Notes under the pieces: generated by a model
The model's database searches: none
What the model was told of the DNA's origin: nothing
Seen by the model: only the letters and a program-made list of their open reading frames with translations
Assembly (NCBI GenBank): GCA_964568045.1
Contig: CAZMOL010000001.1
Coordinates: forward strand, 2,044 to 55,813
DNA length: 53,770 bases
Source: an uncultured Thermotogae bacterium
Lineage (GTDB): Bacteria > Bipolaricaulota > Bipolaricaulia > UBA7950 > UBA9294
Direction of reading: 5' to 3'
Program-made: the position numbers and the translations under genes
In this document: one piece after another, positions 1 through 53,770 of the stretch
How the letters are laid out: every line of letters begins with the position of its first letter
Numbering within the stretch: position 1 is the stretch's first letter

Positions 1-91
1 CGAGTGCGAGCAGGGTGCGGGAAATGACGTCCCCGATTGTCTGGACTCCTTCTCCAGCGGCTCCGGCAATAACGACGTTTAGATCAAGCAT
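1..91 (-). CDS. partial CDS (N-terminus only), 2-oxoacid:ferredoxin oxidoreductase subunit-like
   Basis: Minus-strand ATG at 89..91 opens MLDLNVVIAGAAGEGVQTIGDVISRTLLAL and runs off the left edge. The Gly-rich N-terminus resembles gamma-type subunits of 2-oxoacid:ferredoxin oxidoreductases. Only about 30 codons are visible. It starts 4 nt after the fprA stop. Confidence 0.4.
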   Translation of the reverse strand, partial: MLDLNVVIAGAAGEGVQTIGDVISRTLLAL

Positions 92-95
92 ATTA

Positions 96-1250
96 TTACA
101 GCTTTTCGTGTCGGCTGGCGATTGCATCTGCCAGCCGGTCGAGCGCCTCGAGATCTCCTTGGGTGGGTAGACCCCGGCACATCACCGGATCGAGCCATTC
201 CACCTTGAGCGAGCCCATCAGCCCTTTTAGCTGCTCGGGTGCCTTTCCGCCCCATCCGTAGGAGCCGATGATCCCTGCGGCCTTCAGCTTCGGCCGCAAA
301 GCGTTCGTCAGATAGGCCGCGGTGACCACATTGGGATGGGCGCCGGTGAGCACGGTCGGCGCGCCGAACACGATCGTCGCCGCGTCCACCAAGTTGATCG
401 CCAATCTTCCCAGATCGGTCACCGTCATGTTGAACGGCTCCACGTGCACACCCCGCTTAACCAGGGCGGCGATCAGGTGCTCTACCATCACGCGGGTGCT
501 TCCGTGCATCGATGTATAAGGCAGAACCACGAGGTTTTTGGGGGAATCGAGGACCCAGGTTCGATACGCATTGAGGATGAACGAAGGATCGTCGTACACC
601 GGGCCGTGGCTGGGCGCGATCGTCGCAATCTCGTAGCGTTGCAGCGCTTTAAGATGCTTCTCGATGATCGTCCGAAACGGCATCATGATCTCGGCGTAGT
701 AGCGTTTTGCCGCCTCGTGGACCCGCTCACGATCGTTGGCGTAAAGGTCGGTTGTGGCAAGATGTGAGCCAAATAGGTCGCACGTGAACAGCACCTTGTC
801 TTCGCGCAGATAGGTGAGCATCGTCTCCGGCCAGTGCACCCACGGCGCGTGGATAAACTCGAACGTGCGATCACCCAAAGAAAGGGTCTCCCCGTTCTCC
901 ACCACCGTGATGCGATCCTCGGCTACTCCGAGGTGATCGACGATCATTCCTTTTGCCTTGGTGGACGATAGAATGCGCGCTTGTGGATAGCGGTCGAGCA
1001 CTGCCGGCACCGATCCGGAATGATCCTGCTCTACGTGCTGGACGATGAGGTAGTCAAGCCGCGGAACCGCCTCAAGCGATTTCATCAGCACTTCGGATTT
1101 GACCGGATCGACGGTGTCGATCAGTGCGATCTTTTCGCTTCCCTTAACCAGGTAGGCGTTGTAGCTCGTCCCATCGGGCAAAGGGATCAACTCGTCGAAC
1201 AGCCGCCGGTCCCAGTCGATCGCTCCCACCCAATGAATGCCCGGACCCAT
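96..1250 (-). CDS. fprA: flavodiiron protein (rubredoxin:oxygen/NO oxidoreductase, FprA/ROO type)
   Basis: ORF 96..1355 has a metallo-beta-lactamase-like diiron motif HVEQDHSG plus a C-terminal flavodoxin-like domain. Start moved to ATG 1250 (MGPGIHWVG...), downstream of GGAGGAG; the longer N-terminal extension is Arg/Lys-rich and not protein-like. Confidence 0.9.
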   Translation of the reverse strand: MGPGIHWVGAIDWDRRLFDELIPLPDGTSYNAYLVKGSEKIALIDTVDPVKSEVLMKSLEAVPRLDYLIVQHVEQDHSGSVPAVLDRYPQARILSSTKAKGMIVDHLGVAEDRITVVENGETLSLGDRTFEFIHAPWVHWPETMLTYLREDKVLFTCDLFGSHLATTDLYANDRERVHEAAKRYYAEIMMPFRTIIEKHLKALQRYEIATIAPSHGPVYDDPSFILNAYRTWVLDSPKNLVVLPYTSMHGSTRVMVEHLIAALVKRGVHVEPFNMTVTDLGRLAINLVDAATIVFGAPTVLTGAHPNVVTAAYLTNALRPKLKAAGIIGSYGWGGKAPEQLKGLMGSLKVEWLDPVMCRGLPTQGDLEALDRLADAIASRHEKL

Positions 1251-1306
1251 TTCTCTTGCCTGCAATTCTCCTCCTTCTTGGTTTTCTCTTTTCCGCAGTT
1301 TCTGAT

Positions 1307-1468
1307 CTAGCTTTGCTGTTCGAACATGTCTTTGCCGACCCCGCACAGCGGGCACACCCAGCTGTCGGGAAGATCTTCGAACGCCGTGCCGGCCTCGATT
1401 CCGTTGTCGGGATCACCGATCGCTGGCTCGTAGACATACCCGCAAACAGTACACACCCATTTCTCCAT
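1307..1468 (-). CDS. rubredoxin (53 aa, below the ORF-track size cut-off)
   Basis: Hand translation of the minus strand gives [53 protein letters not shown]. It has the two CxxCG / CPxCG knuckles. ATG is at 1466..1468 and the TAG stop at 1307..1309. It starts 2 nt after the flavin reductase stop. Confidence 0.9.
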
Positions 1469-1470
1469 GA

Positions 1471-1986
1471 TCAGCTCCTTTTTCTGATCGTCTCTCGGTA
1501 CTCGTTGTAGGTCAGTGGCTTCCCTTCCTCCCTCGTACCGGCACGCTCAACCTCGGCGACAAACAGCGAGTGCGTCTCAAGATCGAGCGTCATCTCCGAA
1601 AGGACGCGACACTCGTAAAACGCCACCGCGTTGGGAAGAATCGGGGCGCCGATTGGCCCCAGCTCATAGGCGATGTCCTCAAACTTGTCCACCGTGCGTC
1701 CCGATTGGAAACCGAAGTGTTTGATCACCTCCGGACATCGCTGATCCTCCCTGTCGAGGACGTTGACGACGAATTGGCCAGTCTCGGCGATCATCTCGTG
1801 GGTGAGCGATCCCTTGTTGACCCCGATCGCAATCCGCGGCGGTGCGTTTGTTACCTGCATCAGTGCGTCGAGACACTGACCGTTCAAGCGATCGCCGGAT
1901 GCGGCGGTGAGAATGTACAAGCCGTGTGTCACCTGAAACAGCGCCTGGTTCAACTTCCCGGAGTCGGTTGCGACGGTGAATGCCAT
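1471..1986 (-). CDS. flavin reductase-like FMN-binding protein (candidate NAD(P)H:rubredoxin reductase partner)
   Basis: ORF 1471..2022 has a flavin-reductase-domain-like sequence ([23 protein letters not shown]...[12 protein letters not shown]). Start set to ATG 1986 (MAFTVATD), preceded by GGAGGT. Confidence 0.8.
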
Positions 1987-2011
1987 CCTACCTCCACTTT
2001 TTGTCAAAGCC

Positions 2012-2536
2012 CTACGCGGCACTTTCTTCTTCCGCAGCCGGTTCCACTGCCGTGCGGGTTCCCAGCTCGCGGTCGAGCATGAGCAGTCCGGTTCCCGAGT
2101 CGCCGACCTGCTCCAGCATCTGCACCACCCTCGACGTCGAGGCCTCTTCCTCCACCTGTTCGGTCACGAACCACTGCAGCATGATGCTTGCTGCGTGATC
2201 CCCTTCCTCGGCCGCTGTGTTCACGAGATCGTTGATCTTTCCGGTGATGAACTGCTCGTGTTCGTAGGCCGCTTGGAACGCCTCGAGCGGTGAGGACCAT
2301 TCTTTCTTCGGTTGAGCCAACGCGTGCAGCTCGACCCGTCCGTCACGCTCGGTGATGTGACTGAAGAATCGCATTGCGTGTCCAACCTCTTCCTGCGTCT
2401 GCACCCGCATCCACTGTGCCATCCCTTCCGCGCCGGTCGACTCGAAATACGCGACCGTGGAAAGATAGAGATACGCCGATTCAAGCTCGTGCTTGATCTG
2501 CTCGTTCATCGCATCCTGCATGCGTTTACCGATCAT
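2012..2536 (-). CDS. ferritin (non-haem, bacterial Ftn type)
   Basis: N-terminus MNEQIKHELESAYLYLSTVAYF... and EEVGHAMRF match ferritin-like diiron ligand patterns; 174 aa. Confidence 0.85.
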   Translation of the reverse strand: MIGKRMQDAMNEQIKHELESAYLYLSTVAYFESTGAEGMAQWMRVQTQEEVGHAMRFFSHITERDGRVELHALAQPKKEWSSPLEAFQAAYEHEQFITGKINDLVNTAAEEGDHAASIMLQWFVTEQVEEEASTSRVVQMLEQVGDSGTGLLMLDRELGTRTAVEPAAEEESAA

Positions 2537-2602
2537 CGGGTCCTCCTTCTCGCGACAGTGTTCGCCGCGCTCTTTCTCCGTTGAGCACTATACCGCAGGT
2601 TC

Positions 2603-3175
2603 TCACCAATTCTCGGCAAGCAATTCGAAGTGCGCCTGCTCGTGAGCGCAGGCCGGGCACTCCTGCGGTGCCTCGGTCCCCTCATGAAGGTACCCACAGT
2701 TGCGACACCGCCACACGACCGGCTGGTCCTTCTTGAACACCGTTTTCTTCTCGACGTTCGCAAGCAGGCCCAGATAACGTCGTTCGTGCTGCTTCTCAGC
2801 CACCGCAATCGCTTCGAATACGTCTGCGATCTCGCCCAATCCTTCTTCACGCGCTACTTTGGCAAAGTCCGGATACATGCTTTCCCACTCGTGGTGCTCG
2901 CCACCGGCGGCGGCCTTCAGGTTCTGCGCTGTCGTCCCGATCACGCCGGCAGGAAACACCGCTTGAACTTCGACCTCTCCCCCTTGCAGAAACTTGAACA
3001 ATCGCTGGGCGTGTTCCTTCTCCTGATTGGCCGTCTCCTCAAAGATCGCTTGAATCTGCACAAAACCGTCCTTCTTTGCCTGACTGGAGAAGTATGTGTA
3101 CCGATTGCGTGCCTGCGATTCACCGGCAAACGCGGTCAGCAGATTCTTCTCGGTCCGAGTTCCCTTCAACTCCAT
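2603..3175 (-). CDS. rbr: rubrerythrin
   Basis: 190 aa. N-terminal ferritin-like diiron domain (TEKNLLTAFAGESQARNRY...EKEHA) plus a C-terminal rubredoxin-like CRNCG...CPAC domain. Confidence 0.95.
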   Translation of the reverse strand: MELKGTRTEKNLLTAFAGESQARNRYTYFSSQAKKDGFVQIQAIFEETANQEKEHAQRLFKFLQGGEVEVQAVFPAGVIGTTAQNLKAAAGGEHHEWESMYPDFAKVAREEGLGEIADVFEAIAVAEKQHERRYLGLLANVEKKTVFKKDQPVVWRCRNCGYLHEGTEAPQECPACAHEQAHFELLAENW

Positions 3176-3260
3176 AGCATCCTCCTTTTTGCTCGCTTGG
3201 AGAGCATTTGTTTTTCCTAAATTTCCAACTCATTTCGGTTCCTACAACGTTGGGTCTTGT

Positions 3261-4055
3261 TCACCGTTGACATTGCGGACAGAGGCACGTCGACCGCCCC
3301 CCTTGCACGATCCGCTCGATCGTTTTCCCGCAGCGTTCACACGGTTCACCATGCCGTCCGTAGATCGAGAGGTGATTCTGGAACCTTCCTTTGTCACCCT
3401 CCGAATTTCGATAATCGGAGACGCTTGTACCGAAAGTCGTCCCCATTTGTTCGATGGCTTCACTCAGGACGTCAATGACGCTGCGGTGAAGTGCGGCCAC
3501 TTGCGCGGGACTGAGGGTGTTCGCGGCTCGGCGCGGATCGATTCCGGCTCGCCACAACGCCTCTGCAGCGTAGATGTTGCCGATGCCGGCAATCTTTTTC
3601 TGATCCATCATCACGAGCTTGATCGGTGTGCGCGAGGAAGCGGTAAGCTCGGCCAGTGTTTCCACCGAAAACTGCGCACTCAGTGGCTCAACGCCGAGTA
3701 AGTGGTTGAAGCCCTGCGGAGAGTACGTCACCGTCCCCAACCGGCGCGGGTTGACGAAATAGATGGCCTCACCACTGGTCAGGTGCAGGACCAATCGAGT
3801 GTACTTCGCTTCGTCTGGGTCTTGCACGCGTACTAGCCGTCCCGACATCCGCAAATGGACGATCAACGATCCCCGATTCGCCAGATTCAGTACGATGTAC
3901 TTTCCACGGCGTTTGATTGACTCGATTCGTGCCCCAACGATCGCATCAGCAGGGACGTCGAGGCGTGGGTCGTGCACGTCCACCGCCGAGATGTGCGAAC
4001 CACTGAGACTACCTAAGCCACGTACGAGGGTTTCGACTTCAGGCAGTTCTGGCAT
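3261..4055 (-). CDS. mutM: formamidopyrimidine-DNA glycosylase
   Basis: Starts MPELPEVE (catalytic N-terminal Pro after Met removal) and ends with a C-terminal zinc finger CxxC...CPQC. Start set to ATG 4055, not the upstream 4070. Confidence 0.9.
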   Translation of the reverse strand: MPELPEVETLVRGLGSLSGSHISAVDVHDPRLDVPADAIVGARIESIKRRGKYIVLNLANRGSLIVHLRMSGRLVRVQDPDEAKYTRLVLHLTSGEAIYFVNPRRLGTVTYSPQGFNHLLGVEPLSAQFSVETLAELTASSRTPIKLVMMDQKKIAGIGNIYAAEALWRAGIDPRRAANTLSPAQVAALHRSVIDVLSEAIEQMGTTFGTSVSDYRNSEGDKGRFQNHLSIYGRHGEPCERCGKTIERIVQGGRSTCLCPQCQR

Positions 4056-4096
4056 GTCCGCTCCGATCATCGAACACGAAAAGGATCACATATTGT

Positions 4097-4531
4097 TTAA
4101 GAATCATTCTCATCTCCAGCTTGATCCGTACGACACTCTGCACAGATTCCGTACAGGTACGTATTCACGGATTCGACGAGGTTACCGAGAATCTCATCCC
4201 CGGGCCGGATTGGGCAAGGCAGGTCCACGTCAATCAAATCGCCACACGTCCGGCAGAGGAAGTGTGGATGCGGATTTGGGTTGTAGTCATAGTGTGCGGC
4301 TTCACGAGCGATGGTCAGTTCCCGAATTGCCCCCGCCTTCTTCAACGCATCGAGCACGTTGTACACGGTGGCCTTGGCGATCGATGGAAAACGTCTCCTC
4401 ACCTCTTGATAGGCCTGCTCGGCGGTGGGATGGGTGTCGGTCTCCTCCAGGAATTCCAGCACGGCCAGCCGCTGGATCGTGGGGACGAGCTCCAGTTGCC
4501 GTAATCTCTCCAAACGCCCCTCGTTGTCCAT
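4097..4531 (-). CDS. Fur-family metalloregulator, PerR-like by context
   Basis: 144 aa. Winged-helix N-terminus (RLAVLEFL...HPTAEQAYQ), HxH region and two CxxC pairs (CRTCG, CAEC). First gene of the oxidative-stress string. Confidence 0.85.
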   Translation of the reverse strand: MDNEGRLERLRQLELVPTIQRLAVLEFLEETDTHPTAEQAYQEVRRRFPSIAKATVYNVLDALKKAGAIRELTIAREAAHYDYNPNPHPHFLCRTCGDLIDVDLPCPIRPGDEILGNLVESVNTYLYGICAECRTDQAGDENDS

Positions 4532-4540
4532 ATTAGAACG

Positions 4541-4569
4541 ATTATAAAGTAATACGGACTTTAAAGCAA
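4541..4569 (-). promoter_or_regulatory. sigma70-like promoter giving a leaderless or near-leaderless transcript of the Fur/PerR-like gene
   Basis: Minus strand reads TTGCTT (4569..4564), a 17-nt spacer, then TATAAT (4546..4541). The ATG at 4531 lies only 9 nt downstream of the -10. No Shine-Dalgarno is present. Confidence 0.45.
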
Positions 4570-4779
4570 GGTCGGGAGGATGTAAATCCGTAGCGGTGAA
4601 CCAGATACCTCCTCGGTCTTTCTTGGTTCAAAGCGATTTGCTTGTGGCGAACAAAATGTACGGTCCCGTTGCCATCCAGATTCATGCCGGCGAGAGGGGG
4701 GACTCGGCAACTTGATTCCGTCCTGGACATTCGTTAAGATTCTTCGGTACTCAACGGCAATATTCATGATCGATACGAT

Positions 4780-5058
4780 TTGGAAGAGGTGGTAGCGATT
4801 CCTAATATTCGCTCGGCTAAGAAGCGCCTGCGGCAAAGCGAGAAACGGCGGGGGCTCAATCGCGCAAGAAAAGCAGCGTTGAAACGGGTCATCAAGCAGA
4901 TCAGAGTGCACATTGCTTCTGGTGACAGGGAAGCGGCAGTCGCTTTGCTTCCGCAGTTTGCCAAAGCGGCCGATAAGGCGGCCCAGCACCACGCAATTCA
5001 CAAAAACAAGGCAAGCCGCATCAAATCGCGGTGGATGAAGAAAGTTCACTCGCTTTAG
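4780..5058 (+). CDS. rpsT: 30S ribosomal protein S20
   Basis: Contains PNIRSAKKRLRQSEKRRGLNRARKAALKRVIK, typical of S20. The exact start is uncertain: TTG 4780 or in-frame GTG 4789. GGAAGAGG overlaps this region. Confidence 0.85.
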   Translation: MEEVVAIPNIRSAKKRLRQSEKRRGLNRARKAALKRVIKQIRVHIASGDREAAVALLPQFAKAADKAAQHHAIHKNKASRIKSRWMKKVHSL

Positions 5059-5071
5059 GGGAGGCGCTGAA

Positions 5072-5974
5072 ATGCGGCACTACGATTTCCTCGGCAAGAC
5101 GAAGTACTTCGTTCCGATCTCCATCTTTCTAGTTGCAGTATCCATTGTCATCTTGATTCCGCAGCTGAGAGGTCTGAGACCGGGAATCGATTTCACCGGT
5201 GGAACCGAATTTACAGTCAAGTTTGAAACAGCGGTGGAAACGGCCGAGTTGCGTGGCTTGCTGGCTGAGATTCCGGCAGAGGGAACCGATCTGTCGACAA
5301 GTGTGATCCAGGATGTTGCCGGGAAGAACACCAAGGTGGTGACCACTCAGCTCGACGTGGAGACCCATCAGAGAGTGATCGACCAAATCGAGGAGGCCCT
5401 GCGAGAACGATTTCCCGTTGAGGACGTCAGCCGCCGCTCGATCGGCCAACAGGTGAGCCGCGAGCTTGCCGCAAAAGGATGGCAGGCAGTACTGCTGGCG
5501 ATTGTGGTCGTCCTGGTCTATATCTCTTGGCGATTCCGTCTTCGCTTCGCAATAGGCGCGGTTGCCGCGATTCTTCACGATGTGATCATTGCGTTGGGGC
5601 TATTCGCCATCTTCCGGATCGAAGTGAACCTGCCGACGATCGCTGCCTTCCTCACAATCGTTGGTTACTCCCTCAATGATACAATCGTAATCTATGACCG
5701 CATCCGCGAGAACCTCAAGATTGACAAAAAAGGCAAGATCTTCGATATCATAAACAGAAGCGTTAATCAGTCACTAAGTCGCACGCTCAACACGTCGTTT
5801 ACCACCTTCGTTCCGGTGATTATCCTGTTCGTGTTCGGTGGATCGGTGCTCCGCGGTTTCTCGCTGGCACTGCTGATCGGCGTAATCGTGGGGACCTATT
5901 CCTCGATGTACATTGCCAATCCGATCCTGTACGCCTGGACCCTCAAGGCCGGGGGCGCAAAGAAGAGTAAATGA
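5072..5974 (+). CDS. secF: protein translocase subunit SecF
   Basis: 300 aa with 6 TM segments and SecF-type motifs (GIDFTGGT, LHDVIIALG, GYSLNDTIVIYDRIREN). RBS GGGGAGG. Confidence 0.9.
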   Translation: MRHYDFLGKTKYFVPISIFLVAVSIVILIPQLRGLRPGIDFTGGTEFTVKFETAVETAELRGLLAEIPAEGTDLSTSVIQDVAGKNTKVVTTQLDVETHQRVIDQIEEALRERFPVEDVSRRSIGQQVSRELAAKGWQAVLLAIVVVLVYISWRFRLRFAIGAVAAILHDVIIALGLFAIFRIEVNLPTIAAFLTIVGYSLNDTIVIYDRIRENLKIDKKGKIFDIINRSVNQSLSRTLNTSFTTFVPVIILFVFGGSVLRGFSLALLIGVIVGTYSSMYIANPILYAWTLKAGGAKKSK

Positions 5975-7695
5975 GATCGCTTATCCGCAAGGGAAGGGAT
6001 TGGAAAATCGCTCCCCTGCCGGATAACTCTCTAATTCAAGAGATCCAAGCCACGCTTCACTGTGCCCGTCCTTTTGCCATTCTTCTTGCTCGACGGGGTG
6101 GCCAGAATTGGGAGCGGCTGATCGATCCTGGCTTGCACAACCTGCACTCTCCATTTGGGCTTCTAGGCGTGGAGGAGGGCGTTTCCCGGCTGGTCGAGGC
6201 GATCAACAATGAGGAACGACTCTTCATCCACGGAGACTTCGACGTCGACGGGTTAACCGGTGCTACGTTGCTCTACCAGAGCCTTTTCCCACTGTTTCCC
6301 AAGGGAAGGATCAAGGTGGACGTGGGGGATCGGGGCCGTGGGCACGGGCTGTCGCCCGAATTCGTATCTCGCGTGATAACCGAAGGATTCACCGTGGTCC
6401 TCACAGTTGATTGCGGCGTCTCCAACGGTGAGGAAATCGATCAGTTGAGGCAGGCAGGGATTGACACGATCGTCACCGACCATCACATTCCCCCGCCTCA
6501 GCTTCCCCCCGCCGTTGCGGTCATCGATCCTCAAAGGCCGGGTGAGACCTATCCCAACCGGTATCTTGCCGGAGTGGGGGTAGCGTACAAGCTGATCTGC
6601 GCGCTGTACGAACGCGTGGGACGTCCGATCCCTCGTCAGTTTCTCGATCTGGTTGCCTTGGGAACACTCGCTGACCTGGTGCCGCTTAGCGAGGAGGGGG
6701 AGGTGGAGAATCGGGCCATGGTGCGAGAGGGGTTCTGTCTCCTCTCACGGGGAGAGGGATCGTCGTTGGGCCTGAGAGTGCTGATGGAGAGGCTCTCCAT
6801 CAATCCGAAGAAGCTCACCGCCACCGATGTCAGCTACGTCATCGCCCCCAAGCTGAATGCAGCGAACCGGACCGGAGATCCCAAAGTGGCCTTCCTCCTC
6901 CTTACCACAGGTGTATCCAAGCGGGCCGAGTACCTCACGGAGGTTCTCCTGGACTACAATCGTGATCGGGAGATCGCTCAAGATGACCTCATCTCCCAGG
7001 CAGAGGAGCGAATGGCCGAGGAAGGGACTGATCCAACGGGCGATGGGATGATCATCCTACATGGGAAGTACTGGAATGAAGGAATTCTTGGGCTCGTCGC
7101 CTCCAATCTGGCTGATCGCTATCGTGTTCCCACGATCGTTATCTCACAGGGGGATCGGGTGAGCCGTGCTTCGTGCCGTAGCGTGGATGGTTTCGATATG
7201 GCGGCTTGCCTTGAACAACACGCGGAGCTTCTGCTTCATTACGGCGGACACGAGATGGCTGCCGGCTTTTCTGCGTCCAACGACGTCTTACCTGAGCTGC
7301 GCAAACGGCTGCTGATCTACATCGCCGAGCGGCGACCGGCTCAGCAGTCCGATGCGAGCAAGTGGATCGATGCACAGACTGCAATCGATCAGATCGACAT
7401 GCGGCTCTACACCAACATCCGCTCGCTTTCTCCATACGGCCCAGGCAACCCTGCCCCGCTTCTCCTCCTTGCCGACTGCGCGTTTGAGGGACTCTCCGTG
7501 GTCGGCGCACGACGGCAGCACCTCAAGGGCAAGGTGGTACAGGACGGCTCGCTTCTACCGTTCATCGCCTTTCGGATGGGGCGGTACCTCAACACCTTTG
7601 AGGAAGCCCGTGGGGCCTCCCTCGTGTTCCGTGCTGGCTTTGACAACTGGCAGGGGTCGGTCCAGCTGGAAGTGGTGGACCTGGTGGGCGACTGA
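5971..7695 (+). CDS. recJ: single-stranded-DNA-specific exonuclease RecJ
   Basis: DHH-family motifs HGDFDVDGLTGA, DCGV, TDHH and GGHEMAAG. ATGA overlap with the secF stop. Confidence 0.9.
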   Translation: MRSLIRKGRDWKIAPLPDNSLIQEIQATLHCARPFAILLARRGGQNWERLIDPGLHNLHSPFGLLGVEEGVSRLVEAINNEERLFIHGDFDVDGLTGATLLYQSLFPLFPKGRIKVDVGDRGRGHGLSPEFVSRVITEGFTVVLTVDCGVSNGEEIDQLRQAGIDTIVTDHHIPPPQLPPAVAVIDPQRPGETYPNRYLAGVGVAYKLICALYERVGRPIPRQFLDLVALGTLADLVPLSEEGEVENRAMVREGFCLLSRGEGSSLGLRVLMERLSINPKKLTATDVSYVIAPKLNAANRTGDPKVAFLLLTTGVSKRAEYLTEVLLDYNRDREIAQDDLISQAEERMAEEGTDPTGDGMIILHGKYWNEGILGLVASNLADRYRVPTIVISQGDRVSRASCRSVDGFDMAACLEQHAELLLHYGGHEMAAGFSASNDVLPELRKRLLIYIAERRPAQQSDASKWIDAQTAIDQIDMRLYTNIRSLSPYGPGNPAPLLLLADCAFEGLSVVGARRQHLKGKVVQDGSLLPFIAFRMGRYLNTFEEARGASLVFRAGFDNWQGSVQLEVVDLVGD

Positions 7696-7716
7696 GTCTT
7701 GCCTATGCTGTTATTG

Positions 7717-9078
7717 TCACTTCCCCACGCAGAAGCGAGCGAAGATCTGGTCGAGCACGTCCTCCGAGACGTCGATGCCCTGTAGCTCCCCGGTCACGAT
7801 GTAGGCACTGCGCAGCTCTTCTGCAATGATGTCGGGGGGGGATCCGGACCGTGCCGTCGCGATTGCCCGGTCAAGATGGCCACCCGCCCGCCCCAACAGA
7901 TCTTGCTCCCAAGTATTGAGGAGGAAGATCGCTCCCCAGCTCTGTACTTTCCCTCCTAGGAGGAGTTCCAGGAGCGCTTGTGACAACCGGTCGACCCCGC
8001 TGCCGAGCTTGGCTGAGATCTCGTGGACGGACTTCCACGGGCCCGATGAGGTTGGCTCAATCGCCGCTGGCAGATCGGATTTGTTGAGGACAAGCAGGGT
8101 CGGCTTCTCCCAGGTGCGCCCAAGAAGCCGGTGGTCTTGTTCATCGAGTGGGGCGCTGCGGTCGAGAATAAGAAGGAGCAGATCAGCGCGCGTGATCGCC
8201 GCATTTGTCCGCTCGATCCCTGCCTCCTCCAGAGTGTCGGTTGGCGTGCGTAGTCCAGCAGTATCGATGAGCCGCACCGGAATCCCGCCAATCGCTGCCT
8301 CCTCCTCGACTGTGTCGCGAGTCGTCCCAGGAATCGGGGTAACGATCGCCCGCTCCTCTGCCAGGAGGGCGTTTAGCAGGGTCGACTTGCCGACGTTCGG
8401 TCGGCCGATGATGGCGATGGTGAACCCTTCACGGACGATTCGCCCCTGCTCCGCCTGGGTGAGGAGAAGCTCGACGCGGTTGACCAGTTCGGTCAGCGGC
8501 GGAACGATTGCTCCTGTTTCGGCCTCCACATCGGGGAAATCGATCTCTACCTCGATCTGCGCAAGAAGCCCCCCGATCTGTTCTCGAATCCGACTGATCG
8601 CGTTCGAGAAGCGCCCGCCCAGTTGCTCCACTGCGGCCTCCAGGCCGAGCCTTGTCTTGGCCTTCACGATATCGACAACGGCTTGGGCCTGATCGAGAGA
8701 GATGCGGCCGTTCAGAAAGGCTCGCTTGGTGAACTCTCCTCTTTCCGCAAGTCGCGCACCCTGCTTTAGCATGACGCTTAGAACCGCCTGGGTGGCAAGG
8801 AATCCTCCGTGACAGTTGATCTCGACTACATCCTCGCGGGTGTACGTACGGGGCGCGCGCATCACCGATACCAGTACCTCGTCGATGCGTCTCCCTTTCG
8901 AGACGACAAATCCGTGGTGTAGGGTATGGGTGGGCACCTGTGACAGAGGGATCCTATCGGTGGGGTGAAAGATTGCCTCGGCAAGGGGGATTGCTTGTGG
9001 ACCGCTGATGCGCACAATCCCTATTCCCCCCTCGCCCAAGGGGGTTGAGAGTGCTGCGATCGTGTCCCCCTCCATCAT
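7717..9078 (-). CDS. mnmE: tRNA modification GTPase MnmE
   Basis: N-terminus DTIAALSTP, G-domain GRPNVGKSTLLN...DTAG...NKSD, and the C-terminal FCVGK tetrapeptide. Confidence 0.95.
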   Translation of the reverse strand: MMEGDTIAALSTPLGEGGIGIVRISGPQAIPLAEAIFHPTDRIPLSQVPTHTLHHGFVVSKGRRIDEVLVSVMRAPRTYTREDVVEINCHGGFLATQAVLSVMLKQGARLAERGEFTKRAFLNGRISLDQAQAVVDIVKAKTRLGLEAAVEQLGGRFSNAISRIREQIGGLLAQIEVEIDFPDVEAETGAIVPPLTELVNRVELLLTQAEQGRIVREGFTIAIIGRPNVGKSTLLNALLAEERAIVTPIPGTTRDTVEEEAAIGGIPVRLIDTAGLRTPTDTLEEAGIERTNAAITRADLLLLILDRSAPLDEQDHRLLGRTWEKPTLLVLNKSDLPAAIEPTSSGPWKSVHEISAKLGSGVDRLSQALLELLLGGKVQSWGAIFLLNTWEQDLLGRAGGHLDRAIATARSGSPPDIIAEELRSAYIVTGELQGIDVSEDVLDQIFARFCVGK

Positions 9079-9527
9079 GGGTTGTCCGGTTCGATCACAA
9101 CCCGCCGGCCTTCGCCTTGACCGATGCTGAAGGTCTTTATGCCCGGAAAGTTTGCGAGGGTGAGATGAATGGTGCGGCGTTCGTGCGAAGGCATTGGATT
9201 CAGTCGGATCCGCTTGCGTTCCTGGCGGGCCGATTCGGCAGCGCTCAAGGCGAAACTGATCAACTCGCCGCGCCTACGTTTCACCGCTCCATTCACATCG
9301 ATGATGATCTCACATTCCCTGCCGGTCTTGTGACGCAGGTGAAGGTGCATCATCTGCTGTAATGCATGGAGGATAGGCCGTTCCTCGGGGAGAGAGAAGA
9401 GGCTTCCGGTGAGATTCACGTACAGATCCTCGGAGGACTCTTCCTCTACTGCGAAGGTTACCTCTTCCTCCAGAATGTCGAGGAGAGTCTTAAGATAGGT
9501 TTCAATCTCCTTCTTGGCGGTCTCCAT
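9075..9527 (-). CDS. jag: Jag/KhpB-type RNA-binding protein (Jag_N, KH, R3H)
   Basis: Sits between yidC and mnmE. The C-terminus ERRTIHLTL...GEGRRVVI is R3H-like. Start set to ATG 9527 (METAKKEIETYL), which overlaps the yidC 3' end by 26 nt. The longer 9593 start is less plausible. Confidence 0.75.
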   Translation of the reverse strand: METAKKEIETYLKTLLDILEEEVTFAVEEESSEDLYVNLTGSLFSLPEERPILHALQQMMHLHLRHKTGRECEIIIDVNGAVKRRRGELISFALSAAESARQERKRIRLNPMPSHERRTIHLTLANFPGIKTFSIGQGEGRRVVIEPDNP

Positions 9528-11064
9528 TGTCCTGTTGGTCCTCCTCGAGGGCATCTGTGCTTGCCAAGACCGTGGGTGCTCCTTCTTCCGCACGCGCTAG
9601 CTCCCAGTTGACGAAGTACTGCTGCCCGACCTGAAGGATCGTGGTCAGGAAGTAGTACAGCCAGAGCCCGGCCGGGAAGTTGTACAAGAAAACTGCCATG
9701 AAGATGGGGAAGATGTAGCCCATGTATTTCTGGCTTCCGCTGCCCTCGCCTGCTGTCATCGGCGTCATCAGTTTTGATTGCAGGATCATGACCGCAGTTG
9801 TGAGGATGACGAGGATGAAGTAGGGATCGCGCAGACTAAGATCGGACAGCCACAGAAAGCCGGGAGAGAGGTGAATCTGCTCTGCCGAGTAGAGGATCGC
9901 CTTCCACAGAAGGACGAGAATCGGAAGTTGGATGACCATCGGGAGGCATCCCCCCATCGGATTGACGCCCTCCTTCTTGTACAGCTCCATCAGCTTCTGT
10001 TGCTGCAATTGGCGGTCGTCTTTGAATCGTTGCCGAAGCTGCTGCATCTTCGGGGTCAGCTTCTGCATCTTGGCCATGGAGTGATACTGCTTACGCATGA
10101 GCGGGAACAGAACCACGCGGAGTAGGAGGGTTAAAAGGATGATCGCCCAGCCGTAGTTGCCGGTGGCCCGATAGAGCATCTGTAGAAACTGGATCACCGG
10201 GATCATCATTCGGGCACCGTTCCCTGGCGAATCGAGCTTGCCCAGACCCACGGCATCCATCAGCAGGAAGCGCCGTCGCCCACCGTACAGAGAAAAGGTG
10301 TACGAGGTCGTCCCGCCGGCAGAGGCGGACAGGGTCACTCCGAAATGCCTGTTCCCCGCAGTGGTGCGCTCCATGAATGGGGAGGCACCGGGGGCGCTGT
10401 TCGTCTTGAGAAAGAAGACCGTTGCCTTGTCCATCAGGCCGAGTCCATCAAAAGACGCGTACGAGCCCTCTGCAAGGAGGTCAGTGCTCGAGGCGTCGTC
10501 AAACTGATACACCAGCGACGGGCCCTTCTCCTTGGGGATGTAGTCCCCCAGGGACAGCGGCAAAGAGCGTTCCTGCTCGGACGGATTGTCGATGGCGATC
10601 TCTACATCGATGGTGTAGTACGGATCGTTATGGATCGTGAACAGTTTCGTAACAGCAAGGTCTCCCAGTGTGCCGCGCAACTCCACCACAAGTTCCTCCG
10701 GCGAAGGCTGGAGTGGCTCGGAGAGCACGAAAGAACTCTCCAGTCCCTCGATGTCGAAGACGAATGGGAAGCGGGTATTGGCCACGTATTGTCGTTCAAG
10801 GGTTGCCCGGTCGGTCTTCGTTCCTGGGACAAGCTCGGTCACTGCCGACCCGTATGAGGCGAAATGAAGGAACACACTCTTCAGAGAGCCCCCGTCTTCG
10901 GAGAAGACATACCTTGCCAGGGCGGTTGTCACCTCAATCTCCTTGTGATCCTCTTTCTGGGTCACTTGATAGGTGAGCTGACTCTCCGCTCCCCAGATGG
11001 GTCCGCCTACGGTCAGCAGGGTCATGACGACCAGTAATAGCGTATACAGACGCAATCTACACAC
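9502..11064 (-). CDS. yidC: membrane protein insertase YidC
   Basis: 520 aa: N-terminal TM, large periplasmic-type domain, then the conserved C-terminal core (MQKLTPKMQQLRQRFKDD...NPMGGCLPMVIQLPI). GTG start preceded by GGAGG. Confidence 0.9.
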   Translation of the reverse strand: MCRLRLYTLLLVVMTLLTVGGPIWGAESQLTYQVTQKEDHKEIEVTTALARYVFSEDGGSLKSVFLHFASYGSAVTELVPGTKTDRATLERQYVANTRFPFVFDIEGLESSFVLSEPLQPSPEELVVELRGTLGDLAVTKLFTIHNDPYYTIDVEIAIDNPSEQERSLPLSLGDYIPKEKGPSLVYQFDDASSTDLLAEGSYASFDGLGLMDKATVFFLKTNSAPGASPFMERTTAGNRHFGVTLSASAGGTTSYTFSLYGGRRRFLLMDAVGLGKLDSPGNGARMMIPVIQFLQMLYRATGNYGWAIILLTLLLRVVLFPLMRKQYHSMAKMQKLTPKMQQLRQRFKDDRQLQQQKLMELYKKEGVNPMGGCLPMVIQLPILVLLWKAILYSAEQIHLSPGFLWLSDLSLRDPYFILVILTTAVMILQSKLMTPMTAGEGSGSQKYMGYIFPIFMAVFLYNFPAGLWLYYFLTTILQVGQQYFVNWELARAEEGAPTVLASTDALEEDQQDNGDRQEGD

Positions 11065-11155
11065 GATGACCTCCTAGCGATAGGGTATCTTAGGGGGATA
11101 GCCATTGCAACTTCGTTGAACCGGGCTTTTTGTTGCGGTACACTCCTTGGTGTCG

Positions 11156-11746
11156 ATGTTTACGGGGATTGTTCAGGGACTGGGGGTGCTCCGGGAGCGA
11201 CGGGGAAACGTCCTTGCGATGGATGTCCCTCCGGCCTTTCTCGAGCAATTGTTGATCGGAGCCAGCATTGCGGTGAATGGAGTCTGTCTGACGGTCGGTG
11301 AGATCTCCGACGCCGGTTTTCTCGCCGACATCTCCAAGGAGACCGCCACTGCCACGACCTTGGGCGCGATGCGGATGCAGTCGCGGGTCAATCTGGAGTT
11401 TCCGACTAGCCCGGAAGGCGGTCTTGATGGACACATTGTCCTTGGTCACGTTGATGCGGTGGGGCGGACAAAGGCCCTCACGCGTGAACGCGAGGGGTGG
11501 AGACTCGTCGTTTCCTACCCTCCCGAGTTCAGACGCTACATTGTCGAGAAAGGATCGATCGCCGTGGATGGCATCAGTCTGACGCCGTTCGCCATTACGG
11601 GGACCACGTTTCGCTGTGCGGTGATCCCGAGCACGTTTGCTGCGACGAACCTGCAGGACCGCGTGGTCGGCGATCCCGTGAACATCGAGTTTGACATTCT
11701 GGCGAAGTACGTCGAGGGGATGATGCGTCGTGTTCATTCCAATTGA
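11156..11746 (+). CDS. ribE: riboflavin synthase alpha chain
   Basis: Starts [10 protein letters not shown] and has a duplicated lumazine-binding repeat ([10 protein letters not shown] / IAVDGISLT). Confidence 0.9.
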
Positions 11747-12929
11747 AGAAGCGCTGGACCGGATCCGCTGTGGAAAGATGCTGATCTTGGTCGACGATGA
11801 GAATCGGGAAAACGAGGGAGATCTGGTGATCGCCGCCGAACACGCCACCGCGGAGACGGTCAACTTCATGGCCAAGTACGGGCGTGGCCTGATCTGCATG
11901 CCGCTTGAGGAGAAGCGCGCCCGCACCCTTGGCCTCACCCCGATGTGTCCGGAGAATACGGCACTCCACGGGACCTACTTCACCGTCTCTGTTGACGCGA
12001 AGGAGAACATCACGACCGGCATCTCGGCCCATGACCGCGAACAGACCATCCGAACTATTCTAGACGAGAACACGCGGCCGGACGACCTTGCCCGGCCGGG
12101 GCACATCTTTCCGTTAATCGCACGAGAAGGCGGCGTGCTTCGTCGGGCCGGGCACACTGAGGCAACGGTCGATCTGGCGCGGCTTGCTGGGCTGAAACCG
12201 GCCGCCGTTCTCTGTGAGATCCTGAACGACGATGGCACGATGGCCCGTCTGCCCCAGCTTGAGGTTTTCGCGGAGAAGCACGGCCTTGCCACCGTCAATA
12301 TCGCGGACCTGATCGCCTATCGGAAGCGAAACGAGCGGCTCATTCAACGGGTAGCAGCCGCCGATCTGCCCACTCGGCACGGGAATTTTAAGATCATCAG
12401 TTACTCCAGTCCGCTGGAGCATGAGGAACACATCGCACTGGTCGGGGGGGAGGTTTCCGGCAAGCGGAACGTGCTGGTCCGTGTGCACTCCGAGTGCCTC
12501 ACCGGCGATGTCTTCGGCTCGTATCGCTGTGACTGTGGCGACCAACTTCATCGTGCCCTCAAGATGATCGAGGCCGAAGGGTGTGGGGTAGTTGTGTACA
12601 TGCGCCAGGAGGGCCGGGGGATTGGCCTACAAAGTAAGGTCTGTGCCTACCAACTGCAGGATGAGGGCTTGGATACGGTCCAGGCGAACGAGCAGCTCGG
12701 CTTTGCCGCCGACCTGCGCGACTACGGCATCGGGGCCCAGATCCTGTGCGACTTGGGACTCTCTACGATTCGGCTTCTGACCAACAATCCGAAGAAGGTG
12801 GTCGGCCTGTCCGGATATGGCTTGGAGATTACAGAGCAGATCCAGATTGAAATCCCTCCCAACGAGTACAACCGCCAGTATCTGAAAACGAAGAAGGAGA
12901 AGCTCGGTCACCGGCTGGAGCACGTGTAG
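11730..12929 (+). CDS. ribBA: bifunctional 3,4-dihydroxy-2-butanone-4-phosphate synthase / GTP cyclohydrolase II
   Basis: DHBP synthase motif [13 protein letters not shown] and GTP cyclohydrolase II motif [20 protein letters not shown]; 399 aa. Confidence 0.95.
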
Positions 12930-12973
12930 ACCAGGAGTGAAGACCGGGACCAAGCGAAGGAGGCTATGAAGCG

Positions 12974-13441
12974 ATGGGAAAGACATTCGAAGGAAAGCTC
13001 GACGGTAGTGGTCTGCGCGTAGGAATCGTCGTCAGCCGATTCAATAACCTTGTCACTGAGCGACTTCTCGACGGGGCACGCGATCGGCTGCGCCGATCGA
13101 GCGTGCCGGAGGAGTCAACGGACGTCTGTTGGGTCCCGGGTGCGTTCGAGGTTCCCAAGGCAGTACATCGGATTGCTCAGACAGGAAACTACGATGGCGT
13201 GATCGCCCTGGCTGCGGTGATTCGAGGCGCAACCCCGCACTTTGAGTACATCGCTGGCGAGGTGACCAAGGGACTCGCCCGTGTCAACCTACAGGTGGAT
13301 GTTCCGGTTGCGTTTGGAGTGATCACCGCGGACACCATCGATCAAGCGCTGGAAAGAGCAGGCGCCAAGCTCGGAAACAAGGGAGCACAAGCCGCAGAGA
13401 CCCTGATCGAGATGGTCAATCTGCTCAAAGGGATTGGATGA
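12974..13441 (+). CDS. ribH: 6,7-dimethyl-8-ribityllumazine synthase
   Basis: 155 aa with VVSRFNNLVTERLLDGA, VPGAFE and HFEYIA motifs. Confidence 0.95.
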   Translation: MGKTFEGKLDGSGLRVGIVVSRFNNLVTERLLDGARDRLRRSSVPEESTDVCWVPGAFEVPKAVHRIAQTGNYDGVIALAAVIRGATPHFEYIAGEVTKGLARVNLQVDVPVAFGVITADTIDQALERAGAKLGNKGAQAAETLIEMVNLLKGIG

Positions 13442-14700
13442 CCTACGAGTCGGTCCGCGGGATGCGCGACATCCTCCCCGAGGAGGTGTCACACTGGACG
13501 TTCCTTGAGGACACCGTGCGCGCGATCGCCCGGCGCTTCAACTATCGCGAGATCCGGCCACCGCTGGTCGAGCATACCGAGCTGTTCTCTCGCGGCATCG
13601 GTGAGACCACCGATGTGGTCAATAAAGAAATGTACACCTTCCCCGACAGGAAGGGAAGGAGCCTCACCTTGCGTCCGGAAGTCACCGCCTCGATTGTCCG
13701 CGCCTACGTTGAACACGGCTTCGCCACCAAAGAACCGTTTCAAAAGCTCTTCTGCATCGGCCCGATGTTCCGCTACGAAAAGCCGCAGAAGGGCCGCAGC
13801 CGGCAGTTCTACCAGTACGACGTCGAAGCGATCGGTTCACTCGATCCGAGCCTCGATGTGGAAGTGATCGATCTGGCCTGGGCGCTGATGGATTCACTGG
13901 GCCTGACCGGTCTTTCATTGCGACTCAACAGCATCGGCTGTGCGACCGATCGCAAGCGATATCGGGAGGTCCTGCGCGAGTATTTTGCCGACCGGATTGC
14001 AGACATGTGCGAGGATTGTCAACGTCGCTACGAGGAAAACCCGCTTCGGATCCTCGATTGCAAGGTCGAGCTCTGCCAGCCGTCGATCAACGACTCGCCG
14101 GGGAGCGCCGATCACCTTTGCTCAGACTGCGAGGACCATTTCGCCCAAGTACGGCAGTTTCTTGAAGCGTTGGGGCTCTCCTACGAGATCGATTCCCGCT
14201 TGGTGCGCGGGCTCGACTATTACACCCGGACGGTGTTTGAGCTAGTTTCAAAGGATCTTGGGGCGCAGGACGCCCTTCTCGGCGGAGGGCGTTACGACGA
14301 CCTCGCCGAGATGCTCGGCGGGCCGCCCACTCCCGGTATTGGCTTTGCCGGGGGAATGGAACGTCTGATCCTTGTGCTGAGGGAGCGAACGCCTGTGTTG
14401 CAGGGCCGCGAACGACTCGATCTGTTCTTCGTCACGTTGGGCGAGGCCGGGCGAGGCCTTGCCGTTGACCTTGCCAAGAAACTTCGTCAGCAGGGCATCT
14501 CGGTCGATTTGGATTACCGGGCCAGGGCACTGCGCAAGCAAATGAGCTACGCCGATCAGCTCGGTGTCCGATACCTGCTCGTGTTCGGTAACGACGAGGT
14601 CGCTACCAAGAAAGGAAAGCTGAAGGAAATGGACAGCGGACAGGAGCGTGAGGTCACGCTGACCCCGGAGGACATATCGGCGGCGATCAACGGGAGGTAG
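13438..14700 (+). CDS. hisS: histidine--tRNA ligase
   Basis: Class II aaRS motifs (RGMRDILP, MFRYEKPQKGRSRQFYQ, GGGRYD). ATGA overlap with ribH. Confidence 0.95.
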   Translation: MTYESVRGMRDILPEEVSHWTFLEDTVRAIARRFNYREIRPPLVEHTELFSRGIGETTDVVNKEMYTFPDRKGRSLTLRPEVTASIVRAYVEHGFATKEPFQKLFCIGPMFRYEKPQKGRSRQFYQYDVEAIGSLDPSLDVEVIDLAWALMDSLGLTGLSLRLNSIGCATDRKRYREVLREYFADRIADMCEDCQRRYEENPLRILDCKVELCQPSINDSPGSADHLCSDCEDHFAQVRQFLEALGLSYEIDSRLVRGLDYYTRTVFELVSKDLGAQDALLGGGRYDDLAEMLGGPPTPGIGFAGGMERLILVLRERTPVLQGRERLDLFFVTLGEAGRGLAVDLAKKLRQQGISVDLDYRARALRKQMSYADQLGVRYLLVFGNDEVATKKGKLKEMDSGQEREVTLTPEDISAAINGR

Positions 14701-14702
14701 CC

Positions 14703-15185
14703 GTGGAACTCAAAGTGGTACCGGTTGAGAATCCTGATGGATTGAACGTCATTCTCGGCCAGACGCATTTCATCAAGACCGTGGAGGATCTTCACGAGAC
14801 GCTCGTGACCGCAATTCCGGGAATCAAGTTTGGGCTTGCCTTCTGCGAGGCTTCTGGCCCCGCGCTGGTCCGGCACTCCGGGACCGATGAGAAGCTGACA
14901 CAACTGGCGGTGGAAAATGCCAAAGCCATCGGAGCAGGGCACACGTTCTTCATCTTTCTGGAAGGGTCCTTTCCCATCAACGTGTTGAACGCAGTCAAGC
15001 GCGTTCCCGAGGTGTGTCATGTGATCTGTGCCACCTCCAACCCGGTCCAAGTCGTCGTTGCGCAGACCGAGCAAGGCCGTGGCATCCTCGGCGTGATCGA
15101 CGGCGTCTCGCCGAAGGGTGTGGAAACCGACGCCGATATCGCCACCCGCAAGGAGTTCCTGCGCACGATCGGGTACAAGCTGTAG
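14703..15185 (+). CDS. adenosine-specific kinase family protein (Pfam Adenosine_kin-like)
   Basis: 160 aa. NVILGQTHFIKTVEDL...FGLAFCEASG...GAGHTF...CATSNPVQV...GRGILGV matches my recollection of this family. GTG start 2 nt after the hisS stop. Confidence 0.75.
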   Translation: MELKVVPVENPDGLNVILGQTHFIKTVEDLHETLVTAIPGIKFGLAFCEASGPALVRHSGTDEKLTQLAVENAKAIGAGHTFFIFLEGSFPINVLNAVKRVPEVCHVICATSNPVQVVVAQTEQGRGILGVIDGVSPKGVETDADIATRKEFLRTIGYKL

Positions 15186-15320
15186 ATCACTTCGTTACCA
15201 TCAGATGGGTTCCTAGCAGGTTGGCCGTTGGGGACCATCTTGCGCTTAACGGCCCATATTTCGCCTCGTACGGTTTTCTTACCGCATTCGCTTCCCAGAC
15301 GCCCGATGAGGTGAGTCTTC

Positions 15321-16085
15321 ATGTTGTCACTTAAGGAATACCGCAGGCGTAGGCACCGCAGTCGGCCGTTTGCGGAAAAGTGGGAGAGAATCCTCGCGCG
15401 AAACGTTCCACGATACCCTCGCCTATCTCCAGCGGACCGCGAGGAGTTGCAGGGCCACATCCAGGTCTTCCTTGCCGAAAAGCGCTTCGAAGGGGCGGCC
15501 GGCCTCGTGATCACCGATGAAATCCGCGTGACGATTGCTGCACAGGCGTGCATGCTCCTGTTGCACCGTGACACCGACTATTACCCGGGACTGTCGTCGA
15601 TCATCGTCTACCCGCACGAGTACGTGACTCGCCACACCGAGCGATCCCCGGGCGGGTTTGTTCAAGAAGGTACGCAGGCCCGGTTGGGGGAATCCTCGAC
15701 CCGGGGTGCGGTCGTGTTGTCCTGGGACCACGTCCGCGCCGGTGCGTCGGACGTCGATGATTGTCGAAACGTTGTGTTCCACGAGTTCGCCCATCAGCTC
15801 GACGCGGAGGGCGGGCGCGTGGACGGTGTGCCCCTTCTGCCGCAGCGGTCGAGCTACATCGCCTGGGCGCGTATTCTGGGAGCCGAATACGAAAAACTGC
15901 GCAAGCATACTGCACGGGGCCACAGAGCTCTTCTCGATCGCTACGGGGCAACCAGCCCTGCCGAATTCTTTGCCGTGGCCACGGAGTGTTTCTTCCAGAG
16001 CCCGGCGCAGATGAGGGACGAGCACCCCGAACTGTACGAGGAACTCAAGGCCTACTATCGGCAAGATCCGGCGGCACAGGCATAA
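15321..16085 (+). CDS. MtfA-like zinc metallopeptidase (M90 family)
   Basis: HEFAHQLD zinc motif, downstream EFFAVATECFF, about 250 aa, typical of MtfA/DUF980. Confidence 0.75.
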   Translation: MLSLKEYRRRRHRSRPFAEKWERILARNVPRYPRLSPADREELQGHIQVFLAEKRFEGAAGLVITDEIRVTIAAQACMLLLHRDTDYYPGLSSIIVYPHEYVTRHTERSPGGFVQEGTQARLGESSTRGAVVLSWDHVRAGASDVDDCRNVVFHEFAHQLDAEGGRVDGVPLLPQRSSYIAWARILGAEYEKLRKHTARGHRALLDRYGATSPAEFFAVATECFFQSPAQMRDEHPELYEELKAYYRQDPAAQA

Positions 16086-16188
16086 AAGGTGCAAGCCACG
16101 CCTGCCTCGTTCTGCCCTGTGAGATCTGATGACTCACCTCGGGTTGGCTTCCTGTATCCGCTTGCGCTTCACTGGGTAGAGGGCCGCA

Positions 16189-17631
16189 TCACTTGGGGTC
16201 CCCGGCCGCTGCCCCGTCGGCCTTCGTGTGGTCAACCACGGTTCGTTGCCAACTGCGGCTGGCGAGGAACCCGAGTGCGACGAGTCCTGAAACAACGTTG
16301 CTCAGTGACATTCCCAACCACACTCCATCGGTCTGCATGCTCATAGGAAAGGCGAGCGCCCACGACAGGGGAATCCGCAGGACCCACAGTCGCAGGATTC
16401 CCAGAATCATCGTTGGCACGTTGTGTCCGGCGCCCCGGTAGACGGCCTCGGCGGCGAAGAACGCCCCGAGGAAAGGCATCCCCGCTGCGAACAGCTCGAT
16501 GAAGCGGGCCCCTACATTGATCACGTCCGTCCGCCCGGGAATGAACACGGAGATCAGGGGCCTGCGCACAAGCCACAGGACGGCCGCCTCGACGATGAGG
16601 ATGGCAAACAGTGACACGAGCCCCTTTCGTACGAGCTCCCGAGCGCGTTTCATCAGCCCCGCCCCGAGGGCCTGGCCGACCATGGCGGTGAGCCCCATTC
16701 CCAAGCCTTCGCTGACGATGAACAACATGCCGAATACCCGGTCGGCGATTCCGTAGCCGGCCAGAGCCACCTCGGCGTTGTCGAGCCGTCCGATCACACC
16801 GGTGACGACAACGAACCCCAGGGCCACACTGGACTGGCCGATTGCCGCCGGCAGACCGATGCGGATTGCTCTTGTCATCCAATTCCACTTCGGTACGAGG
16901 GCGTGCCGGTCAAGGCGCAAGGATTCCTTCCCCCGTCGGAACAGGACGACGAAGATCAGCGTGGCTATCCCCTGGGCGGTCACGGTGGCGTACGCCGCGC
17001 CGAGGATGCCCATCTCGGGAAACGGTCCCCATCCCAGGACGAGCAGCGGGTCGAGCGCCATGTTGATGAGGATTCCCGTCCCGTTTATGAGAAGAGGCGT
17101 AACGGTATCGCCGGTGGAAGAGAACGCGAAATAGAACAGCCCCGGCAGGAGCATCGTCGGCAGCCCGAGGAAGATCACCTTGAGGTAAGTGGCGGCCTCG
17201 GCGGCCACCGCCGGTTCTCGTACGAGGACGGAAAGGATCCACGGCGAGAGCAGGTATCCGGAAACCCCGAGAATGACCCCGGCTGCGATGGCCACGGTGA
17301 ACAGCTGGTTGAGCGCGTAGTTGGCCTGCCTCGGTTGCCCGGCTCCGATGTTCTGAGCGACGAGGGCGCTTACCGCCGCTCCGCCGAACCCCGATACAAA
17401 CGCGATGAGGAACCAAACAAGGGGCCAGGAGACTTGAATCCCGGCCACCACCGCCCCGGCGTGCTCTTTTGGCAGATGACCGATCCAGAACGCATCGGCC
17501 AGGTTGTACAGGGTGAACAACAGCGAGGAGAGCACGGCCGGTCCGCCGATCTTGGCCATGGTGGCCAGCGCCGGTCCGGTGAGGATCTCTTCTCGGTCGG
17601 GTGTCTTGAATCGCCTCATGGCTGGGTCCAT
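16189..17631 (-). CDS. MATE family efflux transporter
   Basis: 480 aa with about 12 hydrophobic segments and a duplicated 6-TM pattern. The N-terminus (LATMAKIGGPAVLSSLLFTLYNLADAFWIGHL) is typical of MATE. Confidence 0.85.
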   Translation of the reverse strand: MDPAMRRFKTPDREEILTGPALATMAKIGGPAVLSSLLFTLYNLADAFWIGHLPKEHAGAVVAGIQVSWPLVWFLIAFVSGFGGAAVSALVAQNIGAGQPRQANYALNQLFTVAIAAGVILGVSGYLLSPWILSVLVREPAVAAEAATYLKVIFLGLPTMLLPGLFYFAFSSTGDTVTPLLINGTGILINMALDPLLVLGWGPFPEMGILGAAYATVTAQGIATLIFVVLFRRGKESLRLDRHALVPKWNWMTRAIRIGLPAAIGQSSVALGFVVVTGVIGRLDNAEVALAGYGIADRVFGMLFIVSEGLGMGLTAMVGQALGAGLMKRARELVRKGLVSLFAILIVEAAVLWLVRRPLISVFIPGRTDVINVGARFIELFAAGMPFLGAFFAAEAVYRGAGHNVPTMILGILRLWVLRIPLSWALAFPMSMQTDGVWLGMSLSNVVSGLVALGFLASRSWQRTVVDHTKADGAAAGDPK

Positions 17632-17884
17632 TTAGATCTTGGCATGTGTGTCCACTCTTCTCCCTGTGATCGTCGATAAACGCCGATTGTAGCGCAGCAG
17701 GCCTTCAAAAGCAGGCCGGTCCTGGCCGGCAGGTGTGCACGTGTATGACTGCCGCTCTGTCTTCACCCAAGATCAACGGAGGACCCGATCTGGCTTGCTT
17801 TCTATTGGAGACGGAGAAGATGTCTGACTGCCGGATCAGGCTGGGGCGAGCGTGCCGCCGGCAGAGCGGTTTGAGAGAGAGGGA

Positions 17885-18082
17885 TCACCCGCGCGTGCGC
17901 TTGGCAATGACCGCGAGCCTTCCCAACCACACCACCGCGAGCGCGGTCCACGTGGCGCCGAAGATTGCGCGACCGACAGTGTCTTTGCTGAGGATCAGCC
18001 CCGCGAACGCGATGAGGGCGACTGTAAAGCAGACAACCGCTGCTGCGATAAGGACCCATCTCGATTTTAGTCGACCGGGCAT
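17885..18082 (-). CDS. hypothetical small membrane protein (2 TM)
   Basis: MPGRLKSRWVLIAAAVVCFTVALIAFAGLILSK...WTALAVVWLGRLAVIAKRTRG. ATG 18082 is preceded by AAGGAAG. No recognisable family. Confidence 0.3.
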   Translation of the reverse strand: MPGRLKSRWVLIAAAVVCFTVALIAFAGLILSKDTVGRAIFGATWTALAVVWLGRLAVIAKRTRG

Positions 18083-18249
18083 CGGTTCTTCCTTTGATCC
18101 AACCCGCGTTATCCTGCAACCTCCGGACATGATATGGCGCAGCAGATCAAGGTCAACGCTGCTTCTGGTGTCGCTTGGAACGTTGTGCGCTGCCGCACGC
18201 CACGGTACTCTAGCCCGTGACAAAGCAATCTGACTAGGGAGGAAGCCTC

Positions 18250-18999
18250 ATGTCAAATCCAGTGATCGATTGTCTGCTTAACCATCGCTCGATCCGCCGG
18301 TTTAAGTCCGATCCGGTTCCCGCTGAACTGCTTGACGAGATACTACGCGCCGGCACGCACACTGCCAGCGCGGGGAACCTCCAAGCGTACTCACTGGTTG
18401 TCATCGATGACCCCGAGCGGTTGGAAAAGATGACGTTTGGGGCACCGCTTGCGATCGTCGCCCTCGTCGATCTCTATCGCCTCAAGCGATGGTTTGAGCT
18501 CAACGACGCGCCGTTCTACTTCGATCAGGCGGTGAACGTGTTCATCGCCTACTGGGATGCGGTGATCGCCCTACAGAACATCGTCGTTGCCGCGGAGAGT
18601 TTTGGCCTCGGGACAGTCTACGTGGGACTGGTCCTCTCCAAGAATGTGCAGGAATGGCTGGAAGCGCCGGAGTACGTGTTTCCTGCCGGGTTGCTCTTCA
18701 TCGGTCATCCCGACGAATCGCCGGAGTTGCGGCCGCGCCTGCCTCTCGATGCGGTCGTCCATCGAAACAGCTACCACGTCCCGACCGACGAGGAGATCCG
18801 CGCGCACTTTCACGACAAGAACAAGCAATGGGGCGAACTTCCTCAGGCCAAGCGAGAGAAGCTGCGCGAGAAAGGGATTGAGAACTACGCCCAGTTCAAA
18901 ACCCTTGGCCACTACACGCCCGAGTTCATCCGCAGCGAAAGCGAGAAGGTCATCGAGAATCTCAAGCGGGCGGGTTTCAAGCTCGGGGACGCGATGTAG
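18250..18999 (+). CDS. nitroreductase family protein
   Basis: HRSIRRFK motif near the N-terminus, 249 aa, RBS GGAGGAAG. Confidence 0.8.
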   Translation: MSNPVIDCLLNHRSIRRFKSDPVPAELLDEILRAGTHTASAGNLQAYSLVVIDDPERLEKMTFGAPLAIVALVDLYRLKRWFELNDAPFYFDQAVNVFIAYWDAVIALQNIVVAAESFGLGTVYVGLVLSKNVQEWLEAPEYVFPAGLLFIGHPDESPELRPRLPLDAVVHRNSYHVPTDEEIRAHFHDKNKQWGELPQAKREKLREKGIENYAQFKTLGHYTPEFIRSESEKVIENLKRAGFKLGDAM

Positions 19000-19082
19000 G
19001 GTATCGATGGCTCAAGAAGAGGGTTTTGCTGCCGAGTGTCCCGATGCATCCGGAAGGCCGACGCACGATGCGAACAACTTCC
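18985..19082 (+). repeat. island repeat, degenerate copy E (overlaps nitroreductase 3' end)
   Basis: By-eye alignment. atgtagggtatcgatggctcaagaagagggttttgctgccgag aligns with the copy A core atggtgatcgtctgtctcagggaagagggcgttctgacc. The tail gaaggccgacgcacg...gaacaacttccctatccgccgagg aligns with the copy B tail. Confidence 0.35.
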
Positions 19083-19180
19083 CTATCCGCCGAGGTTAAA
19101 GTCGATCCGCGCTCCCGCGGCCGGGCAGATGCCAGGGCGAAGGCAGGTACTGCTGGATAATCCGGCCTCGCGGAGGCAGA
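19083..19180 (-). pseudogene. truncated relic of a paralogue of the 146-aa secreted protein gene at 29548..29988
   Basis: About 50 nt is near-identical to 29556..29605 (gtcga.ccgcgctcccgcggccgggc.gatgcc). The encoded tail ...GICPAAGARIDFNLGG compares with ...GIGPAAGARFDFDLSR. No signal peptide or N-terminal part is present. Confidence 0.4.
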
Positions 19181-19409
19181 AAGGCAGGGTATACGGCGCG
19201 CTTTCAAAAAGATGTCCCCGCAGCTCTGACTGCGAGGTCTGATCGGTGTTGATGTGGAGGATCAACCGGGTCGGAGAAGTAGAGGGGGAAGGCTCAATGA
19301 CGAGATGAACGTTCCTTGTGATCGACCTTCCTGCGGAGGTCGTTATGTGCGAAGAGTGAAACGGAGGCGCCTGACGCTTTTGGCTCGCCGCGGCCTCGAT
19401 GATTCCTGT

Positions 19410-19622
19410 CTAGCGCCGACGGCGTCCCTTGGGTCGGCCGCGTGAGGGCCGGCTCTTTTTCTTGTTGCCCTTTTTGGGCGGAGGCCGTTTGCTGGTGCAC
19501 TCGACGCAGTACACGGGGCGATCGGTCAAGGGCAGGAAGGGGAGTTCCTCGATCTTCTTCCCGCATTTTGCACACCTGAGATCGAAAACACGTACGTCGT
19601 GCATCTTCCGGCCAGAGGCCAT
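19410..19622 (-). CDS. small zinc-ribbon protein with polybasic tail
   Basis: MASGRKMHDVRVFDLRCAKCGKKIEELPFLPLTDRPVYCVECTSKRPPPKKGNKKKSRPSRGRPKGRRRR, with CxxC-x18-CxxC. ATG 19622 is preceded by GGAAGGAGAG. Confidence 0.55.
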   Translation of the reverse strand: MASGRKMHDVRVFDLRCAKCGKKIEELPFLPLTDRPVYCVECTSKRPPPKKGNKKKSRPSRGRPKGRRRR

Positions 19623-19820
19623 AGGCTCTCCTTCCAAAACCTTTCCACAGCACCCGTTGCTGCCTGTTGGGCCTGCAGGCATCCCCACAGTACCCGATGT
19701 GACGTGAAATTCACACCCACGGAACGCGGAAAGTGCCGATGTCTTCGTGAATATGGGTCAACTCAGGTCAGACGAGGCGGGGCGATCAGCGAGCTGGAGG
19801 ACGGCGGGTTCCTCGCTGCC

Positions 19821-19935
19821 GGCCTCGTTTGAAACGTGGTCGCCGCCTGCCTCAAGAAGGAAGGGATTCTGAACTGAGACAGCTCTCGAACAGGTGGCAC
19901 CAGCAATGACGATCTAACCCTGGCGGAGTCCCATG
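19821..19935 (+). repeat. island repeat, copy D
   Basis: ggcctcgtttgaaacgtggtcgccgcctgcctcaagaaggaagggattctgaactgagacagc aligns with the A/B/C cores. The tail ggcaccagcaatgacgatctaaccctggcggagtccc aligns with copy B tail agcaccaagaatgaagacctgaccaccgcagagaccc. Confidence 0.55.
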
Positions 19936-19942
19936 TGGTGAG

Positions 19943-20914
19943 TCAGCATTGAGCCTTCGGGATTTTGCTTAAGCCCTCGACTGCCGATGACATCAGGTCC
20001 TGGATCTCAAGCGGCTCGCCCTTGCTTGGTTCGCGCCGGAGCGACAGCGCGTTCTGGTCACACTTGGAGATGCACACCCCACAGCCCATGCAGCGCTCTT
20101 CATCCACCGTGACGACGCCCTCTGTCACCGTAAGCGCGTCGAACGGGCAGGCCTCGGCACAGTCACCGCAACCGACGCATCGTTCGCCGTCCGGTTCGCA
20201 CACGTATCCCGAAGACGCCAGCATCGGCGTCCCGTAACGCCACGCCTGCATCGCGCCACAACAGCACGAGCAGCAGTTGCAGATCGCGTAGAACCGCCCC
20301 AGCATCGCGTCCTTGAAGAAGGCGTGGTGCACGTGGCCTCGCTCGTGCTCGGCACGGAGAATCTCGACCGCCTCGTCCTGTGTAATCCAGTGGGACTTCA
20401 TTGGATGATGGTCAGCCACGAAGCTGGCAAACGGCTCCCCAACGACGAGGCATACATCGAGCGGCAGGCAGGGATTCTCTCGCACCGACCGACACGGGCA
20501 TTCCAGGGCCACGATGTGATCCGGCTCGCTCAACACGATGTCGCGGGCCGTGGCGTAGGGGATGATCTGCTCCAGGTTCCTCAGATCGATCTTAACATTC
20601 AACGTGACCAGCCGCTCCGCCGCCCCTGTCGGGACGACCTTGCCGTGGTACCGATCGGCGAAGCGCCGCTTCGTGTCTATTGGGTCTCCCCGAGAAGATC
20701 GCAGAAGAAGCCGTGACACCACGTTGACGATTGGTCGCAGGACCCACGGAAGCTCGCGCTCTCCCGTTCCCAGGCCGATGTACAGATACGGCCAGCGGCC
20801 GTACACATAGCCGTGAAGGAAGTCCAGCAACGAATACCCAACCGTTCGCCTCCCCTCACGCCAGAGTGCGCGGGTCGAGGCACGCACCAGTCCGTGCCGG
20901 CGTTGGTCGCTCAC
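19943..20914 (-). CDS. 4Fe-4S dicluster domain protein with extra Cys-rich motif
   Basis: C-terminal CVGCGDCAEACP and CMGCGVCISKC ferredoxin motifs. Upstream there is an unusual CNCCSCCC cluster and a CPC motif. 323 aa. Confidence 0.8.
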   Translation of the reverse strand: MSDQRRHGLVRASTRALWREGRRTVGYSLLDFLHGYVYGRWPYLYIGLGTGERELPWVLRPIVNVVSRLLLRSSRGDPIDTKRRFADRYHGKVVPTGAAERLVTLNVKIDLRNLEQIIPYATARDIVLSEPDHIVALECPCRSVRENPCLPLDVCLVVGEPFASFVADHHPMKSHWITQDEAVEILRAEHERGHVHHAFFKDAMLGRFYAICNCCSCCCGAMQAWRYGTPMLASSGYVCEPDGERCVGCGDCAEACPFDALTVTEGVVTVDEERCMGCGVCISKCDQNALSLRREPSKGEPLEIQDLMSSAVEGLSKIPKAQC

Positions 20915-20955
20915 AAAGCCCCCCAGAAAGAAGATGATTCAGACAGCTTACCTGG
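20900..20955 (+). repeat. island repeat, degenerate copy G (touches 5' end of the 4Fe-4S gene)
   Basis: cgttggtcgctcac...agaaagaagatgattcagacagct aligns by eye with copy D cgtggtcgccgcc...agaaggaagggattctgaactgagacagct. Confidence 0.3.
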
Positions 20956-21160
20956 CGGGGTGGGTGTCGGCAAAGCGTCGGGAATGCACGTGTGACAATG
21001 CAAGACGCAAAGGAGTTTCCCGGTAGCCGGCGCGAGACCGGGGACCGCAAGCAAAGTAGAGGAACTTGATTTCCTCTGTCCCTCGCACGGGGAAGGTACG
21101 GACAAGATCCTCAGGCACTCTGACTTTTCGCGAAACCCGACAAGAAACGAGGGATAGGTG

Positions 21161-21886
21161 CTATTTGCCGGAATTGCCGATTGCCCGAGCGAGCGCCGAT
21201 GCGTCCGTCTCGTATTTCCGTTTCCGTTCAAGATGTATCAGGCGCGTGAGAGCGACGGCAAACAACAGCGCGTAGTGGCACATGATCGAAGGCAGCGCAC
21301 CTCGCGCCGGTGGCACGAACCGCGACGTCAGTACCGCGAGAGCCACGAATGTCACTGTCCCTAAGAACACCTGAGCCAGTTGGCGCTGCCGGCGCGGGTC
21401 ACGGCAGGTCATCGCGCCGTACCCGGAGAACACGATCATCCCGACGAGCCCTAGACAGTAGAACGAGGAGTAGACGAGGAAGCGCGGTATGGCGTGGGTA
21501 TAGCGGGCGTAGACGGCGTTGCAGACCGATGCGGAGGCGAAGGATCGGTCGACCACGATCCACACGACGATGCCCGCCGCAGCGGCCAGCATTGCGTAGG
21601 CCGATACGGTGAACGTGCGCGATCTTGGGCGGAGGAGTTGTGCTATCAATAGCAGACCGAGCGCCGGAAGCCAAGTGACGATGACGAATGCCAGTCTCGG
21701 GGTGAATCCGGCTGCGGTGACATTGGCGCAGATCGCGACCTCGGCGATTTGGTACGCCGCCAGCAGCAGCAGGATGGCACTCACCGTGCGAACGATCCTT
21801 CGCTCCCCCGGCCCGCGGAGTGCCCAAACAGCAACAGCGATCTCGAATGCCGCCGTCGCGACGGCGAGAATCGGAGAGTAGTCCAT
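21161..21886 (-). CDS. hypothetical polytopic membrane protein (about 7 TM)
   Basis: Seven hydrophobic segments. Start set to ATG 21886 (MDYSPILAVA), preceded by GAGGGGGAAG. No family recognised. Confidence 0.6.
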   Translation of the reverse strand: MDYSPILAVATAAFEIAVAVWALRGPGERRIVRTVSAILLLLAAYQIAEVAICANVTAAGFTPRLAFVIVTWLPALGLLLIAQLLRPRSRTFTVSAYAMLAAAAGIVVWIVVDRSFASASVCNAVYARYTHAIPRFLVYSSFYCLGLVGMIVFSGYGAMTCRDPRRQRQLAQVFLGTVTFVALAVLTSRFVPPARGALPSIMCHYALLFAVALTRLIHLERKRKYETDASALARAIGNSGK

Positions 21887-22053
21887 CCAGCTTCCCCCTC
21901 TGGATACGTATACACAGGATATTCCGGGCCAGTCAACCCCAAGTGCTGAGTCCAAGGCTCTATGCCGGGAGGCTTGCTCGCTTTGCTTGCATTACACTGC
22001 GTCCTATGATGTAGCGACGCGCGAGCGGCATCGCGCGATAAGGGAGGGAGATC

Positions 22054-22425
22054 ATGGATTGGAGAGACGTCGCGGCGGCGGACGAGGTTCCGGAAGGCCG
22101 AATGATGAGACTGGACATCGAAGGTCGAGAGGTCACGGTTGCCAGAGTTGGCGCAGTGTTCTACGCGTTCGACGATCGCTGCCCCCACATGAATTCACCG
22201 CTGCATCTTGGATCCATTCAGGGCGGCCAAGTCATCTGCCCGCTTCACAAGGCGCGGTTCGATCTTGCCACAGGTAAACAAGTGACGGATCCGAAGATTC
22301 CCATTCCGAAGGCGCTCAAGATGGGCTCGATGATGGCCGGCATACGCACACACGACCTCCCGACGTACGAGGTGAAGACCGAAGGTGGGCGCGTGCTCAT
22401 CAACATGGACCGGCGCAAGACGTAG
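22054..22425 (+). CDS. Rieske [2Fe-2S] domain protein
   Basis: CPHMNSPL...CPLHKARF (CxH...CxxH), 123 aa, small soluble Rieske ferredoxin type. Confidence 0.85.
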   Translation: MDWRDVAAADEVPEGRMMRLDIEGREVTVARVGAVFYAFDDRCPHMNSPLHLGSIQGGQVICPLHKARFDLATGKQVTDPKIPIPKALKMGSMMAGIRTHDLPTYEVKTEGGRVLINMDRRKT

Positions 22426-22718
22426 GCTGAGCATCCGTTTTGTGGCTAGCTCGCGATTGAGTGGAAGAGAACTGCTTGCTTTGTCACTGCGGGCCAAGCG
22501 AAACGTTGAAGGGATAATTAACCCTGTGAAACGGCTATTCTTTGTGCACGGTGTCCATCACCTCAAGCGCAAAGCGGGCTGACACCGTGGGCGGGCCGCC
22601 GCCCATCTCCATTTTGGACTGCACGCTTCCACGGTCTCTTGAATGGGACACGGCAGCATGATCGGGGTTGAGGAGCTTGCGAGTTGTTCCGTCCTGTCGT
22701 ACGGAGGAACCGCTCGCT

Positions 22719-24248
22719 CTATGGTTCCGTCGTCACGAACTGCCGGCCGTCCTTCTTGCACAGGATCTGAACGACGTGCCTGCCGGAGGAGACCGCTGGA
22801 GGCAGGCCGCCGCCGGGCGTGGTCCACTGTCCGATCATGTAAAAGTCCTCGAGGCCGGGGAGCGTCTTGCTCATCTGCATCATGAGGTTCTTTCCGCTCG
22901 GCAGCCAGCCTTCGTACGAGCCGCGCCAGTTGCCGGTGTAGCGCTCCCATGTCATCGGCGTGGCCACGTCGCGCATTTCGACTTTCTCACGAATGCCGGG
23001 AATGCGCTGCTCGAGCGCCGCGATCGCGGCTTCGCAGGCCGCTTCCTTCTCCGCTCGGTACCGTTCGGGATCGTGGCTCAGCTCCTCCCAGCGGTCGTAG
23101 TCGCTGCCGATCATGACGACGAGCACGGACTTCCCCTCCGGTGCCAGATGCGGATCGAAGTTGTAGGCTTGCATCGTCAACCGATTGCGCACCTTCCCGT
23201 CGATCTCGATCGGTGGCGAAAGCGGGAAGCTGATGCCCCCGATGGTGGACGGCACGTCGTTCAGGGGATCGGCGATCCCGAGACCGATGTACAGAAGTGG
23301 TGGGAAGAGCTTCATGTTGTCGTAGTAGCCCTGGATCGTGTCGTTCACGTATCGTCCGTCGAGCATGTCGAAGATCGTCGTCCGGCCGTCGGCGGCGGAG
23401 ACGACGACGTCGGCGCGATGCTCGGTCCCGTCATCGAGTCGGAGGCCGACGGCACGATCGCCTTCAACGAGGACCTTTGACACCCGGGCCGAGTACTGGA
23501 CGGAGCCTCCAAGGTCGAGGAACCGCTTCTCGATGGCACGAGCAAACGGAATCGAGCCGCCCAACGGATACCCGGCCGCCTTCTTGTTCAACCAAGAGAG
23601 GGGCATGATCAGCATGAGCATCGGAAAATCCGGCGCATCGGCCGCTGCGGACGTGAAAGCCTCCCGCAAGAACCGGTTCCGAAGGTGCGAAGCGAACTCG
23701 CTGACCAAGCTCTTCCGCCACCGCATGAACTGCCTGGCAAAGGGAAGGATGCTCCAGGTCATCGCCAGCTTGTCGCGGAGCCCATAGAGTTCGGGGGCCT
23801 TCTCGACCGGGAGATCAAACCGCGTGAATTTCCGGATCGCCCTCGTGAAGGCTCGAATCGCCCGGGCATCCTCCGGGGCGAGCTTTAGAAGATGGCGTTC
23901 GAGTCGCTCGACGTCGCTGTAGAGGATGAGGGTTCGCCCGTCTTTTCCTTCGATGCGGAGGTACTCGTCGAGGTCGAGCATCGTTTGCCCTTGCACGGCG
24001 CCGACTTCCTTCCAGAGCTTGTGGTAGTTCACCCCGGGGGCCGAGCCGACGAGCCAGTGGATGCAGCCGTCGATCGTGTAACCTTTGCGATTCCACGCCG
24101 TGCAGACCCCACCGGGCGTAGTGTGCATCTCGAAGATCTTCGCGCGATAGCCGTTCATCTGGGCGTAGCAGCCGGCGGAGAGGCCCGCGATGCCGGCGCC
24201 GATGATGGCGATGGACTTGCCCGGTGTACGCTCTTCCACGTTCGTCAC
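22719..24248 (-). CDS. FAD-dependent oxidoreductase, phytoene desaturase (CrtI/CrtD)-like family
   Basis: N-terminal dinucleotide fold IAIIGAGIAGLSAG...E, about 500 aa, C-terminal GQWTTPGGGLP typical of the amine oxidase/CrtI superfamily. GTG start preceded by GGGAGGGGA. Confidence 0.85.
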   Translation of the reverse strand: MTNVEERTPGKSIAIIGAGIAGLSAGCYAQMNGYRAKIFEMHTTPGGVCTAWNRKGYTIDGCIHWLVGSAPGVNYHKLWKEVGAVQGQTMLDLDEYLRIEGKDGRTLILYSDVERLERHLLKLAPEDARAIRAFTRAIRKFTRFDLPVEKAPELYGLRDKLAMTWSILPFARQFMRWRKSLVSEFASHLRNRFLREAFTSAAADAPDFPMLMLIMPLSWLNKKAAGYPLGGSIPFARAIEKRFLDLGGSVQYSARVSKVLVEGDRAVGLRLDDGTEHRADVVVSAADGRTTIFDMLDGRYVNDTIQGYYDNMKLFPPLLYIGLGIADPLNDVPSTIGGISFPLSPPIEIDGKVRNRLTMQAYNFDPHLAPEGKSVLVVMIGSDYDRWEELSHDPERYRAEKEAACEAAIAALEQRIPGIREKVEMRDVATPMTWERYTGNWRGSYEGWLPSGKNLMMQMSKTLPGLEDFYMIGQWTTPGGGLPPAVSSGRHVVQILCKKDGRQFVTTEP

Positions 24249-24380
24249 GACAATCCCCTCCCTTGGAATCCGTTCACTCTAGCCGCTCTCAGGAGGGGCG
24301 TCAAGATGCGGCAAGGTCGGATGCCCTTATGTGTCATGCGCTCCCGTCTCCGTGCGAAATCCAATGGTAGACCTCGTAGA

Positions 24381-24490
24381 CCCAGGTTCGTCGGCCTCGT
24401 CCACAACATGGTGATCGTCTGTCTCAGGGAAGAGGGCGTTCTGACCTAAGCCTCTCAGGTCTTTGGTAGAGTACGAGAAGTACGTAGATT
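24381..24490 (+). repeat. island repeat, copy A
   Basis: cccaggttcgtcggcctcgtccacaacatggtgatcgtctgtctcagggaagagggcgttctgacctaagcctc. By hand count it matches copy C at 23 of the first 27 positions and about 74% over the next 19. Confidence 0.7.
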
Positions 24491-24699
24491 TTGATGCTCC
24501 AATGAAAGTCTTGGACTCAGCTTTTCACTTGTTGGGACCCGAGTGATGCGCCGTGGTATCGTTTCTGAAAGCGGTCACGCTCTCTTGGCTGCGCGTGGCC
24601 GCATGTGGCTGGTATGCTAGCAAGAAGATCAGGCTGTGCCCGCAGATACCCCGATGTTAGTATAAGTCACAACAGCTTCCATCATCTCTCGTACGCCAT

Positions 24700-26274
24700 A
24701 TGATGATGGGTGTATACCTCGTTGCCGCTAACATGCGCATCATGTATGATGGACGCACAATGCCGGATGATCGACAAGGCTCCTTCTTGTGTCTTTCTCT
24801 GTGGACGCTCTTCATGATCATCATGGTGTTCAGCGTCTCGATCGGCCTTCGATGCGTCGCTGACAACGGCACAGAAAGTACACCCAGCGATAGATTACCA
24901 AGTATCGTTGGAATCGTCGTTGTAATTCTTGCCACCGCTGCTTCCGGCTGGTACTTCGGTCGACCTGTCCACAAGGTGCCCTTCCTGCTCGGGATCGCTG
25001 CCTTCAGTGCAGCGTGTGGTATTGGGATCGGATGGAGCCCTGAGCCAACGTTTGCTGCTCTTGTCCCAGCGCTTGCTGCAGCATTTGGCGGTGCATTGGT
25101 CTTGGCGGGAAGCGCACGGGTTCAACTACACAAGACGCAGACAGGCGAAATCGCAAGCTACGCCTCGGCAGCATCGGGAATCCCTCTACTCGTTGGCATC
25201 TGCTTTGGGGCCTCCTTTTCTAGCCCCCTTCCGTGGAGCGACCCCGCGCGGTTGGCAGCGGTCATCGTGATTCTTGCGTTGGTGATTGCCGTTGGAATCC
25301 TAGTCGGCCGTATGACAGAGAACCCCCCTTTGAGCCTTGGTGCGGCCGCCTTCGGGGCCTTTGTTGGGATGGCGACCGGGCTTTCCCGTTACCCTGTTGT
25401 TGCGTATGTCGCCCCAGCCACACTGGCTCTGTTCACCGGTGTTGCATCGTACGCATTCACAGCGAAACCGCAGGAACGACGCAACATTGGCGGGATACTC
25501 TTGTGCTTCAGCGTCTTGCTCGTTGCCGGCCTCTTCCTCGGCGCAATCGTTCGCGTTGAGCTAGGCTGGGCGCAAGCCCCGTGGTTGATCTATGCGTTTT
25601 GTGCGCTCGTCCTAACGATTCTTGCCCTTGGAAGCACCGTTGGAGGCCTGAACCAGGATCACCTTAGTGCCCTGGGATTCGCGATGTTAGGCGGCGGCGT
25701 CGGACTGACCATCGGACTCAGCATCACGATAGTCACGCACATTGTCATTCCCGTCCTGCTCACGGTGTTTTCCGGGCTGGCGATCTATGTGTTCAGAGCG
25801 GATCGAGAAGATCGACCGACCTTCTATCGACTGATCGGAGTCTTCGCGGTGCTCGTTCTGCTTGGATCGTTTGTTGGGTATTCCCTCCGACAAGCGCGTC
25901 TTGTGCCTGTGTCATCGACCGTCGAAGTCGAAGGGCCGAGGAATGTGTCCATCTGGCTGGAAGGAAGTGAAACCGCGACGGCGATCTTGATCGACGTGCT
26001 TACTCCTGCGGGCAGTGTGCTGCGCATTGTCGAGCGTGTTGACGCGAGGGTCCTATATGAAGGGGTGCCTCTCCAAGGCGAACAGCTGTCATTCAGTGGG
26101 GAGAGCCTCGAAATCAGCTGGCCAGTTGCCGCCGGACACGATTCGCTCGTCGTCACGGGCTGGGATCGGATGGTGGAGCAGGCTGGCTCTTGGGCCGTGG
26201 TTGGCGACGGAGAGCCGATAGACACGTCAACGGCGGAGATTCGCGGCGGCCGGTTCGTCCTAGTCTATCCATGA
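24700..26274 (+). CDS. hypothetical polytopic membrane protein (about 12 TM) with C-terminal soluble domain
   Basis: 524 aa: long run of hydrophobic segments, then an approximately 130-aa non-hydrophobic C-terminus. The start is uncertain (ATGATGATG, weak RBS). Its stop lies 1 nt before the S8 protease start. Confidence 0.65.
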   Translation: MMMGVYLVAANMRIMYDGRTMPDDRQGSFLCLSLWTLFMIIMVFSVSIGLRCVADNGTESTPSDRLPSIVGIVVVILATAASGWYFGRPVHKVPFLLGIAAFSAACGIGIGWSPEPTFAALVPALAAAFGGALVLAGSARVQLHKTQTGEIASYASAASGIPLLVGICFGASFSSPLPWSDPARLAAVIVILALVIAVGILVGRMTENPPLSLGAAAFGAFVGMATGLSRYPVVAYVAPATLALFTGVASYAFTAKPQERRNIGGILLCFSVLLVAGLFLGAIVRVELGWAQAPWLIYAFCALVLTILALGSTVGGLNQDHLSALGFAMLGGGVGLTIGLSITIVTHIVIPVLLTVFSGLAIYVFRADREDRPTFYRLIGVFAVLVLLGSFVGYSLRQARLVPVSSTVEVEGPRNVSIWLEGSETATAILIDVLTPAGSVLRIVERVDARVLYEGVPLQGEQLSFSGESLEISWPVAAGHDSLVVTGWDRMVEQAGSWAVVGDGEPIDTSTAEIRGGRFVLVYP

Positions 26275-26275
26275 C

Positions 26276-29263
26276 ATGAACATCCATGGGAAGAGAACAT
26301 GTGCTCTTCGCCTAGTCCTGCTGCTTCTCGTCTTACTCACATCGACCATTGCGGGCCTCGGAGCAAACACCCCATCGATCTCGATCGGAATCAGCCTCGA
26401 TCTTCCCCAGATGCGAGGGCTACGCGGCACGGTAACGGCACACTGGGATGACTACTTGGCTCGTCTGGGAATTGCCAGTGACGCTAGCCATGTCCTGCCG
26501 CGCCTGTTCCTGGAATCAACAATGTGTCGTGGTCGCGTCAACCTTCGCGGACGCATCGAGGACCTCCTGACCTCACCTTCTCTCGCAGCGGGCTTCGACA
26601 TCTTGGGTGACAAGGCTAGTATCCACTTCAACACACGCTTCTCACTCGACTCCAGACAGCTGACTCTTGCTTCCCAATATGCTGACGTGATCCTTTCCCC
26701 GTTGCCGGATATGCAAGTAGGAGGCCGCCTGCATCTCGCTAACGCAGCGGTATCTCTGTCAGCCTTCCATGTAAGCGCGCAAACCTCAGTGGTCGACGTC
26801 GCCTACCGTGCTGAGTGGAATCAACTCCAGAACCTAAGCACTACCTACTCCGTTGAGATTCCCTCACTGAAACTGGGGCTGACGCAATCGATTCACGCGA
26901 CGAGAGCGGGCAGGGAGGTGATCACCTCCTGGTACCCCATCCTGCCGCCGGAGCTGGCACATTCGACGATATACGCAGACCTTCCCTCTGCTACTCAGCC
27001 GGCGATCGCCTTGCGCGAAAGCCGATCTGTAAAGCTTCGGGATTCGGAGTGCACAGTCTGTGGCGCAACAACTCCGCAGGCCGGCTCCGCAGACTATACC
27101 GTCGATTTTGGCGAGGTCATGGCCGGCGATACGGCATACACGGGCATTACCCTGAACTGCGATAGGCACGTCTTTTGCTGGCTGGATGAAGTGACCGTGT
27201 GGCCTCGTTCGCCGTTTGCGATTACCTATGCTCCGGTCGGTCTCATCATTCGGTTCGGAAGACAGCGTGACATCGAGCTTGACTTCGCACCAACGACAGC
27301 AGGCCGCTTCGACGGGACGATGACGATCCGATACTGCTTTGCAACCTGGCGTGACCGTGACGACGAGGTGTATGCCGATGAGATTGGAGCAGTCGAAGGG
27401 TACTACTCGTACCAATGTACTACGGTGACGCTTGCTCTCACTGGCGTTGCCCTGGCAAAACCGGAAGCGCGAGCGACGTACTCGCCAGACAAGCCAATCT
27501 GCGGGCAAGATGTGCAATTCGACGGCTCAGATTCCTTCGATCCGAACCCCGAAGGAGTGATCACGACCTACGAGTGGGATTTCGGAGACGGAACAACATC
27601 GTCGGAAGTGCGTCCCGTCCATCGCTACAATCGCTCGGGAACGTACCGCGTTCGACTCACCGTGTGGAACAACCGCGAAATGGTCTCCGATCCGTACGTG
27701 ATCGACGTCGATGTAGCACCGGATCTCGTCGAAGCAGCAGCGGTTGCCGGTGCCGCGGCCGCTGCGGGACTTGCCACGCACACCCTTGCGTTGGCTCCCC
27801 CGCTTCTTGCTGCTGCCGTGCCGGGATCTGTCCTCGCCGTCGCCTCAATCCTCCACGAACTCGGTTCTGTCAGATTTCCCATCGATCAGCTGATCCTGCG
27901 GTTCCCACGTTCCTGGGACCAAGCAGATGTCCAACAACTCATCGAACGAAACATACCGGGCGGCCGCGTCATTGGATACTTCTCGACGCTGCATACCTTC
28001 CTTATTCAACTGCCGGTCGAGGCCGACTCCGCCTCGCAAGCCGCCGCCGAGCTAGATGCGATCAGAGAACGTCTTGCCAAGGTTCTTCCGTACGGAGCGC
28101 AACTTAGTAAGAACTACGTCGGGCTCTTCGAGGGGCTTGTGCAGCCAGCATATTCAGGAAGCTCATGCGATCTCGAGTCTTTGGCTGCCGATCTTCGCTT
28201 GGCGTATGAAACCGTCCGGGCCCCGGAAGCCTGGCGGCGAATCAGCGATGTTGATGTGCGGCTCAAGCCGGTACGGATCGCCGTTATCGACTCGGGAATC
28301 TACGCCGATCATGAGGAGTTCGTCATTCCGCTTCGAGGCCGCAGTTACGTCATAGAGGAGGATGGGGCGCTCCAGCCATGGTACGAAGACAGCGGCGGTC
28401 ACGGAACGCAGGTCAGCGGGATCATTGGTGCAGAGAACGGCAAAGGACGAATGAACGGGATGCTTTCAGGCACTGCCGGTCACTACGAGATGCAGGTCTA
28501 TCGAGTGATCGGCGATATGTTCTCGGTGTGGGATTGCTTCCGCATTGCTGTCAGTTCGGCGGAAGACGAACTGGATGCGTGGAAAACCGCCGTGGAAACC
28601 GGAGCACGCCGCAAGTCGGTTGTCGTAAACATCAGCCTCGGTTGGGACCTTGACACGTTCCCAGACAACGAAAGAGTCCTCGCAAGGAACACGTTCCTCG
28701 ACCTGTTCGAGAGCTGTCCGAAGACACTGTTCGTGACGTCAGCAGGAAACGGCGATATGCCGGAAGACCTCTCGCGCAGCATCGGCAAGCAGATTGCAAT
28801 CGGCGGCAACCTTCATGCTCCCGGGGGAATCGCGGCCACCAACAACCTGACCGTCGCGGCCACTAACTCGGCGGGGAGCGAGCTGGTATCTTGGTCCAAC
28901 TACGGGTCCGCCGTCGATATCGCCGCGCCGGGGAAGGATGTCTACACGACCGATTGTGACGGAAGCTACGTATGGCGTGTCGAGGGGACTTCGTATGCTG
29001 CCGCCATGGTCTCGGGGGTAGCGGCAGCCGTCCTCGCCATCGATCCTAGGCTTTCACCCGCGGAAGTAAAGGACATACTGACCGGTTCGCCGACGCGCGT
29101 TTCGGCCCCGGACGGAAGGATGATTCCCGTGCTCGACTTTGCCGACGCGGTGCGTCGAGCAATAGAGAGTCGCCAGGAGCGGAATCGAAAAACTCTCTGG
29201 TGGTCAGCAGGTGCGGGACTCGGCATTCTCGCGTTGGGGCTCCTCGTACTTCGCCCATTTTAG
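26276..29263 (+). CDS. membrane-anchored PKD-domain subtilisin-like (S8) serine protease
   Basis: Signal peptide; PKD motif YEWDFGDGTTS...HRYNRSGTYRVRLTVWN; internal Ala-rich hydrophobic stretch. S8 triad contexts IAVIDSGI (Asp), GHGTQVSGIIGA (His) and GTSYAAAMVSGVAA (Ser). C-terminal TM segment. Confidence 0.85.
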   Translation: MNIHGKRTCALRLVLLLLVLLTSTIAGLGANTPSISIGISLDLPQMRGLRGTVTAHWDDYLARLGIASDASHVLPRLFLESTMCRGRVNLRGRIEDLLTSPSLAAGFDILGDKASIHFNTRFSLDSRQLTLASQYADVILSPLPDMQVGGRLHLANAAVSLSAFHVSAQTSVVDVAYRAEWNQLQNLSTTYSVEIPSLKLGLTQSIHATRAGREVITSWYPILPPELAHSTIYADLPSATQPAIALRESRSVKLRDSECTVCGATTPQAGSADYTVDFGEVMAGDTAYTGITLNCDRHVFCWLDEVTVWPRSPFAITYAPVGLIIRFGRQRDIELDFAPTTAGRFDGTMTIRYCFATWRDRDDEVYADEIGAVEGYYSYQCTTVTLALTGVALAKPEARATYSPDKPICGQDVQFDGSDSFDPNPEGVITTYEWDFGDGTTSSEVRPVHRYNRSGTYRVRLTVWNNREMVSDPYVIDVDVAPDLVEAAAVAGAAAAAGLATHTLALAPPLLAAAVPGSVLAVASILHELGSVRFPIDQLILRFPRSWDQADVQQLIERNIPGGRVIGYFSTLHTFLIQLPVEADSASQAAAELDAIRERLAKVLPYGAQLSKNYVGLFEGLVQPAYSGSSCDLESLAADLRLAYETVRAPEAWRRISDVDVRLKPVRIAVIDSGIYADHEEFVIPLRGRSYVIEEDGALQPWYEDSGGHGTQVSGIIGAENGKGRMNGMLSGTAGHYEMQVYRVIGDMFSVWDCFRIAVSSAEDELDAWKTAVETGARRKSVVVNISLGWDLDTFPDNERVLARNTFLDLFESCPKTLFVTSAGNGDMPEDLSRSIGKQIAIGGNLHAPGGIAATNNLTVAATNSAGSELVSWSNYGSAVDIAAPGKDVYTTDCDGSYVWRVEGTSYAAAMVSGVAAAVLAIDPRLSPAEVKDILTGSPTRVSAPDGRMIPVLDFADAVRRAIESRQERNRKTLWWSAGAGLGILALGLLVLRPF

Positions 29264-29420
29264 AGTGATTTCGGTGGAAATTGAGGGGTATCTCTGAAAG
29301 CGCGTGCCGTTTCTGATGGGTGTCTCTCGATTTAACTTCAAGGTAGCCTTTTTGCCATCCTGCATTTGAATCCGGTATGGCGAAGACATCTCTTCTTCAA
29401 GGCGCTTCAACTTCTTGACT

Positions 29421-29547
29421 ACCTAGCCTCGTGCACAACGTGGTGACCGTGTGTTTCGAAGAGTAAGGGGTTCTGGACTGAGGTGGCTAGAATGAGATAG
29501 CACCAAGAATGAAGACCTGACCACCGCAGAGACCCGAACTGCTCCCT
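29421..29547 (+). repeat. island repeat, copy B
   Basis: agcctcgtgcacaacgtggtgaccgtgtgtttcgaagagtaaggggttctggactgaggtggc matches copy A at about 80% over the 35-nt core by hand count. A tail shared with copies D and E follows. Confidence 0.7.
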
Positions 29548-29988
29548 TTATCTACTCAGGTCGAAGTCGAACCGCGCTCCCGCGGCCGGGCCGATGCCGG
29601 TCGGGCTGACGTCCGGGGAGATGGTAACCCCGAGCTCTCCGAAGGCCGTGAACGGCGTGTCGCCGATCGGAACCTCTATCCCCACCAGGGCGAAGAAGGC
29701 GTGCGCGACGATGTCACCAGGAAGAAAGGCGAGCCCCACCCCCAGCCCGGCGAGCGACCGAAGCGTCAACGGACCGAGTTCCAATTGCCCAGGATAAACC
29801 TTGGCGGAAGCCACGAGCGGCCCGGCACCGGACAGGCCGACCTCCACTGCGAACCTCTGAAACAGTGTGAGTTGAACGGACACCGCGGTCGGTACTCTCC
29901 CCACGATCCCAAGCTCCAGCACTTGGGCCGCAACCCCCACCGCGACGATCCCAATCAGTGCGATGGCTACCACAACGTGCCTGCGCAT
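29548..29988 (-). CDS. hypothetical secreted Gly/Ala/Val-rich protein (beta-rich)
   Basis: 146 aa with N-terminal signal-like MRRHVVVAIALIGIVAVGVAA and alternating hydrophobic pattern. Flanked by repeat copies B and C. A truncated paralogue lies at 19083..19180. Confidence 0.55.
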   Translation of the reverse strand: MRRHVVVAIALIGIVAVGVAAQVLELGIVGRVPTAVSVQLTLFQRFAVEVGLSGAGPLVASAKVYPGQLELGPLTLRSLAGLGVGLAFLPGDIVAHAFFALVGIEVPIGDTPFTAFGELGVTISPDVSPTGIGPAAGARFDFDLSR

Positions 29989-30123
29989 GACGTTTCCCTC
30001 CCTTTATCGTGCCTGTCTCGTGTCCCTTCAGCAAGGCATGTCTTTCCTTGTTTGAATCAAGCGCGACATCATGATACATGGAGTTTATCCACGAAGAAGA
30101 CCGAGGGCGAAGAAACCTGACTG

Positions 30124-30235
30124 CCCCAGGCTCGTGGGGCTTGTCCACAACGTGGGGAGCGTGTGTGTCATGGAGGAAGAGACTCTGGGCTGAGGCTCTT
30201 ACCAGCTTGGTTGGCTACAAGAAAGACGGCGCCCT
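30124..30235 (+). repeat. island repeat, copy C
   Basis: ccccaggctcgtggggcttgtccacaacgtggggagcgtgtgtgtcatggaggaagagactctgggctgaggctc, same orientation as A and B. Confidence 0.7.
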
Positions 30236-30290
30236 GCTGTTGTGATGCGAGGCTTGACGGGACACGGTAGAAGGGTCCCCAATGTTCTAC

Positions 30291-30620
30291 TTAGATGGAC
30301 GGATTGTGACTACGGATGAATCTGAGAGCCGACTGTAGGCCACCTCTGATTCTTGCTTGCATATCTGCTTCTGGATGCCACGCTCCGTGCTTGTGGATGA
30401 GAAGGTTTCTCGTCTTCCGGAAGGAGTGTAATTCACCCCTTTCTTGATCCGAAATTGTGCCTAGTACCCATGCCATGTCTATCAGATTGAATAGACTCAA
30501 CAGAGGATGTGGCCGGTCGCCTTCAGTACTTAGGTCATCGATCTTACGCCTACGCAGCATTCGCTCGTCTTGTTGAGGTGGTTGGCCAACGATCAGATCA
30601 ACTAGGACTCGTTCTACCAA
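30291..30620 (-). CDS. small HEPN-like protein (RNxxxH motif); true start may be upstream (to 30752)
   Basis: FRKTRNLLIHKHG; R-N-L-L-I-H is encoded at 30393..30410. It is predicted all-alpha by composition. It lies immediately downstream of the channel gene, with AAGGAGG at 30759..30765. TTG 30620 is the first canonical start, but the frame stays open back to 30764. Confidence 0.6.
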   Translation of the reverse strand: MVERVLVDLIVGQPPQQDERMLRRRKIDDLSTEGDRPHPLLSLFNLIDMAWVLGTISDQERGELHSFRKTRNLLIHKHGAWHPEADMQARIRGGLQSALRFIRSHNPSI

Positions 30621-30781
30621 GACCTGAGCATGAGCCGCTCCTTCTATATACTTCTTCTCTTTTAGAGCCTTTTCGATTGTCGATCTTGACCAATATCTGA
30701 TTACTCCAACTTTTTCTTGAGCCTGGCCTTCATCACAGATGTGCTTTGATATAACAGGCCTCCTTTAAGAGCCAGTGTGGA

Positions 30782-32458
30782 TCACCGCATGAACTTGCGG
30801 CTGATGACAAGGACCGTCAAGGCCATCATAATCCCGCCGAGGACCGCTTCTGTAGCGGTTAATGCACTTCCCAATCCAGGCATGGGGCGGATGTCTCCGT
30901 AGCCCAACGTTGTGAACGTGATTATGCTGAAGTAAAGCGCCCGACCGAAGCTAAATGGGTATTCCAATCCTGGAGAAAAAACATCGAAAAGTTGTACGCC
31001 ACGCAAGATGAGCAGATAGTAGATGCTTGTGAAGCTTCCAATTAAAACAGCCCAAGTCGTGAAAAGCCGGGAGAGACTAGCTCCGTAGGCTGTGGGCCAT
31101 CTAAGGAAGAGACAGTCGGGAAGCCACTGGAAAAGGAGCGCGAGGAGCCTAAGTAGAAGATTGTAGTAATTATTCCTATGCCACCACTTTCCTTTCAAGG
31201 GAATTCTTAGTGGGGATAGCCGTGAAAGGCGTTCGAAGTAGTACGCTGCATCGGCAGCGGTTGTTTTCCCTTGATTTGCGAATGCTCTTTGGGCAAAGTG
31301 CCAGAACTGGTAACGGGTGGGAATATCGCATAAGGATATGCCGGTTCGATCTCGACGGCAGAACAGAATAGTAGGTTTCGCTTCACCAAGCTCCAAACCC
31401 GCAGCCTCGCATGAAGAGAATAAAGTGCTGTCTTTGAATGTTGCCTTTTCAAAAGAAATGGATCTCCTAAAAATCGCTGTGTGGAAGTGAGCCTTTTCAT
31501 CTATGGTGGCATGAGAAAACGAGGTAAACCCGTCAATCGTTGCTTCATAGAAGGATATCTGTCCGAGTATCCTGGTCCTGAGAAACCAAGCACTTCCATC
31601 GATGTGGGAGCCACTGAAGGAGATTTTTTTCTTGACGAGCGCATCCACAAAACTCACACCTCTCCCCGTCCTGGCTGCATCCAAGATCACGTCTCCTTCG
31701 ATTGTTGCTCCAGAGAAGGAAGTCTCCTCTTTGATAATGGCGCTGTGAAGTGAAACGCGGCCACCTAGTATTGCCTCGTCTAGATGTAAGGATTCTCCGA
31801 TTGTAGCACTCGAAAAAGTGGCATCCCCGAGGATCTTGGCTCCAGAACACGTAACGCTTCGTCCAACATCCGCGCGACTGCATGAGAGGTCCCCGGATAT
31901 TTTCGCATTAGTCAGAGAGATACTCCTACCGATCGAGCTCTCAGAAAAATCAGCATCTTTGCCTATCGTAGCTTCATCAAAGGAAACGGATCCCTCAATA
32001 TGTGACCGAAAGACCCAAGCAGTCTTTTCAACACTTATTTTCTGGAAGAATGCATAGCCATTGATTTTGGCAAATGAAAGGTGCAGTTCGCCCCTAATCA
32101 TGGCCCCAGAGCACTCGAGATGGCCTTTCACTTCAATTCCCCGCAGATTGGTTCCTTCAGGGACTTTTGCCTCAGCGAGGGTAAGCTCTTGATCGATCAC
32201 TGCGGGGAGGCAGAAGCGATCAGACACTGTCGGGCTACCACCAACCTCCATGCCAATTGGGAAAGAGTATCCCCTGAAATTGTATTTCTGATTCCCGGCA
32301 TGATAGCGCCCATCTTCATTTATTTGCTCGTATAATCTCTCCTTAAACTTATCGATATCTTTTTGTCCAAGCGCGTGAAAGATACAGTACTTCGATCCAG
32401 GCTCTGCAGGTACTCCACAGCGGTAATTGAGATCAAGTTCACTGCGCCACTCGCACAT
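30782..32458 (-). CDS. beta-helix (pentapeptide-like repeat) protein fused to a 2-TM K+ channel pore
   Basis: 558 aa. N-terminal C2-x11-C14-x10-C25-x2-H28; about 270 aa of roughly 20-residue repeats (ATIGKDADF / AKISGDLSC / AKILGDATF / ATIEGDVIL ...). The C-terminal pore FSIITFTTLGYGD has TTLGYGD at 30893..30913. RBS GGAAGGAGGG. Visibly lower G+C. Confidence 0.85.
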   Translation of the reverse strand: MCEWRSELDLNYRCGVPAEPGSKYCIFHALGQKDIDKFKERLYEQINEDGRYHAGNQKYNFRGYSFPIGMEVGGSPTVSDRFCLPAVIDQELTLAEAKVPEGTNLRGIEVKGHLECSGAMIRGELHLSFAKINGYAFFQKISVEKTAWVFRSHIEGSVSFDEATIGKDADFSESSIGRSISLTNAKISGDLSCSRADVGRSVTCSGAKILGDATFSSATIGESLHLDEAILGGRVSLHSAIIKEETSFSGATIEGDVILDAARTGRGVSFVDALVKKKISFSGSHIDGSAWFLRTRILGQISFYEATIDGFTSFSHATIDEKAHFHTAIFRRSISFEKATFKDSTLFSSCEAAGLELGEAKPTILFCRRDRTGISLCDIPTRYQFWHFAQRAFANQGKTTAADAAYYFERLSRLSPLRIPLKGKWWHRNNYYNLLLRLLALLFQWLPDCLFLRWPTAYGASLSRLFTTWAVLIGSFTSIYYLLILRGVQLFDVFSPGLEYPFSFGRALYFSIITFTTLGYGDIRPMPGLGSALTATEAVLGGIMMALTVLVISRKFMR

Positions 32459-32905
32459 GGTCCGAAGCCCTCCTTCCTTCTATTCATAGACTGTCTTGTC
32501 CAAGGGTAGTCATCTCGTAAGTCCTAACATCTGCGGTGGTATCGTGTCAAGTTGTCTGTTCGTAAATCCCAGTGACACAATCTCTATTTCCAACCGGACC
32601 AGCCTGTTGAATGCCTTACTCCAGCAACTTCAACCTCCCAAGTGACCTTTCAGAACGTTGTCCCGCACGCTGACAGCCACACGCTGGTCGAGGCGGAGGC
32701 GCTGGTGCCGGTGGCTTCAAGTGTTACTTCGACGGTGACCGCTCCGCCACTGGGGCAGTAGAGGCTGTAGCTCCTGGTCCGGGTCAGTGTTAGGACAAAT
32801 ACGTACGAAACAAGACCCTCTACTCCTCCTAAACTCCTCAAACGCCAGAACGGTCTGGTTGCCAGACTCCGGGCAGCGTGTAAGATGTAGTCAAGGAGGT
32901 GGAGG

Positions 32906-33343
32906 ATGGATAGAACACTTACGGGATGGCATGGAGTGGTGTTGGCATTGATGGTATTGGCAGTGGTTGGGTCTTGTGCGGTCGCCGCCGCAGAATCCGG
33001 CCGCTTCTACTCGGTGGTGTATGACTCTTCCGGCAGCCGGGATACTGGGGTTGTCGTCACAAATGCGAGCGACAGAGATACTTCCTATACCCTAGAGCTG
33101 TATGATTCCTTGGGGAGTTCCCTCGTTGCGGTGACCGAGTCGCTTGCCCCTTTTGCGTCCAACTGGCACGACTTGACTGAGACGATTGGCGAACTGGGCG
33201 AAGGTGTCGATTGGTCCCTTGCGTGGGGCCTGTGCATCGTGCGGCCGCTGATCTATGCCACGGATCTCCTGATCGTCTCAGTGGAGGTGTACGTGGAGAA
33301 GAATCTGGTAAGCGTGTACCAGGTTGAGGCCTCCCACTACTGA
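32906..33343 (+). CDS. hypothetical secreted protein
   Basis: 145 aa with a signal-peptide-like N-terminus (VVLALMVLAVVGSCAVAAAES). RBS AGGAGGTGGAGG. No family recognised. Confidence 0.5.
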   Translation: MDRTLTGWHGVVLALMVLAVVGSCAVAAAESGRFYSVVYDSSGSRDTGVVVTNASDRDTSYTLELYDSLGSSLVAVTESLAPFASNWHDLTETIGELGEGVDWSLAWGLCIVRPLIYATDLLIVSVEVYVEKNLVSVYQVEASHY

Positions 33344-33453
33344 ATGCTTCCTTGAGAGTCATAGTGTCTTCGCGCTTGTCGCGAGGAAACTACATCGGAT
33401 AAGACGTCCGGATGAGACCGGGACTGCTTGGTCCTTTGGCCGCTCAGCTGCTC

Positions 33454-33651
33454 TCAAGGAGCGGCATCGTATAGCCGGAGGAATTCGTGAGGCAGCTCCT
33501 GTGGCCACAGCTCCAGATTCCACAACAACCTGTTGAGTGACGTCTCATCGTCAGGATCGGGCGTATCAAACCCCCAGACTTCCGAGTGTGGCTCAAGGAC
33601 GGCTTCTCCGGAAGCGTAGAACGCGATGGTGACAGGTTCTTCAGCGGGCAC
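33454..33651 (-). CDS. hypothetical small acidic protein
   Basis: 65 aa, GTG start preceded by GGGAGTGG, same strand and 77 nt downstream of the TIGR04076-like gene. No family recognised. Confidence 0.3.
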   Translation of the reverse strand: MPAEEPVTIAFYASGEAVLEPHSEVWGFDTPDPDDETSLNRLLWNLELWPQELPHEFLRLYDAAP

Positions 33652-33728
33652 CAGTCTACCACTCCCGGATCCGCGTATCTCTCTCCCGCTCGTCTGGAAG
33701 CACGATGCGATGTTTCGTATCCCCGTTT

Positions 33729-34049
33729 TTATTTAGCGATCCTCTCCACAAGGAACGACACGGGCCGGAACCCGTCGCTGCAGCACGTTAGCGCCATTCC
33801 CTCCTTGGCCATCCACGGCGGGTTTGCACCGAACATGATCATTGCGACGTCGCGCTGGATGTCGGCCCACGCCCAGTCGCACGGAAAATCCTTGGGCCTC
33901 TCCGGCCAGTCCTCGATGGCGAACTCCTGGCCTTCCGTCCACAGGGAACATGCGCCAAAGCCTTCCGGATAGCGATCCTGCTTGATGTAGTTGTCGATCA
34001 GGTCTTGGTGTAGTGCCCGCTTCACAACCGTGATCTTGACCTTTGGCAT
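33729..34049 (-). CDS. TIGR04076 family protein
   Basis: MPKVKITVVKRALHQDL...FPCDWAWADIQRDV...CCSDGFRPVSFLVERI matches my recollection of this family. ATG 34049 is preceded by AAGGAGGAG. Confidence 0.75.
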   Translation of the reverse strand: MPKVKITVVKRALHQDLIDNYIKQDRYPEGFGACSLWTEGQEFAIEDWPERPKDFPCDWAWADIQRDVAMIMFGANPPWMAKEGMALTCCSDGFRPVSFLVERIAK

Positions 34050-34274
34050 GTCTTTCTCCTCCTTGCAACAGTTTTGGACAACGGCAGAATTGGACCTTCC
34101 ATTACCCCATTTGCACAAGGCGCTGGATAGGTCTTCGGAGGAGATGATAACCGTTTCTGGCCGTTTGTGTTAGGAAGGAGATCTCTTCAGTGCGCAGCAT
34201 TTCTCCAGTTGCTGCTCTACTTCATGAAGACAGGCGGCGTAGGACCATTTCCCCGATATTGTTGAAGGTCGGGG

Positions 34275-34529
34275 TTACTCTTCGATTTTCTCCACCGTGA
34301 TCGTGCACTCGGTCACCAGCGCTGCAATGGCCCCGATGGCGGCGAGGGTGGGCAAGAGCAGGGTGCCGACCACGCCAATGGAGAGTGGAATGTCGATAAG
34401 TGACGTGCCCTCTTTATTCTTGATGGTAATGCGCCGGATGTTGCCTTGATGCACTAGCTTCTTCACCGTGGCGACGAGCTTCTCTCCGCTGATCGCGAAT
34501 TCTTCGGTTCGGGTTTTCTCCTCGGACAT
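34275..34529 (-). CDS. DUF4342 domain protein
   Basis: 84 aa. FAISGEKLVATVKKLVHQGNIRRITIKNKEG...IDIPL followed by a hydrophobic C-terminal segment, as in DUF4342. Confidence 0.7.
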   Translation of the reverse strand: MSEEKTRTEEFAISGEKLVATVKKLVHQGNIRRITIKNKEGTSLIDIPLSIGVVGTLLLPTLAAIGAIAALVTECTITVEKIEE

Positions 34530-34809
34530 TCCTTCCCCTTTCTAGGTACATACCGCCAGGCAACAACCAAGATCAGGCCCAACGAATGGCCGTAGATCTT
34601 TCATTTGCTGGCTTGGACCACGACTTTTCATCTCTTCGGAAACCAGGTAAGCAGGGAAAGGATGGACTTCCCGCCCCTTATATCAGAATTGCGGTCTTGT
34701 CCTTCCTCCCGGATTCCTGGTTTCCCTATTGCGACACCGCAGGTGGACTCAGCTTTGGCTACCTCCTCAAAACAGTGGGGAGGCACCAAAGATGAGCGCT
34801 TGAAACGGA

Positions 34810-35013
34810 CTATTCCTTTGGCTTGTGCTGACGACGTGCCGCCGTAAGCGGCGCGACAGCGACCCACAGGGCGATATTGATCAACATCGCCATGATGTAG
34901 TCCAGCGGTTGCTGATTGAAATGCGGAGCGATTACCCGTGAAAGGAGCATCAAAAAGAAAGAGCTCAAGAAAAACCCGGGTACCGCTGCCAGGATGGCGA
35001 AGTACCCCCTCAT
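34810..35013 (-). CDS. hypothetical small membrane protein (2 TM)
   Basis: 67 aa with two hydrophobic segments and a basic C-terminus. ATG preceded by GAAAGGAGG. Confidence 0.4.
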   Translation of the reverse strand: MRGYFAILAAVPGFFLSSFFLMLLSRVIAPHFNQQPLDYIMAMLINIALWVAVAPLTAARRQHKPKE

Positions 35014-35134
35014 CGTGCACCTCCTTTCATGTGTAGGGACCTTTTCAGATCGTACACACGTCTATCTAGATTGCGCTAAGTAAAGCCGTTCGCCGCCATC
35101 GTGTCAAGCGGCTCATGGTCCCTCGGGCTCTTGC

Positions 35135-36100
35135 TTATTTTGCCAGTACTCGTGCCAGCTCGAGCAGACTCGGATCGAGGGGCATCTTTCGCCCGACAAC
35201 CTTGGCGAGTGGTGTAAAAGCAATCTCGCCTTTAAGCAAACCGACCAGCACTCCGTGTTCTTCTTTGGACAGTTGCTCGGTTGCTGCTGCGCCCAATCGC
35301 GTGCCAAGCAGTCGGTCAAACGCGCTGGGAGTACCACCACGCTGGACGTGGCCGAGGATCGTCACCCGCAGCTCAAAACCCAGCTGCTCCTGCTCAAAGA
35401 TCTGGGCGAGTCTTGTGGCGTTGTGCTGTGCCCCTTCGGCGACCACGACTAGTGCATGCGGCTTGCCGCGTTCGTAGGCCGATTGTAGCTGCCGCGCTAC
35501 TGCCTTGGGGTCGGTTTCAGACTCGGGGATCAGAATCGCCTCCGCGCCGCCGGCAATGCCGACCATCAACGCAAGATAGCCGCAGTCACGGCCCATCACC
35601 TCGACGACCGATGCCCGATGATGGGACGAGGCGGTGACCTTCAGCCGATCGATTGCTTCCAGGGCAACGTTGAGCGCGGTGTCCACTCCGATCGCCATCT
35701 CCGAGCCGTGAAGGTCGTTGTCGATCGTCGACGCTACCCCAACCACCGGGAGCCCTAACTGCGATAGCGCATGGGCCCCGGCCTGCGACCCGCTTCCACC
35801 GATGACCACCAGGGCTTCGATGCCGTGCTGGGAGAGCATCTGCAGCGCTTTCCGGCGGCCCTGCTCCGTCTCGAACTGGACACAGCGGGAGCTGCCGAGT
35901 ATCGTGCCGCCCTGTTGGATGATCCCTCCTACATCGCGTGCTCCCAGGGCCATGAAGTTGCCGACGATGAGCCCCGAATAACCGCTCCGCACGCCAAAGA
36001 CCTCCCATCCGTATTCAAGGCCCGTTCGAACGACGGCGCGAATGGCGGCGTTCATACCCGGCGCATCACCACCGCTGGTCAGCACAGCTATACGTTTCAT
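35135..36100 (-). CDS. pfkA: ATP-dependent 6-phosphofructokinase
   Basis: MKRIAVLTSGGDAPGMNAAIR..., GGDGS-like IGGSGS, and TILGHVQRGG. Start set to ATG 36100. Confidence 0.9.
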   Translation of the reverse strand: MKRIAVLTSGGDAPGMNAAIRAVVRTGLEYGWEVFGVRSGYSGLIVGNFMALGARDVGGIIQQGGTILGSSRCVQFETEQGRRKALQMLSQHGIEALVVIGGSGSQAGAHALSQLGLPVVGVASTIDNDLHGSEMAIGVDTALNVALEAIDRLKVTASSHHRASVVEVMGRDCGYLALMVGIAGGAEAILIPESETDPKAVARQLQSAYERGKPHALVVVAEGAQHNATRLAQIFEQEQLGFELRVTILGHVQRGGTPSAFDRLLGTRLGAAATEQLSKEEHGVLVGLLKGEIAFTPLAKVVGRKMPLDPSLLELARVLAK

Positions 36101-36258
36101 GATCATTGAGGTTTGTAGCCGATTTCGTGATCTGCGCGCAAGGTCGCTTGTGCGCAGACCTGCTTGCTTTTCCATTGGTGAGGTGCAGAAGACCCACGGC
36201 TTGACGGTATCTGCATTGCTGCGGATAGTGTTGGAAGCCAAACTCTCGGAGGTGGACG

Positions 36259-37404
36259 ATGTTTGGAAAGCGGATTACCCTGTTCAAGCTACTGGGGTTT
36301 GAGGTCAAGATCGATGTAAGCTGGCTGATTATCGCTGTTCTCATCACGTGGTCGCTCGCTCGCGCGGTCTTTCCCTCCTACTTCCAGGGGCTGTCCGGTA
36401 CGACGTATGTTCTGATGGGTGTTGTGGGTGCGTTGGGCCTGTTTTCCTCCATCGTGGTGCACGAGTTTTCCCATTCGCTCGTTGCGAGGCGGTTTGGCCT
36501 GTCGATGAAGGGGATCACGCTGTTCATCTTCGGCGGCGTGGCGGAGATGGAGGAAGAACCGCCGACGGCCAAGGCCGAATTCTTCATGGCGATCGCCGGC
36601 CCGTTGGCAAGCGTGATCTTGGGAGGCATCCTATACGGCATCACCGTCTTGGGTGCCCGAAGCGGTTGGCCGAACCCCATCATTGGCGTCCTCAGCTATC
36701 TGTGGTCGATCAATCTGGTGTTGGCCGCATTCAACCTGTTGCCGGCGTTTCCTCTGGATGGGGGACGGGTTCTGCGTTCCGCCCTGTGGGGCTTTACCGG
36801 TCGGCTGGCTTGGGCAACACGGATCGCATCGCTTATCGGCTCCGGATTCGGTTTTCTTCTGATCGCGATGGGCGTGGTGACTATCGTGCGGGGAGACTTC
36901 GTCGGTGGCATCTGGTGGTTCCTCATCGGGATGTTCGTGAGAAATGCCGCCCAGACCTCCTATCGACAGCTGGTGACCCGCCAGCTTCTTGAGGGGGAGC
37001 CTGTACGGCGCTTCATGGAAGGCAATCCCGTGACGGTCCCCTACCACATCTCTGTCGAGCAACTCGTGGAGGATTACGTCTACAAACACCACTTCAAGAT
37101 GTACCCGGTCGTGCAGGAGGAAAAGCTCGTGGGTTGTGTTACGACTCGCGACGTGAAGATGATCCCGCGGGAGGAGTGGGATCAGCACACGGTAAAAGAA
37201 GTCTCTACTGCATGTTCGCCAGAGAACACGATTGCCTCGGATGCCGACGCGACCGATGCGCTCGCCCTCATGAGCCGAACCGGTAACAGCCGACTGATGG
37301 TGGTTGACGGGGAACGGCTGGTGGGAATCATTGCGTTGAAAGATCTTCTCGAGTTCCTGTCCCTGAAAATGGACCTCGAGGGCAAAGCCCTCGAACGCCA
37401 ATAG
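36259..37404 (+). CDS. site-2 protease family (M50) zinc metalloprotease with CBS pair
   Basis: HEFSH zinc motif, NLLPAFPLDGGR second motif, multiple TM segments, and two C-terminal CBS-like repeats. Confidence 0.85.
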   Translation: MFGKRITLFKLLGFEVKIDVSWLIIAVLITWSLARAVFPSYFQGLSGTTYVLMGVVGALGLFSSIVVHEFSHSLVARRFGLSMKGITLFIFGGVAEMEEEPPTAKAEFFMAIAGPLASVILGGILYGITVLGARSGWPNPIIGVLSYLWSINLVLAAFNLLPAFPLDGGRVLRSALWGFTGRLAWATRIASLIGSGFGFLLIAMGVVTIVRGDFVGGIWWFLIGMFVRNAAQTSYRQLVTRQLLEGEPVRRFMEGNPVTVPYHISVEQLVEDYVYKHHFKMYPVVQEEKLVGCVTTRDVKMIPREEWDQHTVKEVSTACSPENTIASDADATDALALMSRTGNSRLMVVDGERLVGIIALKDLLEFLSLKMDLEGKALERQ

Positions 37405-37471
37405 CGCTTATCCGCGATTTATTTTGAAGGGGCCTCAGACTACCCCAAGATTCGCTGCGATCGTAGTAGTC

Positions 37472-38176
37472 CTATTCCTCACTTGGTTCGAGGACGTACT
37501 TATCCTTGTACCGGCGGGTCCACTCGTCAAGACCACCGAAGAGACTCTTTGCCTCGTAGAAACCGGCCTCTTCCAGAGTCTGCGCGGCTTGGTCGCTCAA
37601 TGAGCCGTCCTCGTCGTAGAGAATGATGAGGACCCGTGGCAATCGGTCGATCCACTCCTCAAGCTGTGCATAGGGGATGTTGATCGCTCCCATGAGGTGG
37701 CCTGCGGCGTACTCCTCAGCCTCTCGCAGGTCGATCAGCAGATAGAATAGCCAGTGAAGATCAGCGCTGGTGATCTGATAGGCTTGGACCTCAATCTGCT
37801 TCATGGACCCTTTCATGCGGAGGAGTAGCTCTGGGCTTTCGGGGTCGTTCGAATAGACGGTAATGCTCTTGTTGATGGTCGTTATACCTAAACCGGCTGT
37901 ATCCAACACTGCTTCCAGCTGTGCTGTCTCTCCCGGGGCCAATTCGGTCTTGGAGAGAGAGGGGATCGTGGTACATCCACACCACGGATTGACCTTTTCT
38001 ATTACGAGGGTTTCATCCCCCGCGTTGCTGAGGATGAAGGTGTGAGTCACAAGATCTCCCTCCCTGACTTCGCCGAAATCGAGGGTGGCGTTGTCCACCT
38101 CGATCTTGGGGGCCGCAGCGACGATGAGTCCTGCACCAAGAATCGAGAGCAGAAATACGATCACGATCTTCTTCAT
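37472..38176 (-). CDS. DUF1573 domain protein fused to a rhodanese-like domain
   Basis: Signal peptide. FGEVREGDLVTHTFILSNAGDETLVIEKVNPWCGCTT is DUF1573-like. C-terminal rhodanese-like fold (LIDLREAEEYAAGHLMGAINIP...). Confidence 0.75.
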   Translation of the reverse strand: MKKIVIVFLLSILGAGLIVAAAPKIEVDNATLDFGEVREGDLVTHTFILSNAGDETLVIEKVNPWCGCTTIPSLSKTELAPGETAQLEAVLDTAGLGITTINKSITVYSNDPESPELLLRMKGSMKQIEVQAYQITSADLHWLFYLLIDLREAEEYAAGHLMGAINIPYAQLEEWIDRLPRVLIILYDEDGSLSDQAAQTLEEAGFYEAKSLFGGLDEWTRRYKDKYVLEPSEE

Positions 38177-38196
38177 CTATTTCCTCCTTTGTTTGA

Positions 38197-38823
38197 TCAT
38201 AGCCAGGGTTCGATTGCCGCGTTCGTGAGGCGGGCCGGATGGCCGGAGTAGCGGATGATCCCATCCCGATCGATGACAAACGTCCGTGGAATCCCAAAAA
38301 CGCCATAAAGCCCGGCCACTTGCTTGGCGGCAGCAAGCGACTCCCACAGGCCGATGAACTCCTCGTAGCCGTTTCTCTCCAGGTATCTTCTGGCGTCTTC
38401 TCCGCTGCGGTCAAGGCTTACGCTGACCACTACCAAGCCCTTATCCTGATAGTGTGCACGCAGGGCCTCGAGGCCTGGCATGGAGGCGCGGCATGGACTG
38501 CACCAAGTCGCCCAGAAATCAAGGACTACCACACGGTTGCGGAAGTCGGACAGAGCAACCTCCCCGCCGTTGAGCTTTGCCAGGGTGAATTCCGGTGCCA
38601 GTTGCTCCACTCGGTTTCCCACTGGGACGTCCAACGCTTCAGGCTGCTCCTCGTCCAGCGTGTAGAGTACCGACTCTTCCGTGTCCGAGATATCCCGCAC
38701 GGGGGGTCGTTTCACAAGACGGTCTACGGAGATGCCAACTCCGATTGCTACGATCAATACCGTGGCAAGTAGAAGCAACCAGCGCCAACGCTTCATCCAC
38801 CCGCCCTTCGCTTTCTGTTTCAT
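38197..38823 (-). CDS. TlpA/ResA-like thiol:disulfide oxidoreductase (thioredoxin fold, membrane-anchored)
   Basis: WATWCSPC active site and an N-terminal TM anchor. Start set to ATG 38823 (MKQKAKGGW). Confidence 0.8.
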   Translation of the reverse strand: MKQKAKGGWMKRWRWLLLLATVLIVAIGVGISVDRLVKRPPVRDISDTEESVLYTLDEEQPEALDVPVGNRVEQLAPEFTLAKLNGGEVALSDFRNRVVVLDFWATWCSPCRASMPGLEALRAHYQDKGLVVVSVSLDRSGEDARRYLERNGYEEFIGLWESLAAAKQVAGLYGVFGIPRTFVIDRDGIIRYSGHPARLTNAAIEPWL

Positions 38824-39242
38824 GGCTGATTCTTTCCTCATAAATGAGAACAACAACCAGGCAGAGTAGCCCTTACGGCGCCCTCCTGGTTATCTTACTC
38901 TAGTTGGAGGCTCCTTTCCGGCGAAACGGCTTCTCTGTAGGAGGTCTTATCTCCTCTCTTCAAGGCAACCGGGCATGTGGCCTGGCCTTCCTGCCGGTAG
39001 GAAAGGTGCGTCTTCTTCCTGCCAAACGGCGTTTTAGGCGAAATAAGGACTTGGTGCACCGCATTCCTCCCACTGGGCTCAGAGCTTAGTGGCGCGGTGT
39101 GAAAATCCTGTGAAGAAAGCGTGCAGTGATGTGGAAGCTTGGCGTCCTTCACACGTGACCTTCGTCGTGCGAATGACCGGAATGACCGTTCGAAGATGAG
39201 GCCAACCTTTCTTTAAGCAAGAGCCTCGGTTGAGGGGTACCA

Positions 39243-40166
39243 TTGAACGCAAGCTTGGAGGATCCAAGACGTAGGGAAGGGGTGCGTTTCGTGGCGCAGC
39301 TCACCGTGGAGACGGTCGATCAGGTGCTCGATGTGCTCGTCACTCAACACGTGAACGAGCTTGACCTTCGCCACGTTACGTTTATCGACCCCTACGCGTT
39401 GCTGCTGCTTGTGCTCGGGATTCGGCACTGCTTGGAGGAGGGCGCGCGCTTGGCCATTCAGTGGCCGCAGCGCCCGGCGGTCTATCGGTGGATGAACGCC
39501 GCGGGGTTCTTTGCTCAAGTAGAGGGCCCTACTCCTGCGCCGTCCACGGGGTCGTGGCGAACCTCTGACGCCCTTCAGCCGATCACCCCGATCACCGAAG
39601 AACAGGAGGTTTCCCGGCTGGTGGAAGCGTTCGACCATCGCCTTGCGCAGCGGTATCCACTCACCACCACTTCGCGCAACGCGCTTGTCAGGATCATGAT
39701 CGAACTGTTCCAGAACATCCCCCAACACAGCAATGCCACCGGGAAGATCGTGGATCCCTGCGGGCTGGCTGCGATGCAAGACTATGCGGATTCCATCTTC
39801 CTTGCTGTGGCGGACAAGGGAGTCGGCTTGCGTGGAAGCCTCTCCCTGCGAGCGGAGTTTGCCGGCCTCAGCGATAAGCGCGCCCTTGACGCAATTGTGT
39901 TTGAGGGGATCAGTCGGTTTGCCGATCCCGGACGGGGCGGCGAACTGCTCCGGATCGCCCGACTGATTCGAAACTGGGACGGAATGCTTGCCATTCGCAG
40001 TGGTGAAGCGTGCCTGATCGCGGATGCGGAGCGCGGCGATGTGTACGATGCACCGGCCTTTCCCGGGGTGCAGATCGCTGTGCGGCTGCCGCGGCAGGTG
40101 TTTGGAATCGACGCCCCACCGATTGACAGGGAAGCGTTCACCGAGTTCAATGAACAAAATGCATGA
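39243..40166 (+). CDS. STAS-like domain fused to GHKL (SpoIIAB/RsbW-like) ATPase/kinase
   Basis: N-terminal STAS-like segment (LDLRHVTFIDPYALLLLV). GHKL boxes: N box IELFQNIPQHS, G1 VADKGVGL, G2 DPGRGGEL. TTG start. Confidence 0.7.
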   Translation: MNASLEDPRRREGVRFVAQLTVETVDQVLDVLVTQHVNELDLRHVTFIDPYALLLLVLGIRHCLEEGARLAIQWPQRPAVYRWMNAAGFFAQVEGPTPAPSTGSWRTSDALQPITPITEEQEVSRLVEAFDHRLAQRYPLTTTSRNALVRIMIELFQNIPQHSNATGKIVDPCGLAAMQDYADSIFLAVADKGVGLRGSLSLRAEFAGLSDKRALDAIVFEGISRFADPGRGGELLRIARLIRNWDGMLAIRSGEACLIADAERGDVYDAPAFPGVQIAVRLPRQVFGIDAPPIDREAFTEFNEQNA

Positions 40167-40710
40167 GCGAATGTTCGCCATTGCGCCGTTTGGCACCCGT
40201 CTTGGGACGAGGCTCGAAGGGAAAGCGGCACGCGAGCAGCTGCTTGCCACGCTGGTCGAGCTTCCCCAGCCGGGGCGTCTGGTGATCCTGCTGGACGACG
40301 TCGAGGTGTTGAGTGGCTCATTTGCCGATGAGGCGATCGCTATCCCATACAGTCGACTTGCCGCCGGGGAATATGGCGATCGCTACGTGGTCCTGCGGGC
40401 TGCCTCTGCGGAGATCACCGACGATCTGTCGCACAAGCTCGAACGTCGCCGCCTTGCTGTGCTCTGCTTGACCGATGACAAGTGGAGTGTAGTTGGACTG
40501 TTGCCCACGATGATGCAGGAGACCCTCGCTCTTGTCATCGAGCGTGGAGAGACCACTGCAAGGCAACTCGCCGAAGCGCTGAATATCCGTCATAACGCCT
40601 GTCTCCACCGCGTTTCTCGCCTAGCGCAGTTGCGCCTTATTCGTCGCGAAGCGGTCGGTTTTGTCGGCCCTCATCAGAGTTACCGCCTGTTTTCTATCCT
40701 CTCCCCTTGA
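40150..40710 (+). CDS. STAS-like (DUF4325-type) domain protein with C-terminal winged HTH
   Basis: GRLVILLDDVEVLSGSFADEA is DUF4325-like. The C-terminal ETTARQLAEALNIRHNACLHRVSRLAQLRLIRRE is wHTH-like. Start ambiguous (ATG 40150, 40159 or 40171), overlapping or abutting the upstream stop. Confidence 0.65.
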   Translation: MNKMHERMFAIAPFGTRLGTRLEGKAAREQLLATLVELPQPGRLVILLDDVEVLSGSFADEAIAIPYSRLAAGEYGDRYVVLRAASAEITDDLSHKLERRRLAVLCLTDDKWSVVGLLPTMMQETLALVIERGETTARQLAEALNIRHNACLHRVSRLAQLRLIRREAVGFVGPHQSYRLFSILSP

Positions 40711-40739
40711 CAGTCGCCTGTTCAGTCTGTACACTGAAC
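40707..40739 (+). promoter_or_regulatory. sigma70-like promoter with an overlapping 7-6-7 palindromic operator upstream of the small-ORF-dinB operon
   Basis: TTGACA (40707..40712), a 17-nt spacer, then TACACT (40730..40735). There is a perfect inverted repeat GTTCAGT (40720..40726) - ctgtac - ACTGAAC (40733..40739). Confidence 0.45.
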
Positions 40740-40752
40740 GAGGTGGACGTCC

Positions 40753-41007
40753 ATGTATCAACCGGTTCAAGAGCCCATCGACGCTTATGTCATCTACAAT
40801 CGCGGGGCCCCGCACCCCCTATTGCGCGCGTTTCGGTGGGGCAATCGGCGTTTTGACGTCACCGCCACCAACTTGGTGTACCCGGAGCGCGATGGAGAGA
40901 CGCACTTCTTCTGTTATTCGGTGAGCTGTGGGGCGAACCAGTTTCGCATCCGCTTAAATGCGAATCGCTGCCTGTGGACGCTGGAGGCCATCGACGCGGA
41001 GGGCTGA
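40753..41007 (+). CDS. hypothetical small protein co-transcribed with dinB
   Basis: 84 aa with RBS GAGGTGG. Its stop lies 15 nt before the dinB ATG. No family recognised. Confidence 0.55.
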   Translation: MYQPVQEPIDAYVIYNRGAPHPLLRAFRWGNRRFDVTATNLVYPERDGETHFFCYSVSCGANQFRIRLNANRCLWTLEAIDAEG

Positions 41008-41022
41008 ACGGAGGGCGCCGAC

Positions 41023-42252
41023 ATGTCGCGGATTATCGTACACCTGGATATGGATGCCTACTTCGCCTCGGTGGAACAGCAGGCGAATCCGTCCCTGCGT
41101 GGCAAACCGATTGGCGTGACCGGAAAGCCGCACGAGCGGTCGATTGTCGTTGCCGTGTCGCGTGAGGCAAAGTGCTACGGGCTCAAGACCGGCATGCCGA
41201 TGTGGGAGGCACGTCGTCTCTGTCCCCGCCTCATCCTCGTTCCCGGGAGTATGTCACGCTATATTGAGGTCACCAAACGGTTCCTGACCATTCTCAAAAA
41301 CTACACCGCCGCGCTGGAGGTGTTCAGCATCGACGAGGTGTTCATGGACGTCACTCAAGAGGCCTCCCGCTATGGAGGGGCTGTCCCGATGGCCACACGA
41401 ATCAAGGAGGAATTCCGTGAGGCCCTCGGGCCGTGCATCACGGCAACACTTGGGATCGCCTCCAATAAGACGATGGCCAAGCTAATCGCCAAGCGGCACA
41501 AGCCGGACGGGATTGGCGAACTGCGGGCCGAACAGCTCGCAGAACTGCTCGCGACCACGCCAGTGGGCGAGGTGTGCGGCATCGGCAGGAGAATCGAGAT
41601 CCGTCTTGCCAAGGTGGGAATCCACACCATGGCCGACCTAGGGCGGGCACCGGACGATTACTTGAAGCGGGAGTTCGGGGTATACGGCCTCTTTCTGAAG
41701 GAGATTGGCCAAGGGCGCGACTCCAGTCCCGTGATTCCCTACACGACGGTCGTTCCGGTGAAATCGGTCGGCCATTCCAGATCCCTTCCGCCGCGGCTGC
41801 GGTCCATTGAGTTGGCTCTGCTTGTGCTGCGTGGTCTGTGCGACAGAGTGGGGCGGCGGATGCGCAAGCTGGGGGTGGTCGGTCGCACGGTCTACTCCGG
41901 CTTTCGACTCGGAGCACTCGAAGGGCATTGTGGCAAACAGACCACCCTTGCCTGCCCCACCGACGACGGGGAGACGATCTACCGAGCATGTCTGGCCATC
42001 CACCGGGCGATGGCGCTGCAGCCCGAAGCCGTTTCGTATGTCGGGGTCTCAGTGCGCAACCTCACCGAAAAAGCGAGTCTTCCCGGACAGCTGTTGCAGG
42101 AAGACCACCGCCAGGAGCGGTTAAACCGTGCGATCGATCGGATCCGCGATCGCTTCGGTGAGGGCGCGATCGTCACTGGAGAGACGCTTCTGTTTGAGGC
42201 GATTCCCGAACACGTCGGCGGATACGCGCAAGGGGAAGAGTGGGTGTTCTAA
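41023..42252 (+). CDS. dinB: DNA polymerase IV (Y-family)
   Basis: Starts IIVHLDMDAYFASVEQ, with SIDEVFMDVT and little-finger region. 409 aa. RBS GGAGGG. Confidence 0.9.
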   Translation: MSRIIVHLDMDAYFASVEQQANPSLRGKPIGVTGKPHERSIVVAVSREAKCYGLKTGMPMWEARRLCPRLILVPGSMSRYIEVTKRFLTILKNYTAALEVFSIDEVFMDVTQEASRYGGAVPMATRIKEEFREALGPCITATLGIASNKTMAKLIAKRHKPDGIGELRAEQLAELLATTPVGEVCGIGRRIEIRLAKVGIHTMADLGRAPDDYLKREFGVYGLFLKEIGQGRDSSPVIPYTTVVPVKSVGHSRSLPPRLRSIELALLVLRGLCDRVGRRMRKLGVVGRTVYSGFRLGALEGHCGKQTTLACPTDDGETIYRACLAIHRAMALQPEAVSYVGVSVRNLTEKASLPGQLLQEDHRQERLNRAIDRIRDRFGEGAIVTGETLLFEAIPEHVGGYAQGEEWVF

Positions 42253-42328
42253 GCCCCACAGAGCCTCGGTGCCGAACGATCCGCCTTTGTGATCCTATCA
42301 AATGAGGCCGAGCAATCTGTTTTATCGG

Positions 42329-42337
42329 TGATACAAT
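42329..42337 (+). promoter_or_regulatory. possible extended -10 promoter element for the trehalose gene
   Basis: TGaTACAAT at 42329..42337, with no good -35. AAAGGAGG lies about 12 nt before the TTG start at 42375. Confidence 0.3.
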
Positions 42338-42374
42338 GAGAGAGATCAAGGGCTAAAGGAGGTTTTAGAATCCT

Positions 42375-44555
42375 TTGAGCAGAATACTGTTCGTTTCCAA
42401 CCGGTTGCCGATCAGCGTTCAACGCAGAAAGGGGCGATTGCAGCTTCAGGACAGTGTCGGGGGTCTGGCAACGGGTTTGTCCTCCTTCTACGAAACCTAC
42501 GATAGCCTGTGGATCGGTTGGCCCGGGGTGACGTCAAGCGGGAGCAAAGCAGAGGAAAAACAGGTTAGGGAACAACTCGCTGCCGCAAACTGCCGTCCGA
42601 TCTTCCTGTCTGCTGATGAGATCAGAAATCACTACCACGGGTTCTCCAACAAAACGATTTGGCCGCTCTTTCATTACTTCACACAGTATGCTGTGTACGA
42701 CGACGGGTTTTGGCAAGCCTACCAACAGGTAAACAGGAGCTTTTATGAGGTGCTGATCAAGATTGCTGAGCCGGCGGACACCATTTGGATCCACGATTAT
42801 CATCTCATGCTGCTTCCCCAACTTGTCCGACAGAAGCTTCCAGACGCGAAGATTGGGTTCTTCTTGCACATTCCGTTTCCGTCCTCCGAGATCTTCCGCC
42901 TCATTCCGTGGCGCAAGGAGATCCTCGAAGGGTTGTTAGGTGCGGATCTCATTGGATTTCACACGTATGGTTACGTGCGCCATTTCATCAACAGTGCCCG
43001 GTATCTGCTCGGTCATGAGCACACGATGGGACAACTCGTCGTGGGAGACCGTGTGGTGAAGGTCGATGCGTTTCCGATGGGAATCGACTACGATCGGTTC
43101 TCCGAAGGGGCCTGCGATCGCGCCGTCCAGGAGGAGGCAAGCGACATCCGCGAGAAAGTGGGAAACCGCACGTTGATCTTCTCAATCGATCGTCTCGACT
43201 ACACAAAGGGTATTCTCCAGCGATTGCAGGCGTTCGATCGCTTCTTGGCGTCAAATCCCGAGTTTAAGGAAAGGGTCCATCTCATGTTGGCGGTGACTCC
43301 GTCTCGGACGAAGGTGGAGCATTACTTGGCGCTGAAACGTCAGATTGATGAGCACATCGGCGAAATCAACGGCAAGCACGGGACGATCGGCTGGGTACCT
43401 ATCTGGTATTCGTATCGCACGTTGCCGTTCCGTAGCCTCCTTGCGTGGTACTGTGCCGCTGATGTGGCGTTGATCACCCCGTTGCGGGACGGAATGAATC
43501 TGGTGGCGAAGGAATTCGTTGCGAGCAAGTGCGATGCCAAAGGCGTTCTGGTTCTCAGTGAGGTGGCCGGGGCGGCCGAAGAACTCTCCGAGGCGATCGT
43601 GGTGAATCCGAACGATCAAGAAGACATTGTGGCCGCTTTGAAAGAAGCACTCTCGATGCCTGAGCCAGAGCAGATCGCACGCAATCGGACGATGCAGGAT
43701 CGACTCAAGCGGCACAACGTCATGAAATGGGCGGAGGAGTTCATCGCCGAGCTTGACGCCAGCAAGAGCGTCCAATCCGAGCTTGCTGCGCACCGGGTTA
43801 ACGCGAAAGTCCGGAGCGACCTCATCCGAGCTTTTCGCCGAGGGAAGAACCGATTGTTGCTCTTGGATTACGACGGGACCCTCGTGCCGCTTGTCAAAAC
43901 GCCGGAGAGAGCCAAGCCAGACGCCGGGCTTCTGAGGTTACTTGGAAACCTGTTTGGCCTTAAGAACGCCGAGGTTGTCATCATCAGCGGCAGGGACAAG
44001 GAAACGTTGCAGGAGTGGTTCGCAGATCTGAATGTTGGGCTGATTGCAGAACACGGCGCGTGGATCAAAGCCCCGAAAGCAAAGTGGGCCACCATACAAC
44101 CGTTGAGCGGCCAGTGGAAAGCGGAGCTTGCGCCGACTCTCAGGCACTACGTGGACCGAACGCCGGGCTCCTTTGTCGAAGAGAAGGATTTTTCGCTGGT
44201 GTGGCACTATCGACGCGTCGATCCCGCGCTGGCAGAGCGACGTTTGTCCGAACTGAAAGATACCTTGCTCCAGCTTGCTCCCGCGTATAACCTCGGAGTG
44301 CTGGAAGGGAACAAGATCATCGAAATCAAGAACTCCGGAGTCGATAAGGGTCAAGCTGCGCTCAAGTGGCTTGCCAGGAGCAAGTGGGACTTCATCTTGG
44401 CCATCGGAGATGATCGCACCGATGAGGATCTTTTTGGGATCTTGCCGCAAGGCGCATACTCCATTCGCGTGGGGGTAAGACCCTCGCAGGCAAGATTCAA
44501 TGTGGGCACTCCCAAAGATGTGCGCACGCTCCTGCAGGAGTTGAGCACTGGGTAA
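42375..44555 (+). CDS. bifunctional trehalose-6-phosphate synthase (GT20) / trehalose-6-phosphate phosphatase fusion
   Basis: The N-terminal approximately 470 aa is OtsA-like (LFVSNRLP, WIHDYHLMLLP, LRDGMNLVAKEF). The C-terminal HAD phosphatase is OtsB-like (LLLDYDGTL...GDDRTDEDLF). Confidence 0.9.
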   Translation: MSRILFVSNRLPISVQRRKGRLQLQDSVGGLATGLSSFYETYDSLWIGWPGVTSSGSKAEEKQVREQLAAANCRPIFLSADEIRNHYHGFSNKTIWPLFHYFTQYAVYDDGFWQAYQQVNRSFYEVLIKIAEPADTIWIHDYHLMLLPQLVRQKLPDAKIGFFLHIPFPSSEIFRLIPWRKEILEGLLGADLIGFHTYGYVRHFINSARYLLGHEHTMGQLVVGDRVVKVDAFPMGIDYDRFSEGACDRAVQEEASDIREKVGNRTLIFSIDRLDYTKGILQRLQAFDRFLASNPEFKERVHLMLAVTPSRTKVEHYLALKRQIDEHIGEINGKHGTIGWVPIWYSYRTLPFRSLLAWYCAADVALITPLRDGMNLVAKEFVASKCDAKGVLVLSEVAGAAEELSEAIVVNPNDQEDIVAALKEALSMPEPEQIARNRTMQDRLKRHNVMKWAEEFIAELDASKSVQSELAAHRVNAKVRSDLIRAFRRGKNRLLLLDYDGTLVPLVKTPERAKPDAGLLRLLGNLFGLKNAEVVIISGRDKETLQEWFADLNVGLIAEHGAWIKAPKAKWATIQPLSGQWKAELAPTLRHYVDRTPGSFVEEKDFSLVWHYRRVDPALAERRLSELKDTLLQLAPAYNLGVLEGNKIIEIKNSGVDKGQAALKWLARSKWDFILAIGDDRTDEDLFGILPQGAYSIRVGVRPSQARFNVGTPKDVRTLLQELSTG

Positions 44556-44586
44556 GTGAGGACGGCTCGGGGCTTCGCTGGGAGCG

Positions 44587-46059
44587 TCACCGGCGTGTTC
44601 TGTCTTCCAAACCCAGCTCACGGTGCAAGAAGCGCACCGTGCCTGCGACCTCATCCTGCGGGATGCAGAAAGAAACGCTATCCTCAGTCGTAGCCTGAGC
44701 CACCGCGATCACCCGCACTCCGTGCTTTCCCAACGCCGCAAACGCACAAGAGGCAATGCCTGCCTTGTTCCAGCCGGGAACACCGATAACGGAGACCATC
44801 GCGACCTTCTCCCTGGTTCCAAGGGCGCATCCGTCCTCCACCAATTGAGGTGTCGGCATCCCCGAAGGCTGACTTGAGATCGGGGTTTCCGGCAGTGCCC
44901 ACGACGGACGGTCGGCGAACTCGCGCGAGAGAACCCTCAGGCAATGTGCTTGGTCCTGTTCCCGGACGACCAAGTTGAGGCTTTGCTCGGAGTACGACTG
45001 GGAGAACATCAGCACGGTTAGGCCGGCTTCATTGAGCCGCTGCAGGGAACGGATGGCCATTTGCAGTCTCACTCTCTCGGCTTGACTGCCTACCGTGATC
45101 AGGCTCAAGCCCGTGGCAGAGACTATGGCCGGCAACAACACTCGATCCGGACTGGGAGTCTTGACGACCAAGGTGCCCGGATCGGTGGGGTTGAAGCTGT
45201 TGAGGATGCGCAACGGGATGCTGTTGGCGATGACCGGTCGAATTGTCCTGGGGTGGAGAACCTCCGCACCGAACCGAGCAAGGTTGGTCGCTTCAGTGTA
45301 GGAGAGCTCTCTCAGTGGTCGGGCCTGGGGCACGATGTTGGGGTCAGCGGTGAGGATTCCGTCCACATCCGTCCAGATCCATACTTCATCGGCGCCAAGA
45401 CACGCCGCTATGATGGTGGCGGAGTAGTCACTCCCGCTGCGACCAAGGGTCGTCGGCACTCCCTGTTCGGTTGCAGCGATGTAACCGGTAATGACGGGAA
45501 TTACTCCACGAGCGAGCAATGGCCCAACTTGTTGCTTGAGCCGCTGTTGTGTTGGCTCAAGAAGCGGCGTGGCGCTTCCGAAACTGTCATCGGTGACGAT
45601 CAATTCAGTCGCGCGGACGGCCTGTGCTCGGAGGCCGCGTCTTCGCAACACAGCCGCCAGAATGCTGGCCGAGAGTTGCTCCCCAAAGCATACCACCGCG
45701 TCGTTGACACGGGCGGTCAGCTCTCCCAGCACGGAGATGCTGGTATAGAGACGCTCCAGCGCCTCCAGGCGCTCTTCAATGAAGGCGCAGATTCCGTCAC
45801 TCTGCGGGCCATCGTCCAGGAGGGTCTCTACCACATCGAGATGCTCACGGTGTACCCGGGTCTTGATCTCGCGGAATGTAGCATCTTTTCCCTCTGCCGC
45901 AGCCCGCGCCCCGCTGATCAACTGGGCGGTCACGCCGCTCATCGCCGAGACAACGATTACAGTTTCCCTCGAATTTTGTTGTTCGGTGACGATATCGGCC
46001 ACACCGGCAAGGCAATTCGCGTCTGCAACGGATGTGCCGCCGAACTTCTGTACGATCAT
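44587..46059 (-). CDS. aspartate kinase
   Basis: MIVQKFGGTSVA with amino-acid kinase fold motifs and C-terminal ACT repeats. 490 aa, longer than common monofunctional enzymes. Confidence 0.9.
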   Translation of the reverse strand: MIVQKFGGTSVADANCLAGVADIVTEQQNSRETVIVVSAMSGVTAQLISGARAAAEGKDATFREIKTRVHREHLDVVETLLDDGPQSDGICAFIEERLEALERLYTSISVLGELTARVNDAVVCFGEQLSASILAAVLRRRGLRAQAVRATELIVTDDSFGSATPLLEPTQQRLKQQVGPLLARGVIPVITGYIAATEQGVPTTLGRSGSDYSATIIAACLGADEVWIWTDVDGILTADPNIVPQARPLRELSYTEATNLARFGAEVLHPRTIRPVIANSIPLRILNSFNPTDPGTLVVKTPSPDRVLLPAIVSATGLSLITVGSQAERVRLQMAIRSLQRLNEAGLTVLMFSQSYSEQSLNLVVREQDQAHCLRVLSREFADRPSWALPETPISSQPSGMPTPQLVEDGCALGTREKVAMVSVIGVPGWNKAGIASCAFAALGKHGVRVIAVAQATTEDSVSFCIPQDEVAGTVRFLHRELGLEDRTRR

Positions 46060-46080
46060 CGGTCCCTCCCTGTGATTAAG

Positions 46081-47262
46081 CTACATTCCCGTCAGTGCCT
46101 GTTCCAGATCGGCGATGATATCGCGAGCGTCTTCGATGCCCACGGCGTAGCGGACCAAGTTGTCCTCGATCCCCGCTTCACGCCGCTTGTTGGGGTCCAG
46201 GGAAACGAAGATCGCCGGTTGTTGAGCGATAGACTCGACCCCGCCCAGTGTAGGACCGATGTATGGCAAGCGCAGGCCATCGATGAACTTTCCTGTCTTC
46301 TCCGCGTCGCCATCGATCTCGAAGCTGACGACACCGCCGAATCCGTTCATTTGGCGCCGCGCAATCTCGTAGTCGGGGTGACTGGAAAGGCCCGGGTAGT
46401 ACACGCGGCGGACGGACGGGTGCTCCTCCAGGAATTGGGCGAGCTGTAGCGCGCTCTCGTTCTGGCGACGAACGCGCAACTCGAGGGTCTTCATCCCGCG
46501 GAGCAGCAGATACGCGTCGTGGGGGCTGCTTATGCCACCCAATACCCCCCGTGCCTCCTTGATCTTGGTCAGGGTCTCGCTGGTCCCGACGACGGCTCCG
46601 GCCAACAGGTCGTTGTGGCCGCCCAAGTACTTGGTTGCACTATGGATCACCAGATCCAAGCCGAACTCCAGTGGTCGCAGATTGATCGGCGTGGCGAAGG
46701 TGCTGTCAATCGCCGTCGTTATGTTGTGCTGCTTGGCGAGCTCGATCATTCTCGGTAGGTCCATCACACGTAGGTAGGGATTGGTCGGTGTCTCGGCAAA
46801 GATCAGGCGCGTGTGGGGACAAATGGCACAAGCCAGCTCGGCCGGCTTCTCGGCTGGCACAAGGGTCACCTCGATTCCCCATCGGGGCAGGAAGTTGAGG
46901 GCAAGATCTCGTGTGCGGCGGTAGCAGTTGCGAACCATCACTACGTGATCGCCTGCGGATAGCAGGGCCAGTATCGCAGTTGTGATGGCGCACATCCCAC
47001 TAGCAAAAAGCAACGCTTGTTCGCCGCCTTCTAGCTCGGCGATCTTGCGCTCTGCTACGGTTTGTGTCGGGTTACTGTAGCGGCCGTACTCCTCACGGTT
47101 CTCCGGATCGTTAGTGGCCTTGCGGCGCATGTAATTCAGAACCTCTGCAGTATTCTCGAATGTATAGGTTGAGGTCTGGACAATGGGGGTGGTTAGCGCA
47201 CCGTAGGGCTTGCGCTTTTCCTCTCCCGCGTGGACGGCTCTTGTCGAGGCATGATCAGTCAT
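46081..47262 (-). CDS. Cys/Met-metabolism PLP-dependent enzyme (cystathionine gamma-synthase / O-acylhomoserine sulfhydrylase type)
   Basis: TPIVQTSTY and HSATKYLGGHNDL (PLP lysine context). 393 aa. RBS AAGGAGG. Confidence 0.9.
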   Translation of the reverse strand: MTDHASTRAVHAGEEKRKPYGALTTPIVQTSTYTFENTAEVLNYMRRKATNDPENREEYGRYSNPTQTVAERKIAELEGGEQALLFASGMCAITTAILALLSAGDHVVMVRNCYRRTRDLALNFLPRWGIEVTLVPAEKPAELACAICPHTRLIFAETPTNPYLRVMDLPRMIELAKQHNITTAIDSTFATPINLRPLEFGLDLVIHSATKYLGGHNDLLAGAVVGTSETLTKIKEARGVLGGISSPHDAYLLLRGMKTLELRVRRQNESALQLAQFLEEHPSVRRVYYPGLSSHPDYEIARRQMNGFGGVVSFEIDGDAEKTGKFIDGLRLPYIGPTLGGVESIAQQPAIFVSLDPNKRREAGIEDNLVRYAVGIEDARDIIADLEQALTGM

Positions 47263-47320
47263 GGTTGTCCTCCTTGGCTCCGTTCATTTCACTGTGGCGC
47301 TCGCGTTCCTTTCTCGATCC

Positions 47321-47354
47321 AAAAAAACAAAGACCGCAGGAAATTCCTGCAGTC
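47321..47354 (-). terminator. intrinsic terminator inside the 5' leader of the Met/Asp-kinase operon (attenuator)
   Basis: Minus-strand RNA reads GACUGCAGG-AAUUU-CCUGCGGUC (9-bp stem with one G.U pair) followed by UUUGUUUUUUU. It lies 59 nt upstream of the ATG at 47262. Confidence 0.6.
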
Positions 47355-47506
47355 TGCATCCGCCGCCTTGTCCTCTAGCCCGATTGGCTATTGGAACAAA
47401 GCGGTCACGACATCATCATGCTGAATGCGGAGCAAAGGGAGCCAGGGAGGCCTATCATTTCATTGAACCTTCTCACGGTCCCCTTTACCCGATTCATAGC
47501 ATCACT

Positions 47507-47534
47507 ACTATACCAAGTGCTAGGGTTCAAGTAA
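47507..47534 (-). promoter_or_regulatory. candidate promoter of the Met/Asp-kinase leader
   Basis: Minus strand reads TTACTT (47534..47529), a 16-nt spacer, then TATAGT (47512..47507). This implies a leader of about 240 nt. Confidence 0.35.
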
Positions 47535-47645
47535 AGGCAATTGGTTTGGCATGTCTGGCTACTTGGCGAGTACCGGCACGAAGTCGCGTATACTCTGACC
47601 AGTACAGAGGCAACAGATCAGACGCCACTTACCATAGGGGGATCC

Positions 47646-48815
47646 ATGTCGTTTACGCAGCGCGTTCGCCATCTGCGGGAAGAAGGCGCCTACGTGGTGC
47701 TGAGCAAGGCCCAGCAATTGGAGCGGCAGGGCCGCGATATTATTCATCTGGAGATCGGTCAGCCCGATTTCGCTACGTTCTCCAATGTTGCAGCGGCAGG
47801 GATTCGCGCGATCGAGAACGGCAAGACCCGCTACACGCTTCCCGCGGGTCTGCTCGAACTGCGTGAAACCGTTGCCGAGTACGTCGCAAGTTCTCGAGGC
47901 ATTGCGGTGGAACCCGAGGAAGTGATCATCGCCCCAGGGTCGAAGCCGCTTCTCTTCTTTCCCGCATTGGCCCTGGTTGAGCCTGGGGATGAGGTCCTCT
48001 ACCCAAATCCGGGATTTCCTACCTACGAGGCGATGATCCGGGTGGCCGGCGGAAAGCCGGTCCCGGTTCCGTTGTGCGAGGAGAAGGGGTTTAGCCTCGA
48101 TGTTCAAGCGGTACGTGAGTTGGTAACCGATCGAACACGGATGATCATCCTCAATTCTCCCGGCAATCCCACCGGCGGTGTCATGCCGGTCTCTGACCTT
48201 GAGTGCATTGCCGCTCTTGCCGGCGAGCACGATTGCTGGGTCCTGTCCGATGAAATCTATTCGCGGTTGATCTACGACGGGTCGACGTTCACCAGCATAG
48301 CGAGCCTTGACGGCATGAGGACTCGAACGATTCTCGTGGATGGGTTCTCCAAGACCTACGCCATGACCGGCTGGCGCCTCGGGTACGCCGTGATGCCGAA
48401 GGAGTTGGCCGGGCGGGTCTCTCTCTTGCTGACCCACTCCGTTGGCTGTACTGCCTGCTTCACCCAATACGCCGGGATCGAGGCCATGACCGGACCGCAG
48501 GATCAGGTGGAACGTGTACGACAGGAGTACCAGCGACGTCGGGACGTCATCGTCGCTGGGCTGCAGGAGATCCCGGGAATCAGCTGCCAGAAGCCGGGTG
48601 GTGCGTTCTACGCCTTTCCCAACGTGACGGCTTTGGGAAAGCCGGTCGATGAGCTGGCCGACTACCTGTTGGAGGAAGCCGATGTGGCGGTTCTCCCCGG
48701 CACGGCATTTGGGAGCCTGGGGGAGGGGTATCTGCGCATCAGCTACGCCAATTCACTCTCCAATATCCAGCGGGCACTCGAACAGATCCGCCAAGCACTA
48801 AGCCGTCTGTCGTAG
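47646..48815 (+). CDS. pyridoxal-phosphate-dependent aminotransferase, class I (aspartate aminotransferase-like)
   Basis: IIHLEIGQPDF, NSPGNPTG and SFSKTYAMTGWRLGY (PLP lysine). Start set to ATG 47646, preceded by AGGGGGA. Confidence 0.9.
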   Translation: MSFTQRVRHLREEGAYVVLSKAQQLERQGRDIIHLEIGQPDFATFSNVAAAGIRAIENGKTRYTLPAGLLELRETVAEYVASSRGIAVEPEEVIIAPGSKPLLFFPALALVEPGDEVLYPNPGFPTYEAMIRVAGGKPVPVPLCEEKGFSLDVQAVRELVTDRTRMIILNSPGNPTGGVMPVSDLECIAALAGEHDCWVLSDEIYSRLIYDGSTFTSIASLDGMRTRTILVDGFSKTYAMTGWRLGYAVMPKELAGRVSLLLTHSVGCTACFTQYAGIEAMTGPQDQVERVRQEYQRRRDVIVAGLQEIPGISCQKPGGAFYAFPNVTALGKPVDELADYLLEEADVAVLPGTAFGSLGEGYLRISYANSLSNIQRALEQIRQALSRLS

Positions 48816-49055
48816 GTGTAGCAACAGCTGCTCATTCGTTGGGTTTTCTTCTTGTTTGGCGGCCTTCAGGTTTGCGTTTGTGATTGCGACACGTCACCCG
48901 AAGAACCTGTTGTCGCCTGACAACCAAGAGATGACTCCGACTCACCGGGCAAGATGACGCAGCGACCATCTTCAAAGGAGGTACCTTGAGAAGCTCGCCT
49001 TGACAAACCGTGCGCTTCCAGGGATGTCCCTCGATTTGCGCGGACGTCAGGGTAC

Positions 49056-49826
49056 GTGTTCCCCGAACTCTTCGGAAGTATACTAGAGGACGTACTAGCA
49101 CAGGGGATCATGTGTAGAGACCGAATTGTGCTGTTCTCTGGGGGATTGGGGTCGTTCGAGGTTGCCCGTCGCGTGCTAGCCCGGATTCCTGAGTCGCGAG
49201 TAAGGCTCTGGTTCTTCGACACCCTTATCGAGGACCATGACCTCTACCGCTTTCTCACTGATGCAGAAATCCTCCTTGGCAAGGCTGTCGAGCGTTACAC
49301 CGACGGTCGCAATCCTTGGGAGGTCTTCCGCGACAAGCGCTTCATCGGGAACACCAGAGTCTGCCCCTGTAACTGGGTGCTGAAGATCCAGATGCTTAGG
49401 AGACTCCTGCGTCAGAGCTATCCATCCGGAGATGCAGTGCTCTGCTTCGGTCTTGGCGAATCGGAAGGACGACGGATCACCTCAGTATCGGTGAGGTGGA
49501 AGGCTCAAGGCTATGATTGCGAGTTTCCTCTTGTCGGCGAGGTTTACCCCCCGGCACCGAGTGTGCACACCCCGAAGCGGCCAAGGCTGTACGAGCTGGG
49601 TTTCTCACATAACAACTGCGGAGGGGCTTGTGTGAAAGCGGGGATTCGCCAATGGACTCAGCTTCTTCGGGTTTTCCCAGAGAGGTATCGCTGGCACGAG
49701 GAACAGGAAGAGCAAACCCGCTTGGCCATTGGTAAGGACATCGCCATACTCAGAGATCGCACAGGAGGCTCAACGAAACCTCTGACGCTTCGGGAACTGC
49801 GCACGCGGATCGAGTGGTCCAGCTAG
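49056..49826 (+). CDS. PAPS reductase-like PP-loop ATP pyrophosphatase family protein
   Basis: PP-loop VLFSGGLGS near the N-terminus, CPCNWVLK and GFSHNNCGGACVKAG motifs typical of the PAPS reductase/DndC-like superfamily. Alternative start at ATG 49110. Confidence 0.7.
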   Translation: MFPELFGSILEDVLAQGIMCRDRIVLFSGGLGSFEVARRVLARIPESRVRLWFFDTLIEDHDLYRFLTDAEILLGKAVERYTDGRNPWEVFRDKRFIGNTRVCPCNWVLKIQMLRRLLRQSYPSGDAVLCFGLGESEGRRITSVSVRWKAQGYDCEFPLVGEVYPPAPSVHTPKRPRLYELGFSHNNCGGACVKAGIRQWTQLLRVFPERYRWHEEQEEQTRLAIGKDIAILRDRTGGSTKPLTLRELRTRIEWSS

Positions 49827-49905
49827 CGTTGCACAAGTCCACTCGCTTGGCTCGATCAGGCTCCGATGATACTGTTGTGATGGACACAGCTATGAGGAGG
49901 AAACG

Positions 49906-50574
49906 ATGGACGGGACTCCGGACTCGGAGTGGATCAAAGCGTTTTACGGTAGGGTCACAAGCGAGTTCGCGCTTGCGCGCAACAGCCTTCATGCAACTCA
50001 TAACTGGGCGACAACCCTAGCGACTGGTGCTGTGATCGCCTCGATTGGCGTGGCTGGCAAAGGAGCTTTCCCCACAGAGAATGCAGTTATGGCTTTAGCA
50101 GTGTCGATTCCGCTGCTGTTCCGGTTCTTCGTCAGGTCATGCCTCGAGTGCTCAATCCAACACCGGTGGATTCAGATTAGGAATGCACTTGACTGGTACC
50201 TCTCGACGCAGGGCTGGTCTGAGGAGGCACGAAAACCGTACCTCGTCTACCTAAGGCAGTCTGTAAGCACTTACTACTACAGGTTCCGCAGCCCCAAACG
50301 TGTCTCGGAAGTTGTGAAGGAGAATCTGAATCTCATCTACTTCTGGCCCTTCGCGTTGCTAGGCGGCATGCTTGCATGGGGCGTAGTGGATCTGCTTCTC
50401 GCTTCGGCGAGGCACCGGGGCTTGTGGCCCGCCGCCGCGTGGGCATTCCAGAAGCCTGTAGGATGGGTTCTCGTCGCAAGTATCCTCTTCACTGTTGTTG
50501 AAGCGTTCAGGATACCACGGATCTCCGTACTCAAACACGAGCTTGTGGGGTGTCCAGACCCGCCGGCCATCTAG
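49906..50574 (+). CDS. hypothetical membrane protein (about 4 TM)
   Basis: 222 aa with strong RBS GAGGAGG and four hydrophobic segments. 79 nt downstream of the PP-loop gene on the same strand. No family recognised. Confidence 0.5.
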   Translation: MDGTPDSEWIKAFYGRVTSEFALARNSLHATHNWATTLATGAVIASIGVAGKGAFPTENAVMALAVSIPLLFRFFVRSCLECSIQHRWIQIRNALDWYLSTQGWSEEARKPYLVYLRQSVSTYYYRFRSPKRVSEVVKENLNLIYFWPFALLGGMLAWGVVDLLLASARHRGLWPAAAWAFQKPVGWVLVASILFTVVEAFRIPRISVLKHELVGCPDPPAI

Positions 50575-50742
50575 CTGTTGAGCAACAAGCAGGAGCACCA
50601 ATGGGGTTAGGTCCTGCAATCCAGCATGAGCGTTGATAGATGGAGCTCATGGCTCGACCGTTGCGGATCGAATACTCCAGGCGCGCTGGACCACTCTCTC
50701 TGATGGTTTCGCTGGTCAACTGCTGATCCCCTACATGAGCTA

Positions 50743-51660
50743 CTATGCCCACAAGTCTTCCGGATAGATACCCCGGGCGATTAGATGCCTTATTCCCTGC
50801 TGCGCTGTTTTCCGGTCCTCGGGATAGGTTACGCCTAGCCATTGTTCGGAGGTTGGAATCACCGTGATGCGTGCTGTGTCTTCTTGGACCAAATCGCCGA
50901 CCACTTTGGGCAGGAGATACTCGCCTGTCTCGAGCGTTTGACTGTCCCCGCCCAGGAATTGGCGGAATCGCGCGTCCAATTCTGCAAACAGCGAGGGGCT
51001 AAATCCCCACATATTCATCGATACGACAGTTCCTAGGGGAATATCGAGCCAGTGCTCACCGTCATCCGACGCCTTTACAGTCTTCTCGAATCGCTGCACG
51101 TTTGTTCGTTCGTCTATCCGGACGAGTGAGCCGTCTGGATTTACCTCGCACACCCCGCGTGTTACCGATCCGTGGTCGGTTAGGGTGTTCTCGACGGGGT
51201 AGCCGATGGCGCAGCCCCGAATTCCCTTCTTTTCTTCCACGCCTTCGAGGAACTCTGCCAGTTGCCGAAACGAGCTGCGGCCATAGAAATCGTCTGCGTT
51301 GATTACCCCAAACGGAGCGTCGGCCATGTCGCGGCAGATCAGGACCGCATGCGCCGTGCCCCACGGTTTCTGCCGATTGCGGGGGACGCCGAACCCCTCA
51401 GGGATACTCTCCATTTCCTGATAGGCGTAGCGCGTGTCGCAGTGCCGCTCAATTGTCTGGCCAACTTTCTGACGAAACGTGGCCTCAATGTCTCGCCGGA
51501 TGACGAAGACCAGCGTCTCAAATCCCGCGGCGAGGGCATCGTAGACAGAATAGTCGAGGAGGATCTCGCCGTTTGGTCCAATCGGTTCGATCTGTTTCAG
51601 GCCGCCGTAGCGGCGGCCGATCCCTGCAGCCAGGACGATCAATGTCGGTGGTCTAGACAT
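50743..51660 (-). CDS. sugar-phosphate nucleotidyltransferase family protein
   Basis: N-terminal LIVLAAGIGRRYGGLKQ (GxGxR nucleotide-binding loop of the NTP_transferase fold). 305 aa. Confidence 0.8.
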   Translation of the reverse strand: MSRPPTLIVLAAGIGRRYGGLKQIEPIGPNGEILLDYSVYDALAAGFETLVFVIRRDIEATFRQKVGQTIERHCDTRYAYQEMESIPEGFGVPRNRQKPWGTAHAVLICRDMADAPFGVINADDFYGRSSFRQLAEFLEGVEEKKGIRGCAIGYPVENTLTDHGSVTRGVCEVNPDGSLVRIDERTNVQRFEKTVKASDDGEHWLDIPLGTVVSMNMWGFSPSLFAELDARFRQFLGGDSQTLETGEYLLPKVVGDLVQEDTARITVIPTSEQWLGVTYPEDRKTAQQGIRHLIARGIYPEDLWA

Positions 51661-52022
51661 CCCTCCTCCTTGGAGCCACTTGCTCTACGACGGCGAAGGT
51701 GCACCTAAATAAGAGCCGTCTGACAGAAATGAGGTCCGTCCTGGAATCTGAGAAGCCAGGATTTGCTGATCCCTTTTCTGGATCGCTGATCGCACACGCA
51801 TTCCCTGTCAAGATGCCCTCGCATCAAGCCGTTGTGTACTGGAGGATACCTATTCCGATTTGCAGTGGCAAAACACGTGCACGTCTGACACAGCAATTCG
51901 CTCTCTTGTACGAAAACCGGAGAGCGCATGAGGCATCATTACAACTATTCGAAACTGCTGGGAGACAGATGGTGGGCCCAGAATGCCCACAGTATCGGAT
52001 CAGCCTCAATGAACAGATGGTT

Positions 52023-52433
52023 CTAGCCGCAGGTGCCTCCGCCGGGAGGGTCAGGGACTTGCGTTTCGGGTGGGAGGACGGTAAGACCCTTCTGCATGGT
52101 GGCGATCTTTCCACCGTTGTCCGTCACTTCAAGGGTGACCGTGTAGGAGCCCTCTGTGGCGTAGGTGTGAGAGACCTCGTCTCCACTGCCGGTCGACCCG
52201 TCTCCGTGGTCCCAGCTGTACGCTAAGATGACTCCGTCTGGATCGTAAGAAGACAGAGCATTAAAGGTAACGGTAAGTGGGGCTGGCCCGGCAAGCACAC
52301 TGACTGCAAACAATGCCACAGGCGCCGTGTTTGCCGGCCAGCATCCTGTCAGAAGTATCAGCGTTGACCCGATCAACACAAGGCCAGGCACGATCCGAAA
52401 CGTCCACGCCCACTTGCCTCTCATCTTTGTCAT
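52023..52433 (-). CDS. PKD-domain lipoprotein
   Basis: Lipobox LLTGC after a signal peptide. PKD motif YSWDHGDGSTGSGDEVSHTYATEGSYTVTLEVTDNGG. ATG 52433 is preceded by GGAGGA. Confidence 0.7.
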   Translation of the reverse strand: MTKMRGKWAWTFRIVPGLVLIGSTLILLTGCWPANTAPVALFAVSVLAGPAPLTVTFNALSSYDPDGVILAYSWDHGDGSTGSGDEVSHTYATEGSYTVTLEVTDNGGKIATMQKGLTVLPPETQVPDPPGGGTCG

Positions 52434-53184
52434 CTGAATCCTCCGCGATGTAGGTTGAAATTGCCGATACCCAAGTGTTTTCAGATCCCGCACGTGCATC
52501 CAGTAAGTACCAACAGACCCAAGCCAACAACCAGTAACAGAAGCAGTAGTCTTTTCATGCCTGCATATTAAGCCTCCATGCGTGGAGACTCCGTGGATGC
52601 CGCGTGGGGTTTCCGTGAAGATATCAGCGGCCGGCTCCTTTAAGCCTGTGAAGGATTACTGAGGAGAGAGCTTTGAGGTTGAGGAGTTTGACTAGCCCAT
52701 GAAGGCCCTCCCGCGTTGATCGAGAATGAGCAGCCAGAGGGGAGCGAGAAGCCGGTCCTTCATCCTGGGGGATGCCTATCGCCCCAGCAGCCTAGGCTGG
52801 TTGAACGTGAAGTGGTTTCGTCTCCGACTCGCCTCCACGCCACCTGTTCGCGCCACTCCTACGGGGCGAATTCTGTGACGTACAGTCGGATTGCATTGCG
52901 GTGTCCTGGACTCGCTTTGTGGCGTATCATGCTTTTCCAGGGATTCGAGCCTGGGGGCTGATTGTAGAACTTGTGTGCCGGCTGTCGTGTGTTAGGTTCT
53001 GTGGCGCGAGGTCACTTTGTCTTCAAGGCAAGAGGACAAAGAGGGTCTCGCGTGATTTGGCTCCGGCGCTTCTGTGGGCCCAAGAATTCATGACATGTTG
53101 GTCAACAAATTGCATATCTAGCAGGCTGCATGCTCTCGAGTCCTGCTAGTCGGCCAAAGCAACTACTTGGGAGGGGAATACTGG

Positions 53185-53718
53185 TTACTGAAGCCGTATC
53201 CACATCTGCCCGCATCTTTCTCCATCCGACATGGGTGCGGGGTCACAGCCGTAATGCGAGACAAAGCCAACTACATCGAATACAAACACCATGGCCGCCC
53301 AAGACAGAGCCAATCCGAAGAAAAGCCAATCGATGCGATCTGTCCTTTGATTTGGCATTCCGTCCGGATTTTCGAGATACGACGTGAGAAAGCCAAACAA
53401 CCTTCTTCTCTTTGTTTTCCCAGCCAAACATGTGTAGACAATATTGCTAAACTGGATGATCCAAGGTTGTACCGTTTGATTGGGTACGGGGGGCATATGG
53501 TCCGTAAAATTATCCTGTGGGTGATTGCTCTGGCGGTCGTGTTGTGCTGCTGCTCCTGCAGTGTCGAAGGAAGTTGCGGCATACCGGAGAGAATGTTGGT
53601 AACACCAATTCCCAATTGGCTGCTCTACCCATGGGAATTCCTCAGAGTACTTTGGGATTCGGTATTCAAGCGTGAGGATGCAACGGTGCCAGAGTGCGAG
53701 GATTTCATCCGATTCCAC
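53185..53718 (-). CDS. hypothetical protein (one C-terminal hydrophobic segment)
   Basis: It is the only long ORF in an AT-richer region. GTG start, no family recognised, and coding status uncertain. Confidence 0.3.
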   Translation of the reverse strand: MESDEILALWHRCILTLEYRIPKYSEEFPWVEQPIGNWCYQHSLRYAATSFDTAGAAAQHDRQSNHPQDNFTDHMPPVPNQTVQPWIIQFSNIVYTCLAGKTKRRRLFGFLTSYLENPDGMPNQRTDRIDWLFFGLALSWAAMVFVFDVVGFVSHYGCDPAPMSDGERCGQMWIRLQ

Positions 53719-53770
53719 CCCGTAGATTTCTCAAGCCCGGTAGCCCATGTCGAGATTCCCCAACATCCAT

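What the first reader, a model, noticed from the sequence alone, without database searches (positions are those of the whole stretch)
18985..30235. Family of same-orientation 70-125 nt repeats that partition about 11 kb into gene cassettes
Seen in sequence: there are three clear copies, A (24381..24490), B (29421..29547) and C (30124..30235). There is one good copy, D (19821..19935), and at least two degenerate ones, E (18985..19082) and G (20900..20955). Further possible copies lie near 17735..17775 and 22440..22510. All are in the same orientation. The core reads GGCCTCGT(C/G)CACAAC(A/G)TGGTGA(T/C)CGT(C/G)TGT(C/T)TC..GAAGAG..GTTCTG(A/G)(A/C)CTGAG. Hand alignment gives 23/27 identities for the first part of A versus C and about 80% for the 35-nt core of A versus B. 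B, D and E also share a tail (..GCACCA(A/G)(G/C)AATGA(A/C)GA(C/T)CT(G/A)ACC..). Every copy sits at a gene boundary, so the repeats delimit these units: relic + zinc-ribbon gene; 4Fe-4S gene; 7TM + Rieske; CrtI-like oxidoreductase; membrane protein + S8 protease; 146-aa secreted protein; HEPN + channel. In one frame the copies read as a decayed peptide tail ending in a stop. A gives PRFVGLVHNMVIVCLREEGVLT*, C gives PRLVGLVHNVGSVCVMEEETLG*, B gives LVHNVVTVCFEE*GVLD*, and D gives GLV*NVVAACLKKEGILN*. Inference: these could be duplicated 3' ends of a target or mobile-element gene left by serial insertions at one hotspot, possibly with a weak resemblance to the C-terminal tail of IS5-type DDE transposases. 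Alternatively they could be a structured intergenic RNA/DNA element. Either way, the region behaves like a cassette array without a visible recombinase.
Basis: partly seen in the sequence, partly recalled or inferred. Interest (0 to 1): 0.7.

Follow-up and report, generated by a model that had tools for sequence, protein, structure and literature searches.

The report
Gene-end relics separating swappable gene modules
Four same-direction repeats in this window are dead copies of the last part of a metallo-beta-lactamase-type gene plus about 60 bases after it, and they mark the joints of a chromosomal hotspot where related uncultured bacteria carry different gene modules, with no recombination enzyme in sight.

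Summary
Four copies are real: D 19751-19945, A 24304-24520, B 29355-29542 and C 30046-30232, all on the + strand (nhmmer E about 1e-20; 0 expected by chance). E, G as given, 17735 and 22440 are not significant.

The repeats are not attC hairpins, an RNA or an IS5 transposase tail. They are relics of the 3' end of a metallo-beta-lactamase (MBL)-fold hydrolase gene. Each holds the last 20-90 codons (consensus ...FKALRLLDYPRLVGLVHNVVTVCLKEEGILD*) and a conserved non-coding tail (...CACCAAGAATGAAGAYCTGACC).

More than 25 further copies lie on about 20 MAG and metagenome contigs of related bacteria, several of them provably the same locus. The flanks there are shared (CrtI-like gene, S8 protease, a small right-flank gene). 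The modules between repeats differ: toxin-antitoxin pairs, restriction-modification, Abi, ThsB-TIR, kinases, channels.

The left end of the repeat is ragged and the right end is sharp: more than 12 unrelated sequences start at the same nucleotide. Copies are mosaics. No integrase was found in the window (Pfam on most called ORFs) or among the cargo ORFs checked on the array contigs.

Best reading (about 0.45): scars of repeated site-specific insertion at the end of the MBL gene, still used as recombination points.

The parts
19751..19945 (+). Repeat copy D. It holds the MBL 3' relic (about 22 codons, in-frame stop at 19833-19835, terminal stop at 19875-19877) and the tail (19898-19920). It sits at the right end of the Zn-ribbon unit.
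   Evidence: nhmmer E 1.8e-34; pattern match at 19824; translation
24304..24520 (+). Repeat copy A. The relic reads ...PRFVGLVHNMVIVCLREEGVLT* with its stop at 24447-24449, and the tail is diverged. It begins where homology to L005 and L029 next to the CrtI-like gene ends (24341-24346).
   Evidence: nhmmer E 3.8e-30; tblastn against MBL proteins E 2e-6
29355..29542 (+). Repeat copy B. The relic has two in-frame stops and a 10-nt deletion; the terminal stop is at 29479-29481. It carries the canonical tail CACCAAGAATGAAGACCTGACC at 29501-29522.
   Evidence: nhmmer E 4.4e-45
30046..30232 (+). Repeat copy C. The relic reads ...PRLVGLVHNVGSVCVMEEETLG* with its stop at 30191-30193, and the tail is diverged. 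Three independent metagenome contigs end inside it.
   Evidence: nhmmer E 2.1e-32
21065..21127 (+). Short relic of the body of the MBL gene (residues 268-291 of P0013). The orthologous contig L011 keeps residues 268-338 and a tail fragment.
   Evidence: tblastn E 7e-6 with the reconstructed C-terminus; L011 1735-1941 E 3e-12
18985..19082 (+).
   Evidence: shuffle fraction 0.29; not found by nhmmer
19071..19133 (-). Relic of the 3' end of a paralogue of the 146-aa gene. It matches 29535-29598, directly after the tail of B.
   Evidence: the repeat finder D2, 84%; blastn 80%
19394..19920 (.). Zn-ribbon unit (small Zn-ribbon gene on the - strand, its upstream region and repeat D). The same discrete block occurs in three different contexts.
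   Evidence: L005 6093-6612 at 85%, L015 1643-2165 at 90%
19943..24248 (.). Block between D and A: 4Fe-4S protein (-), membrane protein (-), Rieske protein (+) and CrtI-like FAD oxidoreductase (-). Only the CrtI-like gene is conserved in the relatives L005, L006, L015 and L029.
   Evidence: Pfam; synteny
24700..29263 (+). Module between A and B: a 524-aa protein with no family match, and a 995-aa PKD + subtilase S8 protein.
   Evidence: Pfam; padloc subtilase; the S8 end + B is conserved in L016
29548..29988 (-). Module between B and C: a 146-aa protein with no family match. It is also found after a repeat on L009.
30291..32458 (-). Last module: a 109-aa protein (no family match, so 'HEPN' is not verified) and a 558-aa pentapeptide-repeat + ion-channel protein. 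The segment is low in GC (0.49-0.52, against about 0.59 elsewhere).
   Evidence: Pfam; composition
32558..32817 (-). Conserved right flank of the variable region, carrying a small gene that ends ...SVWLSACGTTF*. It is shared by L016, L013, L005 and L012.
   Evidence: blastn; alignment A2; L012 ORF 2110-2580

Best explanation
WHAT IT IS (shown). Each repeat is a non-functional copy of the 3' end of a metallo-beta-lactamase-fold hydrolase gene. It holds the last 20-90 codons and about 55-60 nt of downstream non-coding sequence that ends in a conserved motif, CACCAAGAATGAAGAYCTGACC. The copies sit in one hypervariable chromosomal locus of a group of related uncultured bacteria. They separate gene modules that differ from strain to strain, and all copies seen point the same way within each array.

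HOW IT WORKS (inferred). The end of the MBL gene and its downstream tail served as an attachment region for site-specific insertion of foreign DNA. Repeated insertions, by tandem accretion, duplicated that region. The recombinase genes and the MBL gene itself later decayed or were never resident. This left modules separated by att-like scars.

The scars still act as recombination points. Exchange and gene conversion inside them re-sort left and right modules between genomes, so the locus behaves like a cassette array. Any recombinase involved acts in trans or has been lost.
For: ORIGIN
- 18-21 copies share an open consensus frame...FKALRLLDYPRLVGLVHNVVTVCLKEEGILD*.
- Only that frame shows coding-type divergence. 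Codon-position entropy is 0.53/0.56/0.78. 27 of 66 distinct variants are synonymous against 25% expected, while the other five frames sit near expectation.
- phmmer with the 63-aa ORF P0006 hits the C-termini of P0011 (E 6.7e-12), P0013 (4.3e-7), P0014, P0017 and P0020.
- P0013 is a 361-aa Lactamase_B protein (PF00753, 1.1e-11).
- A longer relic of the gene body lies at L011 1735-1941 and window 21065-21127.

HOTSPOT
- The same flanks carry different cargo in the window and in L016, L013, L005, L012, L009, L015 and L029.
- The cargo is typical island content: Phd/PIN, HicB, RelE, AbiE, type IIG R-M, Dcm+Vsr, ThsB-TIR, HNH, SLOG and Schlafen.
- The last window module has low GC.

SITE-SPECIFIC COMPONENT
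- The right end is sharp: more than 12 unrelated sequences begin within a few nt of ...GACC.
- The tail motif is as conserved as the coding part.
- The tail also occurs alone at module joints (L008 4300, L008 8030, L012 6623).

RECOMBINATION IN THE REPEATS
- Mosaic copies have breakpoints inside the repeat, three of five near the stop codon.
- Tail variants travel with the right-hand module, for example the ABC-F module in L008, L012c, L016a and L029.
- Left parts travel with the left-hand module, for example the Zn-ribbon unit.

PRECEDENT
- Tandem accretion of decayed elements at a gene's 3' end is described in PMC5704250 and PMC4057263.
Against: - No tyrosine or serine recombinase was found in the window or among the cargo ORFs checked on the array contigs (and precomputed Pfam). 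The only transposases seen are one IS110 and one IS1380-type DDE.
- No intact MBL gene with this C-terminus exists in the lineage. Only ORFs of 98 aa or less were found among 5.8 billion proteins.
- The left end of the repeat is ragged (relic starts from residue about 1 to about 72 of the last 91), not a fixed identity segment.
- Breakpoints are not all at one position (columns 25-28, 93-111, 102-104 and a patch at 77-115).
- Arrays parse as flank-(repeat-module)n-flank, with no repeat next to the conserved right flank. Simple Campbell-type accretion predicts one there.
- Some modules are only 0.5-0.8 kb, too small to have been autonomous.
Confidence: 0.45

Rival explanations
1. There is no dedicated recombinase. 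Fragments of donor chromosomes of the form [part of the MBL 3' end + tail + whatever lay downstream] were imported by transformation or transduction. They were fixed by one homologous crossover (in the right flank or in a resident repeat) and one illegitimate join (homology-facilitated illegitimate recombination). Later homologous exchange and gene conversion between repeats shuffled the modules.
For: The ragged left ends and truncated cargo fit this: the 146-aa relic at 19071-19133, the truncated PIN copy after L005a, and the 60-nt stub of the ABC-F module after L016a. Breakpoints and a conversion patch lie at various positions. No repeat lies next to the right flank. No recombinase was found. 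Synonymous-biased divergence implies that the copies came from functional genes in different donors.
Against: This model does not explain why more than 12 unrelated modules start at the same nucleotide after the tail. That precise junction still needs a site-specific step in the donors. Copies within one genome are only 67-77% identical, which is poor substrate for RecA. No donor with an intact MBL gene + tail was found.
Confidence: 0.2
2. The repeats are right-end fragments of an unknown transposon or one-ended gene-capture element. In that element the MBL gene is the last gene and the tail is the active terminus, ISCR/IS91-like in logic. The outer end is fixed and fused to arbitrary DNA, and the inner end is variably truncated.
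For: The anatomy fits: a gene 3' end, then a short non-coding stretch, then a sharp terminus fused to diverse DNA, with ragged truncation on the other side. Solo tails exist, and one is inverted (L008 8030). The tail motif is strongly conserved.
Against: No HUH, DDE or other transposase is associated with the repeats, and the parent protein is an ordinary MBL hydrolase. Intact homologues on L022 and L025 are not inside recognisable elements and lack the tail. Every array that can be placed lies in the same locus and one orientation, not dispersed. There are no hits in the viral, plasmid or phage collections.
Confidence: 0.15
3. The repeats are integron attC sites, and the array is a CALIN (a cluster of attC sites lacking an integrase).
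For: The array logic and cargo are similar: same-orientation sites between small modules, toxin-antitoxin and defence genes, and no integrase nearby.
Against: There is no imperfect-palindrome hairpin on either strand (z-scores -1.1 to +1.2). The consensus fold of 21 copies is -1.45 kcal/mol with no covariation. No R''/R' (RYYYAAC...GTTRRRY) pair sits at the ends (read directly). The sequence is a gene relic conserved at 70-90% across genomes, unlike attC. No IntI was found.
Confidence: 0.03
4. The repeats are a structured non-coding RNA, or a regulatory element such as a terminator, promoter or insulator, placed between operons.
For: The location is intergenic and the non-coding tail is conserved.
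Against: There is no Rfam match at gathering score or at E<=1. There is no conserved structure. No promoter-like or terminator-like site falls in any copy, and counts equal the shuffles. The copies have no fixed relation to neighbouring gene orientation.
Confidence: 0.03
5. The repeats are decayed 3' ends of an IS5-type DDE transposase gene.
Against: Exhaustive phmmer of the relic peptide against 1.84 billion representatives returns MBL-fold proteins and short ORFs and no transposase. The word-index searches return only short ORFs.
Confidence: 0.01

Closest known systems
Tandem accretion of integrative elements and their decayed derivatives (CIMEs) at the 3' end of a gene, e.g. ICESt1/ICESt3 at fda in Streptococcus thermophilus, or islands at tRNA 3' ends (reviewed in PMC5704250)
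   Same: Direct repeats derived from the 3' end of a target gene, all in one orientation, separate modules of foreign DNA. Most modules lack integration genes. The composition differs between strains at one locus.
   Different: No integrase and no intact target gene is seen here. The left edge of the repeat is ragged rather than a fixed identity segment. There is no terminal repeat next to the right flank. Some modules are only 0.5-0.8 kb. The target (an MBL-fold gene) and the host lineage are, to my knowledge, new.
PAISt of Streptomyces turgidiscabies (modular excision at att copies at the 3' end of bacA; PMC4057263)
   Same: Several copies of a site at the 3' end of a protein-coding gene divide an island into modules that can move separately.
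   Different: PAISt uses an 8-bp palindrome and a known integrase. Here the repeat is about 150-200 nt of gene relic plus tail, and no recombinase is known.
Integron cassette arrays / CALINs
   Same: Same-orientation sites lie between small promoter-poor modules rich in toxin-antitoxin and defence genes. Left and right halves of a site travel with different neighbours, as if the crossover were inside the site.
   Different: The sites are not structured attC hairpins. They are pseudogene fragments conserved in sequence. Genes lie on both strands, and there is no IntI or attI.
ISCR (IS91-like) common regions in complex class 1 integrons (from my own knowledge; not checked in a paper here)
   Same: The unit is the 3' end of a gene plus a short non-coding stretch ending in a precise terminus fused to many different sequences. 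The opposite side is variably truncated.
   Different: The gene here is an MBL-fold hydrolase, not a rolling-circle transposase. No HUH enzyme was found.

Membership tests
Tandem accretion / CIME array at a gene 3' end | Direct repeats that derive from the 3' end of the target gene flank each module | tested here: met
   The relic peptide matches MBL C-termini. Four copies lie on the + strand in the window, and L005, L012 and L016 each carry three same-strand copies.
Tandem accretion / CIME array at a gene 3' end | An intact (restored) target gene at the proximal end of the array | tested here: not met
   Only relics were found. The longest is L011 1735-1941 (residues 268-338). No ORF longer than 98 aa with this C-terminus exists among 5.8 billion proteins.
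Tandem accretion / CIME array at a gene 3' end | A tyrosine or serine site-specific recombinase in at least some resident or related elements | tested here: not met
   Pfam on the window ORFs and on cargo ORFs of the loci found none (precomputed Pfam). The sampling consists of fragmentary contigs, and not every ORF was scanned.
Tandem accretion / CIME array at a gene 3' end | A fixed crossover position / identity segment shared by all att copies | tested here: inconclusive
   The right edge is sharp. The left edge is ragged. Breakpoints cluster near the stop codon in 3 of 5 cases but also occur elsewhere.
Tandem accretion / CIME array at a gene 3' end | Excision or integration of modules as circles | not testable with these tools
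   This needs PCR or long reads on the source samples.
Integron attC / CALIN | The single-stranded site folds into an imperfect hairpin (R''-L''/L'-R') with extrahelical bases | tested here: not met
   DNA folds of both strands of four copies give z-scores of -1.07 to +1.19. The RNAalifold consensus of 21 copies is -1.45 kcal/mol.
Integron attC / CALIN | Terminal core sites RYYYAAC ... GTTRRRY | tested here: not met
   Read directly from the alignments. The 3' end is ...CTGACC, and there is no GTTRRRY at the right boundary.
Integron attC / CALIN | An IntI integrase with attI/Pc (a complete integron), or its absence (a CALIN) | tested here: inconclusive
   There is no integrase in 53.8 kb. The rest of the genome was not available.
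IS5-family DDE transposase relic | The peptide is homologous to the DDE_Tnp_1 C-terminus | tested here: not met
   There is no transposase among the phmmer hits. The hits are Lactamase_B proteins.
Known RNA family (Rfam) | A covariance-model match | tested here: not met
   There were 0 matches at gathering score for the whole window and 0 at E<=1 for 17500-33500.

The most novel reading that the evidence does not exclude
The roughly 150-nt unit (MBL relic + tail), or the 25-nt tail alone, may be the working site of an undescribed cassette-type gene-capture system in an uncultured lineage. A recombinase or nicking enzyme encoded elsewhere would join arbitrary DNA precisely at ...GACC and exchange modules by crossovers near the relic's stop codon. 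This would be an integron-like platform whose site is a sequence-conserved pseudogene fragment rather than a folded attC.
Probability: 0.15. Interest if true: 0.75.

Novelty: new variant of a known kind. Interest (0 to 1): 0.45.

Why it matters
It also documents, across many environmental strains, a hotspot in which toxin-antitoxin, restriction and other defence-type modules are swapped between fixed flanks.

Two results would make it more important. One is a recombinase that recognises the tail. The other is a demonstration that none is needed. Either would add a way of building cassette arrays outside integrons in a poorly known bacterial group, and would provide a sequence tag (the tail motif) for finding such hotspots in metagenomes.

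Tried and rejected
1. attC-like or other hairpin. Single-sequence DNA folds of both strands and the consensus fold of 21 copies show no structure. An apparent inverted repeat between the upstream TCTTCAAGG block and the tail, seen by eye, did not survive the consensus fold.
2. Rfam, at gathering score and at E<=1: no match. No tRNA or tmRNA.
3. Reverse-strand small gene (a HicA-like ORF upstream of hicB on L005, or the 68-aa ORF at 29204-29410). The reverse frames are open but show no synonymous excess and no conserved start.
4. The near-palindrome CACAACGTGGTG as a recombinase core. It is explained by the conserved V-H-N-V-V codons of intact homologues.
5. A single fixed crossover site. Three breakpoints fall near the stop codon but others do not.
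6. Target-site duplications around the Zn-ribbon unit: none seen.
7. A search for the parent gene by word index returned only short ORFs. The exhaustive phmmer search was needed.
8. Viral contigs (two patterns), plasmids and phages: no copy.
9. Promoter and terminator scan: nothing in the repeats.
10. NCBIfam naming of the MBL protein and of the window cargo: none. PADLOC on the window cargo gave only a generic subtilase hit.
11. Intact but distant MBL homologues (L022, L025) have no repeat array downstream.
Full report
1. OBSERVATION

The repeat finder on 15000-33000 returns one four-member direct-repeat family at 19824, 24396, 29428 and 30140, all on the + strand and 70-77% identical to copy B over 56 nt. 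A profile built from the four scores them at E 9e-21 to 1e-19, and the next best site in the window is E 2.2. Two degenerate patterns each match exactly these four places, with none in 100 shuffles.

With a model built later from 18 copies the extents are D 19751-19945, A 24304-24520, B 29355-29542 and C 30046-30232. All are intergenic. E has only contextual support: like B, it is followed by the 3' end of a 146-aa gene (19071-19133 against 29535-29598).

2. NOT A STRUCTURED ELEMENT

- DNA folds of both strands of the four copies are no more stable than shuffles (z-scores -1.07 to +1.19).
- The consensus fold of 21 copies is -1.45 kcal/mol with a covariation term of -0.07.
- Rfam gives nothing at gathering score for the window or at E<=1 for 17.5-33.5 kb.
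- There are no tRNAs.
- No promoter-like or terminator-like site falls in a copy.

This removes the attC and RNA readings.

3. RELATIVES

A degenerate pattern found true homologues on two MAG contigs. L005 is titled as a Thermotogae MAG and has three copies. L006 is titled as a Bipolaricaulota MAG and has one copy. A looser pattern found nine metagenome contigs. Protein look-ups added more.

In total more than 25 distinct copies lie on about 20 contigs. L005, L012 and L016 each carry three copies on one strand. The contigs belong to relatives of the window organism. The CrtI-like gene is 70-90% identical at the DNA level in L006, L005, L015 and L029. Several contigs (L001-L004, L010) are the window sequence itself. 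The phylum labels are record titles only and disagree with each other, so I do not rely on them.

4. WHAT THE REPEAT IS

The consensus of the copies is open in one frame, reading ...FKALRLLDYPRLVGLVHNVVTVCLKEEGILD*. Individual copies carry stops (B, D, L005a, L006, L008, L014), so they are not expressed genes.

Divergence among copies nevertheless has a coding signature in that frame only:
- Codon-position entropy is 0.53/0.56/0.78.
- 27 of 66 distinct variants are synonymous against 25% expected, about 3 sd above by my own binomial estimate. The other five frames lie at 0.22-0.33 against 0.22-0.30 expected.

Word-index searches found only ORFs of 38-98 aa called on such repeats. One of them, P0006 (63 aa), was run by phmmer against 1.84 billion representatives. 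It hit the C-termini of larger proteins: P0011 (246 aa, E 6.7e-12), P0013 (361 aa, 4.3e-7), P0014, P0017 and P0020. P0013 is a Lactamase_B (PF00753) protein (E 1.1e-11), and its last 60 residues align with the relic. The parent is therefore a metallo-beta-lactamase-fold hydrolase gene, not an IS5 transposase.

A longer relic of the body of that gene (residues 268-338) sits on L011. L011 is 91% identical to window 19332-21124. A shorter piece (residues 268-291) is at window 21065-21127. No intact close orthologue was found. Distant intact homologues (L022, L025) have no array.

5. ANATOMY

- Left edge: ragged. The relic starts anywhere from residue about 1 to about 72 of the last 91 codons, depending on the copy.
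- Right edge: sharp. About 35 nt after the stop lies a conserved non-coding motif, CACCAAGAATGAAGAYCTGACC, as well conserved as the coding part. Immediately after it more than 12 unrelated sequences begin.
- Solo tails: the motif also occurs alone, without the MBL relic, at module joints (L008 4300 +, L008 8030 -, L012 6623 -).
- IS110: on L015 an IS110-family transposase gene starts about 45 nt past the tail.
- Copies A and C have diverged tails.

6. THE LOCUS IS A HOTSPOT

The same flanks hold different cargo.

Right of the repeat that follows the S8 protease:
- The window has the 146-aa gene, copy C, a 109-aa gene and a channel gene, then a conserved right-flank block (32558-32817).
- L016 has a second repeat, a 440-aa gene and two MscS genes, a third repeat and a kinase operon, then the same right-flank block.

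Next to the CrtI-like gene, homology among three genomes stops at window 24341-24346:
- The window continues with copy A.
- L029 continues with 188 nt, a repeat and an ABC-F / HNH / ThsB-TIR module.
- L005 continues with TetR, an ABC transporter, Phd/PIN and three repeats.

The Zn-ribbon unit (19394-19920) recurs as the same block in three contexts.

Cargo elsewhere includes type IIG R-M, Dcm + Vsr + HATPase, AbiEi/AbiEii, RHH-PIN, RelE, SLOG, Schlafen and PLD-like genes. The window's last module has GC of 0.49-0.52 against about 0.59 elsewhere. Assemblies often break in or near the repeats.

7. RECOMBINATION INSIDE THE REPEATS

Copies are mosaics:
- The right part, including tail variants, travels with the right-hand module. 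For example, CGACAATGAAGATATGACCGTG goes with the ABC-F module in L008, L012c, L016a and L029, whose left neighbours all differ.
- The left part travels with the left-hand module, as in the Zn-ribbon and PIN units.
- Informative-site analysis puts breakpoints at alignment columns 93-111, 102-104 and 115-122 (near the stop codon), but also at columns 25-28, with a conversion patch at 77-115.

8. RECOMBINASES

Pfam on most greedily called ORFs of the window found none. A few smaller ORFs, such as 53185-53718, were not scanned. None was found among the cargo ORFs checked on the loci either. The exceptions are one IS110 and one IS1380-type DDE transposase. The repeat is absent from the viral, plasmid and phage collections.

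9. INTERPRETATION

Origin and hotspot behaviour are shown. The mechanism is inferred.

The closest known process is tandem accretion at the 3' end of a gene, with decay of the elements to modules that keep their att sites (PMC5704250; modular PAISt at bacA, PMC4057263). The precise right junction with many unrelated sequences argues for a site-specific step.

Several features do not fit the textbook version: the ragged left edge, the scattered breakpoints, the lack of a repeat next to the right flank, the tiny modules, and the absence of an integrase or an intact target gene. These leave room for two rivals:
- import of donor fragments by homologous plus illegitimate recombination;
- an ISCR-like one-ended capture element whose active end is the tail.

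I give these about 0.45, 0.20 and 0.15 respectively. The remainder goes to the minor rivals already argued against (attC/CALIN, structured or regulatory RNA, IS5 tail) and to anything not considered.

10. VERDICT

The transposase and structured-element alternatives are rejected. I rate it a new variant of a known kind, of moderate interest.

Noticed in passing
L015 422-1582 (-), next to the repeat at 1627-1806 (-): An IS110-family transposase gene (DEDD_Tnp_IS110 + Transposase_20) starts about 45 nt beyond the tail, which is altered from ...GACCTGACC to ...GACCTCGTACC. The tail may be an IS110 target, much as some IS1111 elements target attC.
   Followed up: partly
L008 4300-4326 (+), L008 8004-8030 (-), L012 6597-6623 (-): Solo copies of the 25-nt tail motif occur without any MBL relic. 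One of them is in inverted orientation. Two of them (L008 4300, L012 6623) share the same downstream sequence, CCCTGAGCTCCGCGG.
   Followed up: partly
L005 4795-5038 and 5305-5552: The 3' half of a PIN toxin gene is duplicated on either side of repeat L005a. The second copy starts, truncated, directly after the tail.
   Followed up: partly
L016 460-658 and 686-831: Two repeat copies lie almost back to back. They are separated only by a stub of about 60 nt from the start of the ABC-F module seen on L008, L012 and L029, which suggests a module deleted in place.
   Followed up: partly
window 32558-32841 (-), also L012 2110-2580, L016 7605-7850, L013 3465-3670, L005 7637-7802: A small conserved gene ending ...SVWLSACGTTF* marks the right border of the variable region in five genomes. 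Its function is unknown.
   Followed up: partly
window 30000-33000: GC falls to 0.49-0.52 (about 0.59 elsewhere) over a 109-aa gene with no family match and a 558-aa pentapeptide-repeat + potassium-channel-type protein. The segment is probably recently acquired.
   Followed up: partly
window 15306 and about 16113; L030, L031, L032: Three independent contigs that are 93-94% identical to the window carry an extra 118 nt at window position 15306, with identity dropping to 86% beyond it. All three end about 110-130 nt after the Peptidase_M90 gene, which suggests another strain-variable boundary upstream of the MatE gene.
   Followed up: no
L014 3447-9736: After the repeat lies a module of Dcm methylase, a 993-aa HATPase + HEF_HK protein, a Response_reg_2 protein and a Vsr-like endonuclease. 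It looks like a methylation-linked defence or repair system.
   Followed up: no
L029 1213-4514: In a strain whose CrtI-like gene is 90% identical to the window's, the DNA after the repeat encodes ABC-F, HNH and a ThsB-type TIR protein, where the window has the 524-aa + S8 protease module.
   Followed up: partly
window 19083-19265: A decayed paralogue of the 146-aa gene (29548-29988) lies next to the doubtful copy E. This indicates an old duplication or second acquisition of that module.
   Followed up: partly

Follow-up and report, generated by a model that had tools for sequence, protein, structure and literature searches.

A low-G+C block carrying a beta-helix potassium channel gene of HalA-like modelled build and a small HEPN-family gene

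Two adjacent genes on the minus strand differ in composition from the rest of the window, as we term the whole 53,770 nt stretch of DNA that was analysed. The G+C content in 300 nt windows is 0.47-0.52 within a block of around 2.2 kb and 0.55-0.65 outside it, the dip being limited to approximately positions 30290-32500. The larger gene, encoding a potassium channel-like protein, has a G+C content of 0.488 and the smaller, encoding a HEPN-family protein, one of 0.472, compared with 0.579 for the window as a whole; the corresponding GC3 values are 0.50 and 0.44, against 0.62-0.83 for the flanking genes. Both measures bear out the description of the pair as AT-richer in the first-pass annotation. 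The two genes are compositionally foreign, and the block is regarded as an islet gained by horizontal transfer. Its features are as follows.

30290-32500, no strand: low-G+C block holding exactly both genes (G+C in 300 nt windows, GC3)
32469-32475, minus strand: AAGGAGG ribosome-binding site, 10 nt ahead of the channel ATG (read from the sequence)
30782-32458, minus strand: 558 aa channel gene of HalA-like architecture (open reading frame, Pfam, homologues, AlphaFold, Foldseek)
32375-32458, minus strand: N-terminal CCCH zinc-knuckle-like cluster, C2, C14, C25 and H28 (alignment of 22 homologues)
31331-32281, minus strand: predicted cytoplasmic four-sided beta-helix of 11-residue repeats, residues ~60-376 (AlphaFold, autocorrelation)
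31103-31324, minus strand: conserved helical segment from beta-helix to membrane, residues 379-452 (AlphaFold, alignment)
30788-31075, minus strand: two-transmembrane-helix (2-TM) K+ channel pore, with TM1 at residues 462-485, pore helix at 504-517 and TM2 at 529-557 (Ion_trans_2, model)
30893-30913, minus strand: selectivity filter TTLGYGD, T516-D522 (sequence)
30759-30765, minus strand: AAGGAGG serving the small gene as ribosome-binding site, 16 nt past the stop codon of the channel
30291-30752, minus strand: small HEPN-family gene, 153 aa from ATA or 109 aa from TTG (translation, homologues, AlphaFold)
30393-30410, minus strand: putative HEPN catalytic motif R115-N116-x3-H120 (sequence, 18-member alignment)

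The small gene has one and the same sequence on three contigs, which come from three samples; the window's own contigs are L005-L007. No tRNA genes and no flanking direct repeats marking island boundaries were found in the window, and there was no integrase among the flanking ORFs scanned against Pfam; the ORFs of 146 aa and 145 aa on either side have no Pfam match. Rfam and Tandem Repeats Finder identified no RNA family and no relevant array between 29400 and 33400, and a scan for promoters and terminators gave nothing above chance. The pair had been thought to lie directly after copy C of an 'island repeat'; however, only one match of 41-50 nt was found for this repeat, between 19084-19133 and 29549-29598, which falls inside the next gene, around 700 nt past the HEPN stop codon, and is not adjacent to the pair.

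The 558 aa frame is present as the first-pass annotation had it, and the proposed fusion of a beta-helix to a K+ channel pore is upheld by Pfam matches to Pentapeptide_3 (PF13576; 92.4 bits against a cut-off of 27, E 2e-26) and Ion_trans_2 (PF07885; 43.8 bits against a gathering threshold of 22.5, E 2.5e-11), as well as by an AlphaFold model of the monomer (mean pLDDT 84.8). The Cys/His cluster C2-x11-C14-x10-C25-x2-H28 is likewise real: its four residues are nearly invariant in an alignment of 22 sequences, comprising the window protein and 21 of its 24 homologues, and distant relatives such as that at locus L040 retain C-x2-C-x10-C-x2-H. The match of this N-terminal region to Pfam zf-TRM13_CCCH is sub-threshold (E 0.041). 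The repeats had been assigned a period of roughly 20 residues, but autocorrelation gives one of 11, with a self-identity of 0.22 at lags of 11, 22, 33 and 44 compared with around 0.06 elsewhere, and the AlphaFold model has 22 residues and four strands in each coil (pLDDT 85-96). Rfr-fold proteins such as Qnr and MfpA share the Pentapeptide_3 match and, as far as the model goes, the four-sided beta-helix; they differ in having a period of five and 20 residues per coil, and from the channel's beta-helix in that the latter is joined to a pore domain in the membrane.

The model places three helices between beta-helix and membrane, at residues 379-395, 399-412 and 428-452. D403 and Y407 of this coupling segment are invariant among the 22 sequences, with R410, R413, W445, D448, R453 and W454 nearly so, and residues 379-452 may couple the beta-helix to the membrane for gating. 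The TTLGYGD filter lies where it was first reported; T517, L518, G519 and G521 are invariant in the alignment, T516, Y520 and D522 nearly invariant, and a PDB search with the family profile finds K2P, KirBac, Shaker and KcsA (E 1e-9 to 1e-6). The pore helix, TxGYGD filter and two transmembrane helices are shared with the Ion_trans_2 channels KcsA and KirBac, whereas the channel's regulatory domain is N-terminal and consists of the zinc knuckle and the beta-helix of 11-residue repeats, rather than being an RCK, Kir-type or cyclic-nucleotide-binding domain as in prokaryotic 2-TM K+ channels. It is also set apart from these by its foreign composition in the window and its frequent occurrence on islands. 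A canonical K+ filter suits an ordinary K+ channel as well as it does a defence effector.

The small gene begins after an AAGGAGG motif, found where the first-pass annotation had seen it, and contains the stretch FRKTRNLLIHKHG, with its R-N-x3-H motif also as reported. The 153 aa form lacks an ATG, GTG or TTG start, the sole canonical start codon being a TTG at 30620 that gives 109 aa. As alignments with the homologues P0026, P0027 and P0028 extend into the N-terminal part ahead of this TTG, the use of which would drop around 44 conserved residues, the gene is likely to start at the ATA at 30750-30752, 6 nt after AAGGAGG. Given the 29 nt gap between the channel stop codon and this ATA on the same strand, the perfect Shine-Dalgarno sequence and the ATA start, the HEPN gene is probably co-transcribed with the channel and weakly translated; since it has no canonical start, it may alternatively lack expression. 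An operon with a joint function would also fit the way in which the genes sit close together on one strand with identical composition.

HEPN proteins carry the signature Rx4-6H, often with N following the R. In the 18-member alignment of the small protein's family, all sequences carry E47, R115 and N116, and 17 of the 18 carry H120. The window protein itself falls below every Pfam gathering score (13.2 bits against 23.1 for DUF4145), while relatives match DUF4145 (3.8e-5), MtlR (5.9e-6), HEPN_Swt1 (3e-4) and HepT-like families; these matches come from other members of the family, hence the link to HEPN families is transitive. The AlphaFold model (pLDDT 85) is all-alpha with six helices, and its top PDB folds, YggD/MtlR, Csm6, HepT, AF_0298 and TM0613, are all HEPN-fold, these being weak matches (best E 0.023, TM-score around 0.5). 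The alignment, the relatives' Pfam matches and the fold neighbours agree with the first-pass annotation in placing the protein in the HEPN superfamily with a conserved R-N-x3-H, and a predicted all-alpha fold with this motif is what it would have in common with DUF4145, MtlR/YggD, HepT and the HEPN domain of Csm6. In contrast to known minimal HEPN families, that of the window is rare, a search of 1.84 billion proteins having yielded 33 representatives at E<=1e-3, and the genes next to its members vary. Unlike HepT of the HEPN-MNT (type VII) toxin-antitoxin systems, the window gene has no adjacent MNT antitoxin gene, and no MNT nucleotidyltransferase gene was found at the window locus or beside the homologues in L001-L004, L021 and L104.

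The channel belongs to a large, uncharacterised family. A search of 5.8 billion proteins retrieved the 24 homologues besides the window's own protein, at least 358 relatives were found in JGI metagenomes, and the hundreds of members come from sediment and subsurface metagenomes, Bipolaricaulota MAGs included. The homologues range from 380 to 604 aa, the number of repeats being variable. Around 45 other loci with a full-length channel relative were examined, and no universal or recurrent partner gene was evident among them; many hold integrases, recombinases, toxin-antitoxin or defence genes. In raw tallies from these channel-family loci alone, tyrosine integrases occur at five loci and serine recombinases at two, and the neighbours include three AlbA_2/Schlafen-like proteins, two HEPN PF05168 proteins (a 141 aa gene beside the channel in L044 being taken as one of them), a type IV restriction enzyme (DUF262), HNH endonucleases, a deaminase-HATPase_c_4 protein and, in L014, ApeA. 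Further neighbours match PDC-S58, HEC-06 and PifA-like models, and HicA-like, VapC-like and RelE-like toxin-antitoxin genes were recognised solely by reading the neighbour sequences. A tRNA-like sequence adjoins the channel gene in L014 and L016.

Other members have a more settled setting. In three Bipolaricaulota MAGs the channel occupies the same conserved position, following polA and a YbjQ_1-family gene, an arrangement that looks like vertical inheritance; this position also adjoins a variable stretch in which an IS21 fragment, a DUF4011 helicase and a deaminase-HATPase_c_4 protein occur. In a distant subfamily the channel gene starts 4-24 nt beyond a gene that, from its sequence alone, appears to encode a PfkB-like sugar kinase. 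Searches with tblastn found no match to the channel in phage genomes and none in IMG/VR viral contigs, and in plasmids only generic pentapeptide-repeat proteins of 20-30% identity in which the pore is absent; the BFVD viral fold library similarly gave only generic solenoid or pore-only matches. PADLOC, a check suggested by the first-pass annotation, was run on both proteins and matched neither the channel nor the HEPN protein.

When the channel model was compared with the PDB by Foldseek, the top match, and the sole one at E<1e-3, was 9nyi_A (E 3.5e-4; 346 alignment columns, the chain having 333 residues), a structure of HalA bound to oligodeoxyadenylate. This entry, 9NYI, reportedly stems from work on HalA as the effector of Hailong by Tan et al. 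in Nature in 2025. In the model, then, the overall build of the channel is most like that of HalA, the match being modest, with a TM-score of 0.20-0.28, an rmsd of 11.5 A and 15% identity from one monomer model. A search of PDB sequences with the cytoplasmic part (residues 60-460) gave nothing, hence the likeness is structural only. The NCBIfam HalA model NF051894 scores 11.5-12.8 bits on the channel against a cut-off of 250, over the pore only (residues 453-558), which rules out the channel as a HalA equivalog; weak matches to this model are found in 13 of the 22 family members, the best having an E value of 9.7e-5.

Hailong is an anti-phage system combining an ion channel with a nucleotidyltransferase, according to PMC13434031 and PMC13586616. 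HalA is reported to be shut by bound oligodeoxyadenylate and opened once a phage nuclease removes this ligand; it is toxic alone, the HalB product being needed to keep it closed. In Hailong, the cytoplasmic crown of a tetrameric channel was shown to be capable of serving as a DNA-gated guard. PMC13586616 further describes a Hailong-type system as a pentapeptide-repeat/IRK channel with a nucleotidyltransferase/HEPN-like-domain partner. Because this system is known, a pentapeptide-repeat channel with a HEPN-like-domain partner has already been described, and the first-pass statement that no system with such a pairing was known is out of date. In HalA, as in the window channel in its modelled form, the N-terminal part is a cytoplasmic domain and the C-terminal part a K-channel-like pore, and both genes are accessory and island-borne. 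However, the HalA model is of 338 aa, compared with 558 aa for the window protein, which has an additional N-terminal CCCH zinc knuckle, a longer beta-helix and the canonical K+ filter TTLGYGD, whilst HalA is reported in PMC13434031 to cause Na+ influx. Nor is there a HalB nucleotidyltransferase at the window locus or a recurrent partner at the other family loci, and nucleotidyltransferase families are absent from the 25 commonest Pfam families among 87 channel-locus neighbours. The small HEPN protein is not similar to HalB and has no nucleotidyltransferase domain; NCBIfam gave neither a HalB match nor any other relevant named family for its family.

The first-pass annotation had proposed an abortive-infection module formed by the two genes. 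A conflict or defence role is plausible for the channel, on the basis of the structural match to HalA and the neighbours of its relatives, but the pair is not conserved, an outcome that the first-pass annotation had itself named as refuting its proposal: this HEPN gene is downstream of the channel at none of the approximately 45 other loci. A profile of the HEPN family matched at no channel locus outside L005-L007 apart from L040, where a distant relative, a DUF4145/MtlR-like protein, is encoded upstream of the channel, at a distance of 1.1 kb and separated from it by two genes. The closest homologues of the HEPN protein (46-54% identity), whose contexts were found by identity and mostly on short contigs, follow a 317 aa unknown protein or an IstB fragment (IS21), or lie near cas1, and none follows a channel gene; the 317 aa protein, ahead of the homologue in L001, gave no Pfam match, and nothing in the window is related to it. 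The two genes not being paired elsewhere, they probably just adjoin each other here and do not form a fixed two-gene system, and comparative genomics lends no support to an obligatory functional coupling between their products.

The reading we favour, at somewhat better than even odds, is that the block is an islet with two separately mobile conflict-type genes, of which the channel is a stand-alone HalA-like variant. They would have been acquired together here, each travelling independently in other genomes. Channels of this family would run from CCCH zinc knuckle through 11-residue-repeat beta-helix and helical coupler to a 2-TM pore with a K+ filter, assembling as a tetramer with a cytoplasmic crown that keeps the pore closed. 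A phage-related cue might then open it through the loss or gain of a ligand, possibly nucleic acid on the zinc knuckle or crown, with K+ leak, collapse of the membrane potential and a stop in growth as the predicted outcome; unlike HalA, it would operate without the HalB nucleotidyltransferase. The HEPN protein, of about 153 aa, would be a dimeric RNase of toxin or abortive-infection type.

It is also possible, at rather less than an even chance, that the family consists of widespread, HalB-independent, HalA-like suicide channels acting as single-gene defences. The knuckle and variable crown would then detect a phage cue themselves, or bind a nucleic-acid ligand of the cell's own that no dedicated partner makes, and K+ efflux through the pore would kill the cell or halt its growth, the rare HEPN RNase having been recruited in this genome as a second, weakly translated effector. 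That the channel is instead an ordinary, beta-helix-regulated one serving ion homeostasis or membrane potential, with the HEPN gene an unrelated toxin-like hitch-hiker, seems unlikely. The canonical filter and the profile matches to KirBac, KcsA, K2P and Shaker pores suit this idea, as do the conserved position after polA and the proximity of the distant subfamily to a kinase-like gene; however, the window gene is compositionally foreign, the family is patchy, variable in repeat number and often found by mobile or conflict genes, the best full-length structural match is a defence effector rather than a housekeeping channel, and the MAG site itself borders a variable region.

Two further accounts turn on the small gene. 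We think it quite improbable that it is a decaying or silent ATG-to-ATA start mutant from a former toxin-antitoxin or abortive-infection cassette, only the channel being functional. Such decay would fit the lack of ATG, GTG or TTG in the 5' part conserved among homologues, the loss of conserved residues from the TTG product, and the fact that the gene callers of the public contigs left the gene uncalled; yet the frame stays open from end to end and keeps the invariant E47, R115 and N116, a perfect AAGGAGG precedes the ATA, the sequence is identical in three samples, and for a toxic protein weak initiation at a near-cognate codon would be fitting. Least likely of the accounts considered is a genuine two-gene abortive-infection module in which channel and HEPN RNase act together, for example as a Hailong-like system in which a HEPN-only partner stands in for HalB, or as a sensor-channel joined by an RNase as second effector. 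The shared strand, short gap and perfect AAGGAGG, together with a common foreign composition and the confinement of the low-G+C block to these two genes, argue for it, and a channel with a nucleotidyltransferase-like and HEPN-like partner has precedent in PMC13586616; HEPN-type genes, among them ApeA in L014, the DUF4145/MtlR-like gene in L040 and the PF05168 genes, are also near channel relatives at at least three other loci. Those genes, however, belong to different families and have different orientations and distances, as expected from co-occurrence in defence islands, and against a joint module stand the HEPN family's failure to recur downstream of other channels, the other neighbours of its nearest homologues, the lack of a nucleotidyltransferase domain or HalB match, and the missing canonical start codon.

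The channel family has a Hailong-like overall build but differs in its zinc knuckle, its canonical K+ filter and the absence of a nucleotidyltransferase partner; its members, if they are defence effectors, must be gated differently. In that case the Hailong principle would be widened to a stand-alone form, providing a testable case of immunity by K+ efflux. There is a caution here as well, in that two genes, probably mobile separately, had the look of an operon-encoded system through their close packing and common composition.

The first-pass annotation had read a beta-helix K+ channel gene and the small HEPN gene after it as an undescribed two-gene, abortive-infection-type module. The observation of the pair was confirmed, and its interpretation found support in part; however, the pair does not constitute an undescribed two-gene system, as there is no synteny elsewhere and a precedent has been published. 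Rather, the locus comprises a stand-alone channel with a zinc knuckle, resembling HalA, the ion-channel effector of the Hailong anti-phage system, beside a rare solo HEPN gene. The two genes are:

30782..32458, minus strand: channel ORF of 558 aa (ORF call), a beta-helix with a two-transmembrane K+ pore
30291..30752, minus strand: small HEPN gene, downstream of the channel, with the motif R115-N116-x3-H120

The three-part layout attributed to the 558-aa protein was found as described. The proposed zinc ligands (C2, C14, C25 and H28) are all present, and nearly invariant in an alignment of 22 homologues; Pfam detects both Pentapeptide_3 (92.4 bits against a cut-off of 27) and Ion_trans_2 (43.8 bits against 22.5), and the TTLGYGD filter lies at T516-D522 (nt 30893..30913), where it had been placed. 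The repeat, however, is not the 20-mer originally suggested: self-identity is around 0.22 at lags of 11, 22, 33 and 44 residues and around 0.06 at others, a periodicity of 11, whilst the AlphaFold model (pLDDT 84.8) contains a four-sided beta-helix across residues 60-376 with 22 residues per coil. Beyond it come three conserved helices (379-452), then TM1, the pore helix and TM2 (462-557).

In addition to the window protein itself, a word-indexed search of 5.8 billion proteins retrieved 24 homologues, both Pfam domains being present in 23. One genome scan found seven channel loci, in Bipolaricaulota MAGs and MAGs labelled Thermotogae, and a metagenome scan yielded at least 358 relatives, from which 80 loci were kept. 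Conserved across the family are the zinc ligands, the filter and, in the helical coupler, D403, Y407, R410, R413, W445, D448 and R453-W454, whilst repeat number varies, giving lengths from 380 to 604 aa. One metagenome contig (locus L038) carries tandem paralogues at 781-2781 and 3000-4883. At five loci (L029, L078, L090, L093 and L095) the gene is broken into two ORFs, in or close to the repeats, and the homologue P0004 has an odd GTLTSRPPRSR-type insert at residues ~280-330 resembling repeat DNA translated out of frame; such DNA may be liable to slippage or to misassembly.

The family's pore matches those of K2P, KirBac, Shaker and KcsA in the PDB (E values from 1e-9 to 1e-6), but the cytoplasmic part has no PDB match by sequence. 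For the full-length model there was one PDB match with E<1e-3: 9nyi_A, 'HalA in complex with oligodeoxyadenylate' (E 3.5e-4; 346 aligned columns against a 333-residue chain). The channel architecture, the conserved K+ filter and a structural resemblance to HalA are shown, although at the sequence level the likeness is restricted to the pore: with the NCBIfam HalA model, which has a cut-off of 250 bits, the window channel reaches 11.5-12.8, and weak matches to this model occur in 13 of 22 family members, the best at E 9.7e-5.

Hailong is a two-gene system in which the nucleotidyltransferase HalB makes oligodeoxyadenylate, which binds the cytoplasmic crown of the tetrameric channel HalA and keeps it closed; a phage exonuclease strips the bound DNA, such that the channel opens and the cell is depolarised, and HalA is toxic by itself (PMC13434031; PMC13276650). 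A further study describes a pair consisting of a pentapeptide-repeat/IRK channel and a nucleotidyltransferase/HEPN-like partner, which its authors equate with Hailong and state to be missed by both DefenseFinder and PADLOC (PMC13586616). This precedent contradicts the view that no described system has a channel-HEPN pairing, and the failure of these tools to detect such pairs accounts for the empty PADLOC result for the two proteins of the window.

The small gene was confirmed to be preceded by AAGGAGG (30759..30765), 16 nt past the channel stop codon. Its reading frame, which includes FRKTRNLLIHKHG, is uninterrupted between 30764 and the stop codon (30291-30293). Of the 109-153 aa range first given for the product, the longer form is likely: the sole canonical start, TTG 30620, would yield 109 aa, but three homologues (P0026, P0027 and P0028) align upstream of it (VIRYWS, IEKAL, KYIE, AHAQ), and therefore the real product is around 153 aa. 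The single candidate start for this form is ATA 30750-30752, 6 nt past the AAGGAGG. Also within the ORF, in a different frame, is ATG 30630 with AAGGAG 6 nt upstream (30626-30641); it encodes just MLRSW before a stop, and could be a chance occurrence or the vestige of an earlier start with a subsequent frameshift.

The small protein belongs to a genuine but rare family, with 33 relatives at E<=1e-3 in an exhaustive profile search of 1.84 billion representative proteins. R115, N116 and E47 are invariant in an alignment of 18 sequences, 17 of which have H120. Whilst no Pfam family is matched above threshold by the window protein itself (DUF4145 E 0.097), other members match DUF4145 (3.8e-5), MtlR (5.9e-6) and HEPN_Swt1 (3e-4), as well as HepT-like families, RiboL-PSP and Cthe2314, all of which we take to be HEPN-clan families. 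The AlphaFold model (pLDDT 85) is all-alpha, its closest PDB folds, weakly matched (E >=0.023, TM-score ~0.5), being YggD/MtlR, Csm6, HepT, AF_0298 and TM0613. We accept the protein as a member of the HEPN superfamily; RNase activity would be expected of it.

When the small protein and its homologues were compared with nine channel loci by tblastn, matches occurred in the window's own contigs only. A HEPN-family profile run over 103 loci matched the window copies, the HEPN homologues' own loci and one distant relative (E 7.7e-8), a 213-aa DUF4145/MtlR-like protein 1.1 kb upstream of the channel relative at L040, with two genes between. The HEPN homologues have other neighbours: P0027, the closest at full length, directly follows a 317-aa protein without a Pfam match in two independent contigs, P0026 has no channel C-terminus upstream, P0028 is preceded by a gene fragment that seems to resemble IS21 IstB, and P0029 is near cas1 (L104). 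With the HEPN gene absent at the other channel loci compared and its homologues differently accompanied, the pair is therefore not syntenic elsewhere, and coupling of the HEPN protein to the channel is not supported, although it may yet occur at this one locus. Neither does the channel have a fixed partner, as none of 433 clustered neighbouring ORFs is universal.

At L001 (863-3610), P0027 is the last gene of a same-strand cluster, preceded by a 259-aa protein (weak HicB-like, zinc-ribbon and HicA-like matches), a 145-aa protein and the 317-aa protein, which ends 6 nt ahead of it and may usually accompany HEPN genes of this subfamily as their partner. At L104 (2305-4700), a cluster of six small genes on one strand, none with a Pfam match, ends with P0029; the cluster adjoins cas1 on the opposite strand.

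The surroundings of the channel family show a pattern typical of accessory or defence islands, which is suggestive only. At L016 there is a tyrosine integrase together with a tRNA-like sequence, and at L012 a serine recombinase as well as an integrase fragment 19 nt away. At L014 a complete ApeA (4690-6144; ApeA_NTD1 and HEPN_Apea), a known anti-phage gene, is convergent to the channel homologue, ~40 nt beyond it; reverse-strand translations upstream of this channel look tRNA-like. L040 is an AT-rich island (1401-9102) with, in order, an HNH_5 protein, a 104-aa gene, the DUF4145-like HEPN, a 72-aa gene, a second HNH_5 protein, the channel relative, a 202-aa gene, an HTH protein and a large serine recombinase. 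In L008-L010 the genes upstream of the channel are shared (polA, a 71-aa gene and a YbjQ_1-family gene), and a variable stretch comes next, containing a ribbon-helix-helix gene, an IS21 fragment, a DUF4011 helicase and a deaminase-HATPase_c_4-wHTH protein. Among the Pfam matches listed for 87 channel neighbours are SLFN_AlbA_2 (3), HEPN PF05168 (2), Phage_integrase (2) and Resolvase (2), and PADLOC matched neighbours to a type IV restriction enzyme, ApeA, PDC-S58, HEC-06, PDC-S20 and PifA-like proteins; HicA-like, VapC-like, RelE-like and DUF262-type genes are also suggested, by reading of the neighbours' sequences alone. However, the channel site is conserved in three MAGs, and a distant subfamily with no zinc knuckle directly follows, by 4-24 nt at L046, L050, L063 and L083, a gene judged from sequence alone to be a PfkB-like sugar kinase, a context that looks metabolic rather than defensive.

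Subclades may nevertheless have true partners. A ~320-aa protein family without a Pfam match is directly downstream of channel relatives at L043 (6506-7471), L072 (3558-4106) and L087 (5343-6302), the gap to the channel being 9-10 nt at L043 and L087, with a 34-nt overlap between the two at L072; at L048, L080 and L088 a ~476-aa AlbA_2/Schlafen-like protein lies 68 nt upstream. Each may be the partner in its own subclade.

For the stand-alone channel, we envisage a tetramer with both termini cytoplasmic, in which the zinc-knuckle and beta-helix crown would keep the gate shut via the conserved coupler helices; the pore would open upon a phage-linked change of ligand, and K+ efflux would collapse the membrane potential. 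There is no HalB, and therefore the ligand, if any, would be of other origin or a phage component. The HEPN protein would be a dimeric RNase toxin, its gene, in the window genome, probably sharing a transcript with the channel and being translated weakly from the ATA.

Both genes are foreign in composition. The AT-richness noted for the pair was borne out: G+C is 0.488 for the channel and 0.472 for the HEPN gene, and GC3 is 0.50 and 0.44 respectively, against 0.62-0.83 in neighbouring genes, with the dip (~30290-32500) limited to the two genes. An 'island repeat' had also been placed directly beside the pair, but the match does not adjoin the pair, sitting instead at the 3' end of the next gene. 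A single 41-50-nt match was found (19084-19133 against 29549-29598), a direct repeat 84% identical over 50 nt (90% over 41 nt), of which two copies were found rather than three. The two copies form the 3' ends of a 146-aa gene (29548..29988, minus) and a 60-aa ORF (19083..19265, minus), the products of which have similar C-terminal peptides, AAGARFDFDLSR and AAGARIDFNLGG.
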